Assembly (NCBI GenBank): GCA_965243185.1
Contig: OZ251531.1
Location: forward strand, 543,665 to 607,664
DNA from: Dehalococcoidia bacterium
GTDB lineage: Bacteria > Chloroflexota > Dehalococcoidia > Lucifugimonadales > UBA3495
Direction of reading: 5' to 3'
DNA: 64,000 nucleotides
Below, piece after piece: positions 1-64,000 of this stretch (the stretch's first letter is position 1; each line of letters starts with the position of its first letter). The translations under genes and the position numbers were made by a program. Below the pieces are notes generated by a model. That model was given only the letters and a program-made list of their open reading frames with translations. It was not told where the DNA came from and searched no databases.

Positions 1-487
1 CCATGCCGGAGATGTAGCCAAAGCGTTCCTCGGGGGAGATGGTTTCGCGGGCGCGGACGAGGCGGTCGTGGAGGGTGAGGGAGCCGAAGCGGCCGCCCCA
101 GCGGGATTCGTTGACATAGTACTCGGCGTTGCTCATGCTTTCGACGCCGCCGGCGATGACGGCGTCGGCGTTTTCGGTTTGGACGAGCATGGCGGCGTTG
201 AGGATGGCCTGCAAGCCGGAGGAGCAGCGGCGGTCAAGTTGGTAGCCGGGTACTTCGATGGGGAGGTCGGCTTTGAGGCCGGCAAGGCGGCCGATGGCGG
301 GATTTTCGCCGTTGGGATAGCCGAGGCCGAGGATGACATCGTCGATGCGGGTGGGGTCGATGCCGCTGCGCTGGACGGTTTCCTTGATGACGATGGAGCC
401 GAGGTCGGCGGCGGATACATTTTTAAGGCCGCCGCCAAAGGTGCCGACGGCGGTGCGGACGGGGGAAACGATGGCGACTCCGCGCAT
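1..487 (-). CDS. acetyl-CoA C-acetyltransferase (thiolase), N-terminal part; the 3' end lies beyond the window start
   Basis: Reverse-strand translation from ATG 487 (alternative ATG 493; AGGAG at 496-500) reads MRGVAIVSPVRTAVGTFGGGLKNVSAADLGSIVIKE...GYQLDRRCSSGLQAILNAAMLVQTENADAVIAGGVESMS. This is the thiolase N-terminal domain with the active-site Cys context. It is absent from the ORF track because it runs off the edge; + ORF 68..625 is its antisense shadow. Confidence 0.85.
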   Translation of the reverse strand, partial: MRGVAIVSPVRTAVGTFGGGLKNVSAADLGSIVIKETVQRSGIDPTRIDDVILGLGYPNGENPAIGRLAGLKADLPIEVPGYQLDRRCSSGLQAILNAAMLVQTENADAVIAGGVESMSNAEYYVNESRWGGRFGSLTLHDRLVRARETISPEERFGYISGM

Positions 488-674
488 TTGCATTGCTCCT
501 TGTTTTTGATGGCCCGGGTTTGGGGGATTAGGCGGGTAGTATATTACATTATGGTTGGGGGGATGTCTAACGGTGAGGGTGGGGGGATGGGGGCTTTTAA
601 TTTTCCGCAATCATTTGACATTTGACCAAACTCTTGCCTGCTCGTATAGTACGCCGCATCAGGAGTAATGATTT

Positions 675-1709
675 ATGCAACTACTTGCCGCAGAAACCGC
701 CCGCCGCTCCATAATGCTCCTTACCCGGTTCCTGCTGGCGTCGGTCATGGCCGCGCTGCTGGCCTGCGGCCCGGTAGCCCAGCCGACCCCGGAAAATACC
801 GGTATCCTCCCGGCTATGCCGAATACCCCGATACCGACGCCCACCGTTGCGCTGGCTCCTGCCGTGTCCCCTGAACCCGCGCATACAACTGCGCCGCCGC
901 CAACGGCAACCCGGCCGCTTACCCCGGTCAACACTCCAGTAACGCCGCCGCCAATTCCGGTGGACACCCCACTTCCTCCGTCAACCCCGGCCCGCAATTA
1001 CCCCAAATTGTCCCCCACCACCGAAAAACCGGCGGCCGAACCCACCCCGTCTCCCGGCGGAGACAGTAAAACGACCGTCGAAACCTATGCGGCCGTGAGG
1101 ATTTGGACTTGTACCGGTCTCTATTCCCCCGCCACTGAAGCGTTGATCGATTGGCTGCGCGACCATAGTGTTGACGGCTGGCCCATAATACTATGGGGAG
1201 AAAATTACATTATTGCCGACCGGGTGGCGTCATCCTTGATGGACAGATTGTCCCAACGGGATGGTGTTTTCGGCGTTGACCATATTCAAGAAACCCCTCC
1301 TCCGATAGATTACCAAGGTGGAGAAGTTATGCCGCCGCCCCCGCCGATACCGGCCCCGAAGTACCCCAAACTAGACACCGACCTGGACAGCTTGGTCCTG
1401 GCCTTTATGAAATGCCCCGGCGCCGCTTGGCCGGATTCTGCTGACCCTCAAGTACCAGTGGAGGTTTGGCTGAGGGACAACCCGGATACTGCCAGTACCC
1501 GAGCAGTAGTATCCTGGCTCAAAGCCAACGGCATCGCCAGCCAGGACATTTACCTTTATAAGTATAAGGCTTGGGCTGAATTGTACGGTGATGGAAGTTT
1601 TATCATCCTTTACCAATTCCCGGCCTCTCTGCTGCTCCCCCTGTCGGAACAATCCAGCGTCCTCGGCATCAGTAAATATGTCACCGGGGTCGCCCACCCG
1701 GCTCAGTAG
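675..1709 (+). CDS. putative lipoprotein of unknown function (lipobox, Pro/Thr-rich linker, C-terminal globular part)
   Basis: AGGAG at 661-665 lies 9 nt before ATG 675. The N-terminus ...MLLTRFLLASVMAALLACGP has a signal peptide with a lipobox-like LLAC, followed by ~100 aa of P/T/A-rich linker. No recognisable catalytic motifs. Confidence 0.6.
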   Translation: MQLLAAETARRSIMLLTRFLLASVMAALLACGPVAQPTPENTGILPAMPNTPIPTPTVALAPAVSPEPAHTTAPPPTATRPLTPVNTPVTPPPIPVDTPLPPSTPARNYPKLSPTTEKPAAEPTPSPGGDSKTTVETYAAVRIWTCTGLYSPATEALIDWLRDHSVDGWPIILWGENYIIADRVASSLMDRLSQRDGVFGVDHIQETPPPIDYQGGEVMPPPPPIPAPKYPKLDTDLDSLVLAFMKCPGAAWPDSADPQVPVEVWLRDNPDTASTRAVVSWLKANGIASQDIYLYKYKAWAELYGDGSFIILYQFPASLLLPLSEQSSVLGISKYVTGVAHPAQ

Positions 1710-2020
1710 CCGCCCCCGGATGGCGGCCATCGGGCAATCTGCTCCCAGCCACGGGTTTTTTAATTTCCACACCGACGCTTGCATTCCTTTGTAACCGGTG
1801 CCGGAAAAAAGGGCAAGTCGTTGTTGCAGCACGCTCACTGCGAGCCGATTTTCCCAGGGGTTTTCGACAGTTAAAATGCTTTGGGGGTAACGGAGTGGGG
1901 CGGTAGGGCTATCGCATATACCTAGGGACTCTTGATTCCCACTTTCGTGGGAATGACGATTTCTGTAGGCGATAACCCGGCGGCGGCAGGGCAAAAGTAT
2001 GGCAGGGGTAGGTTGGGGCG

Positions 2021-2029
2021 TGATAGAAT
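2021..2029 (+). promoter_or_regulatory. extended -10-like element (TGATAGAAT) upstream of tRNA-Ala
   Basis: tgatagaat ends 21 nt before the tRNA 5' end and matches the TGnTAnAAT pattern seen at several other gene starts in this window. Confidence 0.35.
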
Positions 2030-2050
2030 GGAGGGGCCGCGCCGGTAGAT

Positions 2051-2125
2051 GGGGGTGTAGCTCAGTGGGAGAGCACCTGCTTTGCACGCAGGGGGTCAGG
2101 GGTTCGAATCCCCTCACCTCCACCA
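2051..2125 (+). tRNA. tRNA-Ala (anticodon UGC), CCA encoded
   Basis: GGGGGTGTAGCTCAGTGGGAGAGCACCTGCTTTGCACGCAGGGGGTCAGGGGTTCGAATCCCCTCACCTCCACCA. Acceptor stem GGGGGTG/CACCTCC includes the Ala identity G3:U70 pair. Anticodon stem-loop is cctgc-TTTGCAC-gcagg, and the T-arm is GGGGTTCGAATCCCC. Confidence 0.95.
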
Positions 2126-2282
2126 GGGTTTTTAGGGATGGTTGGCGACCTCAGTTTTGGATATTATTATCGAAAAATGACGCCGGGCCCATTGACATAA
2201 CCATTCCGGAAAAGTACTGTGCCGGTCGCCGAGGGCTGTTTGCTACCACGGGCTTTAACTGCGGGGAGAAGGGGGTAAATCC

Positions 2283-5183
2283 GTGGCGATTAACGAAAGG
2301 GCAATGAATGCTTACATCGCGGAGGCGATGCAGGAGTTCGCGCCGCCGAACTACACGGTGCGGGTGGAGGAACACGGCGTTGCGCTGGAGGGGAACACCA
2401 GCCCGGATTTCATTGTAGAAATGCCCTATGGCTTGCGTACCATCATTGAAACGGAATATGACGCGCCGGCTATTGGGGACGCCAAGGCGCGGTTGGGCTA
2501 CCAGTTTCGGGACTACTTGATTCCGATGAAAAGCGTTTTGGCGGTGGGCATCCCGGAAAGGCTGGGCAATTTGGGCCACTTTGAGCGGCGTCCGATTTTG
2601 CGGAGCGGCGAACCGCAATTTCTGATGCAGGTAGTAACCGGCCGGTCGGAGGATGACCCGAACATCCGAATTACGCCGGAGCGGCCGGCGTTGGTAGCAT
2701 TGCAAGACTTGGCTCAATACGCTTGGCTGGCGGCGATACCGGAGCCTTACGCCAAGGAGGTCGTGGATAGGGTAATCCGACGGCTGCAAGCCGCTAAAAA
2801 GGAATTGACCGGCCTGCTGCGTATTTCCGAGGCGGCGACGCAAGAGGAACTGACGCGGCGGTATGGGAATCATGACAGCGGCAATGGGCTGGAGAGTGTA
2901 GCCGGCAATGTGGTGGGGACTTTGGCCAGTATGATTCAGCTGCACATGAACTTGAAGGAATGGGGCAGCTTGGGGCAAATACAAGGCATTGACGCGGCGG
3001 AGTTCTGGCAGGGGGTCGAGCCGTACAACGGGATAGCGGGGCGCATTGCCCGGGAATGGCGCAAGATTGAGGGAGTGGACTATATGCCGCTCTCGACTAT
3101 TGCGGCCGGGATGTTGGAGGATACCGATTTGTCGGCGAAGTTGGGCGGGGCGCTGCGGGTAATACAGGAAACGATGGCGGAGTATATTCAAGCCGGCATC
3201 AGCGCGACGAACAATGTGGCGGCGGAAATCTGGCAGGCGTTGATCCCGGACCGGGATCAGCGGGCGGCCTATTACACCAAGCCGGCCACTGCCGAGATGC
3301 TGGCGAACCTGACCAGCGCGCGGCTGGCAGACCCGGCGGCGGCGCGGTACAACGAAATCTGCGCGGGAACCGGGACTATCGCCCGGGCCACCGAGGAAAA
3401 CATACGGTTTCGGCATTATGCGGCCAAGACCGCTCCCGAGGATAAGGTCAGCATCCACGCCCAGCGGATGGAGGGCTACATCCAACTGACGGACATCAAT
3501 CCCCAGTCCATATCGGTGGCTACGGCTAATATGGCGTCGTTGGAACCGGAGACGGCGTTCCAGACCAGTTCCATCTTTGCCATTACCAGCGATGGCGGGT
3601 CGCTGAACTTTCTTACGGCGGAAGGGGTAGCCAATTTGGGCGAGGGGATTATCGGGAGTCACGGCACTCGGGGGGAGATGCTGACGGTTATTCCGAACAC
3701 TATCGGCATCTGCTGCAACAACGACCCTTATTTTCGGCCGCGCGGCGGGGCGCGCAGTCCCATCAGCAGTTCGGTTATGGCGGGGTATAAACGACTGGCG
3801 GACCGGCGGGTTGACGGGGTGGCGCACGGCCAGGCCGGGTTGGCTACTTTTATGCACGTGATTGAGCATGAGATGCTGGGCTACGGGTGTCCGCACGGCA
3901 AGGTGCTGCCGCTGACGGCGGCCCATTCGGAGAGTTACAAGGGTTTCCGGCGGAACATTGAGCGGGAATACTGCGAGGTTATCGCCATCAGCACGGCGGC
4001 CGGGGACGGCACTTCGATGTCTGCGGATACGGGGATTCAGGAGATGCTGCTGATTGGGAGCAAGCAAGCCAACCCTAACGGCAACGGCAATGGCAACGGC
4101 CATTGGCAGAACGGCGACCGGGCAGTAACCTGCGTGAACTTGAAACGGACTTTTGGGAACAAGCTGGAGGCGAAGTTGTTTGCCGACGCCATTCGGCGGG
4201 AGCTGGCCCTCGGCAAGCCCTCGGGCGAGATTGTAGTTGGGGTGGAGGTTGGCACTTACTATCGGATGACCGGGTTGGGGGAAGGCAATCCCTGGTCGGC
4301 ATTGGGCATCAGTGGGGATTATGCGGTTCTGACGGAACACGTTACTGAGGGGCGGGCTTGGGTTTCGGCGACCGGGGCAATAATGGAGTTCGGGATGCCG
4401 ATGACGGTCTTGGGCAGCTTGGCGGACAAGGGGCCGACGCATCACTTGCTGGGTTGTCTCCCGGAAAGGGAGGTTCCGAATCAGATAGGCGCGTTTGTTA
4501 TGCACCCGGCGGGAGAAACGGAGCGGCGGGAAAACCCGTCTTTGTGGGAGTTGCAGGCGGGGCAACAGGTGCGAATAACTTGCCAGCCGACGCATTACGG
4601 AGAGCCGCGCAGCACTCCGGAGGAAGCGCGGCGGATGTTGCAGACGGCCGGCCGGTTTCACTTGTCGCGTAACTTGAGTATGAGCGCGCAGAAAATCGCC
4701 GTGGCTTACACCGAGGTTGATTGTATGGGCGGCCGGTCGTGGACTACCCTTAAAGCTGAGGCCGGGGTAGCCGAAGCCATCGCCCTGTTTCTGAACAGCA
4801 CCTACGGAATGTTGATCCGGATCGGTTACGGTCAGTCCACCTACTTGGGCCGTTCGCCCATTCAGGTCAGGGCAATTGACGGCCATCCGATACCGGATTT
4901 TGCCAGCGACAGCGACGCCGGGCGGGCGGCGCGCCGCATTGCCGGGGAGAACTTTGAGCGGCTGCGGCAACTGGAGTTGGAGCGGGTTAGTTTGAGCGTC
5001 CTGGACGAGAACCGGGCGGAGATTGACCGGGTGGTTACGCTGATGTTGGGTCTGCCGTGGAATGGGGAGACGGAGCAGATGCTGAATACCTGGCGGCGGC
5101 TGATGTGTTTGCAGCCGGGGGTGAATGCCGGGAACCGGGAAACGCGGAAAAGGTTGGCGGCGGCGGGAGTTGGGGCGGATTAA
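2283..5183 (+). CDS. large fusion protein: N-terminal HsdR-N/PD-(D/E)xK-like region, gamma-class N6-adenine DNA methyltransferase-like core, ~400-aa C-terminal region (type IIG-like architecture; paralog of 23747..26866)
   Basis: 966-aa ORF with GTG start preceded by aggggg. N-terminus: SPDFIVEMPYGLRTIIETEYD. MTase motifs: AAYYTKPATAEML (YTP-type motif X), NEICAGTGTIA (motif I), CNNDPYF in the position of NPPY (motif IV, degenerate). VLPLTAAHSESYKGFRRNIEREY is shared almost verbatim with the paralog. Confidence 0.7.
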   Translation: MAINERAMNAYIAEAMQEFAPPNYTVRVEEHGVALEGNTSPDFIVEMPYGLRTIIETEYDAPAIGDAKARLGYQFRDYLIPMKSVLAVGIPERLGNLGHFERRPILRSGEPQFLMQVVTGRSEDDPNIRITPERPALVALQDLAQYAWLAAIPEPYAKEVVDRVIRRLQAAKKELTGLLRISEAATQEELTRRYGNHDSGNGLESVAGNVVGTLASMIQLHMNLKEWGSLGQIQGIDAAEFWQGVEPYNGIAGRIAREWRKIEGVDYMPLSTIAAGMLEDTDLSAKLGGALRVIQETMAEYIQAGISATNNVAAEIWQALIPDRDQRAAYYTKPATAEMLANLTSARLADPAAARYNEICAGTGTIARATEENIRFRHYAAKTAPEDKVSIHAQRMEGYIQLTDINPQSISVATANMASLEPETAFQTSSIFAITSDGGSLNFLTAEGVANLGEGIIGSHGTRGEMLTVIPNTIGICCNNDPYFRPRGGARSPISSSVMAGYKRLADRRVDGVAHGQAGLATFMHVIEHEMLGYGCPHGKVLPLTAAHSESYKGFRRNIEREYCEVIAISTAAGDGTSMSADTGIQEMLLIGSKQANPNGNGNGNGHWQNGDRAVTCVNLKRTFGNKLEAKLFADAIRRELALGKPSGEIVVGVEVGTYYRMTGLGEGNPWSALGISGDYAVLTEHVTEGRAWVSATGAIMEFGMPMTVLGSLADKGPTHHLLGCLPEREVPNQIGAFVMHPAGETERRENPSLWELQAGQQVRITCQPTHYGEPRSTPEEARRMLQTAGRFHLSRNLSMSAQKIAVAYTEVDCMGGRSWTTLKAEAGVAEAIALFLNSTYGMLIRIGYGQSTYLGRSPIQVRAIDGHPIPDFASDSDAGRAARRIAGENFERLRQLELERVSLSVLDENRAEIDRVVTLMLGLPWNGETEQMLNTWRRLMCLQPGVNAGNRETRKRLAAAGVGAD

Positions 5184-5235
5184 CAGTCCGCCCCGGGATA
5201 TGTTGGCGGGTTTTGCGGCTTGCCCCGTCCGGGCT

Positions 5236-5631
5236 TTAAGCGCCAATCCAGCCGGAACCGGAGATGTCGATGACCTGCTGGTCGGGGCCGCGGTATTTGA
5301 GTTCGTAGTAGGATTGGCCGTGGGGGTTGTTCATCTCGATGCGCTGGTTGAGGGGCTGCGCGCCTTCGGCTTCGAGTTTCCGGCAGGCATCGTCCATGTC
5401 CTCGACCATAAAGCCGAGGTGGTCGATGCCGGCGTAGCCGGCGGTGTCCCGGGGGCTGACGCCGTCGCCCTGGTCGACGGATTTGAGGATGGCCAAGTTG
5501 ATGTAGCCGTCGGAGAGGTAGCAACCGGCGGCGGCCTTGCCCACTTCCTCGAGCCCAAAGACTTTGACATAGAAGGCGGCGGTCTGCTCCGGGTCGGGGG
5601 TGCGGATGGCAATGTGCTTGATGCGGGGCAT
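5236..5631 (-). CDS. VOC family protein (glyoxalase/bleomycin resistance/dioxygenase fold)
   Basis: 131 aa; MPRIKHIAIRTPDPEQTAAFYVKVFGLEEV...GIDHLGFMVEDMDDACRKLEAEG is typical of the VOC beta-alpha-beta-beta-beta module. AGGAGG RBS upstream of the start. Confidence 0.8.
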   Translation of the reverse strand: MPRIKHIAIRTPDPEQTAAFYVKVFGLEEVGKAAAGCYLSDGYINLAILKSVDQGDGVSPRDTAGYAGIDHLGFMVEDMDDACRKLEAEGAQPLNQRIEMNNPHGQSYYELKYRGPDQQVIDISGSGWIGA

Positions 5632-5865
5632 TGGCGTTCCTCCTTTGCGGTCAGGTTGGAGAGATTATACCGGATTCCCGCTGCGTTCCCAAGCCCAGCG
5701 GATGGCGGCGGTAGCGGCGGTAATTTTATCCCCCTTTGGTTTCGGATGTTGGCGGATAGCATTATAACCGGTAGCGGGAAAGGATAGAATGGGGGATAAT
5801 GGGGCGGGGATTAGGGCGAAAAGGGGATAACGCGGTTAGCGGGATTTGGTTTTAAGGAGGGCGTT

Positions 5866-6228
5866 ATGGACTTGGTGGAGGAGCAGCTGCGGAACAGCCG
5901 GACGATTGCGGTGGTGGGGCTGTCGGATAACCCGGAGCGGGACAGCAACCGGGTGGCCCGGTATATGCAGCGGCAAGGGTATCGGATTATTCCGGTGAAT
6001 CCGATGATTGCGGCGGCGCTGGGGGAGAAAAGTTACCCGGACCTGAAGTCGGTGCCGGAGCCGATTGATCTGGTGGATATTTTCCGCCGGTCGGAACTGG
6101 TGGCGCCGGTGGTGGATGAAGCCATTGCCGTGGGAGCGCGGTATATCTGGATGCAGGATGGGGTGATTAACCCGGAGGCGGCGGCAAAGGCAAAGGCGGC
6201 GGGGATTCCGGTGGTGATGGATGATTGA
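5866..6228 (+). CDS. CoA-binding domain protein (YccU-like)
   Basis: 120 aa; SRTIAVVGLSDNPERDSNRVARYMQRQGYRIIPVNP...VDIFRRSE matches the CoA_binding_2 pattern. AAGGAGG RBS. Confidence 0.8.
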   Translation: MDLVEEQLRNSRTIAVVGLSDNPERDSNRVARYMQRQGYRIIPVNPMIAAALGEKSYPDLKSVPEPIDLVDIFRRSELVAPVVDEAIAVGARYIWMQDGVINPEAAAKAKAAGIPVVMDD

Positions 6229-6283
6229 ACGCTGCGGCAGCATCGTCGCCGGTTCGGCGGCAAGTAGGGCAAGAAGTTGACCG

Positions 6284-6312
6284 GGGGCGGGTTGGATGGC
6301 CCGCCCCTTTTT
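6284..6312 (+). terminator. rho-independent terminator after the CoA-binding protein gene
   Basis: ggggcggg (6284-6291), 8-nt loop, cccgcccc (6300-6307), then TTTTT (6308-6312). Confidence 0.7.
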
Positions 6313-6592
6313 GCTGGGGGGAGTATGGGCTAACCCGGCGGGAAGGACAGCCGGGAGTTGGCGGCGGGGGCTTTGGCGGATATTGGGCGTTGGCGGGGAC
6401 GCAGACCGGGCGGATTTGTGGTAATATATTCGCCGCTTTAACCCCGTTTTAACCGGGCGTTAAAATTTGCCCCGTCCGGGGCAAACCCTTTAGCCAGCAG
6501 GCTGCATTATGGCAAAATTTTGTCCCGGTTGGGATATATTGCCTAATTTAATATCTATCATTATGAACCCTGATAGGGGGGGGGTAGCGGCA

Positions 6593-9500
6593 ATGCTGGC
6601 GCGCATTGCCGTTGCCTTGCGGTTGCTGCCGCTCCCCGCCCTGGCCGGTTTGCTGGCGGTGGTGGGCGGCGTTATTGCCTTTGGGCTGATGCTGGACGGC
6701 GCGGCGGCCCAATCGGACCCGGGGCTGCCGGTGGAGCCTAATGACATCCGCTATAAGCAGGTGGACGCCAGCCGTTGGGCTACCTGCGGTATCACCACGG
6801 AAAATCATCTGCGCTGCTGGGGCGATACCACCCACGGCCCCTTTCTGGCGGAAGGCTACCAGCAGGTGGCCGTGGGCAACTTTCATGTCTGCGCCCTGAA
6901 CCTGGCCGGCAATCCGGTTTGTTGGGGCGAAAACCGGTCGGTGCCGCAGCCGTCGCCCACGCCGGCGGGCTGCACTACTTGTCCGCCGCCGGCGCCGGGA
7001 CTGCCGCAATATCAAGCATCAGTCCCGGACGCCATCGCCAATACGGTATTCAGCGCCATCGTCGCCAGCCACTCCCACAACTGCGCCCTGCGCGCCGCCG
7101 ACCGGCAAGCGGTCTGTTGGGGCAACGACGATCACGGCCAGTCCACGCCGCCGGTACACTCCCATACCGACACCGCCACGCCGCTGGCCACTACCGAAAC
7201 GCCGTACACTTTTACCCAACTGGCCGCCGGCGGGTTTCTAACCTGCGGGCGGCATGATGTCACCACTACCTATACCGACAACAGCCCGACGCCGCAGTCG
7301 GTAACGGTGCAGACCGCCGGGGAAGTTTTGTGCTGGGGCGATGACCTTTATGGCGCGGTGACCGGAGCCGCCGCCCAAGCCGGTCAAGCCTTTGCTCACC
7401 TGGCCGTGGGGGCTACCGAAAATTGGGCTTGCGGCGTTCAGCAGGATGGGGCGGATGCCGGCAAAGCCCTTTGTTGGGGCCGCCGCAGCATTGACACGGT
7501 AACGGACCCGATGAGCGCGGACTATTCCAGTCCCGGCCCGGCGGGAACGGCGGCGGCAAACACTACCTTTACCCAACTGGCGGCCGGCCTGTATCACAGC
7601 TGCGGTATTCAGGACGGGCAAGGCAGTCAGACCGCCGGGGAAGTCCTATGTTGGGGAACGGCGGGCGATACTGAGCATCACGCCTACGGGATTTTTGATG
7701 TGGGGCAGTTCGCTACTCCCGCGGACGGGAACGGCGTTGCCTACCGCTTTGCCGCCATCGCCGCCGGGGAACTGCACAACTGCGGCATTCTGAACGGGGA
7801 AAACGGGCAAACTGCCGGAGAAATGCGCTGTTGGGGGTCAGAAATTCCCGCCGATTTATACGCGCGGGATGTCTATGATTATGGCGTGGCCCGGCCTTGG
7901 GAGAGCCGCGACCCGGCGCTGATTAAGGTTGACGACCCGGAATACGCCCTTACCTCTGCTCAGTATTTTTCCTGCGCTCTGGCGGTGAACGGCGGCGTCA
8001 AATGCTGGGGTAGTACCAACGCCGGCGGGGTCGCCTGGCAGCCGGGGCCGTTCACCGCCATTGCATCCTCGAGTTTTACCACCTGCGGTTTGCAAGCCGC
8101 CGGCGTCCCCCTCTGCTGGGGAGTTGGCCCCCAAAGCGGCGGCGTACCGTTTCAAGGTTTTTCGGTAGTTCCCACCATCAAAGCCGCCGCCGTAGCCGCC
8201 GGCGGCAGCCATACCTGCGCCATCCTGTCCGACTATTTATCCCAGGATGCCGCCGCCATCCGCTGTTGGGGCGCGGATTCCTGGGGGCAGGTTTCGGCAA
8301 CTACCGATGCGGTGGATGCGGCGAATCAAGCCAATGTGCAGACCTTGACCGGGCGGGATGATTACCGCTTTGCGGCCGTGGCGGCCGGGACGGCGCACAC
8401 CTGCGGTTTGCTGAACGGGGACGGAACGCAGACCTCCGGCCAGGTTCTATGCTGGGGACAGAATGATGCTAACCAAGCCAATGTGCCGGCGCCGGCCAGC
8501 GGCGTTTATACTTTTTCCGCTATTGTTGCCGGGTGGGAGCATAGCTGCGGGATTTTGGCGGACGGCGATCCGGACACCAGCGGGGCGCAGCAGGCCGGGC
8601 AAGTTCTCTGTTGGGGGAACAATACCGCCGGGCAAACCACCGTGCCGGTGCATTCCCATACCGACACCGCCAGCCCGCCGGTCACTACCGAAACGGCTTA
8701 TACCTTTGCCAAAGTGACAGTGGGCGTTGACCACACTTGCGGTATCCACGATGTTACTGCTACCTACACTGACAACAGCCCGACGCCGCAGACGGTAACG
8801 GTGCAGACCGCCGGGCAGCTGCGTTGTTGGGGCGGCGACGCTTACGGGCAAAGCACGGCTGCCGCGCCCAGCGGCAGCGATAAAATCGCCTGCACCCGGG
8901 ACGCTACGACTAACGAACCGACGCCGGCTAACTGCAACTACCATACTGCCGGGGCCGATTTGTCCACCATGACCTTTTCCCGGGCGGCCGCCGGGGACGG
9001 CTTTACCTGCGCGATTTTGCAGGACAGCGATACCGGAACTACCGGCAATCAGGATGAAGGGAAAGTCCGCTGCTGGGGGAAAAATGAGCAGCGGCAGGTA
9101 TTGGCATTGGAACCGGCCCCGCGCTCGGGCGCCCCTGCTGCTACTTACCAAGTACCGCCGGTGGGTATCCAGGAATCCAGCGGCGACTATGCCTTGTCCA
9201 TCAGCGCCGGCGACTCTCATGCCTGCGCCGTCTTGGCCCGCAGCGCATCCGGGACGCAAAAACCGGTACGCTGCTGGGGCGAACTGGCCGACGGGCAGCG
9301 GGCCTATACCTATGGCCGGCTCGGCTCCGGCTCCCACTGGCCCGGCTTCTTTTTCAACTTTTCCCACGATGTGGCGGAAGTGGCGTCGGGCCGCAACCAT
9401 TACTGCATTCGGCTCAGCGGCGTTGACCTCCCTTCCAGTCGCATCGACCCGGGCGAACTGTTCTGCAACGGCCCGGCCGCCAATGGCGCGGTTGCCATCC

Positions 9501-11047
9501 CGTCCCTGTCGCTGAATCGGCTCAGTACTGGCACCAGCCGCGCCTCAATCTGCGGTCTTACTGATGACCGCTACGGGCAAACTCCGGACCGGGTACTGTG
9601 CTGGGGCTGGGATTGGGCGGGCGGTATGGTAACCGGCACTACGGAGCAGGTTCTTACCGGGTGGCAGCCGCACATTAAAACCGTGGACTTGGGCGATTAC
9701 GAATTCTCCGCTATCGCCACCGGCAATTTTCACACTTGCGGTTTGCGGAAGGGCGGGACGGACGCCGGCAAAGCCCTCTGTTGGGGACTGGACAACTATG
9801 CCCAAGCCTCCGGGGATAGCAACGCCGCCACGGTCAACTCCGGCTTGCTCAGCCGGATTTTCGCCCCGGTCAATCTGGATACGATGACCTTTGCCGCCCT
9901 GTCCGCCGGCCGGGATTATACTTGCGGCCTTTCCGCCGCCGGCCGGGTCAGCTGCTGGGGCGCGGATAATTTCGGGCAGGCGTCCGGGGCTGATGCCCGC
10001 ATTCCCGGCAACTCGACTACGCCGGTCGTACTGCGTTCCGATTTGGCGCAACTGACTTTTGACGCCATTTCCGCCGGCTACTATCACACCTGCGGCTTGC
10101 GGGCGGGCAGCGGCCGGCCGGTGTGCTGGGGGCGCAATTTGTACGGGGAATCGGATGTTCCGGCCGGCTTGGCGCGGGCATCTTTTGTCGCCATTAAAGC
10201 GGGGGAGCGGCATACCTGCGCGTTGAGCGCCAACGGCCGGGTAGCGTGCTGGGGCGCGGATGCGGAACCGGATACTCTCGGCACCCAGCTGGACCGCAAA
10301 GTCTATGTCAACCGCAACGGAGCGTCTCTCGAAGGGGTGCAGCGGGTCATCGTCAACGCCGGGCAGACTTGGGTGGATCGGCCGATTAGACAGGAGTCGC
10401 CGCCGACACCCACGCCAACGCGCCGCCGGCGGACCGCTACGCCGACACCGACGGCTACCCGGGACTTGGAATCGCCGGAGGTGCTGATACCCACGGTTAC
10501 GCCAACGGTTATGCTCACCCCAGAGGCGGCGGCCGCCGGTACGCCCACGCCTACCCCCACGCTGACGCCAACTCCTACGCCCAGTCTCACGCCAACCCGT
10601 GAGCCGGAGCCGCGGCCTACGGCAACGCCCACCCCGGTTCCGACGCCCACGCCCACGCCGGTACCAACGCCAACGGCTACGCCCACGCCGGTACCAACGC
10701 CAACGGCTACGCCCACGCCAACCCCAACACCGACGGCTACGCCTACTCCGACCCCCACGCCCACGATGCTGCCGCCGCGTTTAGGAATGGCGCCGACGCC
10801 TACTTTGCGGCCGCGGCCCGCTGCGGCGGCCGCCGTTATTCCGACCGCAACGCCGCGGCCTACGCCGGCGCCGGAACCGACCCCAACGGCGGAGCCGGAA
10901 GCGCCGCCGCTGTTGGAGGAATCTTTCGTCAGCAATGGGGCGGTGGTTGTCCTGCCGCTGCTGCTTTTGCTGTTGCTGTTGTTGGCGGCGCTGGCTTACT
11001 GGCTGCTGCGCCGGCGGCGGCGGGGGCTGCGGCCCTATTGGGGGTAA
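6593..11047 (+). CDS. cell-surface RCC1-repeat protein with C-terminal Pro/Thr-rich stalk and C-terminal transmembrane anchor
   Basis: More than 20 repeats of the RCC1/ATS1-type pattern (..HTCGL....G.v.CWG.N..GQ.., e.g. HTCGLLNGDGTQTSGQVLCWGQNDANQ). N-terminal signal/TM MLARIAVALRLLPLPALAGLLAVVGGVIAF. ~170 aa of TPTPTP linker, then VVLPLLLLLLLLLAALAYWLLRRRRRG. Start uncertain (in-frame ATGs at 6509, 6563, 6593). Confidence 0.8.
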   Translation: MLARIAVALRLLPLPALAGLLAVVGGVIAFGLMLDGAAAQSDPGLPVEPNDIRYKQVDASRWATCGITTENHLRCWGDTTHGPFLAEGYQQVAVGNFHVCALNLAGNPVCWGENRSVPQPSPTPAGCTTCPPPAPGLPQYQASVPDAIANTVFSAIVASHSHNCALRAADRQAVCWGNDDHGQSTPPVHSHTDTATPLATTETPYTFTQLAAGGFLTCGRHDVTTTYTDNSPTPQSVTVQTAGEVLCWGDDLYGAVTGAAAQAGQAFAHLAVGATENWACGVQQDGADAGKALCWGRRSIDTVTDPMSADYSSPGPAGTAAANTTFTQLAAGLYHSCGIQDGQGSQTAGEVLCWGTAGDTEHHAYGIFDVGQFATPADGNGVAYRFAAIAAGELHNCGILNGENGQTAGEMRCWGSEIPADLYARDVYDYGVARPWESRDPALIKVDDPEYALTSAQYFSCALAVNGGVKCWGSTNAGGVAWQPGPFTAIASSSFTTCGLQAAGVPLCWGVGPQSGGVPFQGFSVVPTIKAAAVAAGGSHTCAILSDYLSQDAAAIRCWGADSWGQVSATTDAVDAANQANVQTLTGRDDYRFAAVAAGTAHTCGLLNGDGTQTSGQVLCWGQNDANQANVPAPASGVYTFSAIVAGWEHSCGILADGDPDTSGAQQAGQVLCWGNNTAGQTTVPVHSHTDTASPPVTTETAYTFAKVTVGVDHTCGIHDVTATYTDNSPTPQTVTVQTAGQLRCWGGDAYGQSTAAAPSGSDKIACTRDATTNEPTPANCNYHTAGADLSTMTFSRAAAGDGFTCAILQDSDTGTTGNQDEGKVRCWGKNEQRQVLALEPAPRSGAPAATYQVPPVGIQESSGDYALSISAGDSHACAVLARSASGTQKPVRCWGELADGQRAYTYGRLGSGSHWPGFFFNFSHDVAEVASGRNHYCIRLSGVDLPSSRIDPGELFCNGPAANGAVAIPSLSLNRLSTGTSRASICGLTDDRYGQTPDRVLCWGWDWAGGMVTGTTEQVLTGWQPHIKTVDLGDYEFSAIATGNFHTCGLRKGGTDAGKALCWGLDNYAQASGDSNAATVNSGLLSRIFAPVNLDTMTFAALSAGRDYTCGLSAAGRVSCWGADNFGQASGADARIPGNSTTPVVLRSDLAQLTFDAISAGYYHTCGLRAGSGRPVCWGRNLYGESDVPAGLARASFVAIKAGERHTCALSANGRVACWGADAEPDTLGTQLDRKVYVNRNGASLEGVQRVIVNAGQTWVDRPIRQESPPTPTPTRRRRTATPTPTATRDLESPEVLIPTVTPTVMLTPEAAAAGTPTPTPTLTPTPTPSLTPTREPEPRPTATPTPVPTPTPTPVPTPTATPTPVPTPTATPTPTPTPTATPTPTPTPTMLPPRLGMAPTPTLRPRPAAAAAVIPTATPRPTPAPEPTPTAEPEAPPLLEESFVSNGAVVVLPLLLLLLLLLAALAYWLLRRRRRGLRPYWG

Positions 11048-11129
11048 TCGGGTTTTCCGGGGTTGAGCCTTTGCCTTGCGTCCGGGTAGGATAGGGCGCA
11101 ACCTTGCGGCGGCCTATTCCCGCCCCTTG

Positions 11130-11138
11130 TGCTAATAT
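11130..11138 (+). promoter_or_regulatory. extended -10-like element (TGCTAATAT) upstream of the CoA-transferase gene
   Basis: tgctaatat lies ~45 nt upstream of the AGGAGG RBS and start codon; same TGCTAnAnT pattern as other promoters here. Confidence 0.35.
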
Positions 11139-11185
11139 ATACCCGGCAAACGGGAACCGCCGCAAGTTTAGGAGGTATGGTTGGA

Positions 11186-12376
11186 ATGAAGGCGCTTGAC
11201 GGGGTGCGCGTACTGGACTTGACCCGGGCTTTGGCCGGCCCCTTCTGCACGCTGATGCTGGGCGACTATGGGGCCGAGGTCATCAAAATCGAACTGCCGG
11301 GTACCGGCGACGACACCCGCCATTGGGGGCCGCCCTTTATCGGCGACGAAAGCGCCTACTTCCTTTCCATCAACCGCAACAAGCGCAGCCTGACCCTCAA
11401 CTTCAAAGAGGAACAGGCCCGGGAAATTTTCCGCAAACTGGCCGCGGACGCCGATGTTATCGTCGAGAACTTTACCCCCGGCGTAATGGCTCGCTTCGGA
11501 CTGGAGTACGCCGCCATTCAGGCGGTCAATCCCCAAATCATCTACTGCTCCATTTCCGGTTTCGGGCAGGATGGCCCCTACCAGAGCCGCCCGGCTTATG
11601 ACCAGATTATGCAGGGCATCAGCGGCCTGATGAGCATTACCGGTGAACCCGGCGGCGAACCGCAAAAGGTAGGCGTGGCCGTTACCGACATCGGCTCCGG
11701 GATGTGGGCCGCCTTTGCCGTAATGTCCGCCCTGTACCACCGGGCGCAGCACGGCGGCCCCGGCCAGTATATTGACATCTCGATGCTGGACGCGCAGGTG
11801 GCTTGGCTTACTTATCAAGCCGGCTATTACTTTGCCTACGGCCGCCCGCCGCAGCGGTTGGGCGCGGCCCATCCCACTCTGGTGCCGTACCAAGCCTTTA
11901 TGGGGCAGGACGGCAAGTACCTGAATGTAGCGGTCGGTTCGGAACGGCTGTGGGATCGGTTCTGCCAGGGCATCCAGCGAATGGACTTGAAAGACCGGCC
12001 GGAGTTCGCGACCAACGGCGTCCGGGTCGAAAACCGGGCTACCCTGGTGCCGTTGCTGCAAGCGCATTTCCTGACCCGCCCGGCTGATGCCTGGGTCGCC
12101 GATTTGCACGAATTCAGCGTGCCGGCCGGTCCCATCAACGACTTGGCCGATGTATTTGCCGACCCGCAAGTATTGCACCGGGAAATGCTGCTGGAAATGC
12201 CCCATCCCGTTTTGGGCAGCATTAAACAGACCGGCTTGCCGGTCAAGTTCTCCCAAACCCCCGGCGGCCTGGACTTGCCGCCGCCGCTGCTGGGCGAACA
12301 CAACGCCCCCATCCTGCAAGAATTGGGCTACAGCGCCGCCCAAATCGCCGCCATGGAACAGCAAGGGGTTATCTGA
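11186..12376 (+). CDS. CoA-transferase family III (CaiB/BaiF/Frc-like)
   Basis: MKALDGVRVLDLTRALAGPFCTLMLGDYGAEVIKIE...YFLSINRNKRSLTLNFK...GPINDL is the canonical family III signature. AGGAGG at 11170-11175. ATG 11186 is preferred over ATG 11177 on spacing. Confidence 0.9.
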   Translation: MKALDGVRVLDLTRALAGPFCTLMLGDYGAEVIKIELPGTGDDTRHWGPPFIGDESAYFLSINRNKRSLTLNFKEEQAREIFRKLAADADVIVENFTPGVMARFGLEYAAIQAVNPQIIYCSISGFGQDGPYQSRPAYDQIMQGISGLMSITGEPGGEPQKVGVAVTDIGSGMWAAFAVMSALYHRAQHGGPGQYIDISMLDAQVAWLTYQAGYYFAYGRPPQRLGAAHPTLVPYQAFMGQDGKYLNVAVGSERLWDRFCQGIQRMDLKDRPEFATNGVRVENRATLVPLLQAHFLTRPADAWVADLHEFSVPAGPINDLADVFADPQVLHREMLLEMPHPVLGSIKQTGLPVKFSQTPGGLDLPPPLLGEHNAPILQELGYSAAQIAAMEQQGVI

Positions 12377-12393
12377 AATGGGCAACAGGTTTG

Positions 12394-12402
12394 TGCTATA
12401 AT
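12394..12402 (+). promoter_or_regulatory. extended -10 promoter element (TGCTATAAT) for the 12453 gene
   Basis: A perfect TGnTATAAT sits just after the CoA-transferase stop, ~50 nt before the ATG at 12453. Confidence 0.5.
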
Positions 12403-12452
12403 GACCAGCCGGTTGGCTTGCTATTGCGCCCATACCGTAGAGGTATTTGCTT

Positions 12453-15400
12453 ATGCCAGTGGACTATAACGCCCTCCAAAAGGAAAACTTGGTGAAGTAC
12501 GGTACGGATATTGGCCGTATCGGGCGTGAGCTCTTGGCGGAGCGTTATGACGACCGCACTCATTTCATTTTCGAGGTGTTGCAAAACGCTGAGGATGCCC
12601 TGAAGAAGCGCGGCGAGTGGACCGGGCAACGCTCGGTCGAGTTTTCCTTGAGCAATGTTGCCCTTACCATATCCCACTACGGTAAGCCTTTCGATGAGGC
12701 CGACGTTCGGGGTGTCTGCGGGATTGGCGAAAGCACCAAGGAGTATACCGACATCGGACGGTTTGGCATCGGCTTTAAGTCGGTTTACGCCTTTACCGAA
12801 ACCCCGGAGATTCACTCCGGAGAAGAATGTTTCGCCATTGATTCCTATGTGTGGCCTCGGGCTGTGGCGGCCAAGACCGTTGCGCAGGAAGAGACGCAAT
12901 TTCACATACCTTTTAAGGAAAGTGAAGCGTCAGCCAAAGACGAAGTCCTTGAAGGATTGCAGCGCATTGGCCCGCGAACCTTGCTTTTCCTACGGGAGAT
13001 TGAGGAAATAGCATGGTCGGTGAACGGGAAGGAAGCCGGGCGTTACCGCCGCAGCAACGAGATAGTGCCATTCAACGGAGCCCGGAAAGTCCGGGTAGCC
13101 GGTTGGGACGACGTTTCGGATGAGATAACGGAAGAGTGGCTTGTCTTTTCCCGCGAAGTTTTTCACGAAGAGAAAAGCGCGGGTCACGTCGAGATTGCTT
13201 TCGTGCTTGACCGGGGCGAGGATAACAGCCAAAACCCGACGGTGAAGAAAATAGAAGACTCCCAATTGGTTGTTTTCTTTCCAACTGCTTTGCCAACTCA
13301 CCTCGGCTTTCTCCTGCAAGGCCCATACCGCACTACGCCTAGCCGGGACAATGTGCCGGAAAGGGATGATTGGAACCAGTATCTCGTAAGAGAGACGGCA
13401 ACCCTGTTGGTGGAAGCCCTGAAGGGGCTGCGTAAGCTGGGCTTGCTCAGTATATCCGCCCTTGAGTGCTTGCCCCTGAGTTCCACCCTCTTTTCCGAAG
13501 GCCGACGCCTTGCTCCGCTATTTCAGTCGGTCAAGGATGCTTTACTGACCGAACGGTTGCTCCCGGCTCATACCAGGGGGTACATTACCGCCCGAAACGC
13601 CAAGTTGTCCCGCACCCAAGAATTGCGCTCTCTTATTGGACCTAAACAACTGGCTGCCTTGTTCCCGGATGAGAGCAAGCCGGCTTGGCTCAGCGATGAT
13701 ATTACCGCTAATCGGGCGTTTCTCTTGCGTAATTACCTCACTGAACAGCTCGAAGTTGCGGAAGTTACTACAGAGTGGCTGATTCCCCGGCTGACGCGGG
13801 AATTCTTGGAGGCGCAGTCGGATGCGTGGATAGCGCGGCTGTATGAATTTCTGAACCGTCAGAGGTCGCTCCTGAACCGGCTTCGTCCTCGGCCCCTGAT
13901 AAGGCTGGAGGACGGTTCCCACACCGTAGCCTATGTTGCTGAGAAGCCGCAAGCCTACCTCCCGGGCAATAGCTGGACGGGGTTTCGTACCGTAAAAAGG
14001 AGCGTATGCAAATCCACCAGTTCTCTGGCTTTTCTCAGGGCATTAGACCTCCGCACCCCCGACCCGGTTGATGATGTCATTGCCAACATCATCCCCAAGT
14101 ATATCAAGGCCTCGGTTAATGTATCCGCCGGGGAATATCAGTCCGACCTTGAGCTTATGTTGACCGCCCTTGACACCGACTCCGCCGCTCAACGCAACAG
14201 CCTAATAGCCGGCCTACGGGAGGCCAAGTTTATTGCTGCGGTGGACGTTGTAAGCAGGGCTGGTCGATTCGTCAAGCCGAGGGAGGCTTACGTTCCTACC
14301 GAGCGACTGAAAGCGCTTTTCGAGGGTGTGCCGGGTGTCTTGATAGTGGACGATTCCAGGAGATACCTTCGGGGCGAGCGCATCCGTGGCCTGCTCCGCG
14401 CGGTGGGAACACCCGAGACCCTGCTCCCGTCTCCTGTAAAACCTTCGCTAACCGGGGAAGAAAAATTCGAGCTCAGGAACAAATCGTGGACTGCCGGTAT
14501 TACTAGGGAAATATCGGTGCAAGACCATACCCTTATGGGTTTAGATTTGCTCTTGGCGACGCTATCTAATCTGCCCGTTGAGCAGGCAGTTTCCCGGGCC
14601 CAATTGCTTTGGCAGGCATTGGGCAATGTCCCCAATGCTGCGTTTAGCGGCACTTACCGGTGGATGTATTACGTTCCGAAAAGCGAGCAATTCCCGGCTC
14701 GTTTCGTCAAAACGCTGAACGAAGTTGCTTGGGTTCCCGATGAAAAGGGAGAACTTCACCGGCCAAGTGAAGTGGTTTTCAAGAATACCGGGTGGGAAGA
14801 AAACCCTTCCCTGTTCGCCAAGATTCCCTTTAAGCCGGATGTCCTCAACGAACTGGCGATAGAAGCCGGGATCGAAGCGGACGCGTTGGCTTTATTGAAA
14901 AGGCGCGGCATCACCACCGAGTCCCAACTTATAGTAATTCTCGGCGCAATGGAAGCCGCGGCTGAAGTGGTGCCGCCCGATTCTCTGGCGGACAAGCCGG
15001 AACCGCAGCATCCGGTTGCGGTTCCGGTACCTGCCAGTCAAATTGCCACCCCACGCCCGGCGGCAACTCCTGGCAGTGGTCAAAACCAGACCAATGCTCA
15101 GGCTGGCAGCGGCGCAGTCAGCCGGCCCACCGGTTACCGGAAGTTTGTTACCTACGTGAAAGCCTCCCCCGATGAAGCCGATGCGGACCCGGACGGGTTG
15201 ACTCATCAGTCCCGTATGAACTTGGAGGAAAAGGCAATTGCCTTTATCCTTTCCCAAGAGCCAAACCTCCATCAGACTCCGCCCGGCAATCCGGGATTTG
15301 ACTTGTACGAAGCCGGCCCGGATGGTCAAGCGGTGCGGTGGGTTGAAGTCAAGGCTATGTCTGGCACCTTCGACAACCGCCCGGCAACCTTGACCAAAAC

Positions 15401-15560
15401 GCAGTTTGAGTTTGCCCAAAAGCGTCAAAATGCCTTCTGGCTTTATGTGGTGGAAAATGCCGGCGACCCGGCATCGAGTCGCATTGTCAAGATACAGAAC
15501 CCGGCCGGCAAAGCGCAGACTTTTACCTTTGACCGCGGCTGGGTTCATCTGGCGGAGTAG
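12453..15560 (+). CDS. sacsin-type GHKL (HATPase_c_3-like) ATPase fused to a C-terminal DUF3883/NOV_C nuclease-like domain
   Basis: N-terminus FIFEVLQNAEDA...ISHYGKPF...IGRFGIGFKSVYAFTETPEIHSG matches the sacsin/Hsp90-like ATP-binding repeat. C-terminus GFDLYEAGPDGQAVRWVEVKAMSG...TKTQFEFAQKRQNAFWLYVVENAG matches the DUF3883 pattern. ATG 12453 has AGAGG 9 nt upstream. Codon third positions are visibly more A/T-rich than in neighbouring genes. Confidence 0.75.
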   Translation: MPVDYNALQKENLVKYGTDIGRIGRELLAERYDDRTHFIFEVLQNAEDALKKRGEWTGQRSVEFSLSNVALTISHYGKPFDEADVRGVCGIGESTKEYTDIGRFGIGFKSVYAFTETPEIHSGEECFAIDSYVWPRAVAAKTVAQEETQFHIPFKESEASAKDEVLEGLQRIGPRTLLFLREIEEIAWSVNGKEAGRYRRSNEIVPFNGARKVRVAGWDDVSDEITEEWLVFSREVFHEEKSAGHVEIAFVLDRGEDNSQNPTVKKIEDSQLVVFFPTALPTHLGFLLQGPYRTTPSRDNVPERDDWNQYLVRETATLLVEALKGLRKLGLLSISALECLPLSSTLFSEGRRLAPLFQSVKDALLTERLLPAHTRGYITARNAKLSRTQELRSLIGPKQLAALFPDESKPAWLSDDITANRAFLLRNYLTEQLEVAEVTTEWLIPRLTREFLEAQSDAWIARLYEFLNRQRSLLNRLRPRPLIRLEDGSHTVAYVAEKPQAYLPGNSWTGFRTVKRSVCKSTSSLAFLRALDLRTPDPVDDVIANIIPKYIKASVNVSAGEYQSDLELMLTALDTDSAAQRNSLIAGLREAKFIAAVDVVSRAGRFVKPREAYVPTERLKALFEGVPGVLIVDDSRRYLRGERIRGLLRAVGTPETLLPSPVKPSLTGEEKFELRNKSWTAGITREISVQDHTLMGLDLLLATLSNLPVEQAVSRAQLLWQALGNVPNAAFSGTYRWMYYVPKSEQFPARFVKTLNEVAWVPDEKGELHRPSEVVFKNTGWEENPSLFAKIPFKPDVLNELAIEAGIEADALALLKRRGITTESQLIVILGAMEAAAEVVPPDSLADKPEPQHPVAVPVPASQIATPRPAATPGSGQNQTNAQAGSGAVSRPTGYRKFVTYVKASPDEADADPDGLTHQSRMNLEEKAIAFILSQEPNLHQTPPGNPGFDLYEAGPDGQAVRWVEVKAMSGTFDNRPATLTKTQFEFAQKRQNAFWLYVVENAGDPASSRIVKIQNPAGKAQTFTFDRGWVHLAE

Positions 15561-15627
15561 CCGGATATTTAGCCGGTAGGGAAATTATCAGCTCTTAACC
15601 CCAAACAATCATCCGGCAGGATAATCT

Positions 15628-16197
15628 ATGCCCGCCCTGACCCGCTGCCCCTGGCCCGGCGCCAACCCCCTGCTGGTCGCCTACCACGATACCGAATGGG
15701 GCGTCCCCCTCTATGCTGACCGCAAACTCTTCGAGTTCCTGCTCCTCGACGGCGCGCAAGCCGGCCTCAGCTGGTTGACCATCCTGAACAAGCGGGAAGG
15801 CTACCGCCAAGCCTTCGACAACTTCGACGCCGCCCGCATCGCCGCCTACGATGACCGCAAAGTGGCCCAACTGCTGGCCGACCCGGGCATCGTCCGCAAC
15901 CGGCAAAAAATCGCCGCCGCCATCGGCAACGCCCAAGCCTTTCTCCAAATCCGGCAGGAATGGGGCAGCTTTGCCGCCTACCTCTGGTCTTTCGTCAACC
16001 ACCGCCCCATCAAAAACCATTGGGACAACGCCGCCGCCATCCCGGCCGTCTCCCCGGAATCCGCAGCCCTGAGCCGGGACTTGCGGCGGCGCGGCTTCCG
16101 CTTCGTCGGCCCCACCATCTGCTACGCCTTTATGCAGTCCGCCGGTATGGTCAACGACCACATCACAACCTGCTTCCGCTATAATGAAGTCAGCTGA
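15628..16197 (+). CDS. tag: DNA-3-methyladenine glycosylase I
   Basis: RCPWPGANPLLVAYHDTEWGVPLYADRKLFEFLLLDGAQAGLSWLTILNKREGYRQAF...ICYAFMQSAGMVNDH is canonical Tag. Confidence 0.9.
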   Translation: MPALTRCPWPGANPLLVAYHDTEWGVPLYADRKLFEFLLLDGAQAGLSWLTILNKREGYRQAFDNFDAARIAAYDDRKVAQLLADPGIVRNRQKIAAAIGNAQAFLQIRQEWGSFAAYLWSFVNHRPIKNHWDNAAAIPAVSPESAALSRDLRRRGFRFVGPTICYAFMQSAGMVNDHITTCFRYNEVS

Positions 16198-16324
16198 CCG
16201 GCTCCCGCCGCCCGCCGTGGTAATACTGTTGTAATGCAATCCGGGCAAAATGCTGCCCATCTCTAACCTATTCGGGCGGACTGAACCGCCAACTACGCCG
16301 CCAGCAGCGCGGCCGCGGAGAATT

Positions 16325-17122
16325 ATGGACTTGGGCTTGAACGAGCGGGTGGCTATTGTCTGCGGCGCCGGCGGTGATGTCGGCCGCAGTGTCGCCCTCA
16401 GCCTGGCCGCCGAAGGGGTTAAACTCGCGGTCTGCGACTACCACGAGGATGAATTGCGCGGCGCCGAGATGGACTTCGCCCGCGTCGCTACCCAGCGCAA
16501 CATCCTCGCCCTGCCCGCCGACCTTTCCGAAAATCGCAGCATCCGCCGGGTGGTGCGCGACACTTTCAACCGCTTCGGCCAAGTGGATATTCTCGCCCTG
16601 CAACCCCAATGCATCCCGCCCGGCCAGCCCCGGGATGACTCCGAGGATGAACGCGGCGATGAACTGGAACGCTCTTTCCGCAGCGCCCTGCGGCTCAGCC
16701 GGGAAGTCATCCCCTATATGAAACAAGAGCATTGGGGCCGCATCATCAACCTGATGCCGGTCCACGCCCCGCCCGCCGACGCCGACCCACCCCTGTCCCT
16801 GGCCCAGCAGCAGTATCTGATCGGCTACTTCAAGACCCTGGCTGACGAACTGGCCCCCTTCAACATCACCGTCAACACCCTGCTGGCTGGCCCCCTGGAC
16901 ACCAAGGAACTCCGCCGCCAACTTCAGGAACAAGCCGCCGCCGCTAACACCGACCCGGCCGCCCTGGTCAAACAGACCCACCGCAGCGTACCGATGTCCC
17001 GCTTGGGCAAGCCGGAAGAAGTGGGCGATTTAGCCGCCTTCCTGGCATCGGAACGGGCTGCCTACCTCACCGGCGGCGTCCTATCCCTCGACGGCGGCCT
17101 GCTCCAGAAACTGCGCCCGTAA
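16325..17122 (+). CDS. short-chain dehydrogenase/reductase (SDR) family protein, possibly atypical
   Basis: MDLGLNERVAIVCGAGGDVGRSVALSLAAEGVKLAVCD (Rossmann G-x-G-G-x-x-G) ...ITVNTLLAGPLDT...GKPEEVGDLAAFLASERAAYLTGGVLSLDGG. The canonical YxxxK spacing is not obvious. Start taken at ATG 16325 inside the longer ORF. Confidence 0.7.
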   Translation: MDLGLNERVAIVCGAGGDVGRSVALSLAAEGVKLAVCDYHEDELRGAEMDFARVATQRNILALPADLSENRSIRRVVRDTFNRFGQVDILALQPQCIPPGQPRDDSEDERGDELERSFRSALRLSREVIPYMKQEHWGRIINLMPVHAPPADADPPLSLAQQQYLIGYFKTLADELAPFNITVNTLLAGPLDTKELRRQLQEQAAAANTDPAALVKQTHRSVPMSRLGKPEEVGDLAAFLASERAAYLTGGVLSLDGGLLQKLRP

Positions 17123-17261
17123 GCCGTGCTCACCCTGATTATTGACGCCCCGGATACCCGACGCCATAGCTATGTCATTCCGACCAACGGGAGGAATCTA
17201 AAATGCTTATCTTTGATTCCCCTCAAAATTTTCAGATTCCCCACTATCGCCGGGGCTCCCC

Positions 17262-18320
17262 TTAACTCGAAACCGCAGCCGCCCGCCCAGCCGCGCTTCC
17301 CTCGCCCAAGCCAATCAAATCCGGCATTCCAGTCAGCTGCTGTTCCAGCAAAGCGGCGAATTGGGCTAGTTTTTCCGGAGTATGAGGAGCTTGCCCGCTG
17401 AGCCGGCCCACAATTTCGGCGGTGTCCAGCGTGCCGGCGTTGACCAGCAGCAGCGGAATGGCGCGTTTGCGGGCCTCAACCTGGATATATTCGGTAGGGA
17501 CATCGCCGCCGGTCAGAATTAAGCAACGGGTATCCCCCTGCAAACTTGCCATTTGGATGTCGGGCCGGGCCGCCCGGGTGATAACCCCTTGCGCCGCGTG
17601 ACGGCCGAAATAGTTGGGGCCAGAGTCCATAATGTTGCCGCCGATTAGAAAGTGTTCAATAGCAACGGCCGGGTCCGCCGGCTCCTGTAGCCAGCGACCC
17701 TCCAGCTGTTCGGCTAACTGTTGCAGCGTAGTCGCTAACATTTGCCGGCTTTCCGGGATGGCGCCCAAGACCGGCAAGCCCCGGGCCCGCAGCGGCGACA
17801 GGATTTCTTGTTCGGTTTCATACCGGCGGTGTCTAGTTACACCGTTAATGATGATGCCGCCCAAGTCGCTGCCGATGGTTTGGGCAATAGCGGCGATTTC
17901 CGCTGCCTGCACCGCCGGGGCTATGCCGGCATCATAAGCATACCAGAGCAGCACCGGGTAACCCGGCAAAGCTGGGGAAACGGCGGCCGTGGCCGGCGCC
18001 GCCCACTCGACCAGTACCAGATTAAAGGCGGCATCCAGTTGCGCCACCGCCGCCGCAATTGCCGATTGCTGCTGTTCCGTCAAAGGCAAGGCGTCCCTTG
18101 CCGGGTCGAACGGCTGGGGCAGCGGCCGGGAAATGGCCGCCGGGTCGGTGACCATCCTTTGCGCCATAAAAGCGTAGTCCGGATCGGTATCCGGCGCCGG
18201 GGACAAGGGCTTGTACCAAGCACCCCCTTGGCCGGCATCCGCCCGGCGGGACAGGATAGCCCCGGCCAGCGCAGTTTTTCCGGCAGCGGCGCGATTGGCA
18301 ACAATTTGCAGTACGGTCAA
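17262..18320 (-). CDS. DRTGG domain protein resembling the N-terminal half of phosphotransacetylase (P-loop/DTBS-like + DRTGG)
   Basis: 352 aa; N-terminus VLQIVANRAAAGKTALAGAI (P-loop-like). C-terminal half GDTRCLILTGGDVPTEYIQVEARKRAIPLLLVNAGTLDTAEIV is typical DRTGG. Confidence 0.6.
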   Translation of the reverse strand: MTVLQIVANRAAAGKTALAGAILSRRADAGQGGAWYKPLSPAPDTDPDYAFMAQRMVTDPAAISRPLPQPFDPARDALPLTEQQQSAIAAAVAQLDAAFNLVLVEWAAPATAAVSPALPGYPVLLWYAYDAGIAPAVQAAEIAAIAQTIGSDLGGIIINGVTRHRRYETEQEILSPLRARGLPVLGAIPESRQMLATTLQQLAEQLEGRWLQEPADPAVAIEHFLIGGNIMDSGPNYFGRHAAQGVITRAARPDIQMASLQGDTRCLILTGGDVPTEYIQVEARKRAIPLLLVNAGTLDTAEIVGRLSGQAPHTPEKLAQFAALLEQQLTGMPDLIGLGEGSAAGRAAAVSS

Positions 18321-18547
18321 GGCTTCCTCCGGGCCGGAGACGGCATCGCCAAGTTAAAAATCCATTGTAGCACAGACCCGGTTATGCCAACCTCATCCCA
18401 TCAACCCCCGCAACCAACCGCAAGACAACCAACTTTCCCCAAACTCAAAAGTTTTGAGGGGGTGCGGGGGAACTTTTGTAAAAGTTCCCCCGCCGTAACC
18501 CCTAAAAACCAATTTACTAATTCCCGAAAATTCATCTGAATTATCCC

Positions 18548-18577
18548 TTGACAAACCTCCAAACCATCCCCCATAAT
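18548..18577 (+). promoter_or_regulatory. sigma70-type promoter of the repeated non-coding element (copy 1)
   Basis: TTGACA (18548-18553), 18-nt spacer, CATAAT (18572-18577). The same arrangement is conserved in copy 2 at 52036-52064. Confidence 0.6.
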
Positions 18578-18583
18578 AAAACC

Positions 18584-19065
18584 CGTCAAGGTTGACCTGA
18601 CCCCGGGACGCCGGGTTCTTTACGCTAAGCTTACCGTAAAACTTAATATCGCTCCACACAGCGCGCTGTGGGCCCCGCCAAACCCTAACCGGCAAAGCGG
18701 ACGCCTCAAACACTCCTTACCCCCGGGAACGGACTAAGGCCCCGTCAATCCCCACCCGGAGCAGCGGCCAACGGCAAATCCCACCCGCCGTACCAAACCG
18801 CCGCCCCAGACTACAGGAGTCGGAGCAACCCAGGTTGACTGGAGAACGGTCAACCGCGGTCGCAACACCGGGCCAACCCGCCGGCATGGCAACCATACCA
18901 ACCGGCGCCAGTAGCCACTATAAGGTAGCGCAACCGTAATCGGCAATCTGGCCGGGCAAAGCCGGAATTGGTAGCCAGAAGTCCAACCGGCGTTTGGCAA
19001 CCCACTAGGTCAGACCTGCCAACCCTTCTCCCGACAAGGCGGAAACCGCGGCCGCGGTTTCCGCC
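18584..19065 (+). ncRNA. candidate large structured ncRNA, unclassified (copy 1 of 2); strand assigned from the promoter only
   Basis: ~480 nt between the conserved promoter and a perfect 28-nt palindrome ggcggaaaccgcggccgcggtttccgcc (19038-19065). It is dense in GC hairpins. It aligns with 52071-52546 with non-3n indels, so no ORF is conserved. Homology to copy 2 starts upstream at 18437. Confidence 0.4.
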
Positions 19066-19074
19066 AACACCGGT

Positions 19075-19380
19075 ATCTCCCACTAACCTAACCTATCCTC
19101 TCCCCCATCTCCCACTAACCTAACCTATCCTCTCCCCCATCTCCCACTAACCTAACCTATCCTCTCCCCCATCTCCCACTAACCTAACCTATCCTCTCCC
19201 CCATCTCCCACTAACCTAACCTATCCTCTCCCCCATCTCCCACTAACCTAACCTATCCTCTCCCCCATCTCCCACTAACCTAACCTATCCTCTCCCCCAT
19301 CTCCCACTAACCTAACCTATCCTCTCCCCCATCTCCCACCCTAACCTATCCTCTCCCCCATCTCCCCCACTTACTCCTCC
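19075..19380. repeat. tandem repeat array: 8 perfect copies of a 32-bp unit, then a 29-bp variant and a partial unit
   Basis: Unit atctcccactaacctaacctatcctctccccc starts at 19075, 19107, 19139, 19171, 19203, 19235, 19267 and 19299. Variant unit at 19331, degenerating by ~19380. No spacers, so not CRISPR. Confidence 0.95.
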
Positions 19381-19914
19381 AACCCCGCCGCTCCCTCACC
19401 ACTCCCCCAATTCTAAAACTCCAACCAAAATTATCCCTTTTCTAAAAATCGTAAAAAACCGTATCCTTCTCTTGTTGACATCATCTTTTACCCATTGGTA
19501 ACTTCAATCCAGTTTCCGGGGCGCAGTGCGGAGCCATCAAACGCCCGCCCAACGCCACCGCAGACACCACCGTTCGGGGCGAATTCCCGCCGCCGGCCGG
19601 CCCATTTCCGACTCTGTCTCTGCCTATACCGGGTAGCGGCAAGTCTATCGATAAAGGTATCGCCAAGGCAGCTTTGGGGGTTTCCCTATACGGCGGGGCG
19701 GCTTGCTCCCCCAGGTATCCATTCCCTTTCTCTTAATTGCCCCGCAGCGGCGGAAACCCCGGCAATCCGGACCAAGAACGAGGCGTTTCTACGGACGATT
19801 ATGGCATCTCCAGCGGCATTGCCCCGGGAATATCGGTTGGGCGGTTGGGCCGCCGGCTTTACCAGCCGGCGACCGCGGCGGCGGCTTCCCGGCGGCCCGG
19901 TCAGGGTTAAGGGA

Positions 19915-20892
19915 ATGGATACTCCCTGGCACCGGCCCGTCTTGCTGCCGGAGGTCTTGGGTCAGTTGGGCGCGCGCCCGGACGGGTGGTATGTGGATGG
20001 CACCGTGGGCGACGGAGGGCATAGCGCAGCCCTCCTCCGGGCTGCCGCGCCTAATGGGAAAGTGTTGGGCATCGACCGCGACCCTCGTTCTTTAGTCCGG
20101 GCGGCCGCCCGCCTCCAGCCCTTTAACCACGCCAGTACCCTGCCCACCGAACCGGCCCCCTTTACTCCGGTAAAAGGCAGCTACGCCGATTTGCTCGAAC
20201 TGGCCGGCCAAACTTGGGGCCAGGGTAGCCAAGCCGACGGCATCCTGCTCGACTTGGGTATCAGTTCCCGCCAGGTGGACGCCCCCGGCTTCGGCGGCAG
20301 TTTCCAACGGGACGAACCCCTCGATATGCGCTTCGACCTGGCCGCCGCCATCCCCACGGCCGCCGACCTGGTCAACGCTTGGCCCGCCGCCGACCTCGCC
20401 CGTATCCTCCACGAATACGGCGAGGAACCCCGCGCCCGGGCCATCGCCCGCGCTATCGTCAGCCATCGCCCCATCAATACTACCGGCCAACTGGCCGCCC
20501 TGATTGCCCAAGTAGCCGGCAATCCCGGCAACCGCGGCCGCCAACGTATCAACCCGGCCACCCGCGCCTTTCAAGCCCTGCGGATTGCCGTCAACGACGA
20601 ACTGAACCAGCTGACTGCCGGACTGAACGCCGCCCCCCAACTCCTCAAACCCGGCGGCCGCCTCGCCGTCATCAGCTACCACAGCCTCGAGGACCGTATC
20701 GTCAAAAGAACCCTGACCACGGCGGCGGCGGCCTGTATCTGCCCCCCCGGTCTCCCGGTCTGCCGCTGTGACCATCAGCCCACCCTGCGCCTGGTCAACC
20801 GCCGGGTCATCAAGCCCGGCCCGGAGGAAATCGCCGCCAACCCCCGCAGCCGCAGCGCCCGCTTGCGCGTCGCTGAACGGTTGGCCGGCTGA
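19915..20892 (+). CDS. rsmH: 16S rRNA (cytosine1402-N4)-methyltransferase
   Basis: MDTPWHRPVLLPEVLGQLGARPDGWYVDGTVGDGGHSAALL...DLGISSRQVD...FQALRIAVNDEL...GGRLAVISYHSLEDRIVK is canonical RsmH/MraW. The 140-codon upstream extension of ORF 19495.. has no protein-like sequence. Confidence 0.9.
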   Translation: MDTPWHRPVLLPEVLGQLGARPDGWYVDGTVGDGGHSAALLRAAAPNGKVLGIDRDPRSLVRAAARLQPFNHASTLPTEPAPFTPVKGSYADLLELAGQTWGQGSQADGILLDLGISSRQVDAPGFGGSFQRDEPLDMRFDLAAAIPTAADLVNAWPAADLARILHEYGEEPRARAIARAIVSHRPINTTGQLAALIAQVAGNPGNRGRQRINPATRAFQALRIAVNDELNQLTAGLNAAPQLLKPGGRLAVISYHSLEDRIVKRTLTTAAAACICPPGLPVCRCDHQPTLRLVNRRVIKPGPEEIAANPRSRSARLRVAERLAG

Positions 20893-20961
20893 ACCCCGGG
20901 AAAGCGGAAACCCGGCAACGGAAACTATCGGAAAACTCTTTAAGAAGGACGGGGAAACCTG

Positions 20962-22230
20962 GTGAAAGAGACATTCTACACCGCCCTGGATTTGGGCGCC
21001 AGCAAGGTGTGTTCCATCGTAGCCCGCGTCGGCGCCGAAGGCGAACTGAAAGTCCTCGGCAGCGGCATCACCCCTTCCCGGGGCATCCAAAAGGGCCGCG
21101 TCGAAAACCTCGAGGAAGTCAAGGCCGCCGTCAAAGCGTCCCTCGACGAAGCTCACCGCTATGTCGGCCGCAGCGCCCACGGCGGCGCCTATCTGGTCGT
21201 CAGCGGCGACCACCTGTCCAGCGTCAATACCAAAGACATCTGGCAGCCTAACGCCGCCGGCAGTAGCAGCATCTCCGAAGGGGAAATGCACCGCCTCATC
21301 CGGGCTTCCTTGCCCCAACTCGACGAAAACCGCGAAGTGCTGCACATCATCCCCATGGGCTACCAGGTGGACGGCTTGGCTGGCGTCCGCAATCCCATGG
21401 GACTTCACGCCAGCCAGGTGCAGCTCGAAGCCCATGTCATCACCGCCGAAGCCGCCGCCCTCAAAAACGCCGCCACCGCCGCCGAAGCCAACCGCATCCC
21501 GGTCAACGGCCTTGTCGCCCAATCCCTGGCCGCCGCCGAAGCCGTCCTGACCGCCGACGAGCGGGAAATGGGCGTTATTCTGATGGACATTGGCGGCGGC
21601 ACTACCGATGTATCCCTGTTCCGAGATGGCAGCCCGGTCTGCACTACCGTACTCCCGGTCGGCGGCATTCAGCTGACCCGGGATTTGGCGGTAGCGGAAC
21701 GCATTCCCTACTATGTAGCCGAGGAAGTCAAGTTGCAGTGGGGCAACGCCCTGCCGGAGTTGGCGGTGGATGATGAAGTGGTGCTGCCGGGCAGTCCCGG
21801 CGAGGAGGAGCGGATTGCCCGGCGGCGGACGCTCTGTGAGCCGCTCAGCGCCCGGATGCTGGAAATCCTCGAACTATCCATCCGCCGGCTCAGCGAACAG
21901 AGCGGCCTGAACCGCCTGCCCGATGGCGGCCTGGTCTTTACCGGCGCGGGGGCCGAACTGGCCGGCTTGCGCGAACTCACCGAAAAATATCTCAGCGGGC
22001 CGGTGCGGATTGCCTACCCGGAAAATGTCCCCGGCCTGCCCTCCCAACTGCGGAAACCCGGCTTTTCCGCCGCCGTGGGCGCCCTGCTCTGGGGCATCAA
22101 ACATCAGGGGGAACGCCGCAACTACCGCAGCAGCGGCGGCAGTTCCGAAAGCCCCGGCGAAGCCATCACCAGGGGGTACAAATCTCTCCTCAGCCGCATC
22201 AAGCGCGCCACCGAAAAAGTTCCCCGGTAG
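20962..22230 (+). CDS. ftsA: cell division protein FtsA
   Basis: FYTALDLGASKVCSIVARVGAEGELKVLGSGITPSRGIQKGRVENLEEV...MDIGGGTTDVSLF...VFTGAGAELAGL shows actin-like ATPase motifs in the FtsA order. GTG start. Confidence 0.9.
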   Translation: MKETFYTALDLGASKVCSIVARVGAEGELKVLGSGITPSRGIQKGRVENLEEVKAAVKASLDEAHRYVGRSAHGGAYLVVSGDHLSSVNTKDIWQPNAAGSSSISEGEMHRLIRASLPQLDENREVLHIIPMGYQVDGLAGVRNPMGLHASQVQLEAHVITAEAAALKNAATAAEANRIPVNGLVAQSLAAAEAVLTADEREMGVILMDIGGGTTDVSLFRDGSPVCTTVLPVGGIQLTRDLAVAERIPYYVAEEVKLQWGNALPELAVDDEVVLPGSPGEEERIARRRTLCEPLSARMLEILELSIRRLSEQSGLNRLPDGGLVFTGAGAELAGLRELTEKYLSGPVRIAYPENVPGLPSQLRKPGFSAAVGALLWGIKHQGERRNYRSSGGSSESPGEAITRGYKSLLSRIKRATEKVPR

Positions 22231-22378
22231 CGCAGCGGCGGCCGTCGAGAGCAGACTTTGCCAATGGCGGGAACGGGAGCGTCAACTCGATTAAACCCGG
22301 CAGACCCGGCCCCGGCGGCGGCAAGGCGCAGTTATCGCAGTCTTGGTCAACTTTAGTCAGTTCGGAAGGAGTGGAATT

Positions 22379-23539
22379 ATGGTATTCGGAAACACCGCAT
22401 CTTGGGAACCCGGCCGGGAGCATAACGACCCGGCGGCCAACGCCATGCCGGAAATCGCCCGGGGCGTCCCCCTCATCAAAGTCCTCGGCGTCGGCGGCGG
22501 CGGCAGCAACGCGGTCAGCCGGATGTATAAGGACAAACTCCCGGTGGTCGAGTATTACGCCCTTAACACCGACGCCCAGCACCTTTTCCGCTGCGACGTC
22601 GCCCACCGCATCGCCCTCGGCCAGAACCTCACCCGCGGCCTCGGCTCCGGCGCCCAGCCCGAACTCGGCCGCCAGTCCGCCGAGGAATCCCGCCCCGACA
22701 TCGAAAAAGCCGTCGACGGCGCCGATATGGTCTTTGTCGCCGTCGGGATGGGCGGCGGCACCGGCACCGGCGCCGCCCCGGTGGTCTGCGAAATCGCCAA
22801 ATCCAGCGGTGCTTTGACCGTCGCCGTGGTCAGCCGCCCCTTCTCCTTCGAGGCCGCCGCCCGCCGCAAAAATGCTGAGGAAGGCATCGAACGCCTCAAG
22901 GAACACGCCGATACGGTCATCGTCATCCCCAACGACCGCCTCCTGGAACTCAACCAGGAGAAAGACCAGACCTTTACTTGGGAGGATGCCCTGAAAATGG
23001 CCGACTCCGTCCTGCATCAGGGCGTTCAGGCCATTGCCGAAGTGGTAACTGTCCCCGGCGAAATCAATGTGGACTTCGCCGATGTCAAAACCATCCTCAG
23101 CAACGCCGGCCCGGCCTGGCTGGCCATCGGCCGCGGCAAGGGCGACAACCGGGCCATTGACGCCGCCCGGATGGCCACCCGTAGCCCCCTGCTCGACATT
23201 GCCATGGAAGGGGCCAAGCGCATCCTCTTTGTCATCACCGGCGGCACCAGCCTTTCCTTGCAGGAAGTCCAGGACGCCGCCCATGTCCTCGAGGAAATGT
23301 CCGACCCGGAGGCCAATATCATCTTTGGCACCAGCCGCGACCCGCGCCTCGAAGACGAAGTCAAAATGACGATGGTCGCCGCAGCGTTCCCGGTGCTGCA
23401 AGACAATCAGCGGGCCCGGGAAGCCGAGTTGCAGCGGCTCCTCCAGGATATGCCCCGCCAAAGCGACGACGAGCTGGATGTCCCCAGCTTCCTGCGCCGG
23501 CAGCAGGGCAGCAGCAATCGCCGCGGCTTCTTTCGCTAA
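22379..23539 (+). CDS. ftsZ: cell division protein FtsZ
   Basis: IKVLGVGGGGSNAVSRMY...GMGGGTGTGAAPVV (tubulin signature)...C-terminal DELDVPSFLRRQ peptide. GGAAGGAG RBS lies before ATG 22379. Confidence 0.95.
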   Translation: MVFGNTASWEPGREHNDPAANAMPEIARGVPLIKVLGVGGGGSNAVSRMYKDKLPVVEYYALNTDAQHLFRCDVAHRIALGQNLTRGLGSGAQPELGRQSAEESRPDIEKAVDGADMVFVAVGMGGGTGTGAAPVVCEIAKSSGALTVAVVSRPFSFEAAARRKNAEEGIERLKEHADTVIVIPNDRLLELNQEKDQTFTWEDALKMADSVLHQGVQAIAEVVTVPGEINVDFADVKTILSNAGPAWLAIGRGKGDNRAIDAARMATRSPLLDIAMEGAKRILFVITGGTSLSLQEVQDAAHVLEEMSDPEANIIFGTSRDPRLEDEVKMTMVAAAFPVLQDNQRAREAELQRLLQDMPRQSDDELDVPSFLRRQQGSSNRRGFFR

Positions 23540-23699
23540 ACCCTGACCTAACCGCAACGGGGCCGGCAATACCGCCGGCCCCAATGCCAACCCTAACCCG
23601 GTCAACCCGGGCTAACTCCGAGGAATGTTCTCGGCGGCTGCACGCAGTATTACAATCCTCCAACAACCCCGACCGCAACCAGTCCCGAGAATCGGAATG

Positions 23700-23732
23700 A
23701 AGGCCGCCCCCCTTTAACCGGGGGGCGGCCTT
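23700..23732. terminator. GC-rich hairpin between convergent ftsZ and the 23747 gene (terminator-like, no clear U-tract)
   Basis: aaggccgcccccc (23700-23712), loop tttaacc, ggggggcggcctt (23720-23732); a 13-bp perfect stem. Confidence 0.5.
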
Positions 23733-23746
23733 ATTATCCCCAAACC

Positions 23747-26700
23747 CTAACTCCGCAAGCCCAAAGCCTTCATAATGGTTTCGTTGCCGCCGTGGACCGC
23801 CGGCTCCCGGCACCAGAGGCTGCGAAGGTGGGACAGGGCCCGGGCCGCCGCCGCATTGCCGCCCAAGCCGACCAACTCCAGAGCCGCCGCGTCGATTTTG
23901 TGCCGGTTCGCATCCCGGAAAGCGTAGGAAATCGGCTCCAGCGGCAAAGTTGCCAGTTCCCCATAGCGTTCCGGCGCCAGTTGCCGCGCCTGCTGGCCGG
24001 CGGGAGTATCGGCGGCAAAGTTGGGGACGGGGAAACCGGCTAACCCGCGTATTTGCATCCGGGAACGACCGGCTTGAGTCGTTTGACCATAACAAACCCG
24101 GGTCAGCAGTCCCAAAGTGGAATTGAGCCAAATCGCCAGAGCGTCTTTCACCCCGGCGTCCACCAGCAACGCCGTCCAAGTCGAACCGCCCATTGCCAAA
24201 TCAGCCGTCCGGGCGGCAGCCAAGGCTTGAGAGGTCATCCGCAGGTTGCGGGAGATGAACAAGTCGCTCCTTTGCGCCAACATCTGCCGTTGCAAATCCT
24301 CCCGGTCGGCAACCGGCTGCCCCTCGTGGGTGGGATTAGTCAAGATACTTTGCTGGGTTTTGCTGTCCACCGACCAAAGGGCTGGATAATTAAGTACTTG
24401 CCCTTCTGCAATCGGGTCAAAGGTAAAAGCCCCGATTTCCTCGTTCCCGCGAATATGGCCGATTAGGTGATGAGTAGGGCCAATAGCGGAATGGCTCGGT
24501 TCCTGCTCTCTCTCTACCCGGTCGAAAGTGAAAGCGCCGCGACCGTCACCGCCGCGGGGATGACCGATTAAATCATGAGTGGGACCAACGCTGACCACTT
24601 CCCGGAGCGCAGTGAACTCCAGGCTCAACTCCCAACTCTCCATATTCTGAATGGAATAAAACCGGCCGGCCATCAATTCAGCAGCGGTGCGGGCCAGGTG
24701 ATGGTCTTGCATCCCCACGGTGAACCAGGGAAAGCCGGCGGCGGTTACATTCTGAACCACCCAACTCCCGATGTTCTTGCCCATATCCGTATCGTAGATG
24801 ACATCGCCGCCCCGCTCCGGTTGACCGAGGCGATTGAACAGCTTGGCATACCAGAACGCCTCAGACAGGGACTCCGGGGCGGCGCTCAGGTTGATACAGA
24901 GCAATCGGGCTTGCTCGGAATCGGGTTTCGGCTCCATCCGCTTGGTAGCTATCAGGAGCATCTCGTTCATATTCGTTTCGGCGGACAGCATCGCGCCGGC
25001 GTTGGAAACGAAAGCGATAGCAGTAAGCTCCTGGTATTCGGTTTCCAGAGTCTTGCGGAAACCTTGCCAGGATTCGGAATGGGCCGCGGTCAAGGGCAGC
25101 ACGGTAGCAAAGACGCCGCCCTTTTTCAGCTTGCGGTCGGCCAGAGCGGAAAAATCCGCCCCCATACCGGCTTGACCGTGGGGAATTTCGTTGCCGGCCC
25201 GGCGGAGTTTATCCCGGAGGTTTTTCAACCGGGTCTCACTGCGTTGGCGTTCTTTTTCACTGATGCCGGCTATAGCAAAGGGCTGAAACCCGCCCTTGGC
25301 CCTGGTATAGGGCGGGTTCTGGATAACTAAATCCCGGCTTTCGTTCTGCACCTCAATGTTGGTCGGCAGGGCGCAGTCATCAGTGGCGGCGCTGACGGTT
25401 TGGCCGGTAATATCGGTTATCTGTTCCGAATCCAGCAACTCCAGGGAACCGGCTTTCCCGCCTAGCACGGCTACCGCCGCAATGTTGGTACGATGGTATT
25501 CGGTTGCCAATTCCGTTACCGACAGACCGGCGGCGGTCATGTGGGCGGCCAAAGCGTTGATGTCCAAGCCGGTAATGGACTCCTCCATCATTCGCTGGTG
25601 CAAACCCTCCCCGGTGCCGCCGGCGGCGTCGTGGCGGCTGCGGATGTGTCGGTAGGGGGCCCGCAGTAGAGAGCCGGTGCCGCAGGCAAAGTCCGCTATT
25701 TTCAGAGACGCTACTTCCTGCGGCGACTGCCATTCTTGCAAGTTCAAGCGGGCCACTGCCATCTGGGACAGCAGCTCCGCTGTTTCCGGCAAGGTGTAAT
25801 GGGCGGCCGTTTCCTCCCGGTCGCTCAGCAGTTCCGGGAACAGCTCGCCGGCAAAGTCCACCCGGTTGCCCAAGCGCAAGTTAGTTATCCGGGACGCCTG
25901 CCGAGCCAGTAGGGTTATAACATCCCCGCCAACGGTATCCGGCATCCGGAGATGCAGGACATTGCGGGCCGCATTGAACACCGCTTTGTAGTTGAACGCC
26001 AGGATTTTGCCCCACTCGACGCGCACATCGTCAGGGATAATTACCGCCCCGGCTTGGCTCACAAAGCGCATTTCCGATAGGGTTTTCAATCCCTGCGCTT
26101 TCAGGTCATCGGAAGTTTCCGCCAGCAGGTTCTGCAAGCGCAAAGAAGTCAACCAGATACAGCACGCCATCCGCAGCCCTTGCCGCAAGTCGGTCTGTCC
26201 CAACTCTTTAGCGATTTCTTGAATCGCCGCCGGCTCCAATCCCCGATACAGTGCCTCAGCCAAGTTATTGATTTGGGCGGCGACAGATTTAGCCGTGTCG
26301 GTAACCAGCTGCGGCGGGGCGGCGGCGTATTCGCACAACACCGCCAAATCCTCCAGATTGCCGGTTACAAAGCCGGGGCGCCGCGGCCAATAATGGATGT
26401 CGGCATCGGTCAGGGTTACTTCGCCTGCCTCGTCGCCCCGGATGTTGGCGGAAAGGATGGCGTATTTCAATTCCACCGCGTAGGGGTCAGCCAGCCATTC
26501 CTGCAACTGGCGGTCGGACCAGCTGCGGATTTCGGGGGCCGCGCCGATGGCAATGGCGGAGCGGATGGGAACGGCAGTGCCATGCACCCGCTTGCCCAAC
26601 CGGCTGCGGGCATCCGCAAAAGCCGGGTCGCCGAACTCCACTTCCAGCACCACCGGGTAAATCTCCGGCGTCTGCGCCAGAATATCCGGGCGGTCGGCTT

Positions 26701-26866
26701 GGGCGTCCCACAAAACCCGATTCCGCTCGCAAAGGATCGCTTTATCGGATTCCCGCCACGCCTTGCGCCGGGTGCGGAGGGCTTGGGCCAGGGCGATGTT
26801 AAAGGTCTGCTCGTGCATCTGCCCGCCCGCCGCCGGTTCCATTCCTGATAAGTGTTGCGTAGTCAT
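23747..26866 (-). CDS. large fusion protein: N-terminal HsdR-N/PD-(D/E)xK-like region, gamma-class N6-adenine DNA methyltransferase, ~400-aa C-terminal region (type IIG-like architecture)
   Basis: 1039 aa; AAGGAAGG RBS. N-terminus RPDILAQTPEIYPVVLEVEFGD. AAHYTLPETAELL (motif X), IADFACGTGSLL (motif I), LVIQNPPYTRAKGG (motif IV, intact NPPY), VLPLTAAHSESWQGFRKTLETEY. Internal duplication VGPTHDLIGHPRGGDGRGAFTFD / IGPTHHLIGHIRGNEEIGAFTFD. Confidence 0.75.
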   Translation of the reverse strand: MTTQHLSGMEPAAGGQMHEQTFNIALAQALRTRRKAWRESDKAILCERNRVLWDAQADRPDILAQTPEIYPVVLEVEFGDPAFADARSRLGKRVHGTAVPIRSAIAIGAAPEIRSWSDRQLQEWLADPYAVELKYAILSANIRGDEAGEVTLTDADIHYWPRRPGFVTGNLEDLAVLCEYAAAPPQLVTDTAKSVAAQINNLAEALYRGLEPAAIQEIAKELGQTDLRQGLRMACCIWLTSLRLQNLLAETSDDLKAQGLKTLSEMRFVSQAGAVIIPDDVRVEWGKILAFNYKAVFNAARNVLHLRMPDTVGGDVITLLARQASRITNLRLGNRVDFAGELFPELLSDREETAAHYTLPETAELLSQMAVARLNLQEWQSPQEVASLKIADFACGTGSLLRAPYRHIRSRHDAAGGTGEGLHQRMMEESITGLDINALAAHMTAAGLSVTELATEYHRTNIAAVAVLGGKAGSLELLDSEQITDITGQTVSAATDDCALPTNIEVQNESRDLVIQNPPYTRAKGGFQPFAIAGISEKERQRSETRLKNLRDKLRRAGNEIPHGQAGMGADFSALADRKLKKGGVFATVLPLTAAHSESWQGFRKTLETEYQELTAIAFVSNAGAMLSAETNMNEMLLIATKRMEPKPDSEQARLLCINLSAAPESLSEAFWYAKLFNRLGQPERGGDVIYDTDMGKNIGSWVVQNVTAAGFPWFTVGMQDHHLARTAAELMAGRFYSIQNMESWELSLEFTALREVVSVGPTHDLIGHPRGGDGRGAFTFDRVEREQEPSHSAIGPTHHLIGHIRGNEEIGAFTFDPIAEGQVLNYPALWSVDSKTQQSILTNPTHEGQPVADREDLQRQMLAQRSDLFISRNLRMTSQALAAARTADLAMGGSTWTALLVDAGVKDALAIWLNSTLGLLTRVCYGQTTQAGRSRMQIRGLAGFPVPNFAADTPAGQQARQLAPERYGELATLPLEPISYAFRDANRHKIDAAALELVGLGGNAAAARALSHLRSLWCREPAVHGGNETIMKALGLRS

Positions 26867-26899
26867 ATCCGCGCCTTCCTTTTCTCAACTGCCGCCGCA

Positions 26900-26908
26900 A
26901 TCATAGCA
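26900..26908 (-). promoter_or_regulatory. extended -10-like element (TGCTATGAT on the minus strand) upstream of the 26866 start
   Basis: The reverse complement of atcatagca is tgctatgat, ~33 nt upstream of the ATG. Confidence 0.4.
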
Positions 26909-27096
26909 CACCGCCAACGGCTAAGCCATCCCGCCCGTAACCCCCGGGTCACTGACAGTTGCCCCTTCCGCCGGGGGCGGTTGCTGCCGGATAATTGAAA
27001 GGGAGCCGGGGCGCGGCGGCGGTCCCGGGCCGGGGGAAATTGACCGGAATTGGGGCAAAACTGGTTTTTTAAGGCGGATTTCAGGGGCGAAATCTA

Positions 27097-27126
27097 TTGA
27101 CTTATACTTGGGGGCGGCGATACAAT
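27097..27126 (+). promoter_or_regulatory. sigma70-type promoter upstream of nrdR
   Basis: TTGACT (27097-27102), 18-nt spacer, TACAAT (27121-27126). Confidence 0.55.
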
Positions 27127-27130
27127 CCCG

Positions 27131-27146
27131 CTACTATAAATTGTAT
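27131..27146 (+). promoter_or_regulatory. NrdR-box-like operator 1
   Basis: ctactataaattgtat matches 12 of 16 positions of the published NrdR box consensus as I recall it (acaCwAtATaTwGtgt). It lies immediately downstream of the -10. Confidence 0.5.
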
Positions 27147-27161
27147 CGCTGAGCGGAAGCA

Positions 27162-27177
27162 ATGCAATATGTAGTAT
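27162..27177 (+). promoter_or_regulatory. NrdR-box-like operator 2
   Basis: atgcaatatgtagtat also matches 12 of 16 positions. It starts 31 bp after box 1, the ~3-helical-turn spacing typical of tandem NrdR boxes. Confidence 0.5.
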
Positions 27178-27221
27178 TTTTAAGAAAAGTCTAAAACTTT
27201 TTTTAGAAACGGTACAAGGAA

Positions 27222-27854
27222 ATGCGATGTCCCTATTGCGGTTCTGCCGAATCCCGGGTTACCAACTCCCGGGATGTGGAAAACGGCATCCGCCGCCGGC
27301 GGGAGTGTCGCGAGTGTCAACGGCGGTTCACCACTTACGAGCGCATCCACGCCGCTGCGCCGATGGTGACTAAACGGGATAACCGCCGGGAGGAGTTTGA
27401 CCGGGAAAAGCTGGCCGGCGGCATCCGCAAAGCCTGCGCCAAACGGCCGGTGCCGGCGCACCGCATCGAGCAGATGGTCGAGGAAATCGAGGGGGAATTG
27501 CAAGGGCTGGGCCAAGGCGAAGTAGCCACCAGCATTATCGGCGAAACGGTGATGGAACGGCTGAAAAACCTCGACCGGGTGGCTTACATCCGCTACGCCA
27601 GCGTCTATCGGGACTTTCAGGACATTGAGAGCTTTGAACAGGCGGTTAAGGATTTGCGGGAGGGCGGCGGTACGCAGCTGACCCTGCCGCAACTGGAACC
27701 GGGACAAGCCCGGCAGCAACGGCGGCGCGGCGGCGGTTCAAGGGAAGCAGCCGGCCCAGAGCCGCCGGAAACCGACCCCGAAATGGCCCCGGAGACCCCG
27801 GAAGGTAATCCTGAGGACGAACCGACTACGGAAACCCCGGCAACGGAATTATAA
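27222..27854 (+). CDS. nrdR: transcriptional repressor NrdR with an extended acidic/Pro-rich C-terminal tail
   Basis: MRCPYCGSAESRVTNSRDVENGIRRRRECRECQRRFTTYERI (zinc ribbon) + ATP-cone (KRDNRREEFDREKLAGGIRKACAKRP...). 210 aa, versus my recollection of ~150-160 aa for typical NrdR. The extra ~55 aa are E/P/T/G-rich. Confidence 0.9.
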   Translation: MRCPYCGSAESRVTNSRDVENGIRRRRECRECQRRFTTYERIHAAAPMVTKRDNRREEFDREKLAGGIRKACAKRPVPAHRIEQMVEEIEGELQGLGQGEVATSIIGETVMERLKNLDRVAYIRYASVYRDFQDIESFEQAVKDLREGGGTQLTLPQLEPGQARQQRRRGGGSREAAGPEPPETDPEMAPETPEGNPEDEPTTETPATEL

Positions 27855-27868
27855 AAGGAGTTTTTCCG

Positions 27869-28126
27869 ATGAACAGCAGCGCCCAATACTCCGCCCTGAC
27901 CCGGCTCCTGAACCACAACACCAAGGTGCATCAGTTGGAGGAACTGCTCGCGCGGTTGCCGACCCCGGTAGGGGCGGCGGCGCAAGAGGGCGGCGCCGGG
28001 GAGTTTGACCGGGAGGTGAACCCCATCGCCGACTTGCAGAACGACATTGACAAGGAGGTGCGGGCCAGCCTGGTGGCGTGCTGGTTCGCGATGCCCCGGG
28101 AGTTGGACGACCTCGAGGAGATTTAG
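27869..28126 (+). CDS. hypothetical protein (85 aa)
   Basis: AAAAGGAG RBS lies 8 nt before the ATG. GC3-rich codon usage like neighbouring genes. No recognisable motif. Confidence 0.5.
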   Translation: MNSSAQYSALTRLLNHNTKVHQLEELLARLPTPVGAAAQEGGAGEFDREVNPIADLQNDIDKEVRASLVACWFAMPRELDDLEEI

Positions 28127-28156
28127 CCGGCGGCCGCGCCGTCCGGGGAGGCAGCT

Positions 28157-28594
28157 ATGTTGAACATCAATCGCACTGCGGATTATGTGGTTTTGTGGAA
28201 AAGCCACAAACGGGCGGAGTGGGCGGCAGTGGGGTTGGACGGCCAAGCTGCGGAACTGCGGCAGCGGCTGGAAAGCGGTGTCAACTTGGATTTGTCCCCG
28301 GCGGCGGCGCAACTGACGCCGCCGGGGCCGGCGACCAATATGGCGGTGGCGGTATTGCCGCAGCGGGAATTGGCCGCCGCGCCGGCCGGCGGATTGGCGG
28401 TGGCGGAAGTTCCGGTGAAAGCTGACGCCGCCGCGGAACTGGAATTGCTCGAAGCGGAAAGCCGCCGGATGTGGAAACTCCACGCCGAACTGGGCGGCGA
28501 GTTGTCCCAAGTGGCCCGGTTACTGACGGCGGCACAGAGACAATCGGCGGAAAAAGTGTTACAACAGTGGGCGGAAACCGGCGCCGGTTCCTGA
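28157..28594 (+). CDS. hypothetical protein (145 aa)
   Basis: GGGGAGG lies upstream of the ATG. Same strand and codon style as the nrdR/nrdJ neighbours. Predicted coiled/Ala-rich C-terminal half. No recognisable motif. Confidence 0.45.
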   Translation: MLNINRTADYVVLWKSHKRAEWAAVGLDGQAAELRQRLESGVNLDLSPAAAQLTPPGPATNMAVAVLPQRELAAAPAGGLAVAEVPVKADAAAELELLEAESRRMWKLHAELGGELSQVARLLTAAQRQSAEKVLQQWAETGAGS

Positions 28595-28717
28595 ACCGGG
28601 CCGGGACGATTTCCCCCGTTGCAACCGCCCGGCAGCAAAGCCGAGACTGGTGAAGTTTGCTAATTTGGCAACTTCCCGCCCTACCATCAACACCAAAGGG
28701 AGTATTACAATAATCCT

Positions 28718-29149
28718 ATGCTTGACCAAGTTAACTACCTGGTAGAAATCCGCTGCCAGCCCCTGCCTCTGGAGCAGGCGGCCGCCTTGGCCGCCGCCGT
28801 GGGGCGCAGCTTTCCGGTGCGGGACTGCCGCCTTGCCCCGGAGGGGCTGACCGTCGCTTTGGCGGCGTCCCATCCCCTGGCTTACGGCGCGCTGAAAGAC
28901 CTGGCCGATTTGCTGGAGCGGGAACTGGCGCAGCGCGGGGCGCAATTGCAGTCCGGGGTCATCCGCCAAGCCGTTGCCGCCAGTCCGCTGCGGGCGGCGG
29001 TCAATACCATCGCCCGTTGCCTGGGCCGGCCGCGGCCGCTCCGGGCTGTGCCGGTGATGTATTTCCATTGGGGATTGAACCTTGACCTGATGCTGAACGC
29101 CCGGCTGAACCCGCCGCCGCGTCTGGAACTGGCGGCGGATTCCCGGTAG
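28718..29149 (+). CDS. hypothetical protein (143 aa)
   Basis: ORF with GC3-rich codon usage between nrdR and nrdJ. No recognisable motif. Confidence 0.45.
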   Translation: MLDQVNYLVEIRCQPLPLEQAAALAAAVGRSFPVRDCRLAPEGLTVALAASHPLAYGALKDLADLLERELAQRGAQLQSGVIRQAVAASPLRAAVNTIARCLGRPRPLRAVPVMYFHWGLNLDLMLNARLNPPPRLELAADSR

Positions 29150-29283
29150 GCATTTTCCCCAAAGCCGGCCGGAAAGCGGCCGCCGGAATTCAACGAATGC
29201 CCGACTAGCTATTGCCTTGAGGAGGGGATAGCCCAACCGAGTAACTTGACTTTATATTTTCGAGCGCTGCAAGGGTGAGGAAA

Positions 29284-31755
29284 ATGGCAACCATCAAAGA
29301 AAGTACGGGCCAAGCCACCGCCGAGACGCGCCGTCGGCTCCGGGATGCCTTGGCCGCCGCCGGCATCAGCGGCCAAATCAACAACCGTTCCACCGAGTTG
29401 ACGGAGAACTCTCAGGTGGTGTTGCGCCGCCGCTACCTGTCCAAAGACCGGGAGGGCAATGTCCTCGAAGACCCGGACGGGATGTTTCGGCGGGTGGCGT
29501 GCAACCTGTCCCAAGCCGACCGGAACTATGGCGTCCCGGAGCGGGAACGGCAGGCCACGGAGGAGGAGTTCTATGATGTGATGCGGAGTCTGGAGTTTAT
29601 GCCCAACTCCCCGACGCTGATGAACGCCGGCCGGGAGTTGCAGCAGCTTTCGGCGTGCTTTGTGCTGCCGGTGGACGATTCCCTGGAATCCATCTTTGAC
29701 CGGGTACGGCAGACCGCGCTGATTCACAAGAGCGGCGGCGGCACCGGCTTTTCCTTTTCCCGGCTGCGGCCGGAGGGGGATGTGGTCGGCACTACCGGGG
29801 GCGTGGCGTCCGGGCCGGTCAGCTTTATTAACGCCTTTGACGCCGCTACCGATGTGGTCAAGCAGGGCGGCACCCGCCGCGGTGCCAATATGGGCATCCT
29901 GAATGTGGAACACCCGGATATTCTGCGCTTTATCCACGCCAAAGAGGACGGGGAACACCTGATTAACTTCAACATCTCCGTCGCCGTTACCGAGGATTTT
30001 ATGCAGCGGGTGGAGCAGGGCCGGGATTATAATCTGGTGAACCCGCGCACCGGGGAAGTAGTCGGTCAACTGAACGCCAAAGCGGTTTTTGACCGCTTGG
30101 TGGAAATGGCGTGGAAAACCGGCGACCCGGGCATTGTCTTTCTGGACCGGATTAACCGGGACAATCCCAACCCGCAACTGGGCTGGATTGAGTCAACCAA
30201 TCCCTGCGGTGAACAGCCCCTGCTGCCTTTTGAATCCTGCAACTTGGGTTCGCTGAATGTAGCCCGGATGGTGCGGCATACCGGGGAGGCGGTGGAAATG
30301 GACTGGAACCGGCTGGCCCGGGCGGTCCGCACCGGCGTCCATCTGCTGGACAATGTCATTGATATGAACAACTATCCCATCCCGGAAATTGCGGCGATGA
30401 GCAAAAAGACTCGCCGCATCGGAATGGGCATTATGGGCTTTTCGGACCTGCTGGTGCAGTTGGGTATCCGCTACGATTCCGAGGAAGCCCTGGAGTTGGG
30501 CGCGGAAGTGATGCGGCGGATTCAAGAGGAAACCTACCGGGCGTCGGCGGAACTGGCGGAACGGCGCGGCGTCTTTCCGGCTTGGGAGGGCAGCATTTAC
30601 AACCGGCCGGGGCAAGTGCAGCGGATGCGGAACTCGGCGCCGGTGACCATTGCGCCTACCGGCACCATCAGCATCATCTCCGGGGCCTCCAGCGGCATTG
30701 AGCCGCTCTTTGCCCTGTCCTATGTCCGCAATGTGATGGACAATACCCGGCTGGTCGAGGGCAATCCCTACTTTGAGGCGGTGGCCCGCTACGAAGGCTT
30801 TTACTCCACCGAACTGATGGAGCAGTTGGCGCAAAAGGGCAGTCTGGCGTTGATTGACCCGGAGCTGCCGGTGCCGGATTGGGTTAAGGAGGTGTTCCGC
30901 ACTTCCCACGACATTACCCCGGAGTGGCACGTGCGGATGCAGGCCGCCTTTCAGCGGTACACCGACAACTCGGTGTCCAAGACCATCAACTTCCCGGCCG
31001 AAGCGACTATTGCCGATGTTGCCGCGGCCTACCGTCTGGCTTACGAAACCGACTGCAAGGGCATCACCGTTTATCGGGACGGCAGCAAGGAAGGGCAGGT
31101 GTTAAGCACCGGGGACACTGGCAACGGCGCGGTGAGCGATGTCCCGGCTGCCAATGGCTACGGAGCGGATGGCGATTATCTGGTCATCCCGGAGCGGCGG
31201 GTGCCGCGGGAACGGCCGCGGCAGATTCACGGCGTTACCGAGCGGGTACGCACCGGCCACGGCAATATGTATATCACCGTCAACTTCGGCGAAACCGGCA
31301 ATCCCTTTGAGCTGTTTGGGACTTTGGGCAAGGCCGGCGGCTGCGATTCGGCGCAGCTGGAAGCCATTTCCCGGCTGGTGTCCCTGGCGTTGCGCTCCGG
31401 CATCAGCGCGCGGGATGTGGTGACGCAGCTGCGGGGAATTACCTGCTGCCCGGCGTGGGACAACGGGACGCTGGTGCGCTCCGGCCCGGATGCGGTGGCG
31501 CTGGTTCTGGAAAATTACGCCGGGGACGCCGTCGAAACCCTGAACCCGCCGGAAGTGGAGTCGGTGCAAATGCAGTTCGTCCCCCAGCCGGCGCAGCGGA
31601 ACGGGAAGGGGGAGCTGGCGGCCGGGAACGGCGTCTTTCGGCAGACGGTCCCGGCGGTCAGCATTGCCCGCAAATGCCCGGACTGCAACACGCCGGTGAT
31701 TTTCCAGGAGGGCTGCCTGATGTGCGTAGCCTGCGGCTGGAATAAGTGTGAGTAG
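29284..31755 (+). CDS. nrdJ: adenosylcobalamin-dependent ribonucleoside-diphosphate/triphosphate reductase (class II RNR)
   Basis: LRRRYL...PNSPTLMNAG...LSACFVLPVDDSLESIFD...GGGTGFSFSRLRPEGD...STNPCGEQPLLPFESCNLGSLN...TISIISG...SVSKTINFP, plus a C-terminal Cys-rich ribbon CPDCNTPVIFQEGCLMCVACGWNKCE. ATG 29284 (GGTGAGG upstream) or GTG 29275. Confidence 0.9.
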   Translation: MATIKESTGQATAETRRRLRDALAAAGISGQINNRSTELTENSQVVLRRRYLSKDREGNVLEDPDGMFRRVACNLSQADRNYGVPERERQATEEEFYDVMRSLEFMPNSPTLMNAGRELQQLSACFVLPVDDSLESIFDRVRQTALIHKSGGGTGFSFSRLRPEGDVVGTTGGVASGPVSFINAFDAATDVVKQGGTRRGANMGILNVEHPDILRFIHAKEDGEHLINFNISVAVTEDFMQRVEQGRDYNLVNPRTGEVVGQLNAKAVFDRLVEMAWKTGDPGIVFLDRINRDNPNPQLGWIESTNPCGEQPLLPFESCNLGSLNVARMVRHTGEAVEMDWNRLARAVRTGVHLLDNVIDMNNYPIPEIAAMSKKTRRIGMGIMGFSDLLVQLGIRYDSEEALELGAEVMRRIQEETYRASAELAERRGVFPAWEGSIYNRPGQVQRMRNSAPVTIAPTGTISIISGASSGIEPLFALSYVRNVMDNTRLVEGNPYFEAVARYEGFYSTELMEQLAQKGSLALIDPELPVPDWVKEVFRTSHDITPEWHVRMQAAFQRYTDNSVSKTINFPAEATIADVAAAYRLAYETDCKGITVYRDGSKEGQVLSTGDTGNGAVSDVPAANGYGADGDYLVIPERRVPRERPRQIHGVTERVRTGHGNMYITVNFGETGNPFELFGTLGKAGGCDSAQLEAISRLVSLALRSGISARDVVTQLRGITCCPAWDNGTLVRSGPDAVALVLENYAGDAVETLNPPEVESVQMQFVPQPAQRNGKGELAAGNGVFRQTVPAVSIARKCPDCNTPVIFQEGCLMCVACGWNKCE

Positions 31756-31838
31756 GGGGGATAGTCCCCGGCTGGCCGGAAATGGCGGGTATCGAGAAAG
31801 CCCCTCGGTTAGCACCGGGGGCTTTCTTTGTAGGGCTG

Positions 31839-31847
31839 TGCTATAAT
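31839..31847 (+). promoter_or_regulatory. extended -10 promoter element (TGCTATAAT), near-leaderless start of the DUF4258 gene
   Basis: tgctataat ends 9 nt before ATG 31857. No SD sequence in between. Confidence 0.5.
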
Positions 31848-31856
31848 CCAGCGGCA

Positions 31857-32204
31857 ATGCAGGATAATGACCGGCGGGACGAAATAGTTGGCGCAATTCG
31901 GCAAAAGGTTGCCGGCGGCGTCTTTGAGTTTTCCGACCACGCCACTTATCGGAGCATCCGGCGGGGTATTACGACGGAGGAGATTCGGCAGGCCATTGCC
32001 AGCGGCGAGATTATCGAGGACTATCCCGACGACTACTATGGCCCCAGTTGCCTTATTCTTGGCTATACTCTGACCCAACGGCCGCTCCACATACATTGCA
32101 CCTACGCCACCCGTCCGCTGGTCAAAATAATCACCTTGTACCAACCCGACCCGTCGGAGTGGATGGAAAATTACAAAATCAGGAGGCCGCTCAATGGCTT
32201 GTGA
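31857..32204 (+). CDS. DUF4258 domain toxin-like protein
   Basis: FEFSDHATYRSIRRGITTEEIRQAIASGEIIEDYPDDYYGPSCLILGYTLTQRPLHIHCTY..IKIITLYQPDPSEW fits the DUF4258 pattern. It overlaps the downstream zinc-finger gene by 11 nt. Confidence 0.65.
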   Translation: MQDNDRRDEIVGAIRQKVAGGVFEFSDHATYRSIRRGITTEEIRQAIASGEIIEDYPDDYYGPSCLILGYTLTQRPLHIHCTYATRPLVKIITLYQPDPSEWMENYKIRRPLNGL

Positions 32205-32427
32205 CCTCTGCGGCGCGCGAGTGTCGGACGCTATGGTAACTTACCCCTTGGAGCTGGATGGACGGTGGGTTTTGATTGAGCAGGTGCCGGCCCGGGTCTG
32301 TGTCCAGTGCGGCGAGCGTCTGTTCGCCCCGGATACGGTGGATAAGTTGCAGCAAATCGCCCGGGGCGTTCAGAAACCGCAGCGCATCCAGGAGACTCCG
32401 GTGTTTGACTTTGCCAGCACTCCCTAG
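32194..32427 (+). CDS. YgiT-type zinc-finger protein (MqsA N-terminal-like), putative antitoxin
   Basis: 77 aa; CDLCGA...(25 aa)...CVQCGERLF, two CxxC pairs, with the typical 'V.Y.....g.....e.vPa..C..CGE..f' layout. Confidence 0.65.
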   Translation: MACDLCGARVSDAMVTYPLELDGRWVLIEQVPARVCVQCGERLFAPDTVDKLQQIARGVQKPQRIQETPVFDFASTP

Positions 32428-32508
32428 TCTTTGCGTTGGGCGGGCGGCGGCTCGCAAAGTTTCCCTATCCAAGTGTGGGCTAATCCTCCGGCGGCGGTTA
32501 ATCGAGTC

Positions 32509-33498
32509 CTACTCCCAACGGGCAAAGCCCATGGCGCACCCGGTTCCGGCTGCCGACCGGTAGCACGGCACATAGTCCACTACTTGCATATCCAGGTGTT
32601 CCACGGCTCCGGCGACGGCAATCCAGTTGCGGATTTCCGAGTTGCCGGAGTTCAGCTTGTTGCGGGGCAAGGTTGCTAATGCGGCGGCATCTCGATTCTG
32701 CATCGCGTTCAGCACGGCGTTATCCAGCTCCTCGTCGATGACAAAGTGGCTGAGGCCGCCGGAGGCGATTACCGCGACCCGGGCGTCGCCCGGCCATTCC
32801 TGAACGGCGGCGCGCACGGCCTGCCCCAGTTCGTAGCAGCGCTGCGGCGTAACCTGATTGGGCGGGTAGTAGGTGTTGACCATTAGGGGCAGGGCGGGAA
32901 TGGGCTGCTGCCGCAAAATGCGCTGGTACAGGTAGCCGAAGGCGTGGCCCATCCCCTGCCCGGCCGGCAGGCGGCGGGAATGCGCTACATCAAACTGGCG
33001 GTCAACCAGGTATTCAATCAGATGGCGGCCCAAATCGAAGGCTACCGGGTAGTCGATTTCCCGGTCGGCAAACCAACCCCAAGCGTTGGCTTTGCGGTGG
33101 GCCGGCGCGGTGTCAGGTATTTCAACCGGGATGCTGCGGATGGTGTCGCCCCAATAAACCAGCACGGCCGGCATATTGCTGTCATTGAACAGCTCCAACT
33201 GGTCATCGCCAATCATCACCACAATGTCCGGGGCGGCCTGCTCCAGAGTCTGCCCCAAGGCGGCGATACCCTGCTGGCAGGCGGCATAGCGGGTTTGGAA
33301 CTTGTCGGCGGTCAATTCCTTGGCGATGATGGCGGCGGCGGCGGTGGACAGCAGTTCCTCGAAAGAGTAGGGCTTGCCATCCGAAGCCCACAGTTCCTGA
33401 TGCCGTTTATCGCCCTCGCCATAAGCCCGCCACAACTCCGGCGGAGTGCTCAACTGCGGGCTGTGGGACGAACCGATGCCCAATACAATATCAGCCAT
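32509..33498 (-). CDS. class III extradiol ring-cleavage dioxygenase (LigB family)
   Basis: MADIVLGIGSSHSPQLSTPPELW...VVMIGDDQ...GMGHAFGYLY...IASGGLSHFVIDEELD is LigB/gallate dioxygenase-like. GGAGGG RBS lies before ATG 33498, inside the longer ORF to 33588. Confidence 0.75.
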   Translation of the reverse strand: MADIVLGIGSSHSPQLSTPPELWRAYGEGDKRHQELWASDGKPYSFEELLSTAAAAIIAKELTADKFQTRYAACQQGIAALGQTLEQAAPDIVVMIGDDQLELFNDSNMPAVLVYWGDTIRSIPVEIPDTAPAHRKANAWGWFADREIDYPVAFDLGRHLIEYLVDRQFDVAHSRRLPAGQGMGHAFGYLYQRILRQQPIPALPLMVNTYYPPNQVTPQRCYELGQAVRAAVQEWPGDARVAVIASGGLSHFVIDEELDNAVLNAMQNRDAAALATLPRNKLNSGNSEIRNWIAVAGAVEHLDMQVVDYVPCYRSAAGTGCAMGFARWE

Positions 33499-33705
33499 AA
33501 CTTTCCCTCCTGCGTTCCCGTCAGCCATCCCGACCGGGACGCTTAACTTGCGGCCGGTAATTTCCGTTATGGTAGCATAAATTGTCAATCAGCCCAGCTG
33601 GGGTGATTGAACCGCCCAATCTCTTTAGGATGATTTGCGGCCGGCGTACTGATGAACCGGCAAAGGGTGTATAATGCCCGCAACTACCAAGCAAGGGGCA
33701 GAGAA

Positions 33706-33984
33706 ATGGAGTTCCGCTATATCCTCACTGACTACATCCAACAGGCTATGTCCCAAGCCGTTTTTGAGGACATCGGCGACGGCACCTTTGGCGGTACCAT
33801 TCCCCCTTGCTGGGGCGTCTTGGCTTTCGGCGACACTGTAGCCGAATGTCGGGAGGAGTTGCAGTCTGTCCTCGAGGATTGGATTTTGACCGGTTTGTGG
33901 TGGAAACATCCCTTGCCGGTAGTAGCGGGCATTGACCTGAACCCGATTAAGGAGCCGGTCCGTGAACCGGTGGAATCCCTGTAG
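33706..33984 (+). CDS. hicB: HicB family antitoxin
   Basis: MEFRYILTDYIQQAMSQAVFEDIGDGTFGGTIPPCWGVLAFGDTVAECREELQSVLEDWIL is UPF0150/HicB-like. TATAAT at 33670-33675; it overlaps hicA. Confidence 0.7.
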   Translation: MEFRYILTDYIQQAMSQAVFEDIGDGTFGGTIPPCWGVLAFGDTVAECREELQSVLEDWILTGLWWKHPLPVVAGIDLNPIKEPVREPVESL

Positions 33985-34195
33985 CCGGCAGGATTTTATC
34001 CGGCGGTTAAGCCGGCTGGGATTTGATGGCCCGCATCAAGGCGGCCGCCATCAATATATGACCGTCGGGCTACGGCGTCTGATTCTCCCCTCCAACAGGG
34101 ATTACTCAGTTCGCCAAGTGCGTATGCTGCTCCGCCAAGTAGAGGAAAGGCTCGGGCGCAGTCTAAATATCGAGGAATGGAATTCCCTTTCCTGA
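33962..34195 (+). CDS. hicA: HicA family mRNA interferase toxin
   Basis: SRQDFIRRLSRLGFDGPHQGGRHQYMTV....ILPSNRDYSVRQVRMLLRQVE follows the YcfA/HicA layout. GTG start overlaps the hicB 3' end by 23 nt. Confidence 0.65.
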   Translation: MNRWNPCSRQDFIRRLSRLGFDGPHQGGRHQYMTVGLRRLILPSNRDYSVRQVRMLLRQVEERLGRSLNIEEWNSLS

Positions 34196-34218
34196 CGAAC
34201 TAGCCAACCGGTATTAAC

Positions 34219-35127
34219 TTGAACGAACAGCCACCGGCCAACTTGCCATCTCCCCCCATGGCCGCCACCGTCCGCGCCCCCAGCGTTTGCGGGGAACTGG
34301 CGCAGGGGATGTTGGGGGATGATTATTTTCTGGTAACTTGCCCGGTGGATTTTTTCGCCCGGGTGCGGGTGGAGCTTTACCAGGAACTTTCCGGGGTCGA
34401 CGCCCCGCCCGACTGCGCCAAGACCGCCGCCGCCGTAGCCCATACCCTGGCTTATCTCGACCGCCCCGACCTCGGCGCGCGGGTCAGCGTCAGCAATCCC
34501 ATCCCCCGCGGCAAGGGTATGGGCAGCAGCAGCGCCGACCTGGCCGCCGCCATTGCCGCTACCGGCTTGGCGTTAGGCGTTGCCTTGTCCCCGGCGGAAA
34601 TCGGCCGCATCGCCCTGCAAGTGGAGCCTACCGATGGGGTGATGTTCCCCGGCATTGCCCTTTTTGACCATCGCAATGGTAATCTAATCGAGGAATTGGG
34701 CCGGCCGATGCCGCTGGAAATTATTGCTCTGGATTTCGGCGGGGCGGTGGATACGGTGGAGTTCAACCGGGTTGACCGCCGTCCCCAATGGCAGGCGATT
34801 CAAGCGCAGACCGCTGCGGCTCTGGACTTGGTGCGGGAAGGTTTGGCCCGGGGCGACGCCCGGCTGTTGGGGCAAGGCGCATCTCTTAGCGCCGCCGCCA
34901 GTCAGCAGGTATTGTTCAAGCCCCGGCTGCCGGATGTTGTCCGCTTTGCCGAAACGGTGAACGCAGTCGGGGTCAATGTAGCCCATAGCGGCGTGGTTAT
35001 CGGGGTGCTGCTGGACGCTAGGGAACGGCGCGGCCGGTCAGTGTTCCGTCAAGCCCGGCAAGCCTTCCCGGAGGCCGCCGCCATTCACCATCTGCGGGTC
35101 ATTGGCGGCGGAGTGCAGGCGGTTTAA
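34219..35127 (+). CDS. GHMP kinase family protein (PduX-like L-threonine kinase candidate)
   Basis: APSVCGELAQGML...SNPIPRGKGMGSSSADLAAAIAA (GHMP motif II)...EPTDGVMFPG. Start uncertain (TTG 34219 or ATG 34258). Confidence 0.65.
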   Translation: MNEQPPANLPSPPMAATVRAPSVCGELAQGMLGDDYFLVTCPVDFFARVRVELYQELSGVDAPPDCAKTAAAVAHTLAYLDRPDLGARVSVSNPIPRGKGMGSSSADLAAAIAATGLALGVALSPAEIGRIALQVEPTDGVMFPGIALFDHRNGNLIEELGRPMPLEIIALDFGGAVDTVEFNRVDRRPQWQAIQAQTAAALDLVREGLARGDARLLGQGASLSAAASQQVLFKPRLPDVVRFAETVNAVGVNVAHSGVVIGVLLDARERRGRSVFRQARQAFPEAAAIHHLRVIGGGVQAV

Positions 35128-35148
35128 TCGGCTTTCCATCCTCAGGGT

Positions 35149-36167
35149 CTTTTAATTGTTTCCGATACGGGGGGTAATCAGGGGAGACATTAAGGAAAAG
35201 GGAGGTAGCGGCTATGTCGAAAAGGTTGGTGCGGTCGTTGCGGGAAGTTCTAGCCAGGGTTCCGGATCCTCACCAACCCGGGGGCGGGATACTTTGGCTT
35301 TGGCGAGGGTCGCAGTTTGTATGCTATGGCCCAATGGGGGCGAGAGCACCCGGAGTTGGCCCAAGCCGAGGGCTTTACTCGGGAACAGCCCCCTTGCGTG
35401 GCGACTTTGCAATATGTTTTCCGGCGGCTGGATGTAGCCGCCTTTGCGGCCCCCTTAAGCCAATGGGCTTGGGCGGCCTTGCCGGCCGAGACAACGGCTT
35501 TAGCGGTAGATGGCAAGGCATTGCGGGGATTGCACGGGGACGAACTGCCCGGGGGCGGTTAGTAGCCGCCTATGCAGTGTATGCCGGCCAGGTGGTCAGG
35601 CAAAAGGGGGCCGGGCAGCCCAAATCTAGTGAACTGGGGGCGGGACGGGAATTTTGGCGGCAGTGGAGCTGCTGTTTCGGGAGCCGCCCTTTGGGGAAGC
35701 CTTCCCGGAGGCGTGGCAAGCCAGCCGCCACGGCGGGCGTAAAGAGCAGCGCTGGCTGCGGACTGCCACCGCCTTGACGGATTACCTGGATTGGCCGGGA
35801 TTGCAGCAAATATGCTGCCTGTAGCGCGCCCGCACCGAGCGGGGAACGACGACGGTGGAGACGGCTTACGCCATCACCAGTTTATCCCCGGAGCAAGCGA
35901 CCTTGGAGCGGCTGCTGGAAATTGTGGCGGGGGCATTGGGGCATTGAGAACCGGCTGCATTGGGTGCGGGATGTAACTTTTGGCGAGGACCGCTGCCGGG
36001 TCGGAAGCGGGGCGGCGCCGCAAGTGTTGGCGGCTTTACGCAACCTGGTCAGCGGGCTGCTGCGCTTGGGCGGCCATTGCAACATAGCCGCCGCCTTGCA
36101 GTATTACGGCTGGCGGGCCGCGGCCGCTTTGCAACTCTTGGATTTCCCCCGCGCTGACAATTAAAAG
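35149..36167 (+). mobile_element. decayed ISAs1-family insertion sequence (frameshifted/internally deleted transposase pseudogene) with terminal inverted repeats
   Basis: cttttaattgt (35149-35159) is the exact inverse of acaattaaaag (36157-36167). Transposase pieces sit in three frames: ..VPDPHQP.. / AMAQWGREHPELAQAEGF...LAVDGKALRG (N-terminal part, stop at 35562) and GHWGIENRLHWVRDVTFGEDRCRVGSGAAPQVLAALRN (C-terminal part, 35922-36164). At ~1.0 kb it looks too short for an intact copy. Confidence 0.7.
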
Positions 36168-36305
36168 CCCCCCGCCATCCCCTATTGCAATCCCCCAAAG
36201 CCCCGTGTTAAGGTTGAAACAGCATACCCAACCAAGGCCAGCGCCCCCGCTCGCTAATCCGGGGCCGTCTGGCCATCCCTACCCTTACCGGAGGCAGTAA
36301 AAACC

Positions 36306-38423
36306 ATGCGTAACCTTTGGCTATTGAGCGGCTTGTCGGCGGGACTGGCCGTCATCGCCCTCATTATCGCGGTCATCGCCCTGTCCGGTTCCGCCGCGCC
36401 AGCCCAAACCTCCGCCCTTCCGGACAAGTCCAACCCTACCGACTACACCGTCGCCTTTGTCCGCGAAGCCGTCCGCTACTACCAGGAAAACGGCCGGGAA
36501 GCCACCCTCAACTACTACAACTCCCGGGAAAGCGTCGACGGCTCTTGGTATGTTTTCATCTATGACGATAAAAACATCCGCATCGCCCATCCCATCCGTC
36601 CCGACCTCCTCGGCTTGCCGGTCACCGGCCCCACCGGCGTGGACATCACCGGCTACGCCTACGGCGAGGTAATGGCGGAAACCACCGCCGAAGGCCAGTG
36701 GGTCGATTATGTTTTCCTCAACCCGGACACCGGCTTTCAGCAGCGCAAACATTCCTGGCTGGTCAAGCACGACGGCATCACTTTCGGCTCCGGCTGGTAT
36801 CAGGGTAGCCCCATCCAGACCGCCGACAAATCCAACCCGGTTGACTACACCGTCGCTCTGGTCAATCAGGCCCTCCGTCGCTATGACCGGGAGGGCCGCG
36901 CGGCTACCATCAGCTACTACAATACCCCGGAAAGCGTCGATGCCGAATGGTATGTTTTTATCATCGACGAACAGGGTAAAGTAGCCGCCAACGCCGACCA
37001 ATCCCTGGTCGGCCAGGATTTGACCGGGCCGCTGGGCGTTGACATCACCGGCTATCGCTTCGGCGAAGTGATGGCTGCCGCTGATGAAAACGGCCAATGG
37101 GTGGACTATGTCTTTAACAACCCGGATACCGGCTTTCAGCAGCGCAAACATTCCTGGGTAATCCAGCGCGATGGCTTGATTTTCGGCTCCGGCTGGTATC
37201 AGGGCGCGGCGGTCCGGGCTGCCGACAAGACCAATCCCATCGAATACACCGTTTCCCTGGTGGACGCCGCCCTCCGCCGCTATGCCCGGGACGGCCGCGA
37301 CGCTACCATCGGATACTACAATACCCCGGAAAGCGTCGATGCCGAATGGTATGTTTTCATCATCGACGAACAGGGTAAAGTAGCCGCCAACGCTGACCAA
37401 TCCCTGGTCGGCCAGGATTTGACCGGGCCGCTGGGCGTTGACATCACCGGCTATCGCTTCGGCGAAGTGATGGCTGCCGCTGATGAAAACGGCCAATGGG
37501 TGGACTATGTCTTTAACAACCCGGATACCGGCTTTCAGCAGCGCAAACATTCCTGGGTAATCCAGCGCGATGGCTTGATTTTCGGCTCCGGCTGGTATCA
37601 GGGCGCGGCGGTCCGGGCTGCCGACAAGACCAATCCCATCGAATACACCGTTTCCCTGGTGGACGCCGCCCTCCGCCGCTATGCCCGGGACGGCCGCGAC
37701 GCTACCATTGAATACTACAATACCCGGGAAAGCGTCGATGGCGACTGGTATGTTTTCATCATCGAGGAAAACGGCATCCTGCTCGCCCATCCCAATCAAG
37801 CCTTCCTCGGCGAGGACTTGAAAGGCGACTTGGGCATCGACATTGCCCAATACCGCTTCGGCGATGTCATCCTGGCGGTTACTGAGGAAGGCGACTGGGT
37901 CGATTATATGAACCTGAACCCGGTAACCGGCAATCAGGAATTCAAGCAGAGCTGGGTAGTGCGCCGCGACGGCTTGCTGTTCGGCGCCGGCTGGTATCAA
38001 GCCGTGCCGCCCCTGGGCATCACCAAAGCCGACCCCCGCGCCTACGCCGTCGCTCAGGTCGAGCAAGCCACGGAACTTTACCAGTCCCGCGGCCGGGACG
38101 CCGCCCTCCAATACTACAACTCCCCGGAAAATGTCGATGGCTCCTGGTATGTTTTCATCATCGACGAAAACGACCGCCTGATTGCCCATCCCAACCAAGC
38201 CCTGTTGGGCCAGGATATGAAAGGCGACTTGGGCGTCGACTCCGCCGGCTACCGCTTCGGCACCGCAATGCTCGCCGCCCCGGCGGAAGGCCATTGGGTG
38301 GACTATGTGTACCTGAACCCGGCCAGCGGCAATCAAGAATTCAAGCACACTTGGGCGGTGCGCCACGACGGGCTGATTTTCGGCTCCGGCTGGTACCAGG
38401 TGCTGCCCAACCTCGCCAACTAA
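36306..38423 (+). CDS. exported/membrane-anchored protein with five tandem single-Cache (sCache_2-like) domains
   Basis: N-terminal TM/signal LWLLSGLSAGLAVIALIIAVIAL. Five ~133-aa units follow, each with ...YYN..ESVDG.WYVFI.D.....AHP......G.DL.G..G.D..GY.FG......G.WVDY...NP.TG....K.SW....DGL.FG.GWYQ. Confidence 0.7.
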   Translation: MRNLWLLSGLSAGLAVIALIIAVIALSGSAAPAQTSALPDKSNPTDYTVAFVREAVRYYQENGREATLNYYNSRESVDGSWYVFIYDDKNIRIAHPIRPDLLGLPVTGPTGVDITGYAYGEVMAETTAEGQWVDYVFLNPDTGFQQRKHSWLVKHDGITFGSGWYQGSPIQTADKSNPVDYTVALVNQALRRYDREGRAATISYYNTPESVDAEWYVFIIDEQGKVAANADQSLVGQDLTGPLGVDITGYRFGEVMAAADENGQWVDYVFNNPDTGFQQRKHSWVIQRDGLIFGSGWYQGAAVRAADKTNPIEYTVSLVDAALRRYARDGRDATIGYYNTPESVDAEWYVFIIDEQGKVAANADQSLVGQDLTGPLGVDITGYRFGEVMAAADENGQWVDYVFNNPDTGFQQRKHSWVIQRDGLIFGSGWYQGAAVRAADKTNPIEYTVSLVDAALRRYARDGRDATIEYYNTRESVDGDWYVFIIEENGILLAHPNQAFLGEDLKGDLGIDIAQYRFGDVILAVTEEGDWVDYMNLNPVTGNQEFKQSWVVRRDGLLFGAGWYQAVPPLGITKADPRAYAVAQVEQATELYQSRGRDAALQYYNSPENVDGSWYVFIIDENDRLIAHPNQALLGQDMKGDLGVDSAGYRFGTAMLAAPAEGHWVDYVYLNPASGNQEFKHTWAVRHDGLIFGSGWYQVLPNLAN
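36921..37718 (+). repeat. near-identical 399-bp tandem duplication inside the Cache-repeat gene
   Basis: 36921-37319 and 37320-37718 differ at only a handful of positions by eye (e.g. tttttatc/ttttcatc, gccgac/gctgac). The period is exactly 133 codons. Confidence 0.9.
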
Positions 38424-38463
38424 CCCCCACTGACGGCCGGCATTTCCCGGCAAAACAAACCAT

Positions 38464-38488
38464 AGGGGCGGGTACAAAACCCGCCCCT
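38464..38488. terminator. bidirectional terminator-like hairpin between convergent genes
   Basis: aggggcggg (38464-38472), loop tacaaaa, cccgcccct (38480-38488). The minus-strand reading is followed by a T-rich run (atggtttgttttg). Confidence 0.55.
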
Positions 38489-38516
38489 ACTTCTCATCCG
38501 ATTGCGCCTCTTGCGG

Positions 38517-38771
38517 CTAGGGCGTTCCGTCCGCCGCCTTAACCGTGGCGGCCCCCTTGCCGGCTTTGCCCTCCTTGCCGGCAGCCCGGGCCGCGGTCAA
38601 GAGGGGCAGCAGCAGTTCGGCGGCGTGGTCGAGGGTAAAGCCTACCGCCTCGCCCGCCGCGTCATAGTCCACGATAAGGTTCTCCGCCACATCATCCGCC
38701 GCGCTGGCCGGCGCCCCGTTCCAGAGGGACAGCGTGTCAGTGTCGCTATAGTAGGAAATCCGCAGTTTCAT
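38517..38771 (-). CDS. DUF2283 domain protein (antitoxin-like), pair A
   Basis: MKLRISYYSDTDTLSLWNG...ENLIVDYDAAGEAVGFTLDHA is the typical DUF2283 layout. ATG 38771 overlaps the upstream gene's stop as ATGA. Confidence 0.6.
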   Translation of the reverse strand: MKLRISYYSDTDTLSLWNGAPASAADDVAENLIVDYDAAGEAVGFTLDHAAELLLPLLTAARAAGKEGKAGKGAATVKAADGTP

Positions 38772-39007
38772 ATCCGTCCCCACTGGTTAAGTTTCTTGTG
38801 GTCGAAAAAACGGTTGAGCAGCTTCCCATCGGCAACTATCACCCGCAGCCACTTGTCCGCCTCCGGGATATAGCCCCAATACCGGATTCGCCCGTCCGGC
38901 TGCACTTCGGAATGGTAAGGGTTAGCCAACACCCGCTCGACCCACTCCGGCCGGACTTCCGGGTGTTTCCGCTGGACTTCCCCGTCGTAGTAGTCAGTCG
39001 TCTCCAT
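38768..39007 (-). CDS. DUF4258-like toxin candidate, pair A
   Basis: 79 aa; RPEWVERVLANPYHSEVQPDGRIRYWGYIPEADKWLRVIVADGKLLNRFFD. TATAAT (minus strand, 39016-39021) lies 8 nt upstream of the ATG, so the transcript is effectively leaderless. Translationally coupled to the DUF2283 gene. Confidence 0.5.
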   Translation of the reverse strand: METTDYYDGEVQRKHPEVRPEWVERVLANPYHSEVQPDGRIRYWGYIPEADKWLRVIVADGKLLNRFFDHKKLNQWGRI

Positions 39008-39065
39008 TAGCGGCCATTATACCCAAACCCGCCCCCTACTTCTCATCCGACTGCGCCCCTTGCGG

Positions 39066-39338
39066 CTAGCGCGGCCCCTCCGCCGCCTTAACCGTGGCGG
39101 TCCCCTTGCCGGCTTTGCCCGCCTTGCCGGCAGCCCGGGCGGCGGTTAATAGGGGCAGCAGCAGTTCGGCGGCGTGGTCGATGCTGACCGCATTAGGCCG
39201 GTCGTCATCGTCAAAGAACACCACCACGGCGTCGCTGATGTCCTCGCCGTTAGGCGTCGGCCGCCCGTTGCCCAGCCACAAGGTGTCGGTTTCCCCGTCG
39301 TACTCTATTCGTAGTTTCGGGTTTCCGGTATTCCCCAT
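39066..39338 (-). CDS. DUF2283 domain protein (antitoxin-like), pair B
   Basis: PKLRIEYDGETDTLWLGNG...VVVFFDDDDRPNAVSIDHAAELLLPLLTAARAAGKAGKAGKG is a paralog of 38517..38771, with the same Lys/Ala/Gly-rich tail. Confidence 0.6.
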   Translation of the reverse strand: MGNTGNPKLRIEYDGETDTLWLGNGRPTPNGEDISDAVVVFFDDDDRPNAVSIDHAAELLLPLLTAARAAGKAGKAGKGTATVKAAEGPR

Positions 39339-39562
39339 TTTCGCAATGCCCCCCGGTCGAAAAATCGGTTAAGCAGCTTCCCTTCATCGAGGACAACCCT
39401 GATCCACCGGCCGGCTTCCGCGATGTAGCCGTAATGCCTGACCCGGCCATCATCCTGGATTTCGGTATGGTGCGGATTAGCTACTACTTGTTCAACCCAC
39501 TCATCCCGGATTTCCGGATGATTGCGCCTTGCCTGATTTTCGTAATATCCAATGGTTTCCAT
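39305..39562 (-). CDS. DUF4258-like toxin candidate, pair B
   Basis: METIGYYENQARRNHPEIRDEWVEQVVANPHHTEIQDDGRVRHYGYIAEAGRWIRVVLDEGKLLNRFFD is a paralog of 38768..39007. TATAAT (minus strand, 39569-39574) lies 6 nt upstream of ATG 39562. The longer track ORF to 39901 is not supported. Confidence 0.5.
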   Translation of the reverse strand: METIGYYENQARRNHPEIRDEWVEQVVANPHHTEIQDDGRVRHYGYIAEAGRWIRVVLDEGKLLNRFFDRGALRKWGIPETRNYE

Positions 39563-39758
39563 TGGTGCATTATACATTATACCCCAAGCCCTTTCCCCAT
39601 CAAACCGCCCCCTTTCCCGTCCATCAACTGCAAAACCCGCCAACGGGATACCCGTAGCCGCCACGGGGACGCCGCCCGCCACGCCGCCCGCCGACCTTAA
39701 CCGGCAATATCTGAAAATAACGGTTTTAACTAAAAAACCATTTGCCGCTAACTGCTTA

Positions 39759-39787
39759 TTGACAAAACCCTTTTGCCATTGTATAAG
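39759..39787 (+). promoter_or_regulatory. sigma70-type promoter of the ABC transporter operon
   Basis: TTGACA (39759-39764), 17-nt spacer, TATAAG (39782-39787). A ~130-nt GC-hairpin-rich leader follows, then AAGGAGGG. Confidence 0.6.
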
Positions 39788-39926
39788 TTTCCGCAATATC
39801 TGCGTATCTTTCGGGAGGCGCGGGTCTGCCGGGGCGGTTTGCCGGCAGCGCCGCCAGTAGCGGCAATGCCGACTTTCCAGCCCGGCGGTTATCCAATCCA
39901 AAATTAAGGAGGGTAGTTAACCAGGC

Positions 39927-41855
39927 ATGGCAAACATAGGCGCTCTTATCTCGTGGTGCCAGTGGCGGCGCGGCTTGGCCGCTGGCGCCGTCCTGCTGAC
40001 CCTGCTCATCGTCGCCTGCGGCGCATCTACGCCGCCGACTGCCGTTCCGGCCCAACAGCCGGCGGCCCAGACTGAACCGGCCGCTCCGGCGCAGGAACCG
40101 GCCCAACCGGCCCCGGTTCAAGAACAGCCCACGGCCGCCCCGGCCGTCCCTACCGACGCCCGGGCTTTGACCGACACCCGGCAGTTTGAATCCACCCCGA
40201 CCCCGGAACCGGCGATGGCCGGCGCTACCGCAACTCCGGTACCGACGCCCACTCCCGGAACCGCTTTTACCGCCAAGGATGAAGTAGTTATCGTTATTCA
40301 AGAGGAACCCGATTCCCTCAGCACCTGGAGCGCCGGGTGCAGCGGTAATGTACCCTCCATGGTCTGTGAGGAGGTCGCCAGCGACCCCTTCACCTGGATT
40401 GACAGCACCAACTTCGAGGTCGTCCCGCTGACCGGCGTGGAAAGCTGGTCTCAGCAGGGCCCCGACCGCTGGCGCTTTGTCCTCCGCGACGGCGTAACTT
40501 TCCATAACGGCGAACCTTGGAACGCCGCCGCCGCCAAGAAAGGCTTGGACTACCTCGGCGACAAGGAAACTTCCGGCCACGGCCGCGGCGCTTTCGGCTT
40601 CCACGGCGTCATCGGCGGCGAAGTGGTTGACGATATGACCGTCGATGTGGTCTGCGAAGTCGCTTGCCCCGTTTTCCCCCGTTCCGCCATCTTTACTACT
40701 TTCCAGGCCCCGGAATGGTGGGACAACGCTACCGAGGACGAACAAGCTACCCACACCGTCGGCCTCGGCCCCTACCGGATTGTCGAGTGGAATCGCGGTG
40801 TCTCCGTAACCCTCGAAGCCTACGAGAACTACAAGCCCAACAACGCCTACGATGCCCAGGCTCCGGCTATCAAGAATGTCACCCAGGTCTGGCGTCCCGA
40901 ACCCTTGGTACGCGCCGCGATGGTTAGCTCCGGCGAAGGCGATTGGGCTGTGGAAATCGGCTTCGAGAACATCGACGCCGTCCCCGTCGCCAAGACCGGC
41001 ACCAACAACGAAGTCTTTACCTTGGTCGCCGATAACATTTGGCACCCGGAACTCAGCAAGAAAGACGTACGCCGCGCCTTGGCCCTCGGCGTGGACTGCC
41101 AACTGCTGATGGAGACCCTCTACGATGGCCTCCTCGAGTGCATCGGCAACATCTCCCAGTGGGGTACGGTCGGCATCAACGAAAGCAACTATGCCGACTA
41201 CGGCTATGACCCGGAGGAAGCCCGCCGCCTGCTGGCCGCCGCCGGTTACTACAGCGACGAGTACGACCCGGCCAGCAACAACTGGGATGTGAACGAGGAA
41301 ATCATCATCCACACCCGGGCGGCCCGCGTGTACCGGGGACTGGAAATGTTCGAGTCCGTCGTGGGCAACTGGCAGGAGGAATTGGGCGTCAACGCCAAGC
41401 TGCAAGTGCTGGAGCCGTCCAAGGCCCGGGAACACCGCCGCTCCGGCTGCGGCGCCCTCGACTCGGCAGTGCAGCTCGACTGCGTCAACCAGACCCCGCC
41501 GGGCGTCGGCCAATCCACCCACTACTACGAAACGGCTACCTCCAACGAAATGTTGGATATGCAGCGTCAGTTGCTCCTGCGGAACAGCTGCCACAATGTC
41601 AACAGCCGGGTCTGCAATCTGGTGGATGGCTTGGACGGGATGACCTTCCAGGAAAGCATCTCCGACGCCATCGCCACCCCCTTGGGTCCGGAACGCACCG
41701 CCAAGATGGAGGCTATGGCGCAGATTATCCACGACGAATACTGGTTCCTGCCCTTCTTTGTTTCGGTAACGGTCTATGGCTTGGCCGACAACCTCGAGTG
41801 GGAACCCCGTTACGACCCCCGCACTCGGATTAACACTATGCGGTTCACCCAGTAA
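39927..41855 (+). CDS. ABC transporter substrate-binding lipoprotein, family 5 (peptide/nickel/opine type)
   Basis: Lipobox LLTLLIVACGA, then a Pro/Ala/Gln-rich linker. WRFVLRDGVTFHNGEPWNAAAA is typical of SBP_bac_5. 642 aa; followed by DppB/DppC-like permeases. Confidence 0.8.
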   Translation: MANIGALISWCQWRRGLAAGAVLLTLLIVACGASTPPTAVPAQQPAAQTEPAAPAQEPAQPAPVQEQPTAAPAVPTDARALTDTRQFESTPTPEPAMAGATATPVPTPTPGTAFTAKDEVVIVIQEEPDSLSTWSAGCSGNVPSMVCEEVASDPFTWIDSTNFEVVPLTGVESWSQQGPDRWRFVLRDGVTFHNGEPWNAAAAKKGLDYLGDKETSGHGRGAFGFHGVIGGEVVDDMTVDVVCEVACPVFPRSAIFTTFQAPEWWDNATEDEQATHTVGLGPYRIVEWNRGVSVTLEAYENYKPNNAYDAQAPAIKNVTQVWRPEPLVRAAMVSSGEGDWAVEIGFENIDAVPVAKTGTNNEVFTLVADNIWHPELSKKDVRRALALGVDCQLLMETLYDGLLECIGNISQWGTVGINESNYADYGYDPEEARRLLAAAGYYSDEYDPASNNWDVNEEIIIHTRAARVYRGLEMFESVVGNWQEELGVNAKLQVLEPSKAREHRRSGCGALDSAVQLDCVNQTPPGVGQSTHYYETATSNEMLDMQRQLLLRNSCHNVNSRVCNLVDGLDGMTFQESISDAIATPLGPERTAKMEAMAQIIHDEYWFLPFFVSVTVYGLADNLEWEPRYDPRTRINTMRFTQ

Positions 41856-42009
41856 CCCTTTGGCACGGCAAACCGGCGCGCCCCGGCCTTGGGCCGGTCG
41901 GGGCGTCCCGGCAAGCCACCGCCAACCGTAAGTCAGCAATCAGCTAGGTGAACCCCCTTACGACAATCATCGTTCATCCGTGATTACACACGAGGAGGAG
42001 CTACCTGAG

Positions 42010-43974
42010 ATGAGACACGGAACTACCGGTAACCCCAGGAACCTGTGGCGGCGCGGGACGGCGGCCATCGCTTTGCTGCTGACCCTGTTCGTCGTCGCCT
42101 GCGGCGCCGCTACGCCGCCCACGGCCGCTCCGGCCGCGGAACAGCCGTCCCAACCGGCCGCGCAAGCCCAACCGGCCGCGCCGGCGGCAGAACCGGCCCA
42201 GCCGGCCGCCCCGGCCGAGCAGCCCGCGGCTCAAGAACCGGCCGGCACTTCCGCCGACGCCCGGGCTCTGGTGACCGAGCAGCGGCAATTCCAGGCTACG
42301 CCGACCCCGGCGGCGGCCATGGCGGCAGCCACGGCTACCCCGGTGCCGACGCCCACTCCCGGCACCGCATTTACCGCCAAAGACACCATCATCCTGGTGA
42401 CCCAGGAGGAACCGGTTTCCCTAGGGACTTTCAGCGACGGGTGTAGCGGTAATGTGCCGTCAATGATTTGCGAGGAAATCGCCACCGACCCCTTTACCTG
42501 GATTGACAGCACCAACTTTGAGGTGGTGCCGCTGAGTGGCGTGGACAGCTGGTCCCAAGTCGACCCCAAACGCTGGCGGTTCAATCTGCGCTCCGGTGTA
42601 ACTTTCCATAACGGTGAACCCTGGAACGCCGCAGCCGCCAAATTCGGCTTGGACTGGTCCGGCGATCCCACCAGCGGCGGCGGGTACGGCTTCCACGGTC
42701 CCATCCGCGGCGAAGTGGTCGATGACCTGACTGTCGATGTGGTCTGCGAAAACGCCTGCCCCATTTTCCCCCGCACCGCCATCTTTTCCCCCTTCCAAGC
42801 CCCCGAATGGTACCAGAATGCCAGTGAGGACGAGCGGGAGCTGAACACCATCGGCACCGGCCCTTACCGGGTAGTGGAATGGCGTCCCGGCGTGGAAGTG
42901 GAAATCGAAGCCTTCGAGGACTACCAACCCAACACCGCCTTTGACGCTCAAGCCCCCTCCATCAAGCGGGCTTTCCAAGTCTGGCGTGGTGAGAACCTGG
43001 TACGGGCGGCGATGATTGAGGCCGAGGAAGCCGACTGGGCTGTGGACATCGGCTTCGAGAACATCTCCGACGACATCAATTTCAAGACCGGCACCAACAA
43101 CGAAGTCTTTACCCTGGTTGCCGATAACATCTGGCACCCGGAACTGCGGAAGTTCGAGGTGCGCCGCGCCTTGGCCTTGGGCGTTGACTGCCAACTGCTG
43201 ATGGATACCCTCTATGACGGCTTGCAGGAGTGCATCGGCAACATCTCCCAGTGGGGGACGGTCGGCATCAACGAAAGCAACTACGCTGACTATGGCTATG
43301 ATCCGGAGGAAGCCGTCCGGCTGCTGACCGCCGCCGGCTACTACAGCGACGAGTACGATCCGTCCGCCAACAACCACGATGTGAACCCGGCAATCCGCAT
43401 CCACACCCGGGCCGCCCGGGTCTATCGCGGCCTGGAAATGTTCGAGTCCGTAGTCGCCGGCTGGCGCGAATTGGGCGTCAACGCTCATGTCATCGTGCTG
43501 GAACCCAACCGGGCCCGGGAAGCCCGCCGCTCCGGCTGCGGGAAGTTCGTGGAAACCCAAGATGACGGGACGCAGATCCGCGACAAAGCCTTGGCTTGCG
43601 CTGAACAGGAACCCCCGGCCCCCTTCGGCTCCTCCACTCATTTCTACGAAACGGCTACCTCCAACGAAGCACTGGATATGCAGCGTCAGCTGTATCTCCG
43701 CAACAGCTGTTTCAATGTCAACAGCCGGGTCTGCAACTTGGCCCCCGGCTTCGATGGGATGACTTGGGAGGACAGCATCAACGACGCCGTTGCCACCCCC
43801 TTGGGCCCGGAACGTGTCCGCAAGATGGAGTACTTGGCCCAGGTTATTCACGACCAGCACTGGTTCCTCCCCTTCTTTGTCTCGGTGCAGGTCTATGGCT
43901 TGGCGGACAACCTTGAATGGGAACCCCGCTATGACCCCCGCGTCCGGGTGAATACCATGCGCTTTACCCAGTAA
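42010..43974 (+). CDS. ABC transporter substrate-binding lipoprotein, family 5 (paralog of 39927..41855)
   Basis: GAGGAGGAG RBS; lipobox LLTLFVVACGA. Colinear with the first SBP with long identical stretches (e.g. VFTLVADNIWHPEL, ECIGNISQWGTVGINESNYADYGYDPEEA). Confidence 0.8.
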   Translation: MRHGTTGNPRNLWRRGTAAIALLLTLFVVACGAATPPTAAPAAEQPSQPAAQAQPAAPAAEPAQPAAPAEQPAAQEPAGTSADARALVTEQRQFQATPTPAAAMAAATATPVPTPTPGTAFTAKDTIILVTQEEPVSLGTFSDGCSGNVPSMICEEIATDPFTWIDSTNFEVVPLSGVDSWSQVDPKRWRFNLRSGVTFHNGEPWNAAAAKFGLDWSGDPTSGGGYGFHGPIRGEVVDDLTVDVVCENACPIFPRTAIFSPFQAPEWYQNASEDERELNTIGTGPYRVVEWRPGVEVEIEAFEDYQPNTAFDAQAPSIKRAFQVWRGENLVRAAMIEAEEADWAVDIGFENISDDINFKTGTNNEVFTLVADNIWHPELRKFEVRRALALGVDCQLLMDTLYDGLQECIGNISQWGTVGINESNYADYGYDPEEAVRLLTAAGYYSDEYDPSANNHDVNPAIRIHTRAARVYRGLEMFESVVAGWRELGVNAHVIVLEPNRAREARRSGCGKFVETQDDGTQIRDKALACAEQEPPAPFGSSTHFYETATSNEALDMQRQLYLRNSCFNVNSRVCNLAPGFDGMTWEDSINDAVATPLGPERVRKMEYLAQVIHDQHWFLPFFVSVQVYGLADNLEWEPRYDPRVRVNTMRFTQ

Positions 43975-43994
43975 CCCGGCATTACCGCAACCCC

Positions 43995-44027
43995 GCGCCC
44001 CGGGAGTTTGTAAAACTCCCGGGGCGC
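43995..44027 (+). terminator. strong intercistronic hairpin after the second SBP gene (attenuator/mRNA stabiliser or terminator, no U-tract)
   Basis: gcgccccgggagt (43995-44007), loop ttgtaaa, actcccggggcgc (44015-44027); a 13-bp perfect stem. Confidence 0.5.
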
Positions 44028-44151
44028 CACCGGCAGCTACAACCATTGGGAAAACTTGGCAAACCGGATAAGTCCAAAGCCCCGCCACGGGCGTATGCCA
44101 AGTAACTGACAACCGCCGGACTCCGCAGCCGGCTTTAGCAAGGGGACTGCT

Positions 44152-45081
44152 GTGCGTAACTATATGATTCGGCGTATCGGCCACTCCGTCTTTATCGTGG
44201 CCGGCTTGATGGGGCTGCTGTTCCTTGCCATCAATGTGCTGGGCGACCCGGTGGAGTTGATGGTGGACGAGGACGCGTCCCAGGAAACTATCGACGCCCT
44301 GCGGGAAAAATTCGGCCTCGACCGGCCCCTGCACATCCGCTTCGCCGACTTTTATTGGGACTTGGCCCGCGGCGACTTCGGCAAGTCCCTCCGCCACCGC
44401 ATCGACGCCCGGGAAATGATTCTCGACCGTCTGCCCAACACGGCGGTGCTGGCGATGGTCGCCTGGATTATCGGGATGATTGGCATACCTTTAGGGATGT
44501 TAGCGGCCCGGCGACCGCGCGGCTTTATCGACCGCATCGTTAACATCCTCTCCTTTGCCGTCATCTCCGTCCCTCAGTTCTGGCTGGCACTGATGCTGAT
44601 TCTCATCGTTTCAGTGCAGCTGGATCTGCTGCCCACTTCCGGGTTCAAGGGGCTCGGCCCCGCCGGCTGGCAGTTTATGATTCTGCCGGCGATGGCGCTC
44701 TCGCCGCTGGTAATGGGCCGCAACGCCCAGATTACCCGCTCGACGATGATTGAGGAAATCGCCAAGCAGTATGTCGCCACCGCCCGCTCCAAGGGCTTGG
44801 CGGAAACGGCCATCCTGTACGGCCATGTCCTCAAAAACGCCTCCATCTCCATCGTAACCCTGATGGGCGACGAACTGGCCGGCTTTATGAACGGCTCCAC
44901 CGTGGTGGAAATCATCTTTGGCTGGCCCGGCATCGGCAAACTGCTGATTGACGGCATCAACGCCCGGGATTTGCCGGTGGTCACTTCCTCGGTCTTTGTC
45001 ATCGCCCTGATGGTGATGGTCATTAACCTGGTGGTGGACTTGATTTATACCTGGCTGGACCCGCGCATTTCCTACAGTTAG
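44152..45081 (+). CDS. ABC transporter permease (DppB/OppB-like)
   Basis: MIRRIGHSVFIVAGLMGLLFLAINVLGDPVELM... is the canonical BPD_transp_1 N-terminus for DppB-type permeases. 6 predicted TM segments. Confidence 0.85.
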   Translation: MRNYMIRRIGHSVFIVAGLMGLLFLAINVLGDPVELMVDEDASQETIDALREKFGLDRPLHIRFADFYWDLARGDFGKSLRHRIDAREMILDRLPNTAVLAMVAWIIGMIGIPLGMLAARRPRGFIDRIVNILSFAVISVPQFWLALMLILIVSVQLDLLPTSGFKGLGPAGWQFMILPAMALSPLVMGRNAQITRSTMIEEIAKQYVATARSKGLAETAILYGHVLKNASISIVTLMGDELAGFMNGSTVVEIIFGWPGIGKLLIDGINARDLPVVTSSVFVIALMVMVINLVVDLIYTWLDPRISYS

Positions 45082-45203
45082 CCGATAATCCCCTCATTCC
45101 CGGCGGCCGCCGTGTCCCCCAAAGTAAAAAGCGGCCGGCCGGCGGGCAAGGGGAAACCGGCGGCTAACCCGTACCCATTCTGCCTAGAGGATGCGGCGCA
45201 ATT

Positions 45204-46187
45204 ATGCAAAACGAAGTTACCACCATCGCCCAGCGGCCGAACCCCATCGTGGCCCTGTGGCAGCAACCGTTGCTTCAGGCGTTCCTGAACGACCCCATTA
45301 CGCTGATTTCGGCGGTCTTTCTCTTTGTCATCGTTATGGCCGCCGTATTCGCCCCGGTCGCCGCGCCTTATGACCCGCAGAACCAGCAACTGCGCCTGCG
45401 GCATCAGGCGCCGCTGACCACCGGCACCGCGACCAGCCGCACCCCCGAAGGCACCGTGGAGCAAGGCCGCTTTTTCCTGCTCGGCACCGACCACTTGGGC
45501 CGGGACTACCTCAGCCGCCTGATTTACGGCGGCCGCATCTCCATTTCCGTCGGTCTGCTCGGCGTACTGGTCTCCAGCGTTATCGGCGTCTTTCTCGGCA
45601 TTACTGCCGGCTACTACCGGGGCATCCTCGACGATGTGATTATGCGGGCGGTGGACATTTTTATGTCCGTTCCCTTATTGCTGCTGGCCCTGATGGTGTT
45701 GTTCATCCTGGGGCCGAGTTTTACCAACATTATCATCGTCTTTGCCGTGGCCCGTTGGATGCTGTTCTGCCGGGTCAGCCGAGGCGTCGTGCTTTCCCTG
45801 CGGGAACAGGCTTTCGTGGACGCCGCCCGGGCCATTGGCGCCAGTGACGGCCGCATTATCGGCCGCCACATCCTGCCCAATCTGATTACGCCGCTGCTGA
45901 CCCTGGCCGCCTTGGAAGTGCCGCGCAACATCCTGACCGAATCCACCCTCAGCTTCCTCGGCTTCGGCATCCAGCCCCCGGAATCCTCTTGGGGTCTGAT
46001 GCTCTCCCAAGGCCGGGACTATATCGTCACCGCTTGGTGGGTAGTCGTAGTGCCGGGGACGGCGATTTTCCTGACGGCGTTGTCTTTCAACCTCTTTGGC
46101 GTCTGGATGCGGGCGGTCAGCGACCCCTTGCAGCGGTGGCGCTGGCTCAAAGCCACCAAAGAGGCTAAAGAAGCCGGCGTAGGCTGA
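45204..46187 (+). CDS. ABC transporter permease (DppC/OppC-like)
   Basis: OppC_N-like N-terminus (LLQAFLNDPITLISAVFLFVIVMAAVFAPVAAPYDP), LGTDHLGRDYLSRLIYGGRISI, and an EAA-loop region (AARAIGASDGRIIGRHILPN). Confidence 0.85.
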   Translation: MQNEVTTIAQRPNPIVALWQQPLLQAFLNDPITLISAVFLFVIVMAAVFAPVAAPYDPQNQQLRLRHQAPLTTGTATSRTPEGTVEQGRFFLLGTDHLGRDYLSRLIYGGRISISVGLLGVLVSSVIGVFLGITAGYYRGILDDVIMRAVDIFMSVPLLLLALMVLFILGPSFTNIIIVFAVARWMLFCRVSRGVVLSLREQAFVDAARAIGASDGRIIGRHILPNLITPLLTLAALEVPRNILTESTLSFLGFGIQPPESSWGLMLSQGRDYIVTAWWVVVVPGTAIFLTALSFNLFGVWMRAVSDPLQRWRWLKATKEAKEAGVG

Positions 46188-46295
46188 TTACCCGCGCCGT
46201 AAAAGGCTTGCCCCGCCTACCGACAACCGCTGTCGATAGGCCGGGCAATGCAGCCATCCCAAAAGCCCCATACCTTAACGGCGGGAGGCCGCGCG

Positions 46296-46706
46296 ATGGA
46301 AAGGGTATCCATTCAAGAGGCGTCCCGCCGATTACGGATTTCCACGGCCAGCGTCCGGGAGTGCATCCGCGGCGGCGAACTGAACGCCATTCGGGAACCC
46401 GGCGCCAACGGCCGCCCCGGCGGTTGGCTGGTCGAACTGCCGGCAGCCGGCTGGGTCAGCGCCGCCACTGCCGCCGAACTGAACCGGGACTTTTCCCCCT
46501 GGTGGTGGGCTAACCCGGAGCATAGCGGCGAAATCCACTATGTCGAATCCTTGGCCGCCTCCTCCTGGGAGGAAACGGTGCCCAAATTCCTCTGCGGTTA
46601 CGAAAGCGATAACATCTGGGCCGCCCCGGAGCTGTCGGAACTTTCCCTCTGCCTGGAATGTCAAATGCGGGCTATCGAACGCGGCCTGCCCCACGCCAAC
46701 CCGTAG
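46296..46706 (+). CDS. helix-turn-helix (excisionase/MerR-like HTH_17) DNA-binding protein
   Basis: MERVSIQEASRRLRISTASVRECIRGGELNAIRE is a typical HTH_17 N-terminus. GGGAGG RBS lies before ATG 46296. The C-terminal half is uncharacterised, with Cys pairs (FLCGY...LCLEC). Confidence 0.55.
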   Translation: MERVSIQEASRRLRISTASVRECIRGGELNAIREPGANGRPGGWLVELPAAGWVSAATAAELNRDFSPWWWANPEHSGEIHYVESLAASSWEETVPKFLCGYESDNIWAAPELSELSLCLECQMRAIERGLPHANP

Positions 46707-46827
46707 GCGGGGTTTTACCGCCCCCGTAGAGTTACCGGCGCGGCAAAATCCCGTGTCCGTCAGTAGCCCGTGGCTGGTGTGCATTGGTATATAATCCCCC
46801 CTACACGAATTACAAAGGGGGCTGTTG

Positions 46828-48345
46828 ATGACGCAAACCGCAGTGGAAGTAATGCAGTATGAGCTGCTGATTGACGGGGAGTGGCGGGCGGCGGATAGCG
46901 GGGATTATTTCGCGGTGGAGAACCCGGCTACCGGTTACACCGTGGCGCGGATGGCTAATGCCGGGCCGGCGGATGTGGCGGCGGCCGTGGCCGCGGCCGA
47001 ACGGGCCTTTAAGCACGGCCCCTGGGCCACTATGCCTGACGCCGAGCGGGGCAAAATCCTGTGGCGGATGGCGGATTTGGTCGAGGAGCGGCGGATGGAA
47101 TTGGGCCGGCTGGAGTCGATTTCCAACGGGCGGCCCATTTCGGAAACTTCGTCGCAAATGCTGGTGGTCGCCAGTTACTTCCGCTACTTTGCCGGGTTCT
47201 GCGACAAGATTCAGGGTTCGACGGTGCCGACGGACCGGGGACACTTTAACTATACGGTGCGGGTGCCGCTGGGCGTGGTCGGTCAACTTACCCCCTGGAA
47301 TCATCCCTTGATGATTGCGGCCAAGAAACTGGCGCCGGCATTGGCCGCCGGCTGCACGGTGGTGTTGAAACCGTCGGAATGGGCGCCGCTGACCCCTACC
47401 GAAATCGGCAACATTGCTATGGAAGCGGGCTTGCCGCCGGGGGTATTGAACATCGTCAACGGTTTTGGGCCGACGGCGGGCAAAGCGTTGGCGGGAGACC
47501 CGCGCCTGGGCAAACTGGATTTGACCGGCGGCACCGAAACCGGCAAGGCGGTGGCGCAGGTAGCCGGCAGCAACTTGACGCCGCTGCAAGCCGAACTAGG
47601 CGGCAAAGCCCCGGTCATCGTCTTTCCTGACGCCAATTTGGAGGATGCCGTCAACGGCTGCGCTTTTGCCTCTTTCGTGGCCTCGGGGCAGACCTGTATT
47701 CAGGGTTCCCGGGCCGTAGTGCATCGCTCGATTTATGACCAGTTCGTAGCCGGGCTGGCGGCAAAGGCGGCGACCATACGCATCGGCGACCCGACGGATT
47801 TTGAGACGCAGATGGGGCCGGTAGTGTCGAAGCCGGCTTATGAGCGCATAATGGGCTATATCAAAATCGCCCAAGAGGAAGGGGCTGGCGTGGCTGCCGG
47901 CGGCCGCCATCCGGCCGGCGCACAATACGCCAACGGTTACTTTATTCAGCCCACGGTCTTGTCGGAAGTGCGGCCGGAGATGACGGTGGCGCAAGAGGAA
48001 ATCTTTGGCCCGGTGGTGGCGGTAATCCCCTTTGACACCGAGGATGAGGCCATAGCCATTGCCAACGACATTCCCTACGGCTTGGGCTGCTCCATCTGGA
48101 CGCGGGATGTGGCCCGGGCGCACCGGGTCGCGCGGGAAGTGGTAGCCGGGATAATCTGGATTAACGACCATCACCGCCTGCACCCGGCAACACCGTGGGG
48201 CGGGTTCAAGGACAGCGGCTACGGGCGGGAAGGGAGTTTCGACTTCATCCACGAATACACCGCGCCCAAGTATGTGTGCGTGCGGGTCGAGCCGCAGGGC
48301 TTTGACTGGTACGCGGCTACCGGGCCGGGGCAGCGGCTGAATTAG
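46828..48345 (+). CDS. NAD(P)+-dependent aldehyde dehydrogenase
   Basis: GVVGQLTPWNHPL, LKPSEWAPLT, ELGGKAPVIVFPDA, FASGQTCIQGSRAVV (catalytic Cys), EEIFGPV. Full-length ALDH family. Confidence 0.9.
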   Translation: MTQTAVEVMQYELLIDGEWRAADSGDYFAVENPATGYTVARMANAGPADVAAAVAAAERAFKHGPWATMPDAERGKILWRMADLVEERRMELGRLESISNGRPISETSSQMLVVASYFRYFAGFCDKIQGSTVPTDRGHFNYTVRVPLGVVGQLTPWNHPLMIAAKKLAPALAAGCTVVLKPSEWAPLTPTEIGNIAMEAGLPPGVLNIVNGFGPTAGKALAGDPRLGKLDLTGGTETGKAVAQVAGSNLTPLQAELGGKAPVIVFPDANLEDAVNGCAFASFVASGQTCIQGSRAVVHRSIYDQFVAGLAAKAATIRIGDPTDFETQMGPVVSKPAYERIMGYIKIAQEEGAGVAAGGRHPAGAQYANGYFIQPTVLSEVRPEMTVAQEEIFGPVVAVIPFDTEDEAIAIANDIPYGLGCSIWTRDVARAHRVAREVVAGIIWINDHHRLHPATPWGGFKDSGYGREGSFDFIHEYTAPKYVCVRVEPQGFDWYAATGPGQRLN

Positions 48346-48628
48346 CGGGCCTTGGCGGGGCGATGGTCGGCAAAGGTCGTGACCGCCACCTTTCATCCGG
48401 CAATAGTTTTCCCTTTCCCCCGGCTATATAGCCTGCCAGTAGCAGTGCCTGCTCCCGGGACAGCCCCGATTGCGCCTACCGGATAATTGCCGGTTAGAAC
48501 CGCCATCCCCGTTGGTACGGTTGGATAGGGTTTTCCTTATTGGCCGGTTTTAGGGTAAAATAGGGCGGGCGGTTGGCGGCGAACCGGAACCGGAGTTTAT
48601 CAGCAGCAAAGGCCGGCGGGAGGACGGA

Positions 48629-49993
48629 ATGGCGGAACTACACAGCTTGGGCGTCAGTGATGCGGCCGATTTGATGCGGCGGGGGGAACTGTCGCCGGTA
48701 GATTACACGGCGGCGTTGCTGGAACGGATTGACGCTTACGAACCGGACTTGCAGGCGTGGGTAACCGTGGACCGGGAGGGGGCTATGGCCGCCGCCCGCC
48801 AGCGGGAGCAGGAATTGGCGGCCGGGCAGACGCCGGGTATCCTTTATGGCGTACCGCTGGGGTTGAAGGATATTTTTTACACGGCGGGGCTGCGGACTAC
48901 GGCCTGCTCCCGGATTTACGCCGACTTTGTGCCGGAATATGACGCGACTTGCGTTGCCCGGTTGAAAGCGGCCGGGGCGGTCATTCTGGGCAAGGCGGTA
49001 ACTACGGAATTCGCCACCTCCGACCCGTCGCCCACGCGGAATCCCTGGAACTTTGAGCATACCCCGGGCGGGTCGAGCAGCGGGTCATCGGTAGCGGTAG
49101 CGGTCGGAATGTGTCCCGGGGCCTTGGGGTCGCAGACCGGCGGCTCCACTTGCCGGCCGGCGGCCTATAACGGCATTGTGGGACTGAAACCCACTTACGG
49201 ACGCATCAGCTGCCACGGAGTAGTGCCGGTAAGCTGGTCCCTGGATACGGTGGGCATTCTGACGCGGCGGGTCAATGACGCGGCTTTGTTGCTACAAGCA
49301 ATGGCGGGGTATGATGAACAAGACCCGGGTTCGGCAAGGGGGCCGGTGCCGGATTATTCAGGGGAAATGAACCGGTTTGCCGGGCCGCCGCGCTTGGGGT
49401 TGCTGAACAAAGGGTACTTTTTTGAGCGGGCAACGGCCGAGGTACGGCGGCATACTGAAGCGGCGGCGGAGCGGTTGGCGCAGGCTGGAGCGGTGATTGA
49501 GGAGTTGGAACTGCCCGCCAGTTTCGCTACGGCGTTGGGCGACCAGCGGGTGGTGATGAATGTCGAGTGCGCGGCCTTTCATCAGGATTGGTTTCGCGAG
49601 CGGGCGGCGGAATATGGGCCGCGGCTACGGGGAAACATCGAGCAGGGGCTGGCAGTATCCGGGGTAAGTTATGGGCAAGCGCAGCAGCGGCGGCGGCAGT
49701 TGCGGCCGGATCTGACCGCCTTGGCGCAAGGAGTGGATGGGCTGCTGACGCCGGCAACGCCCGCTCCGGCGCCGCGGGACTTGAACACTACCGGAGATGC
49801 GGCATTTCAAGCGCCGTGGACTTCGGCGGGGCTGCCGACCATTGTAGTGCCATCCGGATTGGCGGCGGACGGGCTGCCCTTGGGCATCCAATTAGCGGCC
49901 GAACCTTTTGCCGAGGGGCGGCTGCTGGGCGTGGCCGCTTGGTGCGCGGCGGCGCTGGGCGTGGAGCTGCGGCCCGGGGGATTTTGGGGTTAA
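48629..49993 (+). CDS. amidase (amidase-signature family, GatA-like)
   Basis: GVPLGLKDIFYTAGLRTTACS...GGSSSGSSVAVAVGMCPGALGSQTGGSTCRPAAYNGIVGLKPTYGRIS is the AS-family Ser-cisSer-Lys signature. Confidence 0.9.
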   Translation: MAELHSLGVSDAADLMRRGELSPVDYTAALLERIDAYEPDLQAWVTVDREGAMAAARQREQELAAGQTPGILYGVPLGLKDIFYTAGLRTTACSRIYADFVPEYDATCVARLKAAGAVILGKAVTTEFATSDPSPTRNPWNFEHTPGGSSSGSSVAVAVGMCPGALGSQTGGSTCRPAAYNGIVGLKPTYGRISCHGVVPVSWSLDTVGILTRRVNDAALLLQAMAGYDEQDPGSARGPVPDYSGEMNRFAGPPRLGLLNKGYFFERATAEVRRHTEAAAERLAQAGAVIEELELPASFATALGDQRVVMNVECAAFHQDWFRERAAEYGPRLRGNIEQGLAVSGVSYGQAQQRRRQLRPDLTALAQGVDGLLTPATPAPAPRDLNTTGDAAFQAPWTSAGLPTIVVPSGLAADGLPLGIQLAAEPFAEGRLLGVAAWCAAALGVELRPGGFWG

Positions 49994-50012
49994 GACGCAA
50001 GGGAGTTGGAGA

Positions 50013-50792
50013 ATGACGGAACGGTTTCTGCCCGGCGTGCCGGGCGATGAAATTATGGAGCTGCTTAAAAAGGCTCCGGGCAATGAACACGAAAGGCTGG
50101 ACAGCCCCCGGTCCTCGGCGGCCTTGGCGGTGAATGTGTTCGGTTACTTCCTGAGCCGCCCCAAGGAATTGCCGGAATTGCCGGGCTGCGGCGATGCCCG
50201 TTGGCCGGCGGAGTACCTGACGGTGGAAAAGGAGTTGCGGTTGCCCTTAAAGGGGCGGTGGCATCCCCATCCCGATGTGGTGGTAGCGACGCCGACGACC
50301 CTGATCGGCATCGAGTCCAAGCGGTTTGAGCCGTTCGACGGAAAGGGGAATAAGGTCCAAAAATTGGCCGATTCCTACTGGAGCAAAGAGGCAGAGCTGT
50401 GGGGAAAACAGATGCGGGGCTATGCGCGGGTGCGGGACCAGCTGCGGGACCACCGGGGCCGTATCTACTCCCTGAATGCGGCGCAGCTGTTCAAGCACGC
50501 TTTGGGATTGCGGGCGGCAGTGCAGAACGGCGGAGCCTATCCCGGGCTGCGGCCAATCCTCTTTTACATCTACGCCGAACCGGAGCGTTGGCCGGAGGGC
50601 GGCGAAAAAATTGCGGCGGCGGCCTTGGCCCGGCACCGAGAGGAGATCGACGCCTTTGCCAAAGAAGTAGCAAACGACGAGGTAAAATTCGTATCCTGTT
50701 CCTACCGGGAACTGCTGGAGGAATGGGTCGGCCAAGGGACGGCGGCCGTAAGCCGCCACGCCGCCCAAGCGTTAGTGCGGTTTGCGCCGTAA
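50013..50792 (+). CDS. hypothetical protein with PD-(D/E)xK nuclease-like core
   Basis: GGGAG RBS lies before ATG 50013, 20 nt after the amidase stop. SSAALAVNVFGYF...HPDVVVATPTTLIGIESKRFEPF gives a D...E-x-K arrangement. No other recognisable domain. The call is inference only. Confidence 0.45.
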   Translation: MTERFLPGVPGDEIMELLKKAPGNEHERLDSPRSSAALAVNVFGYFLSRPKELPELPGCGDARWPAEYLTVEKELRLPLKGRWHPHPDVVVATPTTLIGIESKRFEPFDGKGNKVQKLADSYWSKEAELWGKQMRGYARVRDQLRDHRGRIYSLNAAQLFKHALGLRAAVQNGGAYPGLRPILFYIYAEPERWPEGGEKIAAAALARHREEIDAFAKEVANDEVKFVSCSYRELLEEWVGQGTAAVSRHAAQALVRFAP

Positions 50793-50799
50793 GCCGGGG

Positions 50800-51789
50800 T
50801 TAAACTTCAGTTTCCAGCAGCACCTTGCGGTCGGCCAAGGGAATATCGGCGCGTATGTCTGAGGGTAGTTTGTCATAAGTGTCGACAAGATTCTTGATGA
50901 GTTCCTCGGAACCCCACAAGCGTATCTGAAAGAAAGACCGCTCGTTTTCGCGGCGTACCGCGCGGGTAAATTCGCTGAGGCTGACCAGCAAACCGTGGTT
51001 GGCGCTGAAACTGGTAATGTTGCCCTGGAGCCGGTCGTAGTCAGGCAAATCCACCGGAGAGCTGCCGGATTTTACCTGGACGCATAACCGGGGTTCGGCA
51101 AAGCCCATTTCCCCTTTGCCGGCGACGATGTCAATACCCCCATCAGCGCCGCGCCGGGTTTGCAAGGTAGTGTAGCCTTGGGCTTTGAGAATCTCCTCGA
51201 CCAGATACTCCAAACGGTGACCGGTGAATTTCTGACGGATGCGCTCGACGATTTGGTCGGAGATAGCCTCCGGCAGGTCGAAAGCACTGGGTTCATCCTC
51301 AGCAATATCGGGCGGGGGAGTTGATACGGCGGGCGGTAGCTCGCCAAGATGCTGGCGGACCACCGCGTCAATACGCTCTTGGCAGTTGGTGCGATTGACC
51401 TGGAAAACGGTCAGCTTTCCGCCGAAGCTATACAGCAAATCCTGGTCAAAGCTGATGCGGGGGATGTCCACCGCCGCCCATTCTACCGGCCGGATATGGG
51501 GATAGGACCAATCGGGTTCATAGCGGTACGGCCCGGTTATGCGGCCAACGGCAACTACCTTGTATTGCTTACGCGGCAATACCACCGTCTCCCCTACTTG
51601 CACCTCGTGGGCAAACCGCCACAGTTGCCCGGCCGCATGAGGGCCGCGGGCGTACTCGCGCAGAGCCTCCCGGCTGGGAAACTCGGTTACGCCTTTCGGC
51701 AACTCAAAATCAATGCCGGCAACGCTATTGTCAATAGCGAATTCCTCAAACTCACCCTGCCGGCCAGCCCGTACTACCCAAACTGCCAT
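50800..51789 (-). CDS. Mrr-like restriction endonuclease (C-terminal Mrr_cat) with an uncharacterised N-terminal domain
   Basis: C-terminus LEYLVEEILKAQGYTTLQTRRGADGGIDIVAGKG...RLCVQVKSGSSPV...GLLVSLSEFT matches the Mrr catalytic core (D..D-x-QVK). The first ~150 aa (VWVVRAGRQGEFEEFAIDNSVAGIDF...) are not the usual Mrr_N. GGAGAGGAGAGG RBS. Lower GC than the surroundings. Confidence 0.7.
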   Translation of the reverse strand: MAVWVVRAGRQGEFEEFAIDNSVAGIDFELPKGVTEFPSREALREYARGPHAAGQLWRFAHEVQVGETVVLPRKQYKVVAVGRITGPYRYEPDWSYPHIRPVEWAAVDIPRISFDQDLLYSFGGKLTVFQVNRTNCQERIDAVVRQHLGELPPAVSTPPPDIAEDEPSAFDLPEAISDQIVERIRQKFTGHRLEYLVEEILKAQGYTTLQTRRGADGGIDIVAGKGEMGFAEPRLCVQVKSGSSPVDLPDYDRLQGNITSFSANHGLLVSLSEFTRAVRRENERSFFQIRLWGSEELIKNLVDTYDKLPSDIRADIPLADRKVLLETEV

Positions 51790-51819
51790 GTTGATACCTC
51801 TCCTCTCCAGTGTTTAGCC

Positions 51820-51828
51820 AGTATAGCA
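51820..51828 (-). promoter_or_regulatory. extended -10-like element (TGCTATACT on the minus strand) upstream of the Mrr-like gene
   Basis: The reverse complement of agtatagca is tgctatact, ~30 nt upstream of ATG 51789. Confidence 0.4.
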
Positions 51829-52035
51829 AGATGGCAAAGGGATGGCAAACGGAACCCACCTGCGAAAAGAAAGTCCGCGTCCGCCACCGCTAACCCTGGC
51901 AACCCCAAAGGGGCGGCATCCATCCCCAAACTCAAAGTTTTGAGAGGGCGCGGGGGAACTTTATGTGACAGTTCCTCCGCCGTAACCCGTCTCCACCAAT
52001 TTTCCGCATTCCCGAAAATTCATCCAAATTACCCC

Positions 52036-52064
52036 TTGACAAATTCCCAAACCATCCCCATAAT
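52036..52064 (+). promoter_or_regulatory. sigma70-type promoter of the repeated non-coding element (copy 2)
   Basis: TTGACA (52036-52041), 17-nt spacer, CATAAT (52059-52064); the positional homolog of 18548-18577. Confidence 0.6.
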
Positions 52065-52070
52065 AAAAAG

Positions 52071-52546
52071 CGTCAAGGTTGACCTGACCCCGGGACGCCG
52101 GGTTCTTACGCTAAGCTTACCGTAAAACTTAATAGCTCCTCACAGCGCGCTGTGGGCCCCGGCCGGCCCTAAACCCGCCGCCGGACGCCTCAATACTCCT
52201 CCCCCGGGGAAACGGACTAAGGCCCCGTAATCCCCAACCGGAGCAGCGGCCAACGGCAAATCCCACCCGCCGCACCAACCGCGCCCCATCCCAAAGGAGT
52301 CGGAGCAACCCAGGTTGACTGGAGAACGGTCAACCGCGGTCGCAACACCGGGCCAACCCGCCGGCATGGCAACCATACCAACCGGCGCCAGTAGCCAACT
52401 CAAGGTCAAGCAACCGTAATCGGCAATCTGGCCGGGCAAAGCCGGCATGATGTAGCCAGCTGACCAACCGGTGTTTGGCAACCCACATGGCCAGACCTGC
52501 CAACCCTTCTCCCGACAAGGCGGAAACCGCGGCCGCGGTTTCCGCC
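52071..52546 (+). ncRNA. candidate large structured ncRNA, unclassified (copy 2 of 2)
   Basis: Aligns end to end with 18584-19065, including an identical ~105-nt core and the same terminal palindrome (52519-52546). Homology starts upstream at 51924. No tandem 32-bp array follows. Confidence 0.4.
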
Positions 52547-52641
52547 AAAACCGGTATCCCCCACCCCATATCCCCCCTAGCCAATCCCCCGCCGGTTAGT
52601 TACAATTTTAACTAATCTTTAATCAAGGGGGCGGCGCCGTT

Positions 52642-53634
52642 ATGAGCAAACCGAAAGTTTTCATCACCCGCCGGATTACTCCGGAGTCCCTGGACTTGAT
52701 TGCCGCCGCCGCCACTATGGAAGTGTGGCCCGACGACGCCCCGCCCGCCCCGGCAATCCTGCGGGCCAAGGCCGCCGCCGTGGACGGCTTGCTCACCAAC
52801 ATTATGGACCGGGTGGACGCCCCCCTGCTGGACGCCGCGCCCCGGCTGAAAGTCCTCAGTCAGGTTGCCGTGGGCTTGGACAATGTGGATGTGGCGGCGG
52901 CGACCCGGCGCGGCCTGCCGGTCGGCTACACCCCCGGCGTTCTGGCCAAAGCCACCGCCGATTTGGCCTTTGCCCTCTTGCTGGCCGCCGCCCGGCGCGT
53001 CGGCGAAAGCGAGCGTTGGGTGCGGGCCGGCCAGTGGACTTTGGCATTTCATCCCCTGCGCTGGCTGGGCGTCGATGTTCACGACCGCACCTTGGGCATC
53101 ATCGGCTTGGGGCAGATTGGCTTGGAAATGGCCAAGCGCGGCCGGGGGTTTGACCTGCAAATCCTCTACCATTCCCGCACCCGCCGCCCGGAACTGGAAA
53201 CCCGCTACGGCTTGACTTGGGCCTCCCGGGACGACCTGCTTTCCCAATCCGACTTTGTCTCCTTGCACCTGCCTTTGACCCCGGAAACCCGCCACTACAT
53301 CGGCGCGGCGGAACTGGCCTTGATGAAACCCACCGCCGTACTGGTCAACGCCGCCCGCGGCCCGGTAGTCGATTCCGCCGCCCTCTACGCCGCCCTGCAA
53401 TCGGGACGCCTTTACGCCGCCGGCCTCGATGTTACCGACCCGGAACCCATCCCTCCCGATGACCCTTTGCTGACCTTGGAGAATGTGGTCATCGCCCCCC
53501 ATATCGGCAGCGCATCGGCGGACTCCCGGGGCGCAATGTGCCTATTGGCTGCCCGCAATCTCATCGCCGGTCTGGAGGGCCGCCCCTTGGAACAGTGCGC
53601 CAACCCGGAAGTGTACCGCCATCGGGAAAAGTAG
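52642..53634 (+). CDS. D-isomer-specific 2-hydroxyacid dehydrogenase (glyoxylate/hydroxypyruvate reductase-like)
   Basis: KVFITRRI...RTLGIIGLGQIGLEMAKR (NAD-binding GxGxxG)...LVNAARGPVVD...VVIAPHIGSAS. Confidence 0.9.
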   Translation: MSKPKVFITRRITPESLDLIAAAATMEVWPDDAPPAPAILRAKAAAVDGLLTNIMDRVDAPLLDAAPRLKVLSQVAVGLDNVDVAAATRRGLPVGYTPGVLAKATADLAFALLLAAARRVGESERWVRAGQWTLAFHPLRWLGVDVHDRTLGIIGLGQIGLEMAKRGRGFDLQILYHSRTRRPELETRYGLTWASRDDLLSQSDFVSLHLPLTPETRHYIGAAELALMKPTAVLVNAARGPVVDSAALYAALQSGRLYAAGLDVTDPEPIPPDDPLLTLENVVIAPHIGSASADSRGAMCLLAARNLIAGLEGRPLEQCANPEVYRHREK

Positions 53635-53685
53635 CCCGCGGCCGGGCTGACGCCCCATCCTGAACTGAACTGCAAGGAGCCAACA

Positions 53686-54282
53686 ATGCGGAAACGCAAC
53701 CTGCTGCTAATCGCCGGCGGCATCATCCTGATACCGGTTTTGGGCTTGGCTTGGTGGCTGCTGTCTCCCCTGTTCCTCAACCAAACCGTGGCCGAGGATT
53801 TCCCCCGGGCCGCCAACGCCGTAATCCCGCCCGATAAGACTATGGCCCAAGTCGAGGCGGAAATGCGGGCTATGGAAACCGCCGACCAGCCGGTCACGCC
53901 GGAGGCAATGCCGGCGGCCGCCGGCCCCATCGCCATTGCCGCCGGCAACTTCCGGGACGCCGATTCCTTTCATCGCGGCCGCGGCACCGCTACCATCTAC
54001 CGCAACGCCGACGGCTCCCATATCCTGCGCTTCGAGGATTTCCGCGTAACCAACGGCCCGGATTTGCGCGTGCTGTTGGCGCAAGCCCCCGACCCGCAAA
54101 GCCGTCAGGAACTGCACGCCGCCGACTATGTCCACCTGGCGCCGCTCAAGGGCAATATCGGCAGCCAGAACTATCCCATACCTGCGGAAGTTGCCCCGGC
54201 GGCGCAAGGCGGCAGCGTCATCATCTACTGCCAGCCCTTTCAAGTAATTTTCAGCGTCGCCCCGTTGGCGCCGGTGAACTAA
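53686..54282 (+). CDS. DM13 domain protein with N-terminal membrane anchor
   Basis: N-terminal TM LLLIAGGIILIPVLGLAWWLL. GNFRDADSFHRGRGTATIYRNADGSHILRFEDFRVTNGPDLRVLLA...GSVIIYCQPFQVIFSVA is the DM13 pattern. Confidence 0.75.
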   Translation: MRKRNLLLIAGGIILIPVLGLAWWLLSPLFLNQTVAEDFPRAANAVIPPDKTMAQVEAEMRAMETADQPVTPEAMPAAAGPIAIAAGNFRDADSFHRGRGTATIYRNADGSHILRFEDFRVTNGPDLRVLLAQAPDPQSRQELHAADYVHLAPLKGNIGSQNYPIPAEVAPAAQGGSVIIYCQPFQVIFSVAPLAPVN

Positions 54283-54304
54283 TGGCGGCGGGGCGGCCGC
54301 CATT
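54281..54304. terminator. hairpin between convergent DM13 and glycosyltransferase genes
   Basis: aatggcggc (54281-54289), loop ggggcg, gccgccatt (54296-54304). Confidence 0.45.
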
Positions 54305-54322
54305 AGCGGGAAAGGGGCGGCC

Positions 54323-57073
54323 TTACCGCTCTATCGCCAACTCGACCGCCCACAGCTGCCCTTGACCGGGAATATACTGCCCCGTCCTGATTTCGGCGAT
54401 GGGGTAGTCGGGTAGGGAAATCGTAGCCAGACATTTGCCGTCAAACCGCCCGCCTTGCCTAGCCAGGGGAAAGTCCCGGTTGGCAAAGCCGTGCGCCCGC
54501 CGCTCCGGCGGCAGGTCGGCGGCGTCCACCGGCACGATGTGCAGGAAAAACCGGGCGTCCATATCCGCCGCCGCGCAGGATTCCCGCCGGTAAATCAGCT
54601 TGTTACCTTGGCGATACAGGTCAAAAAAGCTCCGGGCGGCGGGTTCAGTGTCGGACACGGCGGCATCAGCCGCCCGCAAATCCGGCGGGTTAGCCTCCGG
54701 GTAGAAGACGCCCTCCCATTGGTCGGCTTGCCCGGTATGTATTTCGGCGATGGGGTAGTTGGGCAAGGGAACGACCGCGAAACACTGTCCCCCGGGCCAG
54801 CCGCCATAGCGGGACAAGAAAAAATCCTGATTGGCAAACCCGTACTCCCGCCGCTCCGGCGGCAACGCCGCCGGCTCCACCGGGTAAATATGCAGCTGAA
54901 ACCGGGTCTGGTAATCCCGCCGGGAACAGTCCTCTTTATAGTAAATCAGACGCTGCTTCCCCCCGTCCCCGGACTCCAGAAAAACCTCGAAGTCGCCGCG
55001 GAGGGAGATTTGCCGGGAGTTATCCCGCAGCGCCGCCACAATGTCCCCCAAGCCCGGGCCGGCAAAGCTGTGCCACTCCTCCCATTCAGCGTATTTTTCC
55101 TTCCCGGAATAGCCCTGCCCCACAATGATCTGGGCGATGGGGTAGTCGGGCAGACGAATTACTGCTAGACAGCGGCCATCCAAGCCCACCCCCAGATTGT
55201 AAAACTCTTGGTAGTCCCCAGCAGCGGGCAAACGCCCGGGGGGCTGGTTCCGGCCGGCGGGATAAACCCTCACGCCTAACTGCTTAGCCCGCTCCCCCGG
55301 CTGGCAGTTCTCCCGGATGAAAGTCAGGGTTTGCTCCTGGAAATGGACATCGTAGGGCGCGCGGATAATCGGCGGCGTAGTCCGGGCCTGGTCATAAAGC
55401 TCCCGGTACGCCGCCACCGCCGCCGGAGTCATCCGCGCGCCGTCCAGAGCCGCCAGGTTGACGACCGTATTGTTGTAAATGCGCTGGTGGATATAGTCCG
55501 AGTTAAAGGCCAAGTCCGGCCGGTGCGGGTAGCTCAGTCCATACAGCCGTTCAACCAGGGCGAAGTCCGGTTCCCGGCTCGTCGCGTTGAACTCCAGACG
55601 CCGCAGCTCCCCGGGCGGCAGAATGGCCTCCGCCGGCAGTACGCCCCGGGCCCGGGTATGCGCCCACACATTCAAAGTTTCCCCAGGGTAGCGTTCCAGC
55701 AGGGCTTTCAGCGCGTCTTGCGCCTCAAAGTTCCAGAACCCCATCTGATACCGGGTTTTCAGACGCTCCGGGGTGGTGCGATCCACCAGAAAGTTGAAGT
55801 AAATATATTGCAGGGGATGCAGCTGGATTATTTGCAGGACAATCAGCCCCAAACCCGCGCCGGCTAACCCATACAGCGCGACCCGCCAGCGGCGCTGCCG
55901 CCCGCGGAAAGCCCCGGCCAGCCAATGTACGCCCCATACCGCCAGCAGAGCAAACGGGACATACAAGTAATAGAGATGATGCCAGTCGTCGTAGGTATCG
56001 GTGCCCAGGATAATCACGGCCAGCGCCGGCAGGACGCAACAAGCCAGCAGCAAGGCGCCAAAACGCAGCCGGGTGTTGCCGAAAAACGCCCCGGGCCGGG
56101 CCGGGCCGCGCCCCATTACCGCCGCCATTCCAATAAGCCCCAGCAGCAAAACTAAAGGCGGCGTGGTGATGCTGAACCAGGTGGGCAGGTAATCCGGCGG
56201 CAGCTCCGTGGAATAAATCCATTCCCCCCGGAAAAGCAACGGCTGAATACCCAGATAGTCGGTGGTCAGCCGGAAACTGGTGACAAAGTAATCAACCGGA
56301 TTGGTCCAAAGCCAGGGCGACAGCGCGTACAAGGTTGCCGCAGCCAGCAGCGTGAACAGTCCAGCAGTCCCCAAGATGTGCCGCCGCCGCGACCGGTCCA
56401 CCGCGTAAAACCAGTCCAGTCCCCGCAACGCCCACACCCCCGGCAGCAGGATAATCCCCATAATCCGCAGGTCAGTCAAGACCCCGACCGCCACGCCCAG
56501 CAGCACAAAAGCCCCAACCGTATCCCGCCGCCAGGCCCGCTCCAGCAGGTAGAGGGCAATGCTGAACATACTGAGAAAGGGCAAATCCTTGGAGTTAAAG
56601 TAGGAATGGGCGTAAATCCGCGGATGCAGCACATAGAGCAGCAAGGCTAACAATGCCAGCAGCCGGCTGTTGAACAGCCGCCAGGTCAGCAGATAGCAGC
56701 AGAAGCCGCCGGCGATAAAGAACAAGTGCGTCAGGAATAACCGGAGCCGATGTATGTCATAGTAATCCTTTAACCCCAAGGCCCGCTCCGCCAGCAGCAG
56801 GGGCAGCTCAAAGGAAATGCCATAGACCTGATGAATGTGTGCCTTTACTTTGTAAAGGTCGCCGTGGCCCAGGATGTAGTCCAATCGGGTAGCAGCAATT
56901 CCCCGCTGCCCGCGCTCATCCCCGTCAAGGCCATAGTCTCCGGCCAAGGCCACGCCGACCAGCAGAAACAGCGCGCAGACAACCAGCGCGCCGTGGGCCG
57001 TCAGGAAATTGGCCGCCCGCCGCAAACCGGAATGGCGCCGGGATGGGGACATCAGGGGAATGCGTTCCAGCAT
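54323..57073 (-). CDS. GT-C fold membrane glycosyltransferase (PMT_2/ArnT-like, family 39/83-like) with a large C-terminal extracytoplasmic triple-repeat domain; paralog 1 of at least 4
   Basis: 916 aa. N-terminal ~440 aa has 10 or more hydrophobic helices, an acidic first loop (GDYGLDGDERGQRG) and RIYAHSYFNSKDLPFLSMF. The C-terminus has three ~95-aa modules, each ending LP(D/N)YPIA(E/Q)I..GQ. Confidence 0.7.
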   Translation of the reverse strand: MLERIPLMSPSRRHSGLRRAANFLTAHGALVVCALFLLVGVALAGDYGLDGDERGQRGIAATRLDYILGHGDLYKVKAHIHQVYGISFELPLLLAERALGLKDYYDIHRLRLFLTHLFFIAGGFCCYLLTWRLFNSRLLALLALLLYVLHPRIYAHSYFNSKDLPFLSMFSIALYLLERAWRRDTVGAFVLLGVAVGVLTDLRIMGIILLPGVWALRGLDWFYAVDRSRRRHILGTAGLFTLLAAATLYALSPWLWTNPVDYFVTSFRLTTDYLGIQPLLFRGEWIYSTELPPDYLPTWFSITTPPLVLLLGLIGMAAVMGRGPARPGAFFGNTRLRFGALLLACCVLPALAVIILGTDTYDDWHHLYYLYVPFALLAVWGVHWLAGAFRGRQRRWRVALYGLAGAGLGLIVLQIIQLHPLQYIYFNFLVDRTTPERLKTRYQMGFWNFEAQDALKALLERYPGETLNVWAHTRARGVLPAEAILPPGELRRLEFNATSREPDFALVERLYGLSYPHRPDLAFNSDYIHQRIYNNTVVNLAALDGARMTPAAVAAYRELYDQARTTPPIIRAPYDVHFQEQTLTFIRENCQPGERAKQLGVRVYPAGRNQPPGRLPAAGDYQEFYNLGVGLDGRCLAVIRLPDYPIAQIIVGQGYSGKEKYAEWEEWHSFAGPGLGDIVAALRDNSRQISLRGDFEVFLESGDGGKQRLIYYKEDCSRRDYQTRFQLHIYPVEPAALPPERREYGFANQDFFLSRYGGWPGGQCFAVVPLPNYPIAEIHTGQADQWEGVFYPEANPPDLRAADAAVSDTEPAARSFFDLYRQGNKLIYRRESCAAADMDARFFLHIVPVDAADLPPERRAHGFANRDFPLARQGGRFDGKCLATISLPDYPIAEIRTGQYIPGQGQLWAVELAIER

Positions 57074-57080
57074 AGGCCGG

Positions 57081-57089
57081 ATTATAGCA
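57081..57089 (-). promoter_or_regulatory. extended -10 promoter (TGCTATAAT, minus strand) giving a leaderless mRNA for paralog 1
   Basis: The reverse complement of attatagca is tgctataat. Only 7 nt (ccggcct) separate it from ATG 57073, and there is no SD. Confidence 0.55.
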
Positions 57090-57123
57090 TATAGCCGCCG
57101 CCATTAGCCGGAAAGGGGCGGCC

Positions 57124-59889
57124 TTACCGATCTATCGCCAACTCGACCGCCCACAGCTGCCCTTGCCCGGGAATATACTGCCCGGTCCGTATCTGAGCAA
57201 TGGGGTAGTCGGGCAAGGAAACTGTAGCCAGGCATTTCCCGTCAAACCGCCCGCCCTGCCGGGCCAAGGGAAAATCCCGGTTGGCAAAGCCATGCTCCCG
57301 CCGTTCCGGCAGCAGGTCGGCGGCGTCCACCGGGACGATGTGCAGGAAAAACCGGGCGACCGCGTCTCCCTCCGTGCAGGATTCCCTCCGGTAAATCAGT
57401 TCCTTGCCCCGGAGATACAGGTCAAAAAAGCTCCGGGCATCCGGTTCGACACCGAACAAACCGGCATCAGCCGCCCGTAAATCCGGCGGGTCGGCGGCCG
57501 GGTAGAGGATGCCCTCCCAAAGGTCGGCTTGCCCGGTATGTATTTCCGCGATGGGATAGTCCGGCAAGGGAACGATGGCGAAACACTCTCCCCCGGGCCA
57601 GCCGCCGTAGTGGGACAAGAGAAAATCCTGATTGGCAAAGCCGTGCGCCCGCCGCTTCGGCGGCAGCGCCGCCGGCTCCACCGGGTAAATATGCAGCTGA
57701 AACCGGGTCTGGTAGTCCTGCCGGGAACAGTCCCCTTTATAGTAAATCAGACGCTGCTTCCCCCCGTCCCCGGACTCCAGAAAAACCTCAAAATCGCTGC
57801 GAAGGGCGGTTTGTTGAGAGTTATCCCGCAGCGCCACCACAATCTCCCCCAAGTCCGGGCCGGCAAAGCTGTGCCACTCCTCCCAAAGGGCGTATTTTTC
57901 CTTGCCGGAATAGCCCTGCCCCACGATGATCTGGGCGATGGGATAGTCCGGCAGACGAATTACGGCCAGACAGCGGCCATCCAGGCCCACCCCCAGATTG
58001 TAAAACTCCGCGTAATCGCCGGCAGCCGGCAAGTGCCCGGTGGGCTGGTTCCGGCCGGCGGGATAAACCTTTACGCCCAAGCGGCCTTTCCGGTCGCCCG
58101 GCTGACAGTTCTCCCGAATGAAAGTCAGGGTTTGGTTCTGGAAATGGATGTCATAAGGCGCGCGGATAATCGGCGGCCTGGTCCTGGCCTGGTCGTAAAG
58201 CTCCCGGTACGCCGCCAGCGCTGCTGGGGTCATCCGCGCGCCATCCAGGGCCGCCAGGTTGACGATAGCATTGTTATAAATGCGCTGGTGGATATAGTCC
58301 GAGTTAAAGGCCAAGTCCGGCCGGTGGGGGTAACTCAGTCCATACAGCCGTTCAACCAGGGCAAAGTCCGGATCCCGGGTCGTCGCGTTGAACTCCAAAC
58401 GCCGCAGCTCCCCGGCCGGCAGAATGGCCTCCGCCGGCAGTACGCCCCGGGCCCGGGTATGCGCCCACACATTCAAGGTTTCCCCGGGGTAGCGTTCCAG
58501 CAGAGCTTTCAGCGCATCTTGCGCCTCCAAGTTCCAAAGCCCCATCTGATACCGGGTTTTCAGATACTCCGGGGTACTTCGATCCACCAGAAAGTTGAAG
58601 TAAATATATTGCAGGGGATGCAGCTGCACTATTTGCAGGGCAATCAACCCCAAGCCGGCGCCGGCTAACCCGTACAGCGCGACCCGCCCGCGCCGCCGAC
58701 CGCGAAAAGCCCCGGCCAGCCAATGCACACCCCACGCCGCCAGTAGCGCGAACGGAACATACAGGTAATAGAGATGCCGCCAGTCGTTGTAGGCATCGGC
58801 CCCCAGGATAATCACCGCCAGCGCCGTCAGGACAAAACAAGCCAGCAGCAGGGCGCCAAAACGCAGCCGGGTGTTGCCGAAAAACGCCCCGGGACGCGCC
58901 ACGCCGCGCCCCACTACTGCCGCCATTCCGCTAAACCCCAGCAGCAAAACTAAAGGCGGCGTAGTGATGCTGAACCAGGTAGGCAGATAATCCGGCGGCA
59001 AGTCCGTGGAATAAATCAATTCCCCCCGGAAAAGCAGCGGCTGAATACCCAGATAGTCGGTGGTCAGCCGGAAACTGGTGATAAAGTAGTCGCCAGGATT
59101 GATCCAAAGCCAAGGCGACAGCGCATACAGGGTCGCTGCAGCCAGTAGCGTGAACAGCCCGGCAGTCACCAGAATGCGCCGGCGTTCCGACCGGCCCACC
59201 GCGTAAATCCAGTCCAGTCCCCGCAGCGCCCACACCCCCGGCAGCAGCATAATTCCCATAATCCGCAGGTCAGTCAGTATCCCTACCGCCACGCCCAGCA
59301 GCGCAAAGGCCCCCACCGTATCCCGCCGCAAAGCCCGCTCCAGCAGGTAAAGGGCAATGCTGAACATACTGAGAAAAGGCAAATCCTTGGAATTAAAGTA
59401 GGAATGAGCGTAAATCCGCGGATGCAGCACATAGAGCAGCAGAGCCAGTAATGCCAGCAGCCGGTTGTTGAACAGCCGCCAAGTCAGCAGATAGCAGCAG
59501 AAGCCGCCGGCGATAAAGAACAAGTGGGTCAGGAATAATCGGAGCCGATGTATGTCATAGTAATCCTCCAACCCCAAGGCCCGCTCCGCCAGCAGCAGGG
59601 GCAGCTGAAAGGAAATGCCATAGACCTCATGGGGAATGTAGGGCTTTAATACCGGTATTTTGTCAAAAGTAAGGTCGCCGTGGCCCAGGATGTAGTCCCA
59701 ATGGGTAGCAGCAAGTCCCCGTTGCCCGGTCTCATCCCGGTCAAGGCCGTAGTCTCCGGCCAGGGCCACGCCGACCAGCAGAAACAAGGCGCAGACAACC
59801 AGCGCGCCGTGGGCCGTCAGGAAATTGGCCGCCCGCCGCAAACCGGAATGGCGCCGGGATGGGGACATCAGGGGAATGCGTTCCAGCAT
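57124..59889 (-). CDS. GT-C fold membrane glycosyltransferase with C-terminal triple-repeat domain; paralog 2
   Basis: 921 aa, colinear with paralog 1. The first 50 aa are identical. It diverges in the first extracytoplasmic loop (DRDETGQRGLAATHWDY...TFDKIPVLKPYIPHEVYG). Confidence 0.7.
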   Translation of the reverse strand: MLERIPLMSPSRRHSGLRRAANFLTAHGALVVCALFLLVGVALAGDYGLDRDETGQRGLAATHWDYILGHGDLTFDKIPVLKPYIPHEVYGISFQLPLLLAERALGLEDYYDIHRLRLFLTHLFFIAGGFCCYLLTWRLFNNRLLALLALLLYVLHPRIYAHSYFNSKDLPFLSMFSIALYLLERALRRDTVGAFALLGVAVGILTDLRIMGIMLLPGVWALRGLDWIYAVGRSERRRILVTAGLFTLLAAATLYALSPWLWINPGDYFITSFRLTTDYLGIQPLLFRGELIYSTDLPPDYLPTWFSITTPPLVLLLGFSGMAAVVGRGVARPGAFFGNTRLRFGALLLACFVLTALAVIILGADAYNDWRHLYYLYVPFALLAAWGVHWLAGAFRGRRRGRVALYGLAGAGLGLIALQIVQLHPLQYIYFNFLVDRSTPEYLKTRYQMGLWNLEAQDALKALLERYPGETLNVWAHTRARGVLPAEAILPAGELRRLEFNATTRDPDFALVERLYGLSYPHRPDLAFNSDYIHQRIYNNAIVNLAALDGARMTPAALAAYRELYDQARTRPPIIRAPYDIHFQNQTLTFIRENCQPGDRKGRLGVKVYPAGRNQPTGHLPAAGDYAEFYNLGVGLDGRCLAVIRLPDYPIAQIIVGQGYSGKEKYALWEEWHSFAGPDLGEIVVALRDNSQQTALRSDFEVFLESGDGGKQRLIYYKGDCSRQDYQTRFQLHIYPVEPAALPPKRRAHGFANQDFLLSHYGGWPGGECFAIVPLPDYPIAEIHTGQADLWEGILYPAADPPDLRAADAGLFGVEPDARSFFDLYLRGKELIYRRESCTEGDAVARFFLHIVPVDAADLLPERREHGFANRDFPLARQGGRFDGKCLATVSLPDYPIAQIRTGQYIPGQGQLWAVELAIDR

Positions 59890-59896
59890 AGGCCGG

Positions 59897-59905
59897 ATTA
59901 TAGCA
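59897..59905 (-). promoter_or_regulatory. extended -10 promoter (TGCTATAAT, minus strand), leaderless start of paralog 2
   Basis: Same tgctataat-ccggcct-ATG arrangement as at 57073-57089. Confidence 0.55.
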
Positions 59906-59912
59906 TATAGCC

Positions 59913-60011
59913 GGTTCCGTTCGATGGTGGCGTACTGCGACTTTACTGCCTATTGAGCTGTACGAATTTTCCGTACAGTTGAAAATGCGGTACGCCCCAT
60001 CGCACGGAACC
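59913..60011. repeat. 99-bp inverted-repeat element (MITE-like or structured intergenic RNA), copy 1
   Basis: Arms ggttccgttcgatggtggcgtac (59913-59935) and gtacgccccatcgcacggaacc (59990-60011) pair over ~20 bp, with two mismatches and one bulge. Inner hairpin ctgtacgAATTTTCcgtacag (59958-59978). It is absent from the otherwise homologous 57074-57123 spacer. Confidence 0.7.
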
Positions 60012-60056
60012 GAACTAACCGGGTGGCCCGCCGCCATTAGCCGGAAAGGGGCGGCC

Positions 60057-62831
60057 TTACCGCCCCACTGCCAACTCGACCGCCCACAGTTGCCCTTGCC
60101 CGGGAATATACTGGCCGGTCCGTATCTCGGCAATGGGGTACTCGGGCAAAGAAACTGTGGCCAGGCATTTGCCGTCAAACCGCCCGCCCTGCCGGGCCAA
60201 GGGAAAGTCCCGGTTGGCAAAGCCGTGGGGCCTCCGCTCCGGCGGCAGGTCGGCGGCATCCACCGGGATGATGTGCAGGAAAAACCGGGCGGTCGCATCG
60301 GCCGCCACGCAGGATTCCCGCCGGTAAATCAGCTTGTTACCTTGGCGATACAGGTCAAAAAAGCTCCGGGCGTCCGGTTCGACGCCGGACAAACCGGCAT
60401 CAGCCGCCCGCAAATCCGGCGGGTCAGCTTCCGGGTAGAGGACGCCTTCCCAAAGGTCGGCTTGCCCGGTATGTATTTCGGCGATGGGGTAGTCCGGCAA
60501 AGGAACGACGGCGAAACACTCTCCCCCGGGCCAGCCGCCGTAGTGGGACAAGAGAAAATCCCGATTGGCAAAGCCGTACTCCCGCCGCTCCGGCAGCAGC
60601 GCCGCCGGCTCCACCGGGTAAATATGCAGCTGAAACCGGGTCTGGTAATCCTGCCGGGAACAGTCCCCTTTATAGTAAATCAGCCGTTGGTCGCCATTGT
60701 CCCCGGACTCCAGAAAAATCTCAAAATCGCCGCGGCGGGCGGTTTGTTGAGAGTTATCCCGCAGCGCCGCCACAATCTCCCCCAAGTCCGGGCCGGCAAA
60801 GCTGTGCCACTCCTCCCATTCAGCGTATTTTTCCTTGCCGGAATAGCCTTGCCCCACGATGACCTGGGCGATGGGATAGTCCGGTAGCCGAATTACGGCC
60901 AGGCAGCGGCCATCCAGTCCCACCCCCAGATTGTAAAACTCTTGGTAGTCCCCAGCAGCGGGCCGCCAAGCATTCGGCAATCCTCCGGAGGGCTGGTTCC
61001 GGCCGGCGGGATAAACCTTTACGCCCAAGCGGCCTTTCCGGTCGCCCGGCTGGCAGTTCTCCCGGATGAAAGTCAGGGTTTGCTCCTGGAAATGGACATC
61101 GTAGGGCGCGCGGATGATGGGCGGCGTAGTCTGGGCTCGGTCATAAAGCTCCCGGTACGCCGCCAGCGCTGCCGGAGTCATCCGCGCGCCATCCAAGGCC
61201 GCCAGGTTGACGACCGTATTGTTATAAATGCGCTGGTGGCTATAGTCCGAGTTGAAAGCCAGATCCGGCCGGTGCGGGTAACTCAGTCCATACAGCCGTT
61301 CAACCAGGGCAAAGTCCGGATCCCGGGTCGTCGCGTTGAACTCCAGACGCCGCAGCTCCCCGGGCGGCAGAATGGCCTCCGCCGGCAGCACACCCCGGGC
61401 CCGGGTATGCGCCCACACATTCAAGGTTTCCCCGGGATAGCGTTCCAGCAGAACTTTCAGCGCGTCTTGCGCCTCCAAGTTCCAAAGCCCCATCTGATAC
61501 CGGGCTTTCAGATGCTCCGGGGTGGTGCGATCCACCAGAAAGTTGAAGTAAATATATTGCAGGGGATGCAGCTGCACTATTTGCAGGGCAATCAGCCCCA
61601 AGCCCGCGCCGGCCAACCCATACAGCGCGACCCGCCAGCGCCGCCGCCCGCGGAAAGCCCCGGCCAGCCAATGGGCCCCAAAAGCCGCCAGCAGCGCGAA
61701 AGGGACATACAGGTAATAGAGATGTCGCCAGTCGTTATAGGTATTTGCGCCGAGGATAATCACCACCAACGCCGGCAGGACGAAACAAGCCAGCAGCAGG
61801 GCGCCAAAACGCAGCCGGGTGTTGCTGAAAAACGCCCCGGGATGGGCCACACCGCGCCCCGCTACCACGCCGCTTCCGACCACTCCCAGCAGCAAAACCA
61901 GCGGCGGCGTGGTGATGCTGAACCAAGTGGGCAGGTAATCCGGCGGCAGCTCCGTGGAATAAATCCATTCCCCCCGGAAAAGCGTCGTCATAATATCCAG
62001 ATAGTCGGTGGTCAGCCGGAAACTGGTGACAAAGTAATCAACCGGATTGGTCCAAAGCCAAGGCGACAGCGCGTACAGGGTCGCCGCAAAAATCAGCGTG
62101 AACAGCCCGGCCATCCCCAGAATGCGCCGGCGTTCCGACCGGCCCACCGCGTAAATCCAGTCCAGTCCCCGCAGCGCCCACACCCCCGGCAGCAGCATAA
62201 TCCCCATAACCCGCAGGTCGGTCAATACCCCTACGGCTACGCCCAGCAAAGCAAAAGCGCCGACCGTATCCCGCCGCAAAGCCCGCTCCAGCAAGTAGAG
62301 GGCAATGCTGAACATACTCAGAAAGGGCAAATCCTTGGAATTAAAATAGGAATGGGCGTAAATCCGCGGATGCAGCACATAGAGAAGCAAGGCTAACAAT
62401 GCCAGCAGCCGGTTGTTGAACAGCCGCCAAGTCAGCAGATAGCAGCAGAAGCCGCCGGCGATAAAGAACAAGTGCGTCAGAACTAAACGGAGCCGGTGGA
62501 CATCATAGTAATCCTCCAACCCCGAAGCCCGCTCCGCCAGCAACAGGGGCAACTGAAAGGAAATGCCATATGCTAGATGCCATGGCTTCAGCGCCTGTAT
62601 TTTGTCAAAAGTAAGGTCGCCGTGGCCCAGGATATAGTCCCATTGGACAACAGTAATTCCCCGCTGCCAGTGCTCATCCGCGCTGATGCCGTAGTCTCCG
62701 GCCAGGGCCACGCCGACCAGCAGAAACAGCGCGCATACAACCAGCGCGCTGTGGGCCGTCAGGAAATTGGCCGCCCACTGCAAACCGGAAAGGAGTCGGG
62801 ATGGGGGCATCCGGGAAATGCGTTCCAGCAT
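60057..62831 (-). CDS. GT-C fold membrane glycosyltransferase with C-terminal triple-repeat domain; paralog 3
   Basis: 924 aa, colinear with paralogs 1 and 2. Distinct N-terminus (MLERISRMPPSRLLSGLQW) and loop 1 (SADEHWQRGITVVQWDY). Has the extra LPNAWRP insertion in the first C-terminal module. Confidence 0.7.
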   Translation of the reverse strand: MLERISRMPPSRLLSGLQWAANFLTAHSALVVCALFLLVGVALAGDYGISADEHWQRGITVVQWDYILGHGDLTFDKIQALKPWHLAYGISFQLPLLLAERASGLEDYYDVHRLRLVLTHLFFIAGGFCCYLLTWRLFNNRLLALLALLLYVLHPRIYAHSYFNSKDLPFLSMFSIALYLLERALRRDTVGAFALLGVAVGVLTDLRVMGIMLLPGVWALRGLDWIYAVGRSERRRILGMAGLFTLIFAATLYALSPWLWTNPVDYFVTSFRLTTDYLDIMTTLFRGEWIYSTELPPDYLPTWFSITTPPLVLLLGVVGSGVVAGRGVAHPGAFFSNTRLRFGALLLACFVLPALVVIILGANTYNDWRHLYYLYVPFALLAAFGAHWLAGAFRGRRRWRVALYGLAGAGLGLIALQIVQLHPLQYIYFNFLVDRTTPEHLKARYQMGLWNLEAQDALKVLLERYPGETLNVWAHTRARGVLPAEAILPPGELRRLEFNATTRDPDFALVERLYGLSYPHRPDLAFNSDYSHQRIYNNTVVNLAALDGARMTPAALAAYRELYDRAQTTPPIIRAPYDVHFQEQTLTFIRENCQPGDRKGRLGVKVYPAGRNQPSGGLPNAWRPAAGDYQEFYNLGVGLDGRCLAVIRLPDYPIAQVIVGQGYSGKEKYAEWEEWHSFAGPDLGEIVAALRDNSQQTARRGDFEIFLESGDNGDQRLIYYKGDCSRQDYQTRFQLHIYPVEPAALLPERREYGFANRDFLLSHYGGWPGGECFAVVPLPDYPIAEIHTGQADLWEGVLYPEADPPDLRAADAGLSGVEPDARSFFDLYRQGNKLIYRRESCVAADATARFFLHIIPVDAADLPPERRPHGFANRDFPLARQGGRFDGKCLATVSLPEYPIAEIRTGQYIPGQGQLWAVELAVGR

Positions 62832-62838
62832 AGGCCGG

Positions 62839-62847
62839 ATTATAGCA
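62839..62847 (-). promoter_or_regulatory. extended -10 promoter (TGCTATAAT, minus strand), leaderless start of paralog 3
   Basis: Same tgctataat-ccggcct-ATG arrangement. Confidence 0.55.
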
Positions 62848-62854
62848 TATAGCC

Positions 62855-62953
62855 GGTTCCGTTCGATGGTGGCGCCCTGCGACTTTACTGCCTATTGAAC
62901 TGTACGAATTTTCCGTACAGGTCAAAATGCCGTACGCCCCATCGCACGGAACC
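62855..62953. repeat. 99-bp inverted-repeat element, copy 2
   Basis: Homolog of 59913-60011, in the same position relative to the promoter. The left arm end is gcgccc instead of gcgtac; the inner hairpin is ctgtacgaattttccgtacag. Confidence 0.7.
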
Positions 62954-63012
62954 CGAACTAACCATGTCGTCCCGCCCGCCGGCAAGCCGCCATTAGCGGG
63001 AAAGGGGCGGAC

Positions 63013-64000
63013 TTACCGCCCCACCGCCAACTCGACTGCCCACAGCTGCCCTTGCCCGGGAATATACTGCCCGGTCCGTATTTCGGCAATGGGGTAGTCG
63101 GGCAGGGAAACCGTAGCCAGGCATTTCCCGTCAACCTGCCCGCCCTGCCGGGCCAAGGGAAAATCCCGGTTGGCAAAGCCGTGTGTTTGCCGTTCCAGTG
63201 GCAGGTCAGCGGCGTCCACCGGGACAATGTGCAGGAAAAACCGGGCCGCCGCATCCCCATCCGTGCAAGGTTCCCGCCGGTAAATCAGTTCCTTGCCCCG
63301 GCGATACAGGTCAAAAAAGCCCCGGGCGTCCGGTTCAGTGTCGGACACGGCGGCATCAGCCGCCCGCAAATCCGGCGGGTTAGCCTCCGGGTAGAAGACG
63401 CCCTCCCATTGGTCGGCTTGCCCGGTATGTATTTCCGCGATGGGGTAGTCCGGCAAGGGAACGACCGCGAAACACTCTCCCCCGGGCCAGCCGCCGTAGT
63501 GGGACAAGAAAAAATCCTGATTGGCAAAGCCGTACTCCCGCCGCTCCGGCGGCAGCGTAGCCGGCTCCACCGGGTAAATATGCAGCTGAAACCGGGTTTG
63601 GTAATCCTGCCGGGGACAGTCCCCTTTATAGTAAATCAGCCGTTGGTCGCCATTGTCCCCGGGCTCCAGAAAAACCTCAAAATCGCCGCGGAGGGCGGTT
63701 TGTTGAGAGTTATCCCTCAACCCAGCCACAATGTCCCCCAAGTCCGGGCCGGCAAAGCTGTGCCACTCCTCCCATTCAGCGTATCTCTCCTTGCCGGAAT
63801 AGCCTTGCCCCACGATGATCTGGGCGATGGGATAGTCGGGCAGCCGAATTACTGCCAGACAGCGGCCATCCAGTCCCACCCCCAGATTGTAAAACTCCTG
63901 GTAGTCCCCGGCAGCGGGCAACCAGGCATTGGGCAATCCTCGGGGGGGCTGGGTCGGGACCGCCGGATAAACCTTTACGACCAAGCGGCCTTTCCGGTCG
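63013..64000 (-). CDS. GT-C glycosyltransferase paralog 4, C-terminal triple-repeat domain only (N-terminus beyond the window end)
   Basis: The reading frame stays open through 64000 (..DRKGRLVVKVYPAVPTQPPRGLPNAWLPAAGDYQEFYNLGV...). The Met at 63984 in the track is internal. Same three LPDYPIA(E/Q)I modules. Confidence 0.7.
   Translation of the reverse strand, partial: DRKGRLVVKVYPAVPTQPPRGLPNAWLPAAGDYQEFYNLGVGLDGRCLAVIRLPDYPIAQIIVGQGYSGKERYAEWEEWHSFAGPDLGDIVAGLRDNSQQTALRGDFEVFLEPGDNGDQRLIYYKGDCPRQDYQTRFQLHIYPVEPATLPPERREYGFANQDFFLSHYGGWPGGECFAVVPLPDYPIAEIHTGQADQWEGVFYPEANPPDLRAADAAVSDTEPDARGFFDLYRRGKELIYRREPCTDGDAAARFFLHIVPVDAADLPLERQTHGFANRDFPLARQGGQVDGKCLATVSLPDYPIAEIRTGQYIPGQGQLWAVELAVGR

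Follow-up and report, generated by a model that had tools for sequence, protein, structure and literature searches.

The window, the whole 64-kb stretch of DNA analysed here, carries exactly two full copies (nhmmer, family profile) of a repeated element whose best reading, to which we give about an even chance, is a lineage-restricted, multi-copy family of genes for a stand-alone structured RNA transcribed from the plus strand, with repeated CAACC motifs that possibly let it serve as a scaffold or sponge for proteins. The conserved unit of ~560 bp consists of an AT-rich tract, a promoter and ~490 nt that end in a perfect hairpin followed by a 14-nt tail; it begins with AAAACCCGUCAAGG and finishes with ...ACCGGUAUC. 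Conservation of the promoter in silico and covariation among the paralogues suggest that the unit may act as a stable functional RNA rather than as a DNA-level repeat.

The two copies are colinear, with 18436-19083 matching 51923-52564 at 88.7% identity over 654 columns in blastn, in agreement with the end-to-end alignment of 18437-19074 and 51924-52558 given in a preliminary description of this DNA. The same description spoke of a two-copy element with an identical core of ~105 nt. The core is indeed present, but the longest common run measures 103 nt (18815-18917 on the plus strand, identical to 52295-52397), and a copy number of two holds true inside the window but not for a related Dehalococcoidia MAG, which has at least 22. 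In copy 1, hairpin P12 (18833-18855) lies within this core, as does most of domain III. The core is near-invariant across all 23 copies of our alignment A2, whose mean column identity is 91%, and is the best-kept part of a divergent, 74%-identical copy (L017:3611-4097). Based on A2, its consensus pairs and the lack of a conserved ORF, the predicted non-coding structured transcript of ~490 nt spans 18584-19079 on the plus strand in copy 1; its counterpart in copy 2 spans 52071-52560 on the same strand, with the core at 52295-52397, domain IV at 52422-52501 and the terminal hairpin at 52519-52546. Beyond the unit, identity among the 23 copies falls to ~30% (29-33% further upstream of the AT-rich tract). 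On the 3' side of the terminal palindrome the first 14 nt are 79% identical, followed by 38% and then 29%, and this right boundary is confirmed by comparison with the element-free relative L039.

The leftmost ~80 nt of the unit as first described (18437-18517) carry a separate repeat module, M1, which lies outside the core element. M1 is a ~65-nt double palindrome, CTCAAAAGTTTTGAG plus GGGGGAACTTTTGTAAAAGTTCCCCC, at 18436-18502 in copy 1, with a degenerate version at 51923-51990 in copy 2 that aligns to it; no strand is assigned to either. The palindromes had been taken for operator sites, but they belong to an independently dispersed repeat family that precedes only ~11 of 24 copies, with a spacing that varies, and is also present by itself (L015:6331-6391, L021:2675-2735 and L022:5927-5992). 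Together with hairpins of the type GTCATTCC..GGAATC, M1 fits the short palindromic kind of intergenic repeat. On its other side, copy 1 is followed by a tandem array of 9.2 repeats of 32 bp (19075-19366, plus strand; Tandem Repeats Finder score 563, 98% matches). This array contains 0% G, emerges from the 3' tail of copy 1 and its flank, lies outside the family unit and is missing at the orthologous loci L003 and L032.

Each copy carries a sigma-70-type promoter on the plus strand, TTGACA-N18-CATAAT at 18548-18577 in copy 1 and TTGACA-N17-CATAAT at 52036-52064 in copy 2, both with 11 of 12 consensus matches and both as initially proposed; shuffled regions contain 0.4 promoter-like sites per region. 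In the 23 copies, whose spacers measure 17 or 18 nt, the -35 hexamer is 100% and the -10 hexamer 98.6% identical. Because the hexamers are thus 99-100% identical, compared with 62% for the first 11 nt of the spacer and ~30% for the flanks, the promoter looks selected. The left edge of the unit is formed by an AT-rich, UP-like tract with a conserved CCGAAAAT, delimited by identity and AT content at 18518-18547 and, by the same conservation analysis, at 52006-52035 (plus strand in both copies): the 30 nt before the -35 box show 55% mean pairwise identity across the 23 copies and 60% AT versus 38.5% window-wide. Transcription would start ~7 nt after the -10 box, near 18584 and 52071.

Compared with dinucleotide shuffles, both strands of the element fold more stably (z = -5.3 on plus, -4.3 on minus), and the plus-strand consensus from the 23 copies of A2 comprises 129 pairs with 97.9% of cells paired. 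Compensatory double changes were observed at 14 pairs, versus 5.4±1.1 in shuffles (0 of 500 as high) and 0-2 in slid controls, with much of this covariation hanging on the single divergent copy and all of it coming from recombining paralogues of one lineage. The double changes are spread over helices P1, P3, P6, P7, P9, P17, P19 and P20, in line with the structured body that had been proposed from two copies, and the divergent copy (L017:3611-4097) keeps the fold via ~7 compensatory pairs. The well-supported helices are local hairpins, which single-stranded DNA could form as well.

Two hairpin tips come in discrete sequence types. The tip V1 (helix P6; 18673-18705 in copy 1, plus strand) holds the CCGC/GCGG pair, and the compensatory change of CCGC..GCGG to CCGG..CCGG pointed out earlier between the window copies is real: alignment pair 101:120 is C-G in 2 and G-C in 20 copies. 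Domain IV (helices P17-P19; 18942-19020, plus strand) shows the richest covariation of the element, with GC, AU, UA and GU types at pairs 373:446, 378:440, 388:421 and 392:417, and bears the variable tip V4 (18957-19007). There are ~6 discrete V4 types, shuffled between copies: copy 2 shares its V4 with MAG copy L022 (100% identity) and copy 1 with L010 (97%), while the positional orthologue L003 carries a different type (69%) despite 96%-identical flanking genes. The variable modules are thus conserved alleles that persist nearly unchanged across species. A candidate pseudoknot between the P12 loop (GGAGAA) and a linker (UUCUCC) can pair in 100% of copies and has 2 compensatory pairs in the divergent copy. 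It came first in an exhaustive covariation scan for pseudoknots, in which other runs of 4-5 bp also show 2 double changes, making the evidence for this tertiary contact suggestive only.

The body of each copy closes with the 28-nt palindrome GGCGGAAACCGCGGCCGCGGTTTCCGCC at 19038-19065 and 52519-52546, confirming the terminal palindrome of the preliminary description; no other hairpin palindromes in the 64-kb window are as perfect as these two. In copy 1 it forms hairpin P20 on the plus strand, a 100% complementary 12-bp stem with a GGCC centre. Compensatory changes in L005 and L017 convert CCGCGG/CCGCGG to CCGTGG/CCACGG and A-U to C-G. No U-tract follows P20, which counts against our reading; the hairpin is a candidate for forming or protecting the 3' end, and the transcript would end at or just after it. 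The conserved 3' tail AAMACCGGTATC (19066-19081, plus strand), defined by the identity profile, marks the right boundary of the unit and can pair with 18605-18614 as a helix closing the 5' and 3' ends (28-37/500-509 in the alignment), which is 95% paired and shows one-sided GC/GU changes only.

The most enriched 5-mer of the element is CAACC, with 9-11 occurrences per copy versus 2.1±1.4 in dinucleotide shuffles (z ~6.4, P<0.0005). Most of the sites recur in 16 or more of the 23 copies, and the divergent copy keeps 8. A role of the RNA as a protein scaffold or sponge through this motif is possible, being the most speculative step of our reading. In the consensus model 2 of 11 sites are fully unpaired and several others largely so, with the remainder lying at the start of a helix's 3' strand. 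Only about half of the motifs are unpaired in the model, a point against this role.

A search with the core hairpin pattern detected at least 22 dispersed copies, on both strands, in the related MAG (CBDESR01, ~3.1 Mb). All 22 loci lie in this one MAG, along contigs of 2.29 Mb and 0.81 Mb, without any replichore-linked orientation that we could see; a 5'-truncated copy was identified by nhmmer (L017:1845-2278). Among syntenic relatives with orthologues of the flanking rsmH or 2-hydroxyacid dehydrogenase genes, only the 95%-identical one has a copy, cut by a contig end, and relatives with 74-88% identical flanking proteins have none in 105 kb. A third assembly has one partial copy, located ahead of the same rsmH gene and interrupted by the end of the contig. 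In the JGI metagenomes the core pattern GGGCCAACCCGCCGGNATGGCAA had 0 matches, and the 9 matches there to a two-anchor 5' pattern were all chance ones in coding DNA with no nhmmer signal. Viral contigs likewise gave 0 matches, as did plasmids and phages in distant-mode blastn, and our literature search found no relevant description of a Dehalococcoidia repeat or ncRNA of this kind. Judged from the sequences searched, the family is restricted to one, very narrow lineage.

Genes downstream of the copies are unrelated to each other and include rsmH, 2-hydroxyacid dehydrogenase, glutaminyl-tRNA synthetase and OTCase, among others. The downstream gene is co-oriented in ~13 and convergent in ~8 of 21 scorable copies, an orientation bias that is not significant. 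Because about a third of the copies converge on the next gene, the element is not an obligate leader of its neighbour. Moreover, rsmH has its own promoter-like site at 19474 and a ~300-nt leader, and the 2-hydroxyacid dehydrogenase gene has one at 52578-52606. The preliminary description had raised the co-occurrence of homologs with a particular protein gene, yet neither a recurrent neighbouring protein nor a transposase was found at the loci, where only ordinary paralogues recur (amidohydrolase, PaREP1-like and PMT_2-like).

These observations suggest the following model. Each cassette would be an independent plus-strand transcription unit for a stand-alone, compactly folded RNA without a leader role. 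Its 3' end would form at the terminal hairpin, perhaps assisted by Rho-type termination in the very C-rich, G-poor downstream flank, and the tail would pair back to the 5' region and so close the fold. Copies may spread and swap parts by DNA-level recombination or gene conversion, without a transposase acting on terminal repeats. Acting in trans, the RNA could be a protein-binding scaffold or sponge via its 9-11 CAACC motifs, with V1 and V4 as interchangeable peripheral modules. A bolder version, which we put forward tentatively and hold to be rather unlikely, would see here an undescribed class of large (~490 nt) structured RNA with more than 20 separately promoted paralogous genes per genome, kept for the cell's use, and not as parasites, either as abundant RNP scaffolds or sponges with exchangeable hairpin modules or as strongly transcribed units that would mark domain boundaries along the chromosome; the latter idea comes from the spacing of copies on the MAG contig, which is more even than random (CV 0.58, P = 0.007).

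The element is supported as non-coding by the 23-copy alignment, because no ORF is conserved in all copies (the longest common to all measures 34 aa on the plus and 56 aa on the minus strand) and indels shift the frame: 189 of 199 gap runs have a length not divisible by 3, which extends an argument first made from the indels between the window copies. That the element encodes one or more small proteins is extremely improbable. There are minus-strand ORFs of 56-148 codons, and a TTG-initiated plus-strand ORF of 34 codons lies inside the invariant core in all main copies, but ORFs occupy differing frames between copies, 95% of the indels are frame-shifting, and the 34-codon ORF, which a 1-nt insertion interrupts in the divergent copy, owes its conservation to the invariant RNA core. 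A chimeric six-frame translation, meant to catch ORFs miscalled on homologous elements, found 0 relatives among 5.8 billion proteins. As to the strand, wobble pairs do not settle it, as had been noted before, with 15 G-U cells on plus and 16 on minus among pairs predicted on both strands; with these neutral, we infer the plus strand from the promoter alone. If the functional RNA were instead the minus strand, it would be G/U-rich with GGUUG repeats and end at a hairpin and U-run complementary to the -10/AAAA region. Its consensus folding energy is lower (-182 versus -158 kcal/mol for plus), it gains helix extensions containing G-U pairs, the confirmed pair 288:359 is U·G on minus (C·A on plus) in 17 copies, C-G in 4 and A-U in 1, and the half-changed terminal palindrome of L004 and L012 becomes U·G on minus only. 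Both copies also have a weak terminator-like site, GTCAGGTCAACCTTGAC plus GGGTTTTATT, on this strand, but the count of such sites is not above that of shuffles. We nevertheless regard a minus-strand RNA as very unlikely: no conserved minus promoter exists inside the unit, the right flank is unrelated between copies, and the sole minus promoter-like match (18946-18917, 9/12) falls within the body. A minus-strand RNA would also leave unexplained the AT-rich tract and the invariant TTGACA at the right distance from CATAAT. Plus is further favoured by the invariant U·G in P12, by G-U pairs in the closing helix and by a U·G within the candidate pseudoknot. A C-rich upstream rule was considered as a strand marker and rejected, as it is not a general gene property in the window.

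The dispersal of at least 22 copies means that a mobile or selfish-repeat origin has to be considered, and the main rival to a plus-strand RNA gene is a selfish, non-autonomous mobile DNA element, hairpin-ended like IS200/IS605, IS91/Helitron, IS110 or an undescribed type. An enzyme encoded elsewhere would move it, its helices would be single-stranded DNA structures or binding sites, and its promoter would be an outward-firing passenger or self-serving. Such an origin would account for the high number of copies dispersed on both strands in one narrow lineage and for differences between close relatives that are typical of selfish repeats, namely a synteny break at copy 1 and a presence/absence difference at the L011 site, where the window has a transposase remnant instead (a clean empty site was found nowhere, the left flanks differing everywhere). 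It would also fit the 5'-truncated copy, the strand-neutral covariation without G-U bias, the breaking of short-read assemblies at the element, and the sharp right end, which lies 14-20 nt past a perfect subterminal hairpin and is reminiscent of those of IS200/IS605, IS91 and Helitron. The left end, however, is not sharp and has neither a comparable hairpin nor a conserved upstream target motif, terminal inverted repeats and target-site duplications are not above controls, and no transposase or reverse transcriptase is encoded in the 22 8-kb loci or near the window copies. Compensatory changes, moreover, run throughout the 490-nt body and not the ends alone, the promoter hexamers are strictly kept in every full copy though the spacer types have diverged, and the variable modules are nearly unchanged across species; overall, we judge a selfish origin unlikely. 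More doubtful still is a cis-acting cassette, that is, a strong promoter propagated ('mobile') along with a long structured leader or insulator. It would drive or buffer the transcription of any gene downstream, and its body would be only a leader, processing site or terminator. Near-identical upstream regions before unrelated genes are a documented concept (PMC3488235). Both window copies are directed towards the next gene, 64-430 nt off, as are ~13 of 21 scorable copies, the promoter features are strong, and the C-rich, G-poor flanks could modulate read-through. Yet the gene downstream of ~8 copies is convergent, the genes that follow a cassette retain promoter-like sites of their own, relatives that lack it express these genes all the same, and a 490-nt multi-helix body with compensatory changes goes far beyond a promoter's needs.

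If the plus-strand RNA is real and abundant, the family would be a rare case of more than 20 genes for a ~500-nt structured RNA, offering with its promoter, fold and candidate protein-binding motif a handle on the RNA biology of uncultured Dehalococcoidia. To our knowledge, few bacterial families of ~500-nt structured RNAs have more than 20 members with swappable hairpin modules. So far, RNAs of that size and copy number have mainly been those of mobile elements; one of them is HEARO, and work on it opened the way to the RNA-guided nucleases IscB and TnpB. If the element is a selfish repeat instead, its conserved promoter and fold without inverted repeats, duplications or a nearby transposase would point to a route of mobilisation outside the current IS or MITE categories. 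In practice, short-read assemblies of these genomes break at the repeat, which also marks points of rearrangement.

Comparison with known classes gave no match. At gathering score, Rfam 15 identified only a tRNA in the whole window (2051-2122), and at E<10 the region 18300-19500 showed only sub-threshold miRNA noise on the M1 palindrome; the models covered include HEARO, group II intron, OLE, GOLLD, ROOL, raiA, 6S, tmRNA, RNase P, SRP, CsrB/RsmZ and Chloroflexi-1. ARAGORN likewise found no tRNA or tmRNA in the region, so that the absence of tmRNA, RNase P, SRP and group II intron hallmarks noted at the outset stands. An ORF-less group II intron does not fit: neither Intron_gpII nor group-II-D1D4 matched at E<10, and the ends are AAAACCCGUCAAGG and ACCGGUAUC versus 5' GUGYG ... 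AY 3'. With ~560 bp, no conserved ORF and at least 22 dispersed copies the element resembles a MITE, but it lacks the terminal inverted repeats and target duplication of MITEs: the longest inverted match between left and right ends averages 5.9 nt versus 5.5 nt with shuffled right ends, and flanks of the same copy match over 7.9 nt on average versus 8.3 nt between flanks of different copies. Paired subterminal hairpins, as in an IS200/IS605 PATE or ωRNA cassette, were not found. Only the right end has one, placed 14-20 nt before the boundary; at the left end there is a diffuse AT-rich tract, and the first hairpins on that side lie >70 nt inside and are unrelated in sequence to the right one. 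No conserved target motif abuts the left end at a fixed offset (29-33% upstream identity), and neither tnpA, tnpB nor iscB adjoins any of 24 copies.

HEARO RNA and ωRNAs occur, as does our element, in many dispersed copies per genome. The HEARO RNA or IscB ωRNA and the TnpB ωRNA of IS200/IS605 (10.1101/2023.03.14.532601) are also large structured ncRNAs found as repeats and have a right end shortly after a strong hairpin. The element differs from them in lacking an Rfam match, an adjoining IscB, TnpB or TnpA, a left-flank target motif and a variable 5' guide segment, its transcript being conserved from the first base, and in having its own complete sigma-70 promoter. OLE, GOLLD, ROOL and raiA are, like it, RNAs of ~500 nt with no assigned function and a complex fold of many helices that shows covariation. 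These RNAs are usually single-copy and phylogenetically broad, in contrast to our element, which matches none of their models and is multi-copy in one narrow lineage.

Among named intergenic repeats (Neisseria NIME/dRS3, Correia, REP/BIME and ERIC), Correia elements can carry promoters and be transcribed. Like this group, the element is strictly intergenic and dispersed, has reshuffled modules and is embedded in mosaics with smaller hairpin repeats (M1 and GTCATTCC..GGAATC) whose polarity is consistent. However, at 560 bp it is 3-20 times larger than their palindromic unit of ~20-160 bp and combines a multi-domain compensatory body with a strictly conserved promoter, without terminal inverted repeats or target duplications. 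Protein-sequestering sRNAs include CsrB/RsmZ, with GGA motifs, and CrcZ, with CA motifs. As in these, there is a promoter of its own, a length of a few hundred nt, many hairpins, one short motif repeated ~10 times and several paralogous genes; in contrast to them, the motif is CAACC, the copies number more than 20 rather than 1-5, and there is no U-tract terminator, Rfam match or known cognate protein. Finally, putative mobile promoters have been described as near-identical upstream regions before unrelated genes (Matus-Garcia et al. 2012, PMC3488235), and our family likewise places highly similar promoter-bearing regions before unrelated genes. Unlike these promoters, about a third of its copies do not face a gene, and each promoter is followed by a structured unit of ~490 nt.

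The two elements in the window are members of a family that is restricted to one lineage and has at least 22 copies; its ~560-bp cassettes each combine a conserved promoter with a non-coding body of ~490 nt whose structure is conserved. Both stretches are colinear and align end to end with 88.7% identity over 654 columns, and the identical core, given as ~105 nt in the preliminary description, is real with a length of 103 nt (18815–18917 = 52295–52397). The promoter reported for each copy was found again (TTGACA-N18-CATAAT at 18548–18577 and TTGACA-N17-CATAAT at 52036–52064); each matches the consensus at 11 of 12 positions, and shuffled sequences give 0.4 promoter-like sites per region. The terminal palindrome is perfect over 28 nt, as claimed (19038–19065 and 52519–52546), and its two occurrences are the top two hairpin palindromes within the window. 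Compared with shuffles, folding was better on both strands (z = −5.3 and −4.3). The central idea of the earlier account survives, although the copy number differs greatly, the boundaries had to be corrected and a mobile element must be taken seriously as an alternative.

What was described as a two-copy element is far more abundant in a related Dehalococcoidia MAG, CBDESR01: when one genome per species was scanned with the 23-nt core hairpin, all 22 matching loci lay in this assembly, on both strands and on contigs of 2.29 Mb and 0.81 Mb. Searches with blastn and an nhmmer profile added three further pieces, namely a divergent, 74%-identical copy (L017:3611–4097, here L017b), a 5′-truncated copy and a copy interrupted by the end of its locus. 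The 20 copies on CBDESR010000005.1 (loci L001–L021) are more evenly spaced than chance would predict (mean gap 114 kb, CV 0.58, P = 0.007), and their orientation shows no link to replichore or position. The window organism is related to, but different from, that of CBDESR01. Copy 1 has its positional orthologue at locus L003, where the rsmH-ftsA side is 96% identical; a third assembly, ERZ23496117 (RsmH 95% identical), breaks within a copy upstream of rsmH. Beyond these three assemblies, no element was found in JGI metagenomes (searched with two patterns) or among viral contigs, plasmids and phages. Relatives with RsmH 74–80% or dehydrogenase 87% identical carry no copy at either locus or anywhere in 105 kb, an absence that is only weakly informative at one copy per 114 kb.

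The unit common to all copies is ~560 bp long and spans 18518–19081 in copy 1. On its left side, identity decays gradually across an AT-rich tract (60% AT vs 38.5% in the window) with a conserved CCGAAAAT, and then falls to 29–33%. On the right, it is 79% over the 14 nt past the palindrome, followed by 38% and 29%. An element-free relative confirms the right boundary, as homology to the host promoter region resumes directly after ...ACCGGTATC. The upstream palindromes, previously likened to operator sites, are a separate ~65-nt module, M1, formed by a double palindrome (CTCAAAAGTTTTGAG and GGGGGAACTTTTNNAAAAGTTCCCCC; 18436–18502, 51923–51990, L015:6331–6391, L021:2675–2735, L022:5927–5992). 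M1 constitutes a dispersed repeat family of its own, found at variable distance upstream of ~11 of 24 element copies and also solitary. Other small repeats, running in the same direction as the element, make up its mosaic flanks, which on the element's strand are very rich in C and poor in G (37–43% C, 14–15% G). One small hairpin repeat, GTCATTCC[stem-loop]GGAATCCAGA with the core ATTCCC-N8-GGGAAT, occurs for example in the flanks of L001, L005, L012, L014, L018 and L022; its stems covary between copies, and it stands on both sides of many element copies, always in the element's polarity. This arrangement recalls the dRS3/NIME organisation of Neisseria. A tandem array of 32 bp × 9.2, free of G and with 54% C, starts inside the conserved 3′ tail of copy 1 (19075–19366). 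Since it is missing from the orthologous loci L003 (MAG) and L032 (ERZ23496117), the 3′ flank of copy 1 expanded recently and in the window lineage only.

Protein coding had already been considered unlikely, and the larger family agrees with this. Start-initiated ORFs common to all copies do not exceed 34 aa (plus) or 56 aa (minus), 189 of 199 gap runs have lengths of 1, 2 or 4 nt and thus shift the frame, the 34-codon ORF of the invariant core is frameshifted in L017b, and six-frame translation found no relative among 5.8 billion proteins. On the plus strand, RNAalifold predicts 129 pairs in ~20 helices (−158 kcal/mol), with 97.9% of cells paired. Four groups make up the predicted fold: hairpins P1 and P3 of the 5′ region, a multi-branch domain (P4–P11), the invariant hairpin P12, and domains III and IV with 3′ elements, in which a single-stranded linker is followed by the terminal hairpin P20 and a tail able to pair with 18605–18614. 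Two-sided changes affect 14 pairs, compared with 5.4±1.1 in shuffles (0 of 500 reach 14) and 0–2 in slid controls; about half come from one divergent copy, and all sequences are recombining paralogues of a single lineage. The compensatory change noted originally is confirmed (alignment columns 101:120, with 20 copies reading G-C and 2 reading C-G). Covariation extends across P1, P3, P6, P7, P9, P17, P19 and P20, with local hairpins best supported, and is strongest in domain IV, where the tip V4 occurs in ~6 discrete types with matching stems. A candidate pseudoknot between the P12 loop (GGAGAA) and the linker (UUCUCC) is paired in 23 of 23 copies, with two compensatory changes in L017b; it is suggestive only, because an exhaustive scan found other short runs with similar counts.

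Across 23 full copies, identity is 100% for the −35 hexamer, 98.6% for the −10 hexamer and 62% for the first 11 nt of the spacer. The spacer measures either 17 or 18 nt, and its sequences fall into discrete types. The spacer of L017b equals that of L003 exactly despite 26% body divergence, indicating recombination among family members. The promoter looks selected, with a conservation pattern as a working promoter would produce, and the conserved hexamers around a variable spacer are the main argument for plus-strand transcription. Wobble pairs favor neither strand, as stated before: the 87 pairs predicted on both strands contain 15 G-U cells in plus sense and 16 in minus sense. In single cases, plus is favored by a U·G in P12 that never varies and by G-U pairs in the closing helix, and minus by pair 288:359, which reads U·G on that strand in 17 copies, and by a half-changed terminal palindrome. 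The lower energy of the minus-strand fold (−182 kcal/mol) is expected for a G/U-rich strand. The minus strand has a weak terminator-like site, which is the complement of the −10/AAAA region, and no conserved promoter; the flank that would lie upstream of it is unrelated from copy to copy. Transcription is therefore provisionally assigned to the plus strand from the promoter evidence.

The variable segments V1, V3 and V4 and the middle segment likewise occur as discrete types, combined in nearly every way. In V4, copy 2 matches L022 at 100% identity and copy 1 matches L010 at 97%. Copy 1 and its positional orthologue L003 share only 70% (V1) and 69% (V4), although their flanking genes are 96% identical. 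L032, from a closer relative than L003, has the V4 type of copy 1. Types that are nearly unchanged across species, yet differ at orthologous loci, indicate module exchange between loci by recombination or gene conversion. Each module type is conserved despite this exchange.

The copies lie next to unrelated housekeeping or metabolic genes (among them rsmH-ftsA-ftsZ, 2-hydroxyacid dehydrogenase, DRTGG protein, Mrr-like nuclease, GlnRS, OTCase, L25, XerD-like). The next gene is co-oriented for ~13 copies and convergent for ~8, and rsmH and the dehydrogenase gene have promoter-like sites of their own. For rsmH (mraW), this is a TTGACA site behind an A/T-rich tract; the gene's ~300-nt leader is conserved between the window and the 95%-related assembly and has no Rfam match (site and leader at 19474–19800 and L032:421–745), and no mraZ gene precedes rsmH. 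Synteny between the window and the MAG is lost precisely on the upstream side of copy 1 (17262–18320 compared with L003 and L018). In the MAG, the DRTGG gene that diverges from copy 1 is represented only by a 74% homologue, which lies downstream of another copy (L018) and in the orientation of that copy. Directly upstream of copy 2 are two restriction-endonuclease-like genes (49908–51789; REase-ARP and Mrr_cat domains), replaced by an HTH_17 gene in relatives with the 87%-identical dehydrogenase. Four tandem paralogues of a 916-aa PMT_2-like glycosyltransferase gene occupy the minus strand at 54296–64000 (period 2.8–2.95 kb, 84–95% identical), and related paralogues adjoin element copies in L001 and L018. 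The L011 copy sits upstream of the orthologue of the Cache-domain gene at 36306–38423 (705 aa), which contains in-frame 399-bp repeats (36423–38400, 4.4 copies, 80–91% identity). Exactly at that position the window carries a transposase-like remnant (35214–36164, motif ENRLHWVRDVTFGEDR), whose fragments matched nothing in Pfam.

Tests for Rfam family membership, as proposed at the outset, gave no match, and the cassettes do not qualify as a group II intron. Nor do they qualify as a MITE, lacking inverted repeats and duplications, or as an IS200/IS605-type element, lacking a left hairpin, a target motif and adjoining tnp genes; their size sets them apart from short REP/NIME/Correia repeats. The cassettes form a family without transposon hallmarks or database match. 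We regard it as about an even bet that the individual cassettes are plus-strand RNA genes in their own right, a reading to which the selected-looking promoter and the covarying body point. The main rival, a selfish hairpin-ended element moved in trans, seems rather unlikely; it would accommodate the terminal hairpin and the dispersed copies, and neither a transposase nor any other recurring protein family was found beside the copies. If the cassettes are RNA genes, their product may act as a protein scaffold or sponge, a weaker guess than the RNA-gene reading itself.

As large, multi-copy, structured RNA-like repeats, the cassettes resemble HEARO and ωRNAs. With CsrB/CrcZ-type sponges they share a motif repeated about tenfold, CAACC, which occurs 9–11 times vs 2.1±1.4 expected. 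The placement of one promoter before unrelated genes resembles that of "mobile promoters" (PMC3488235).
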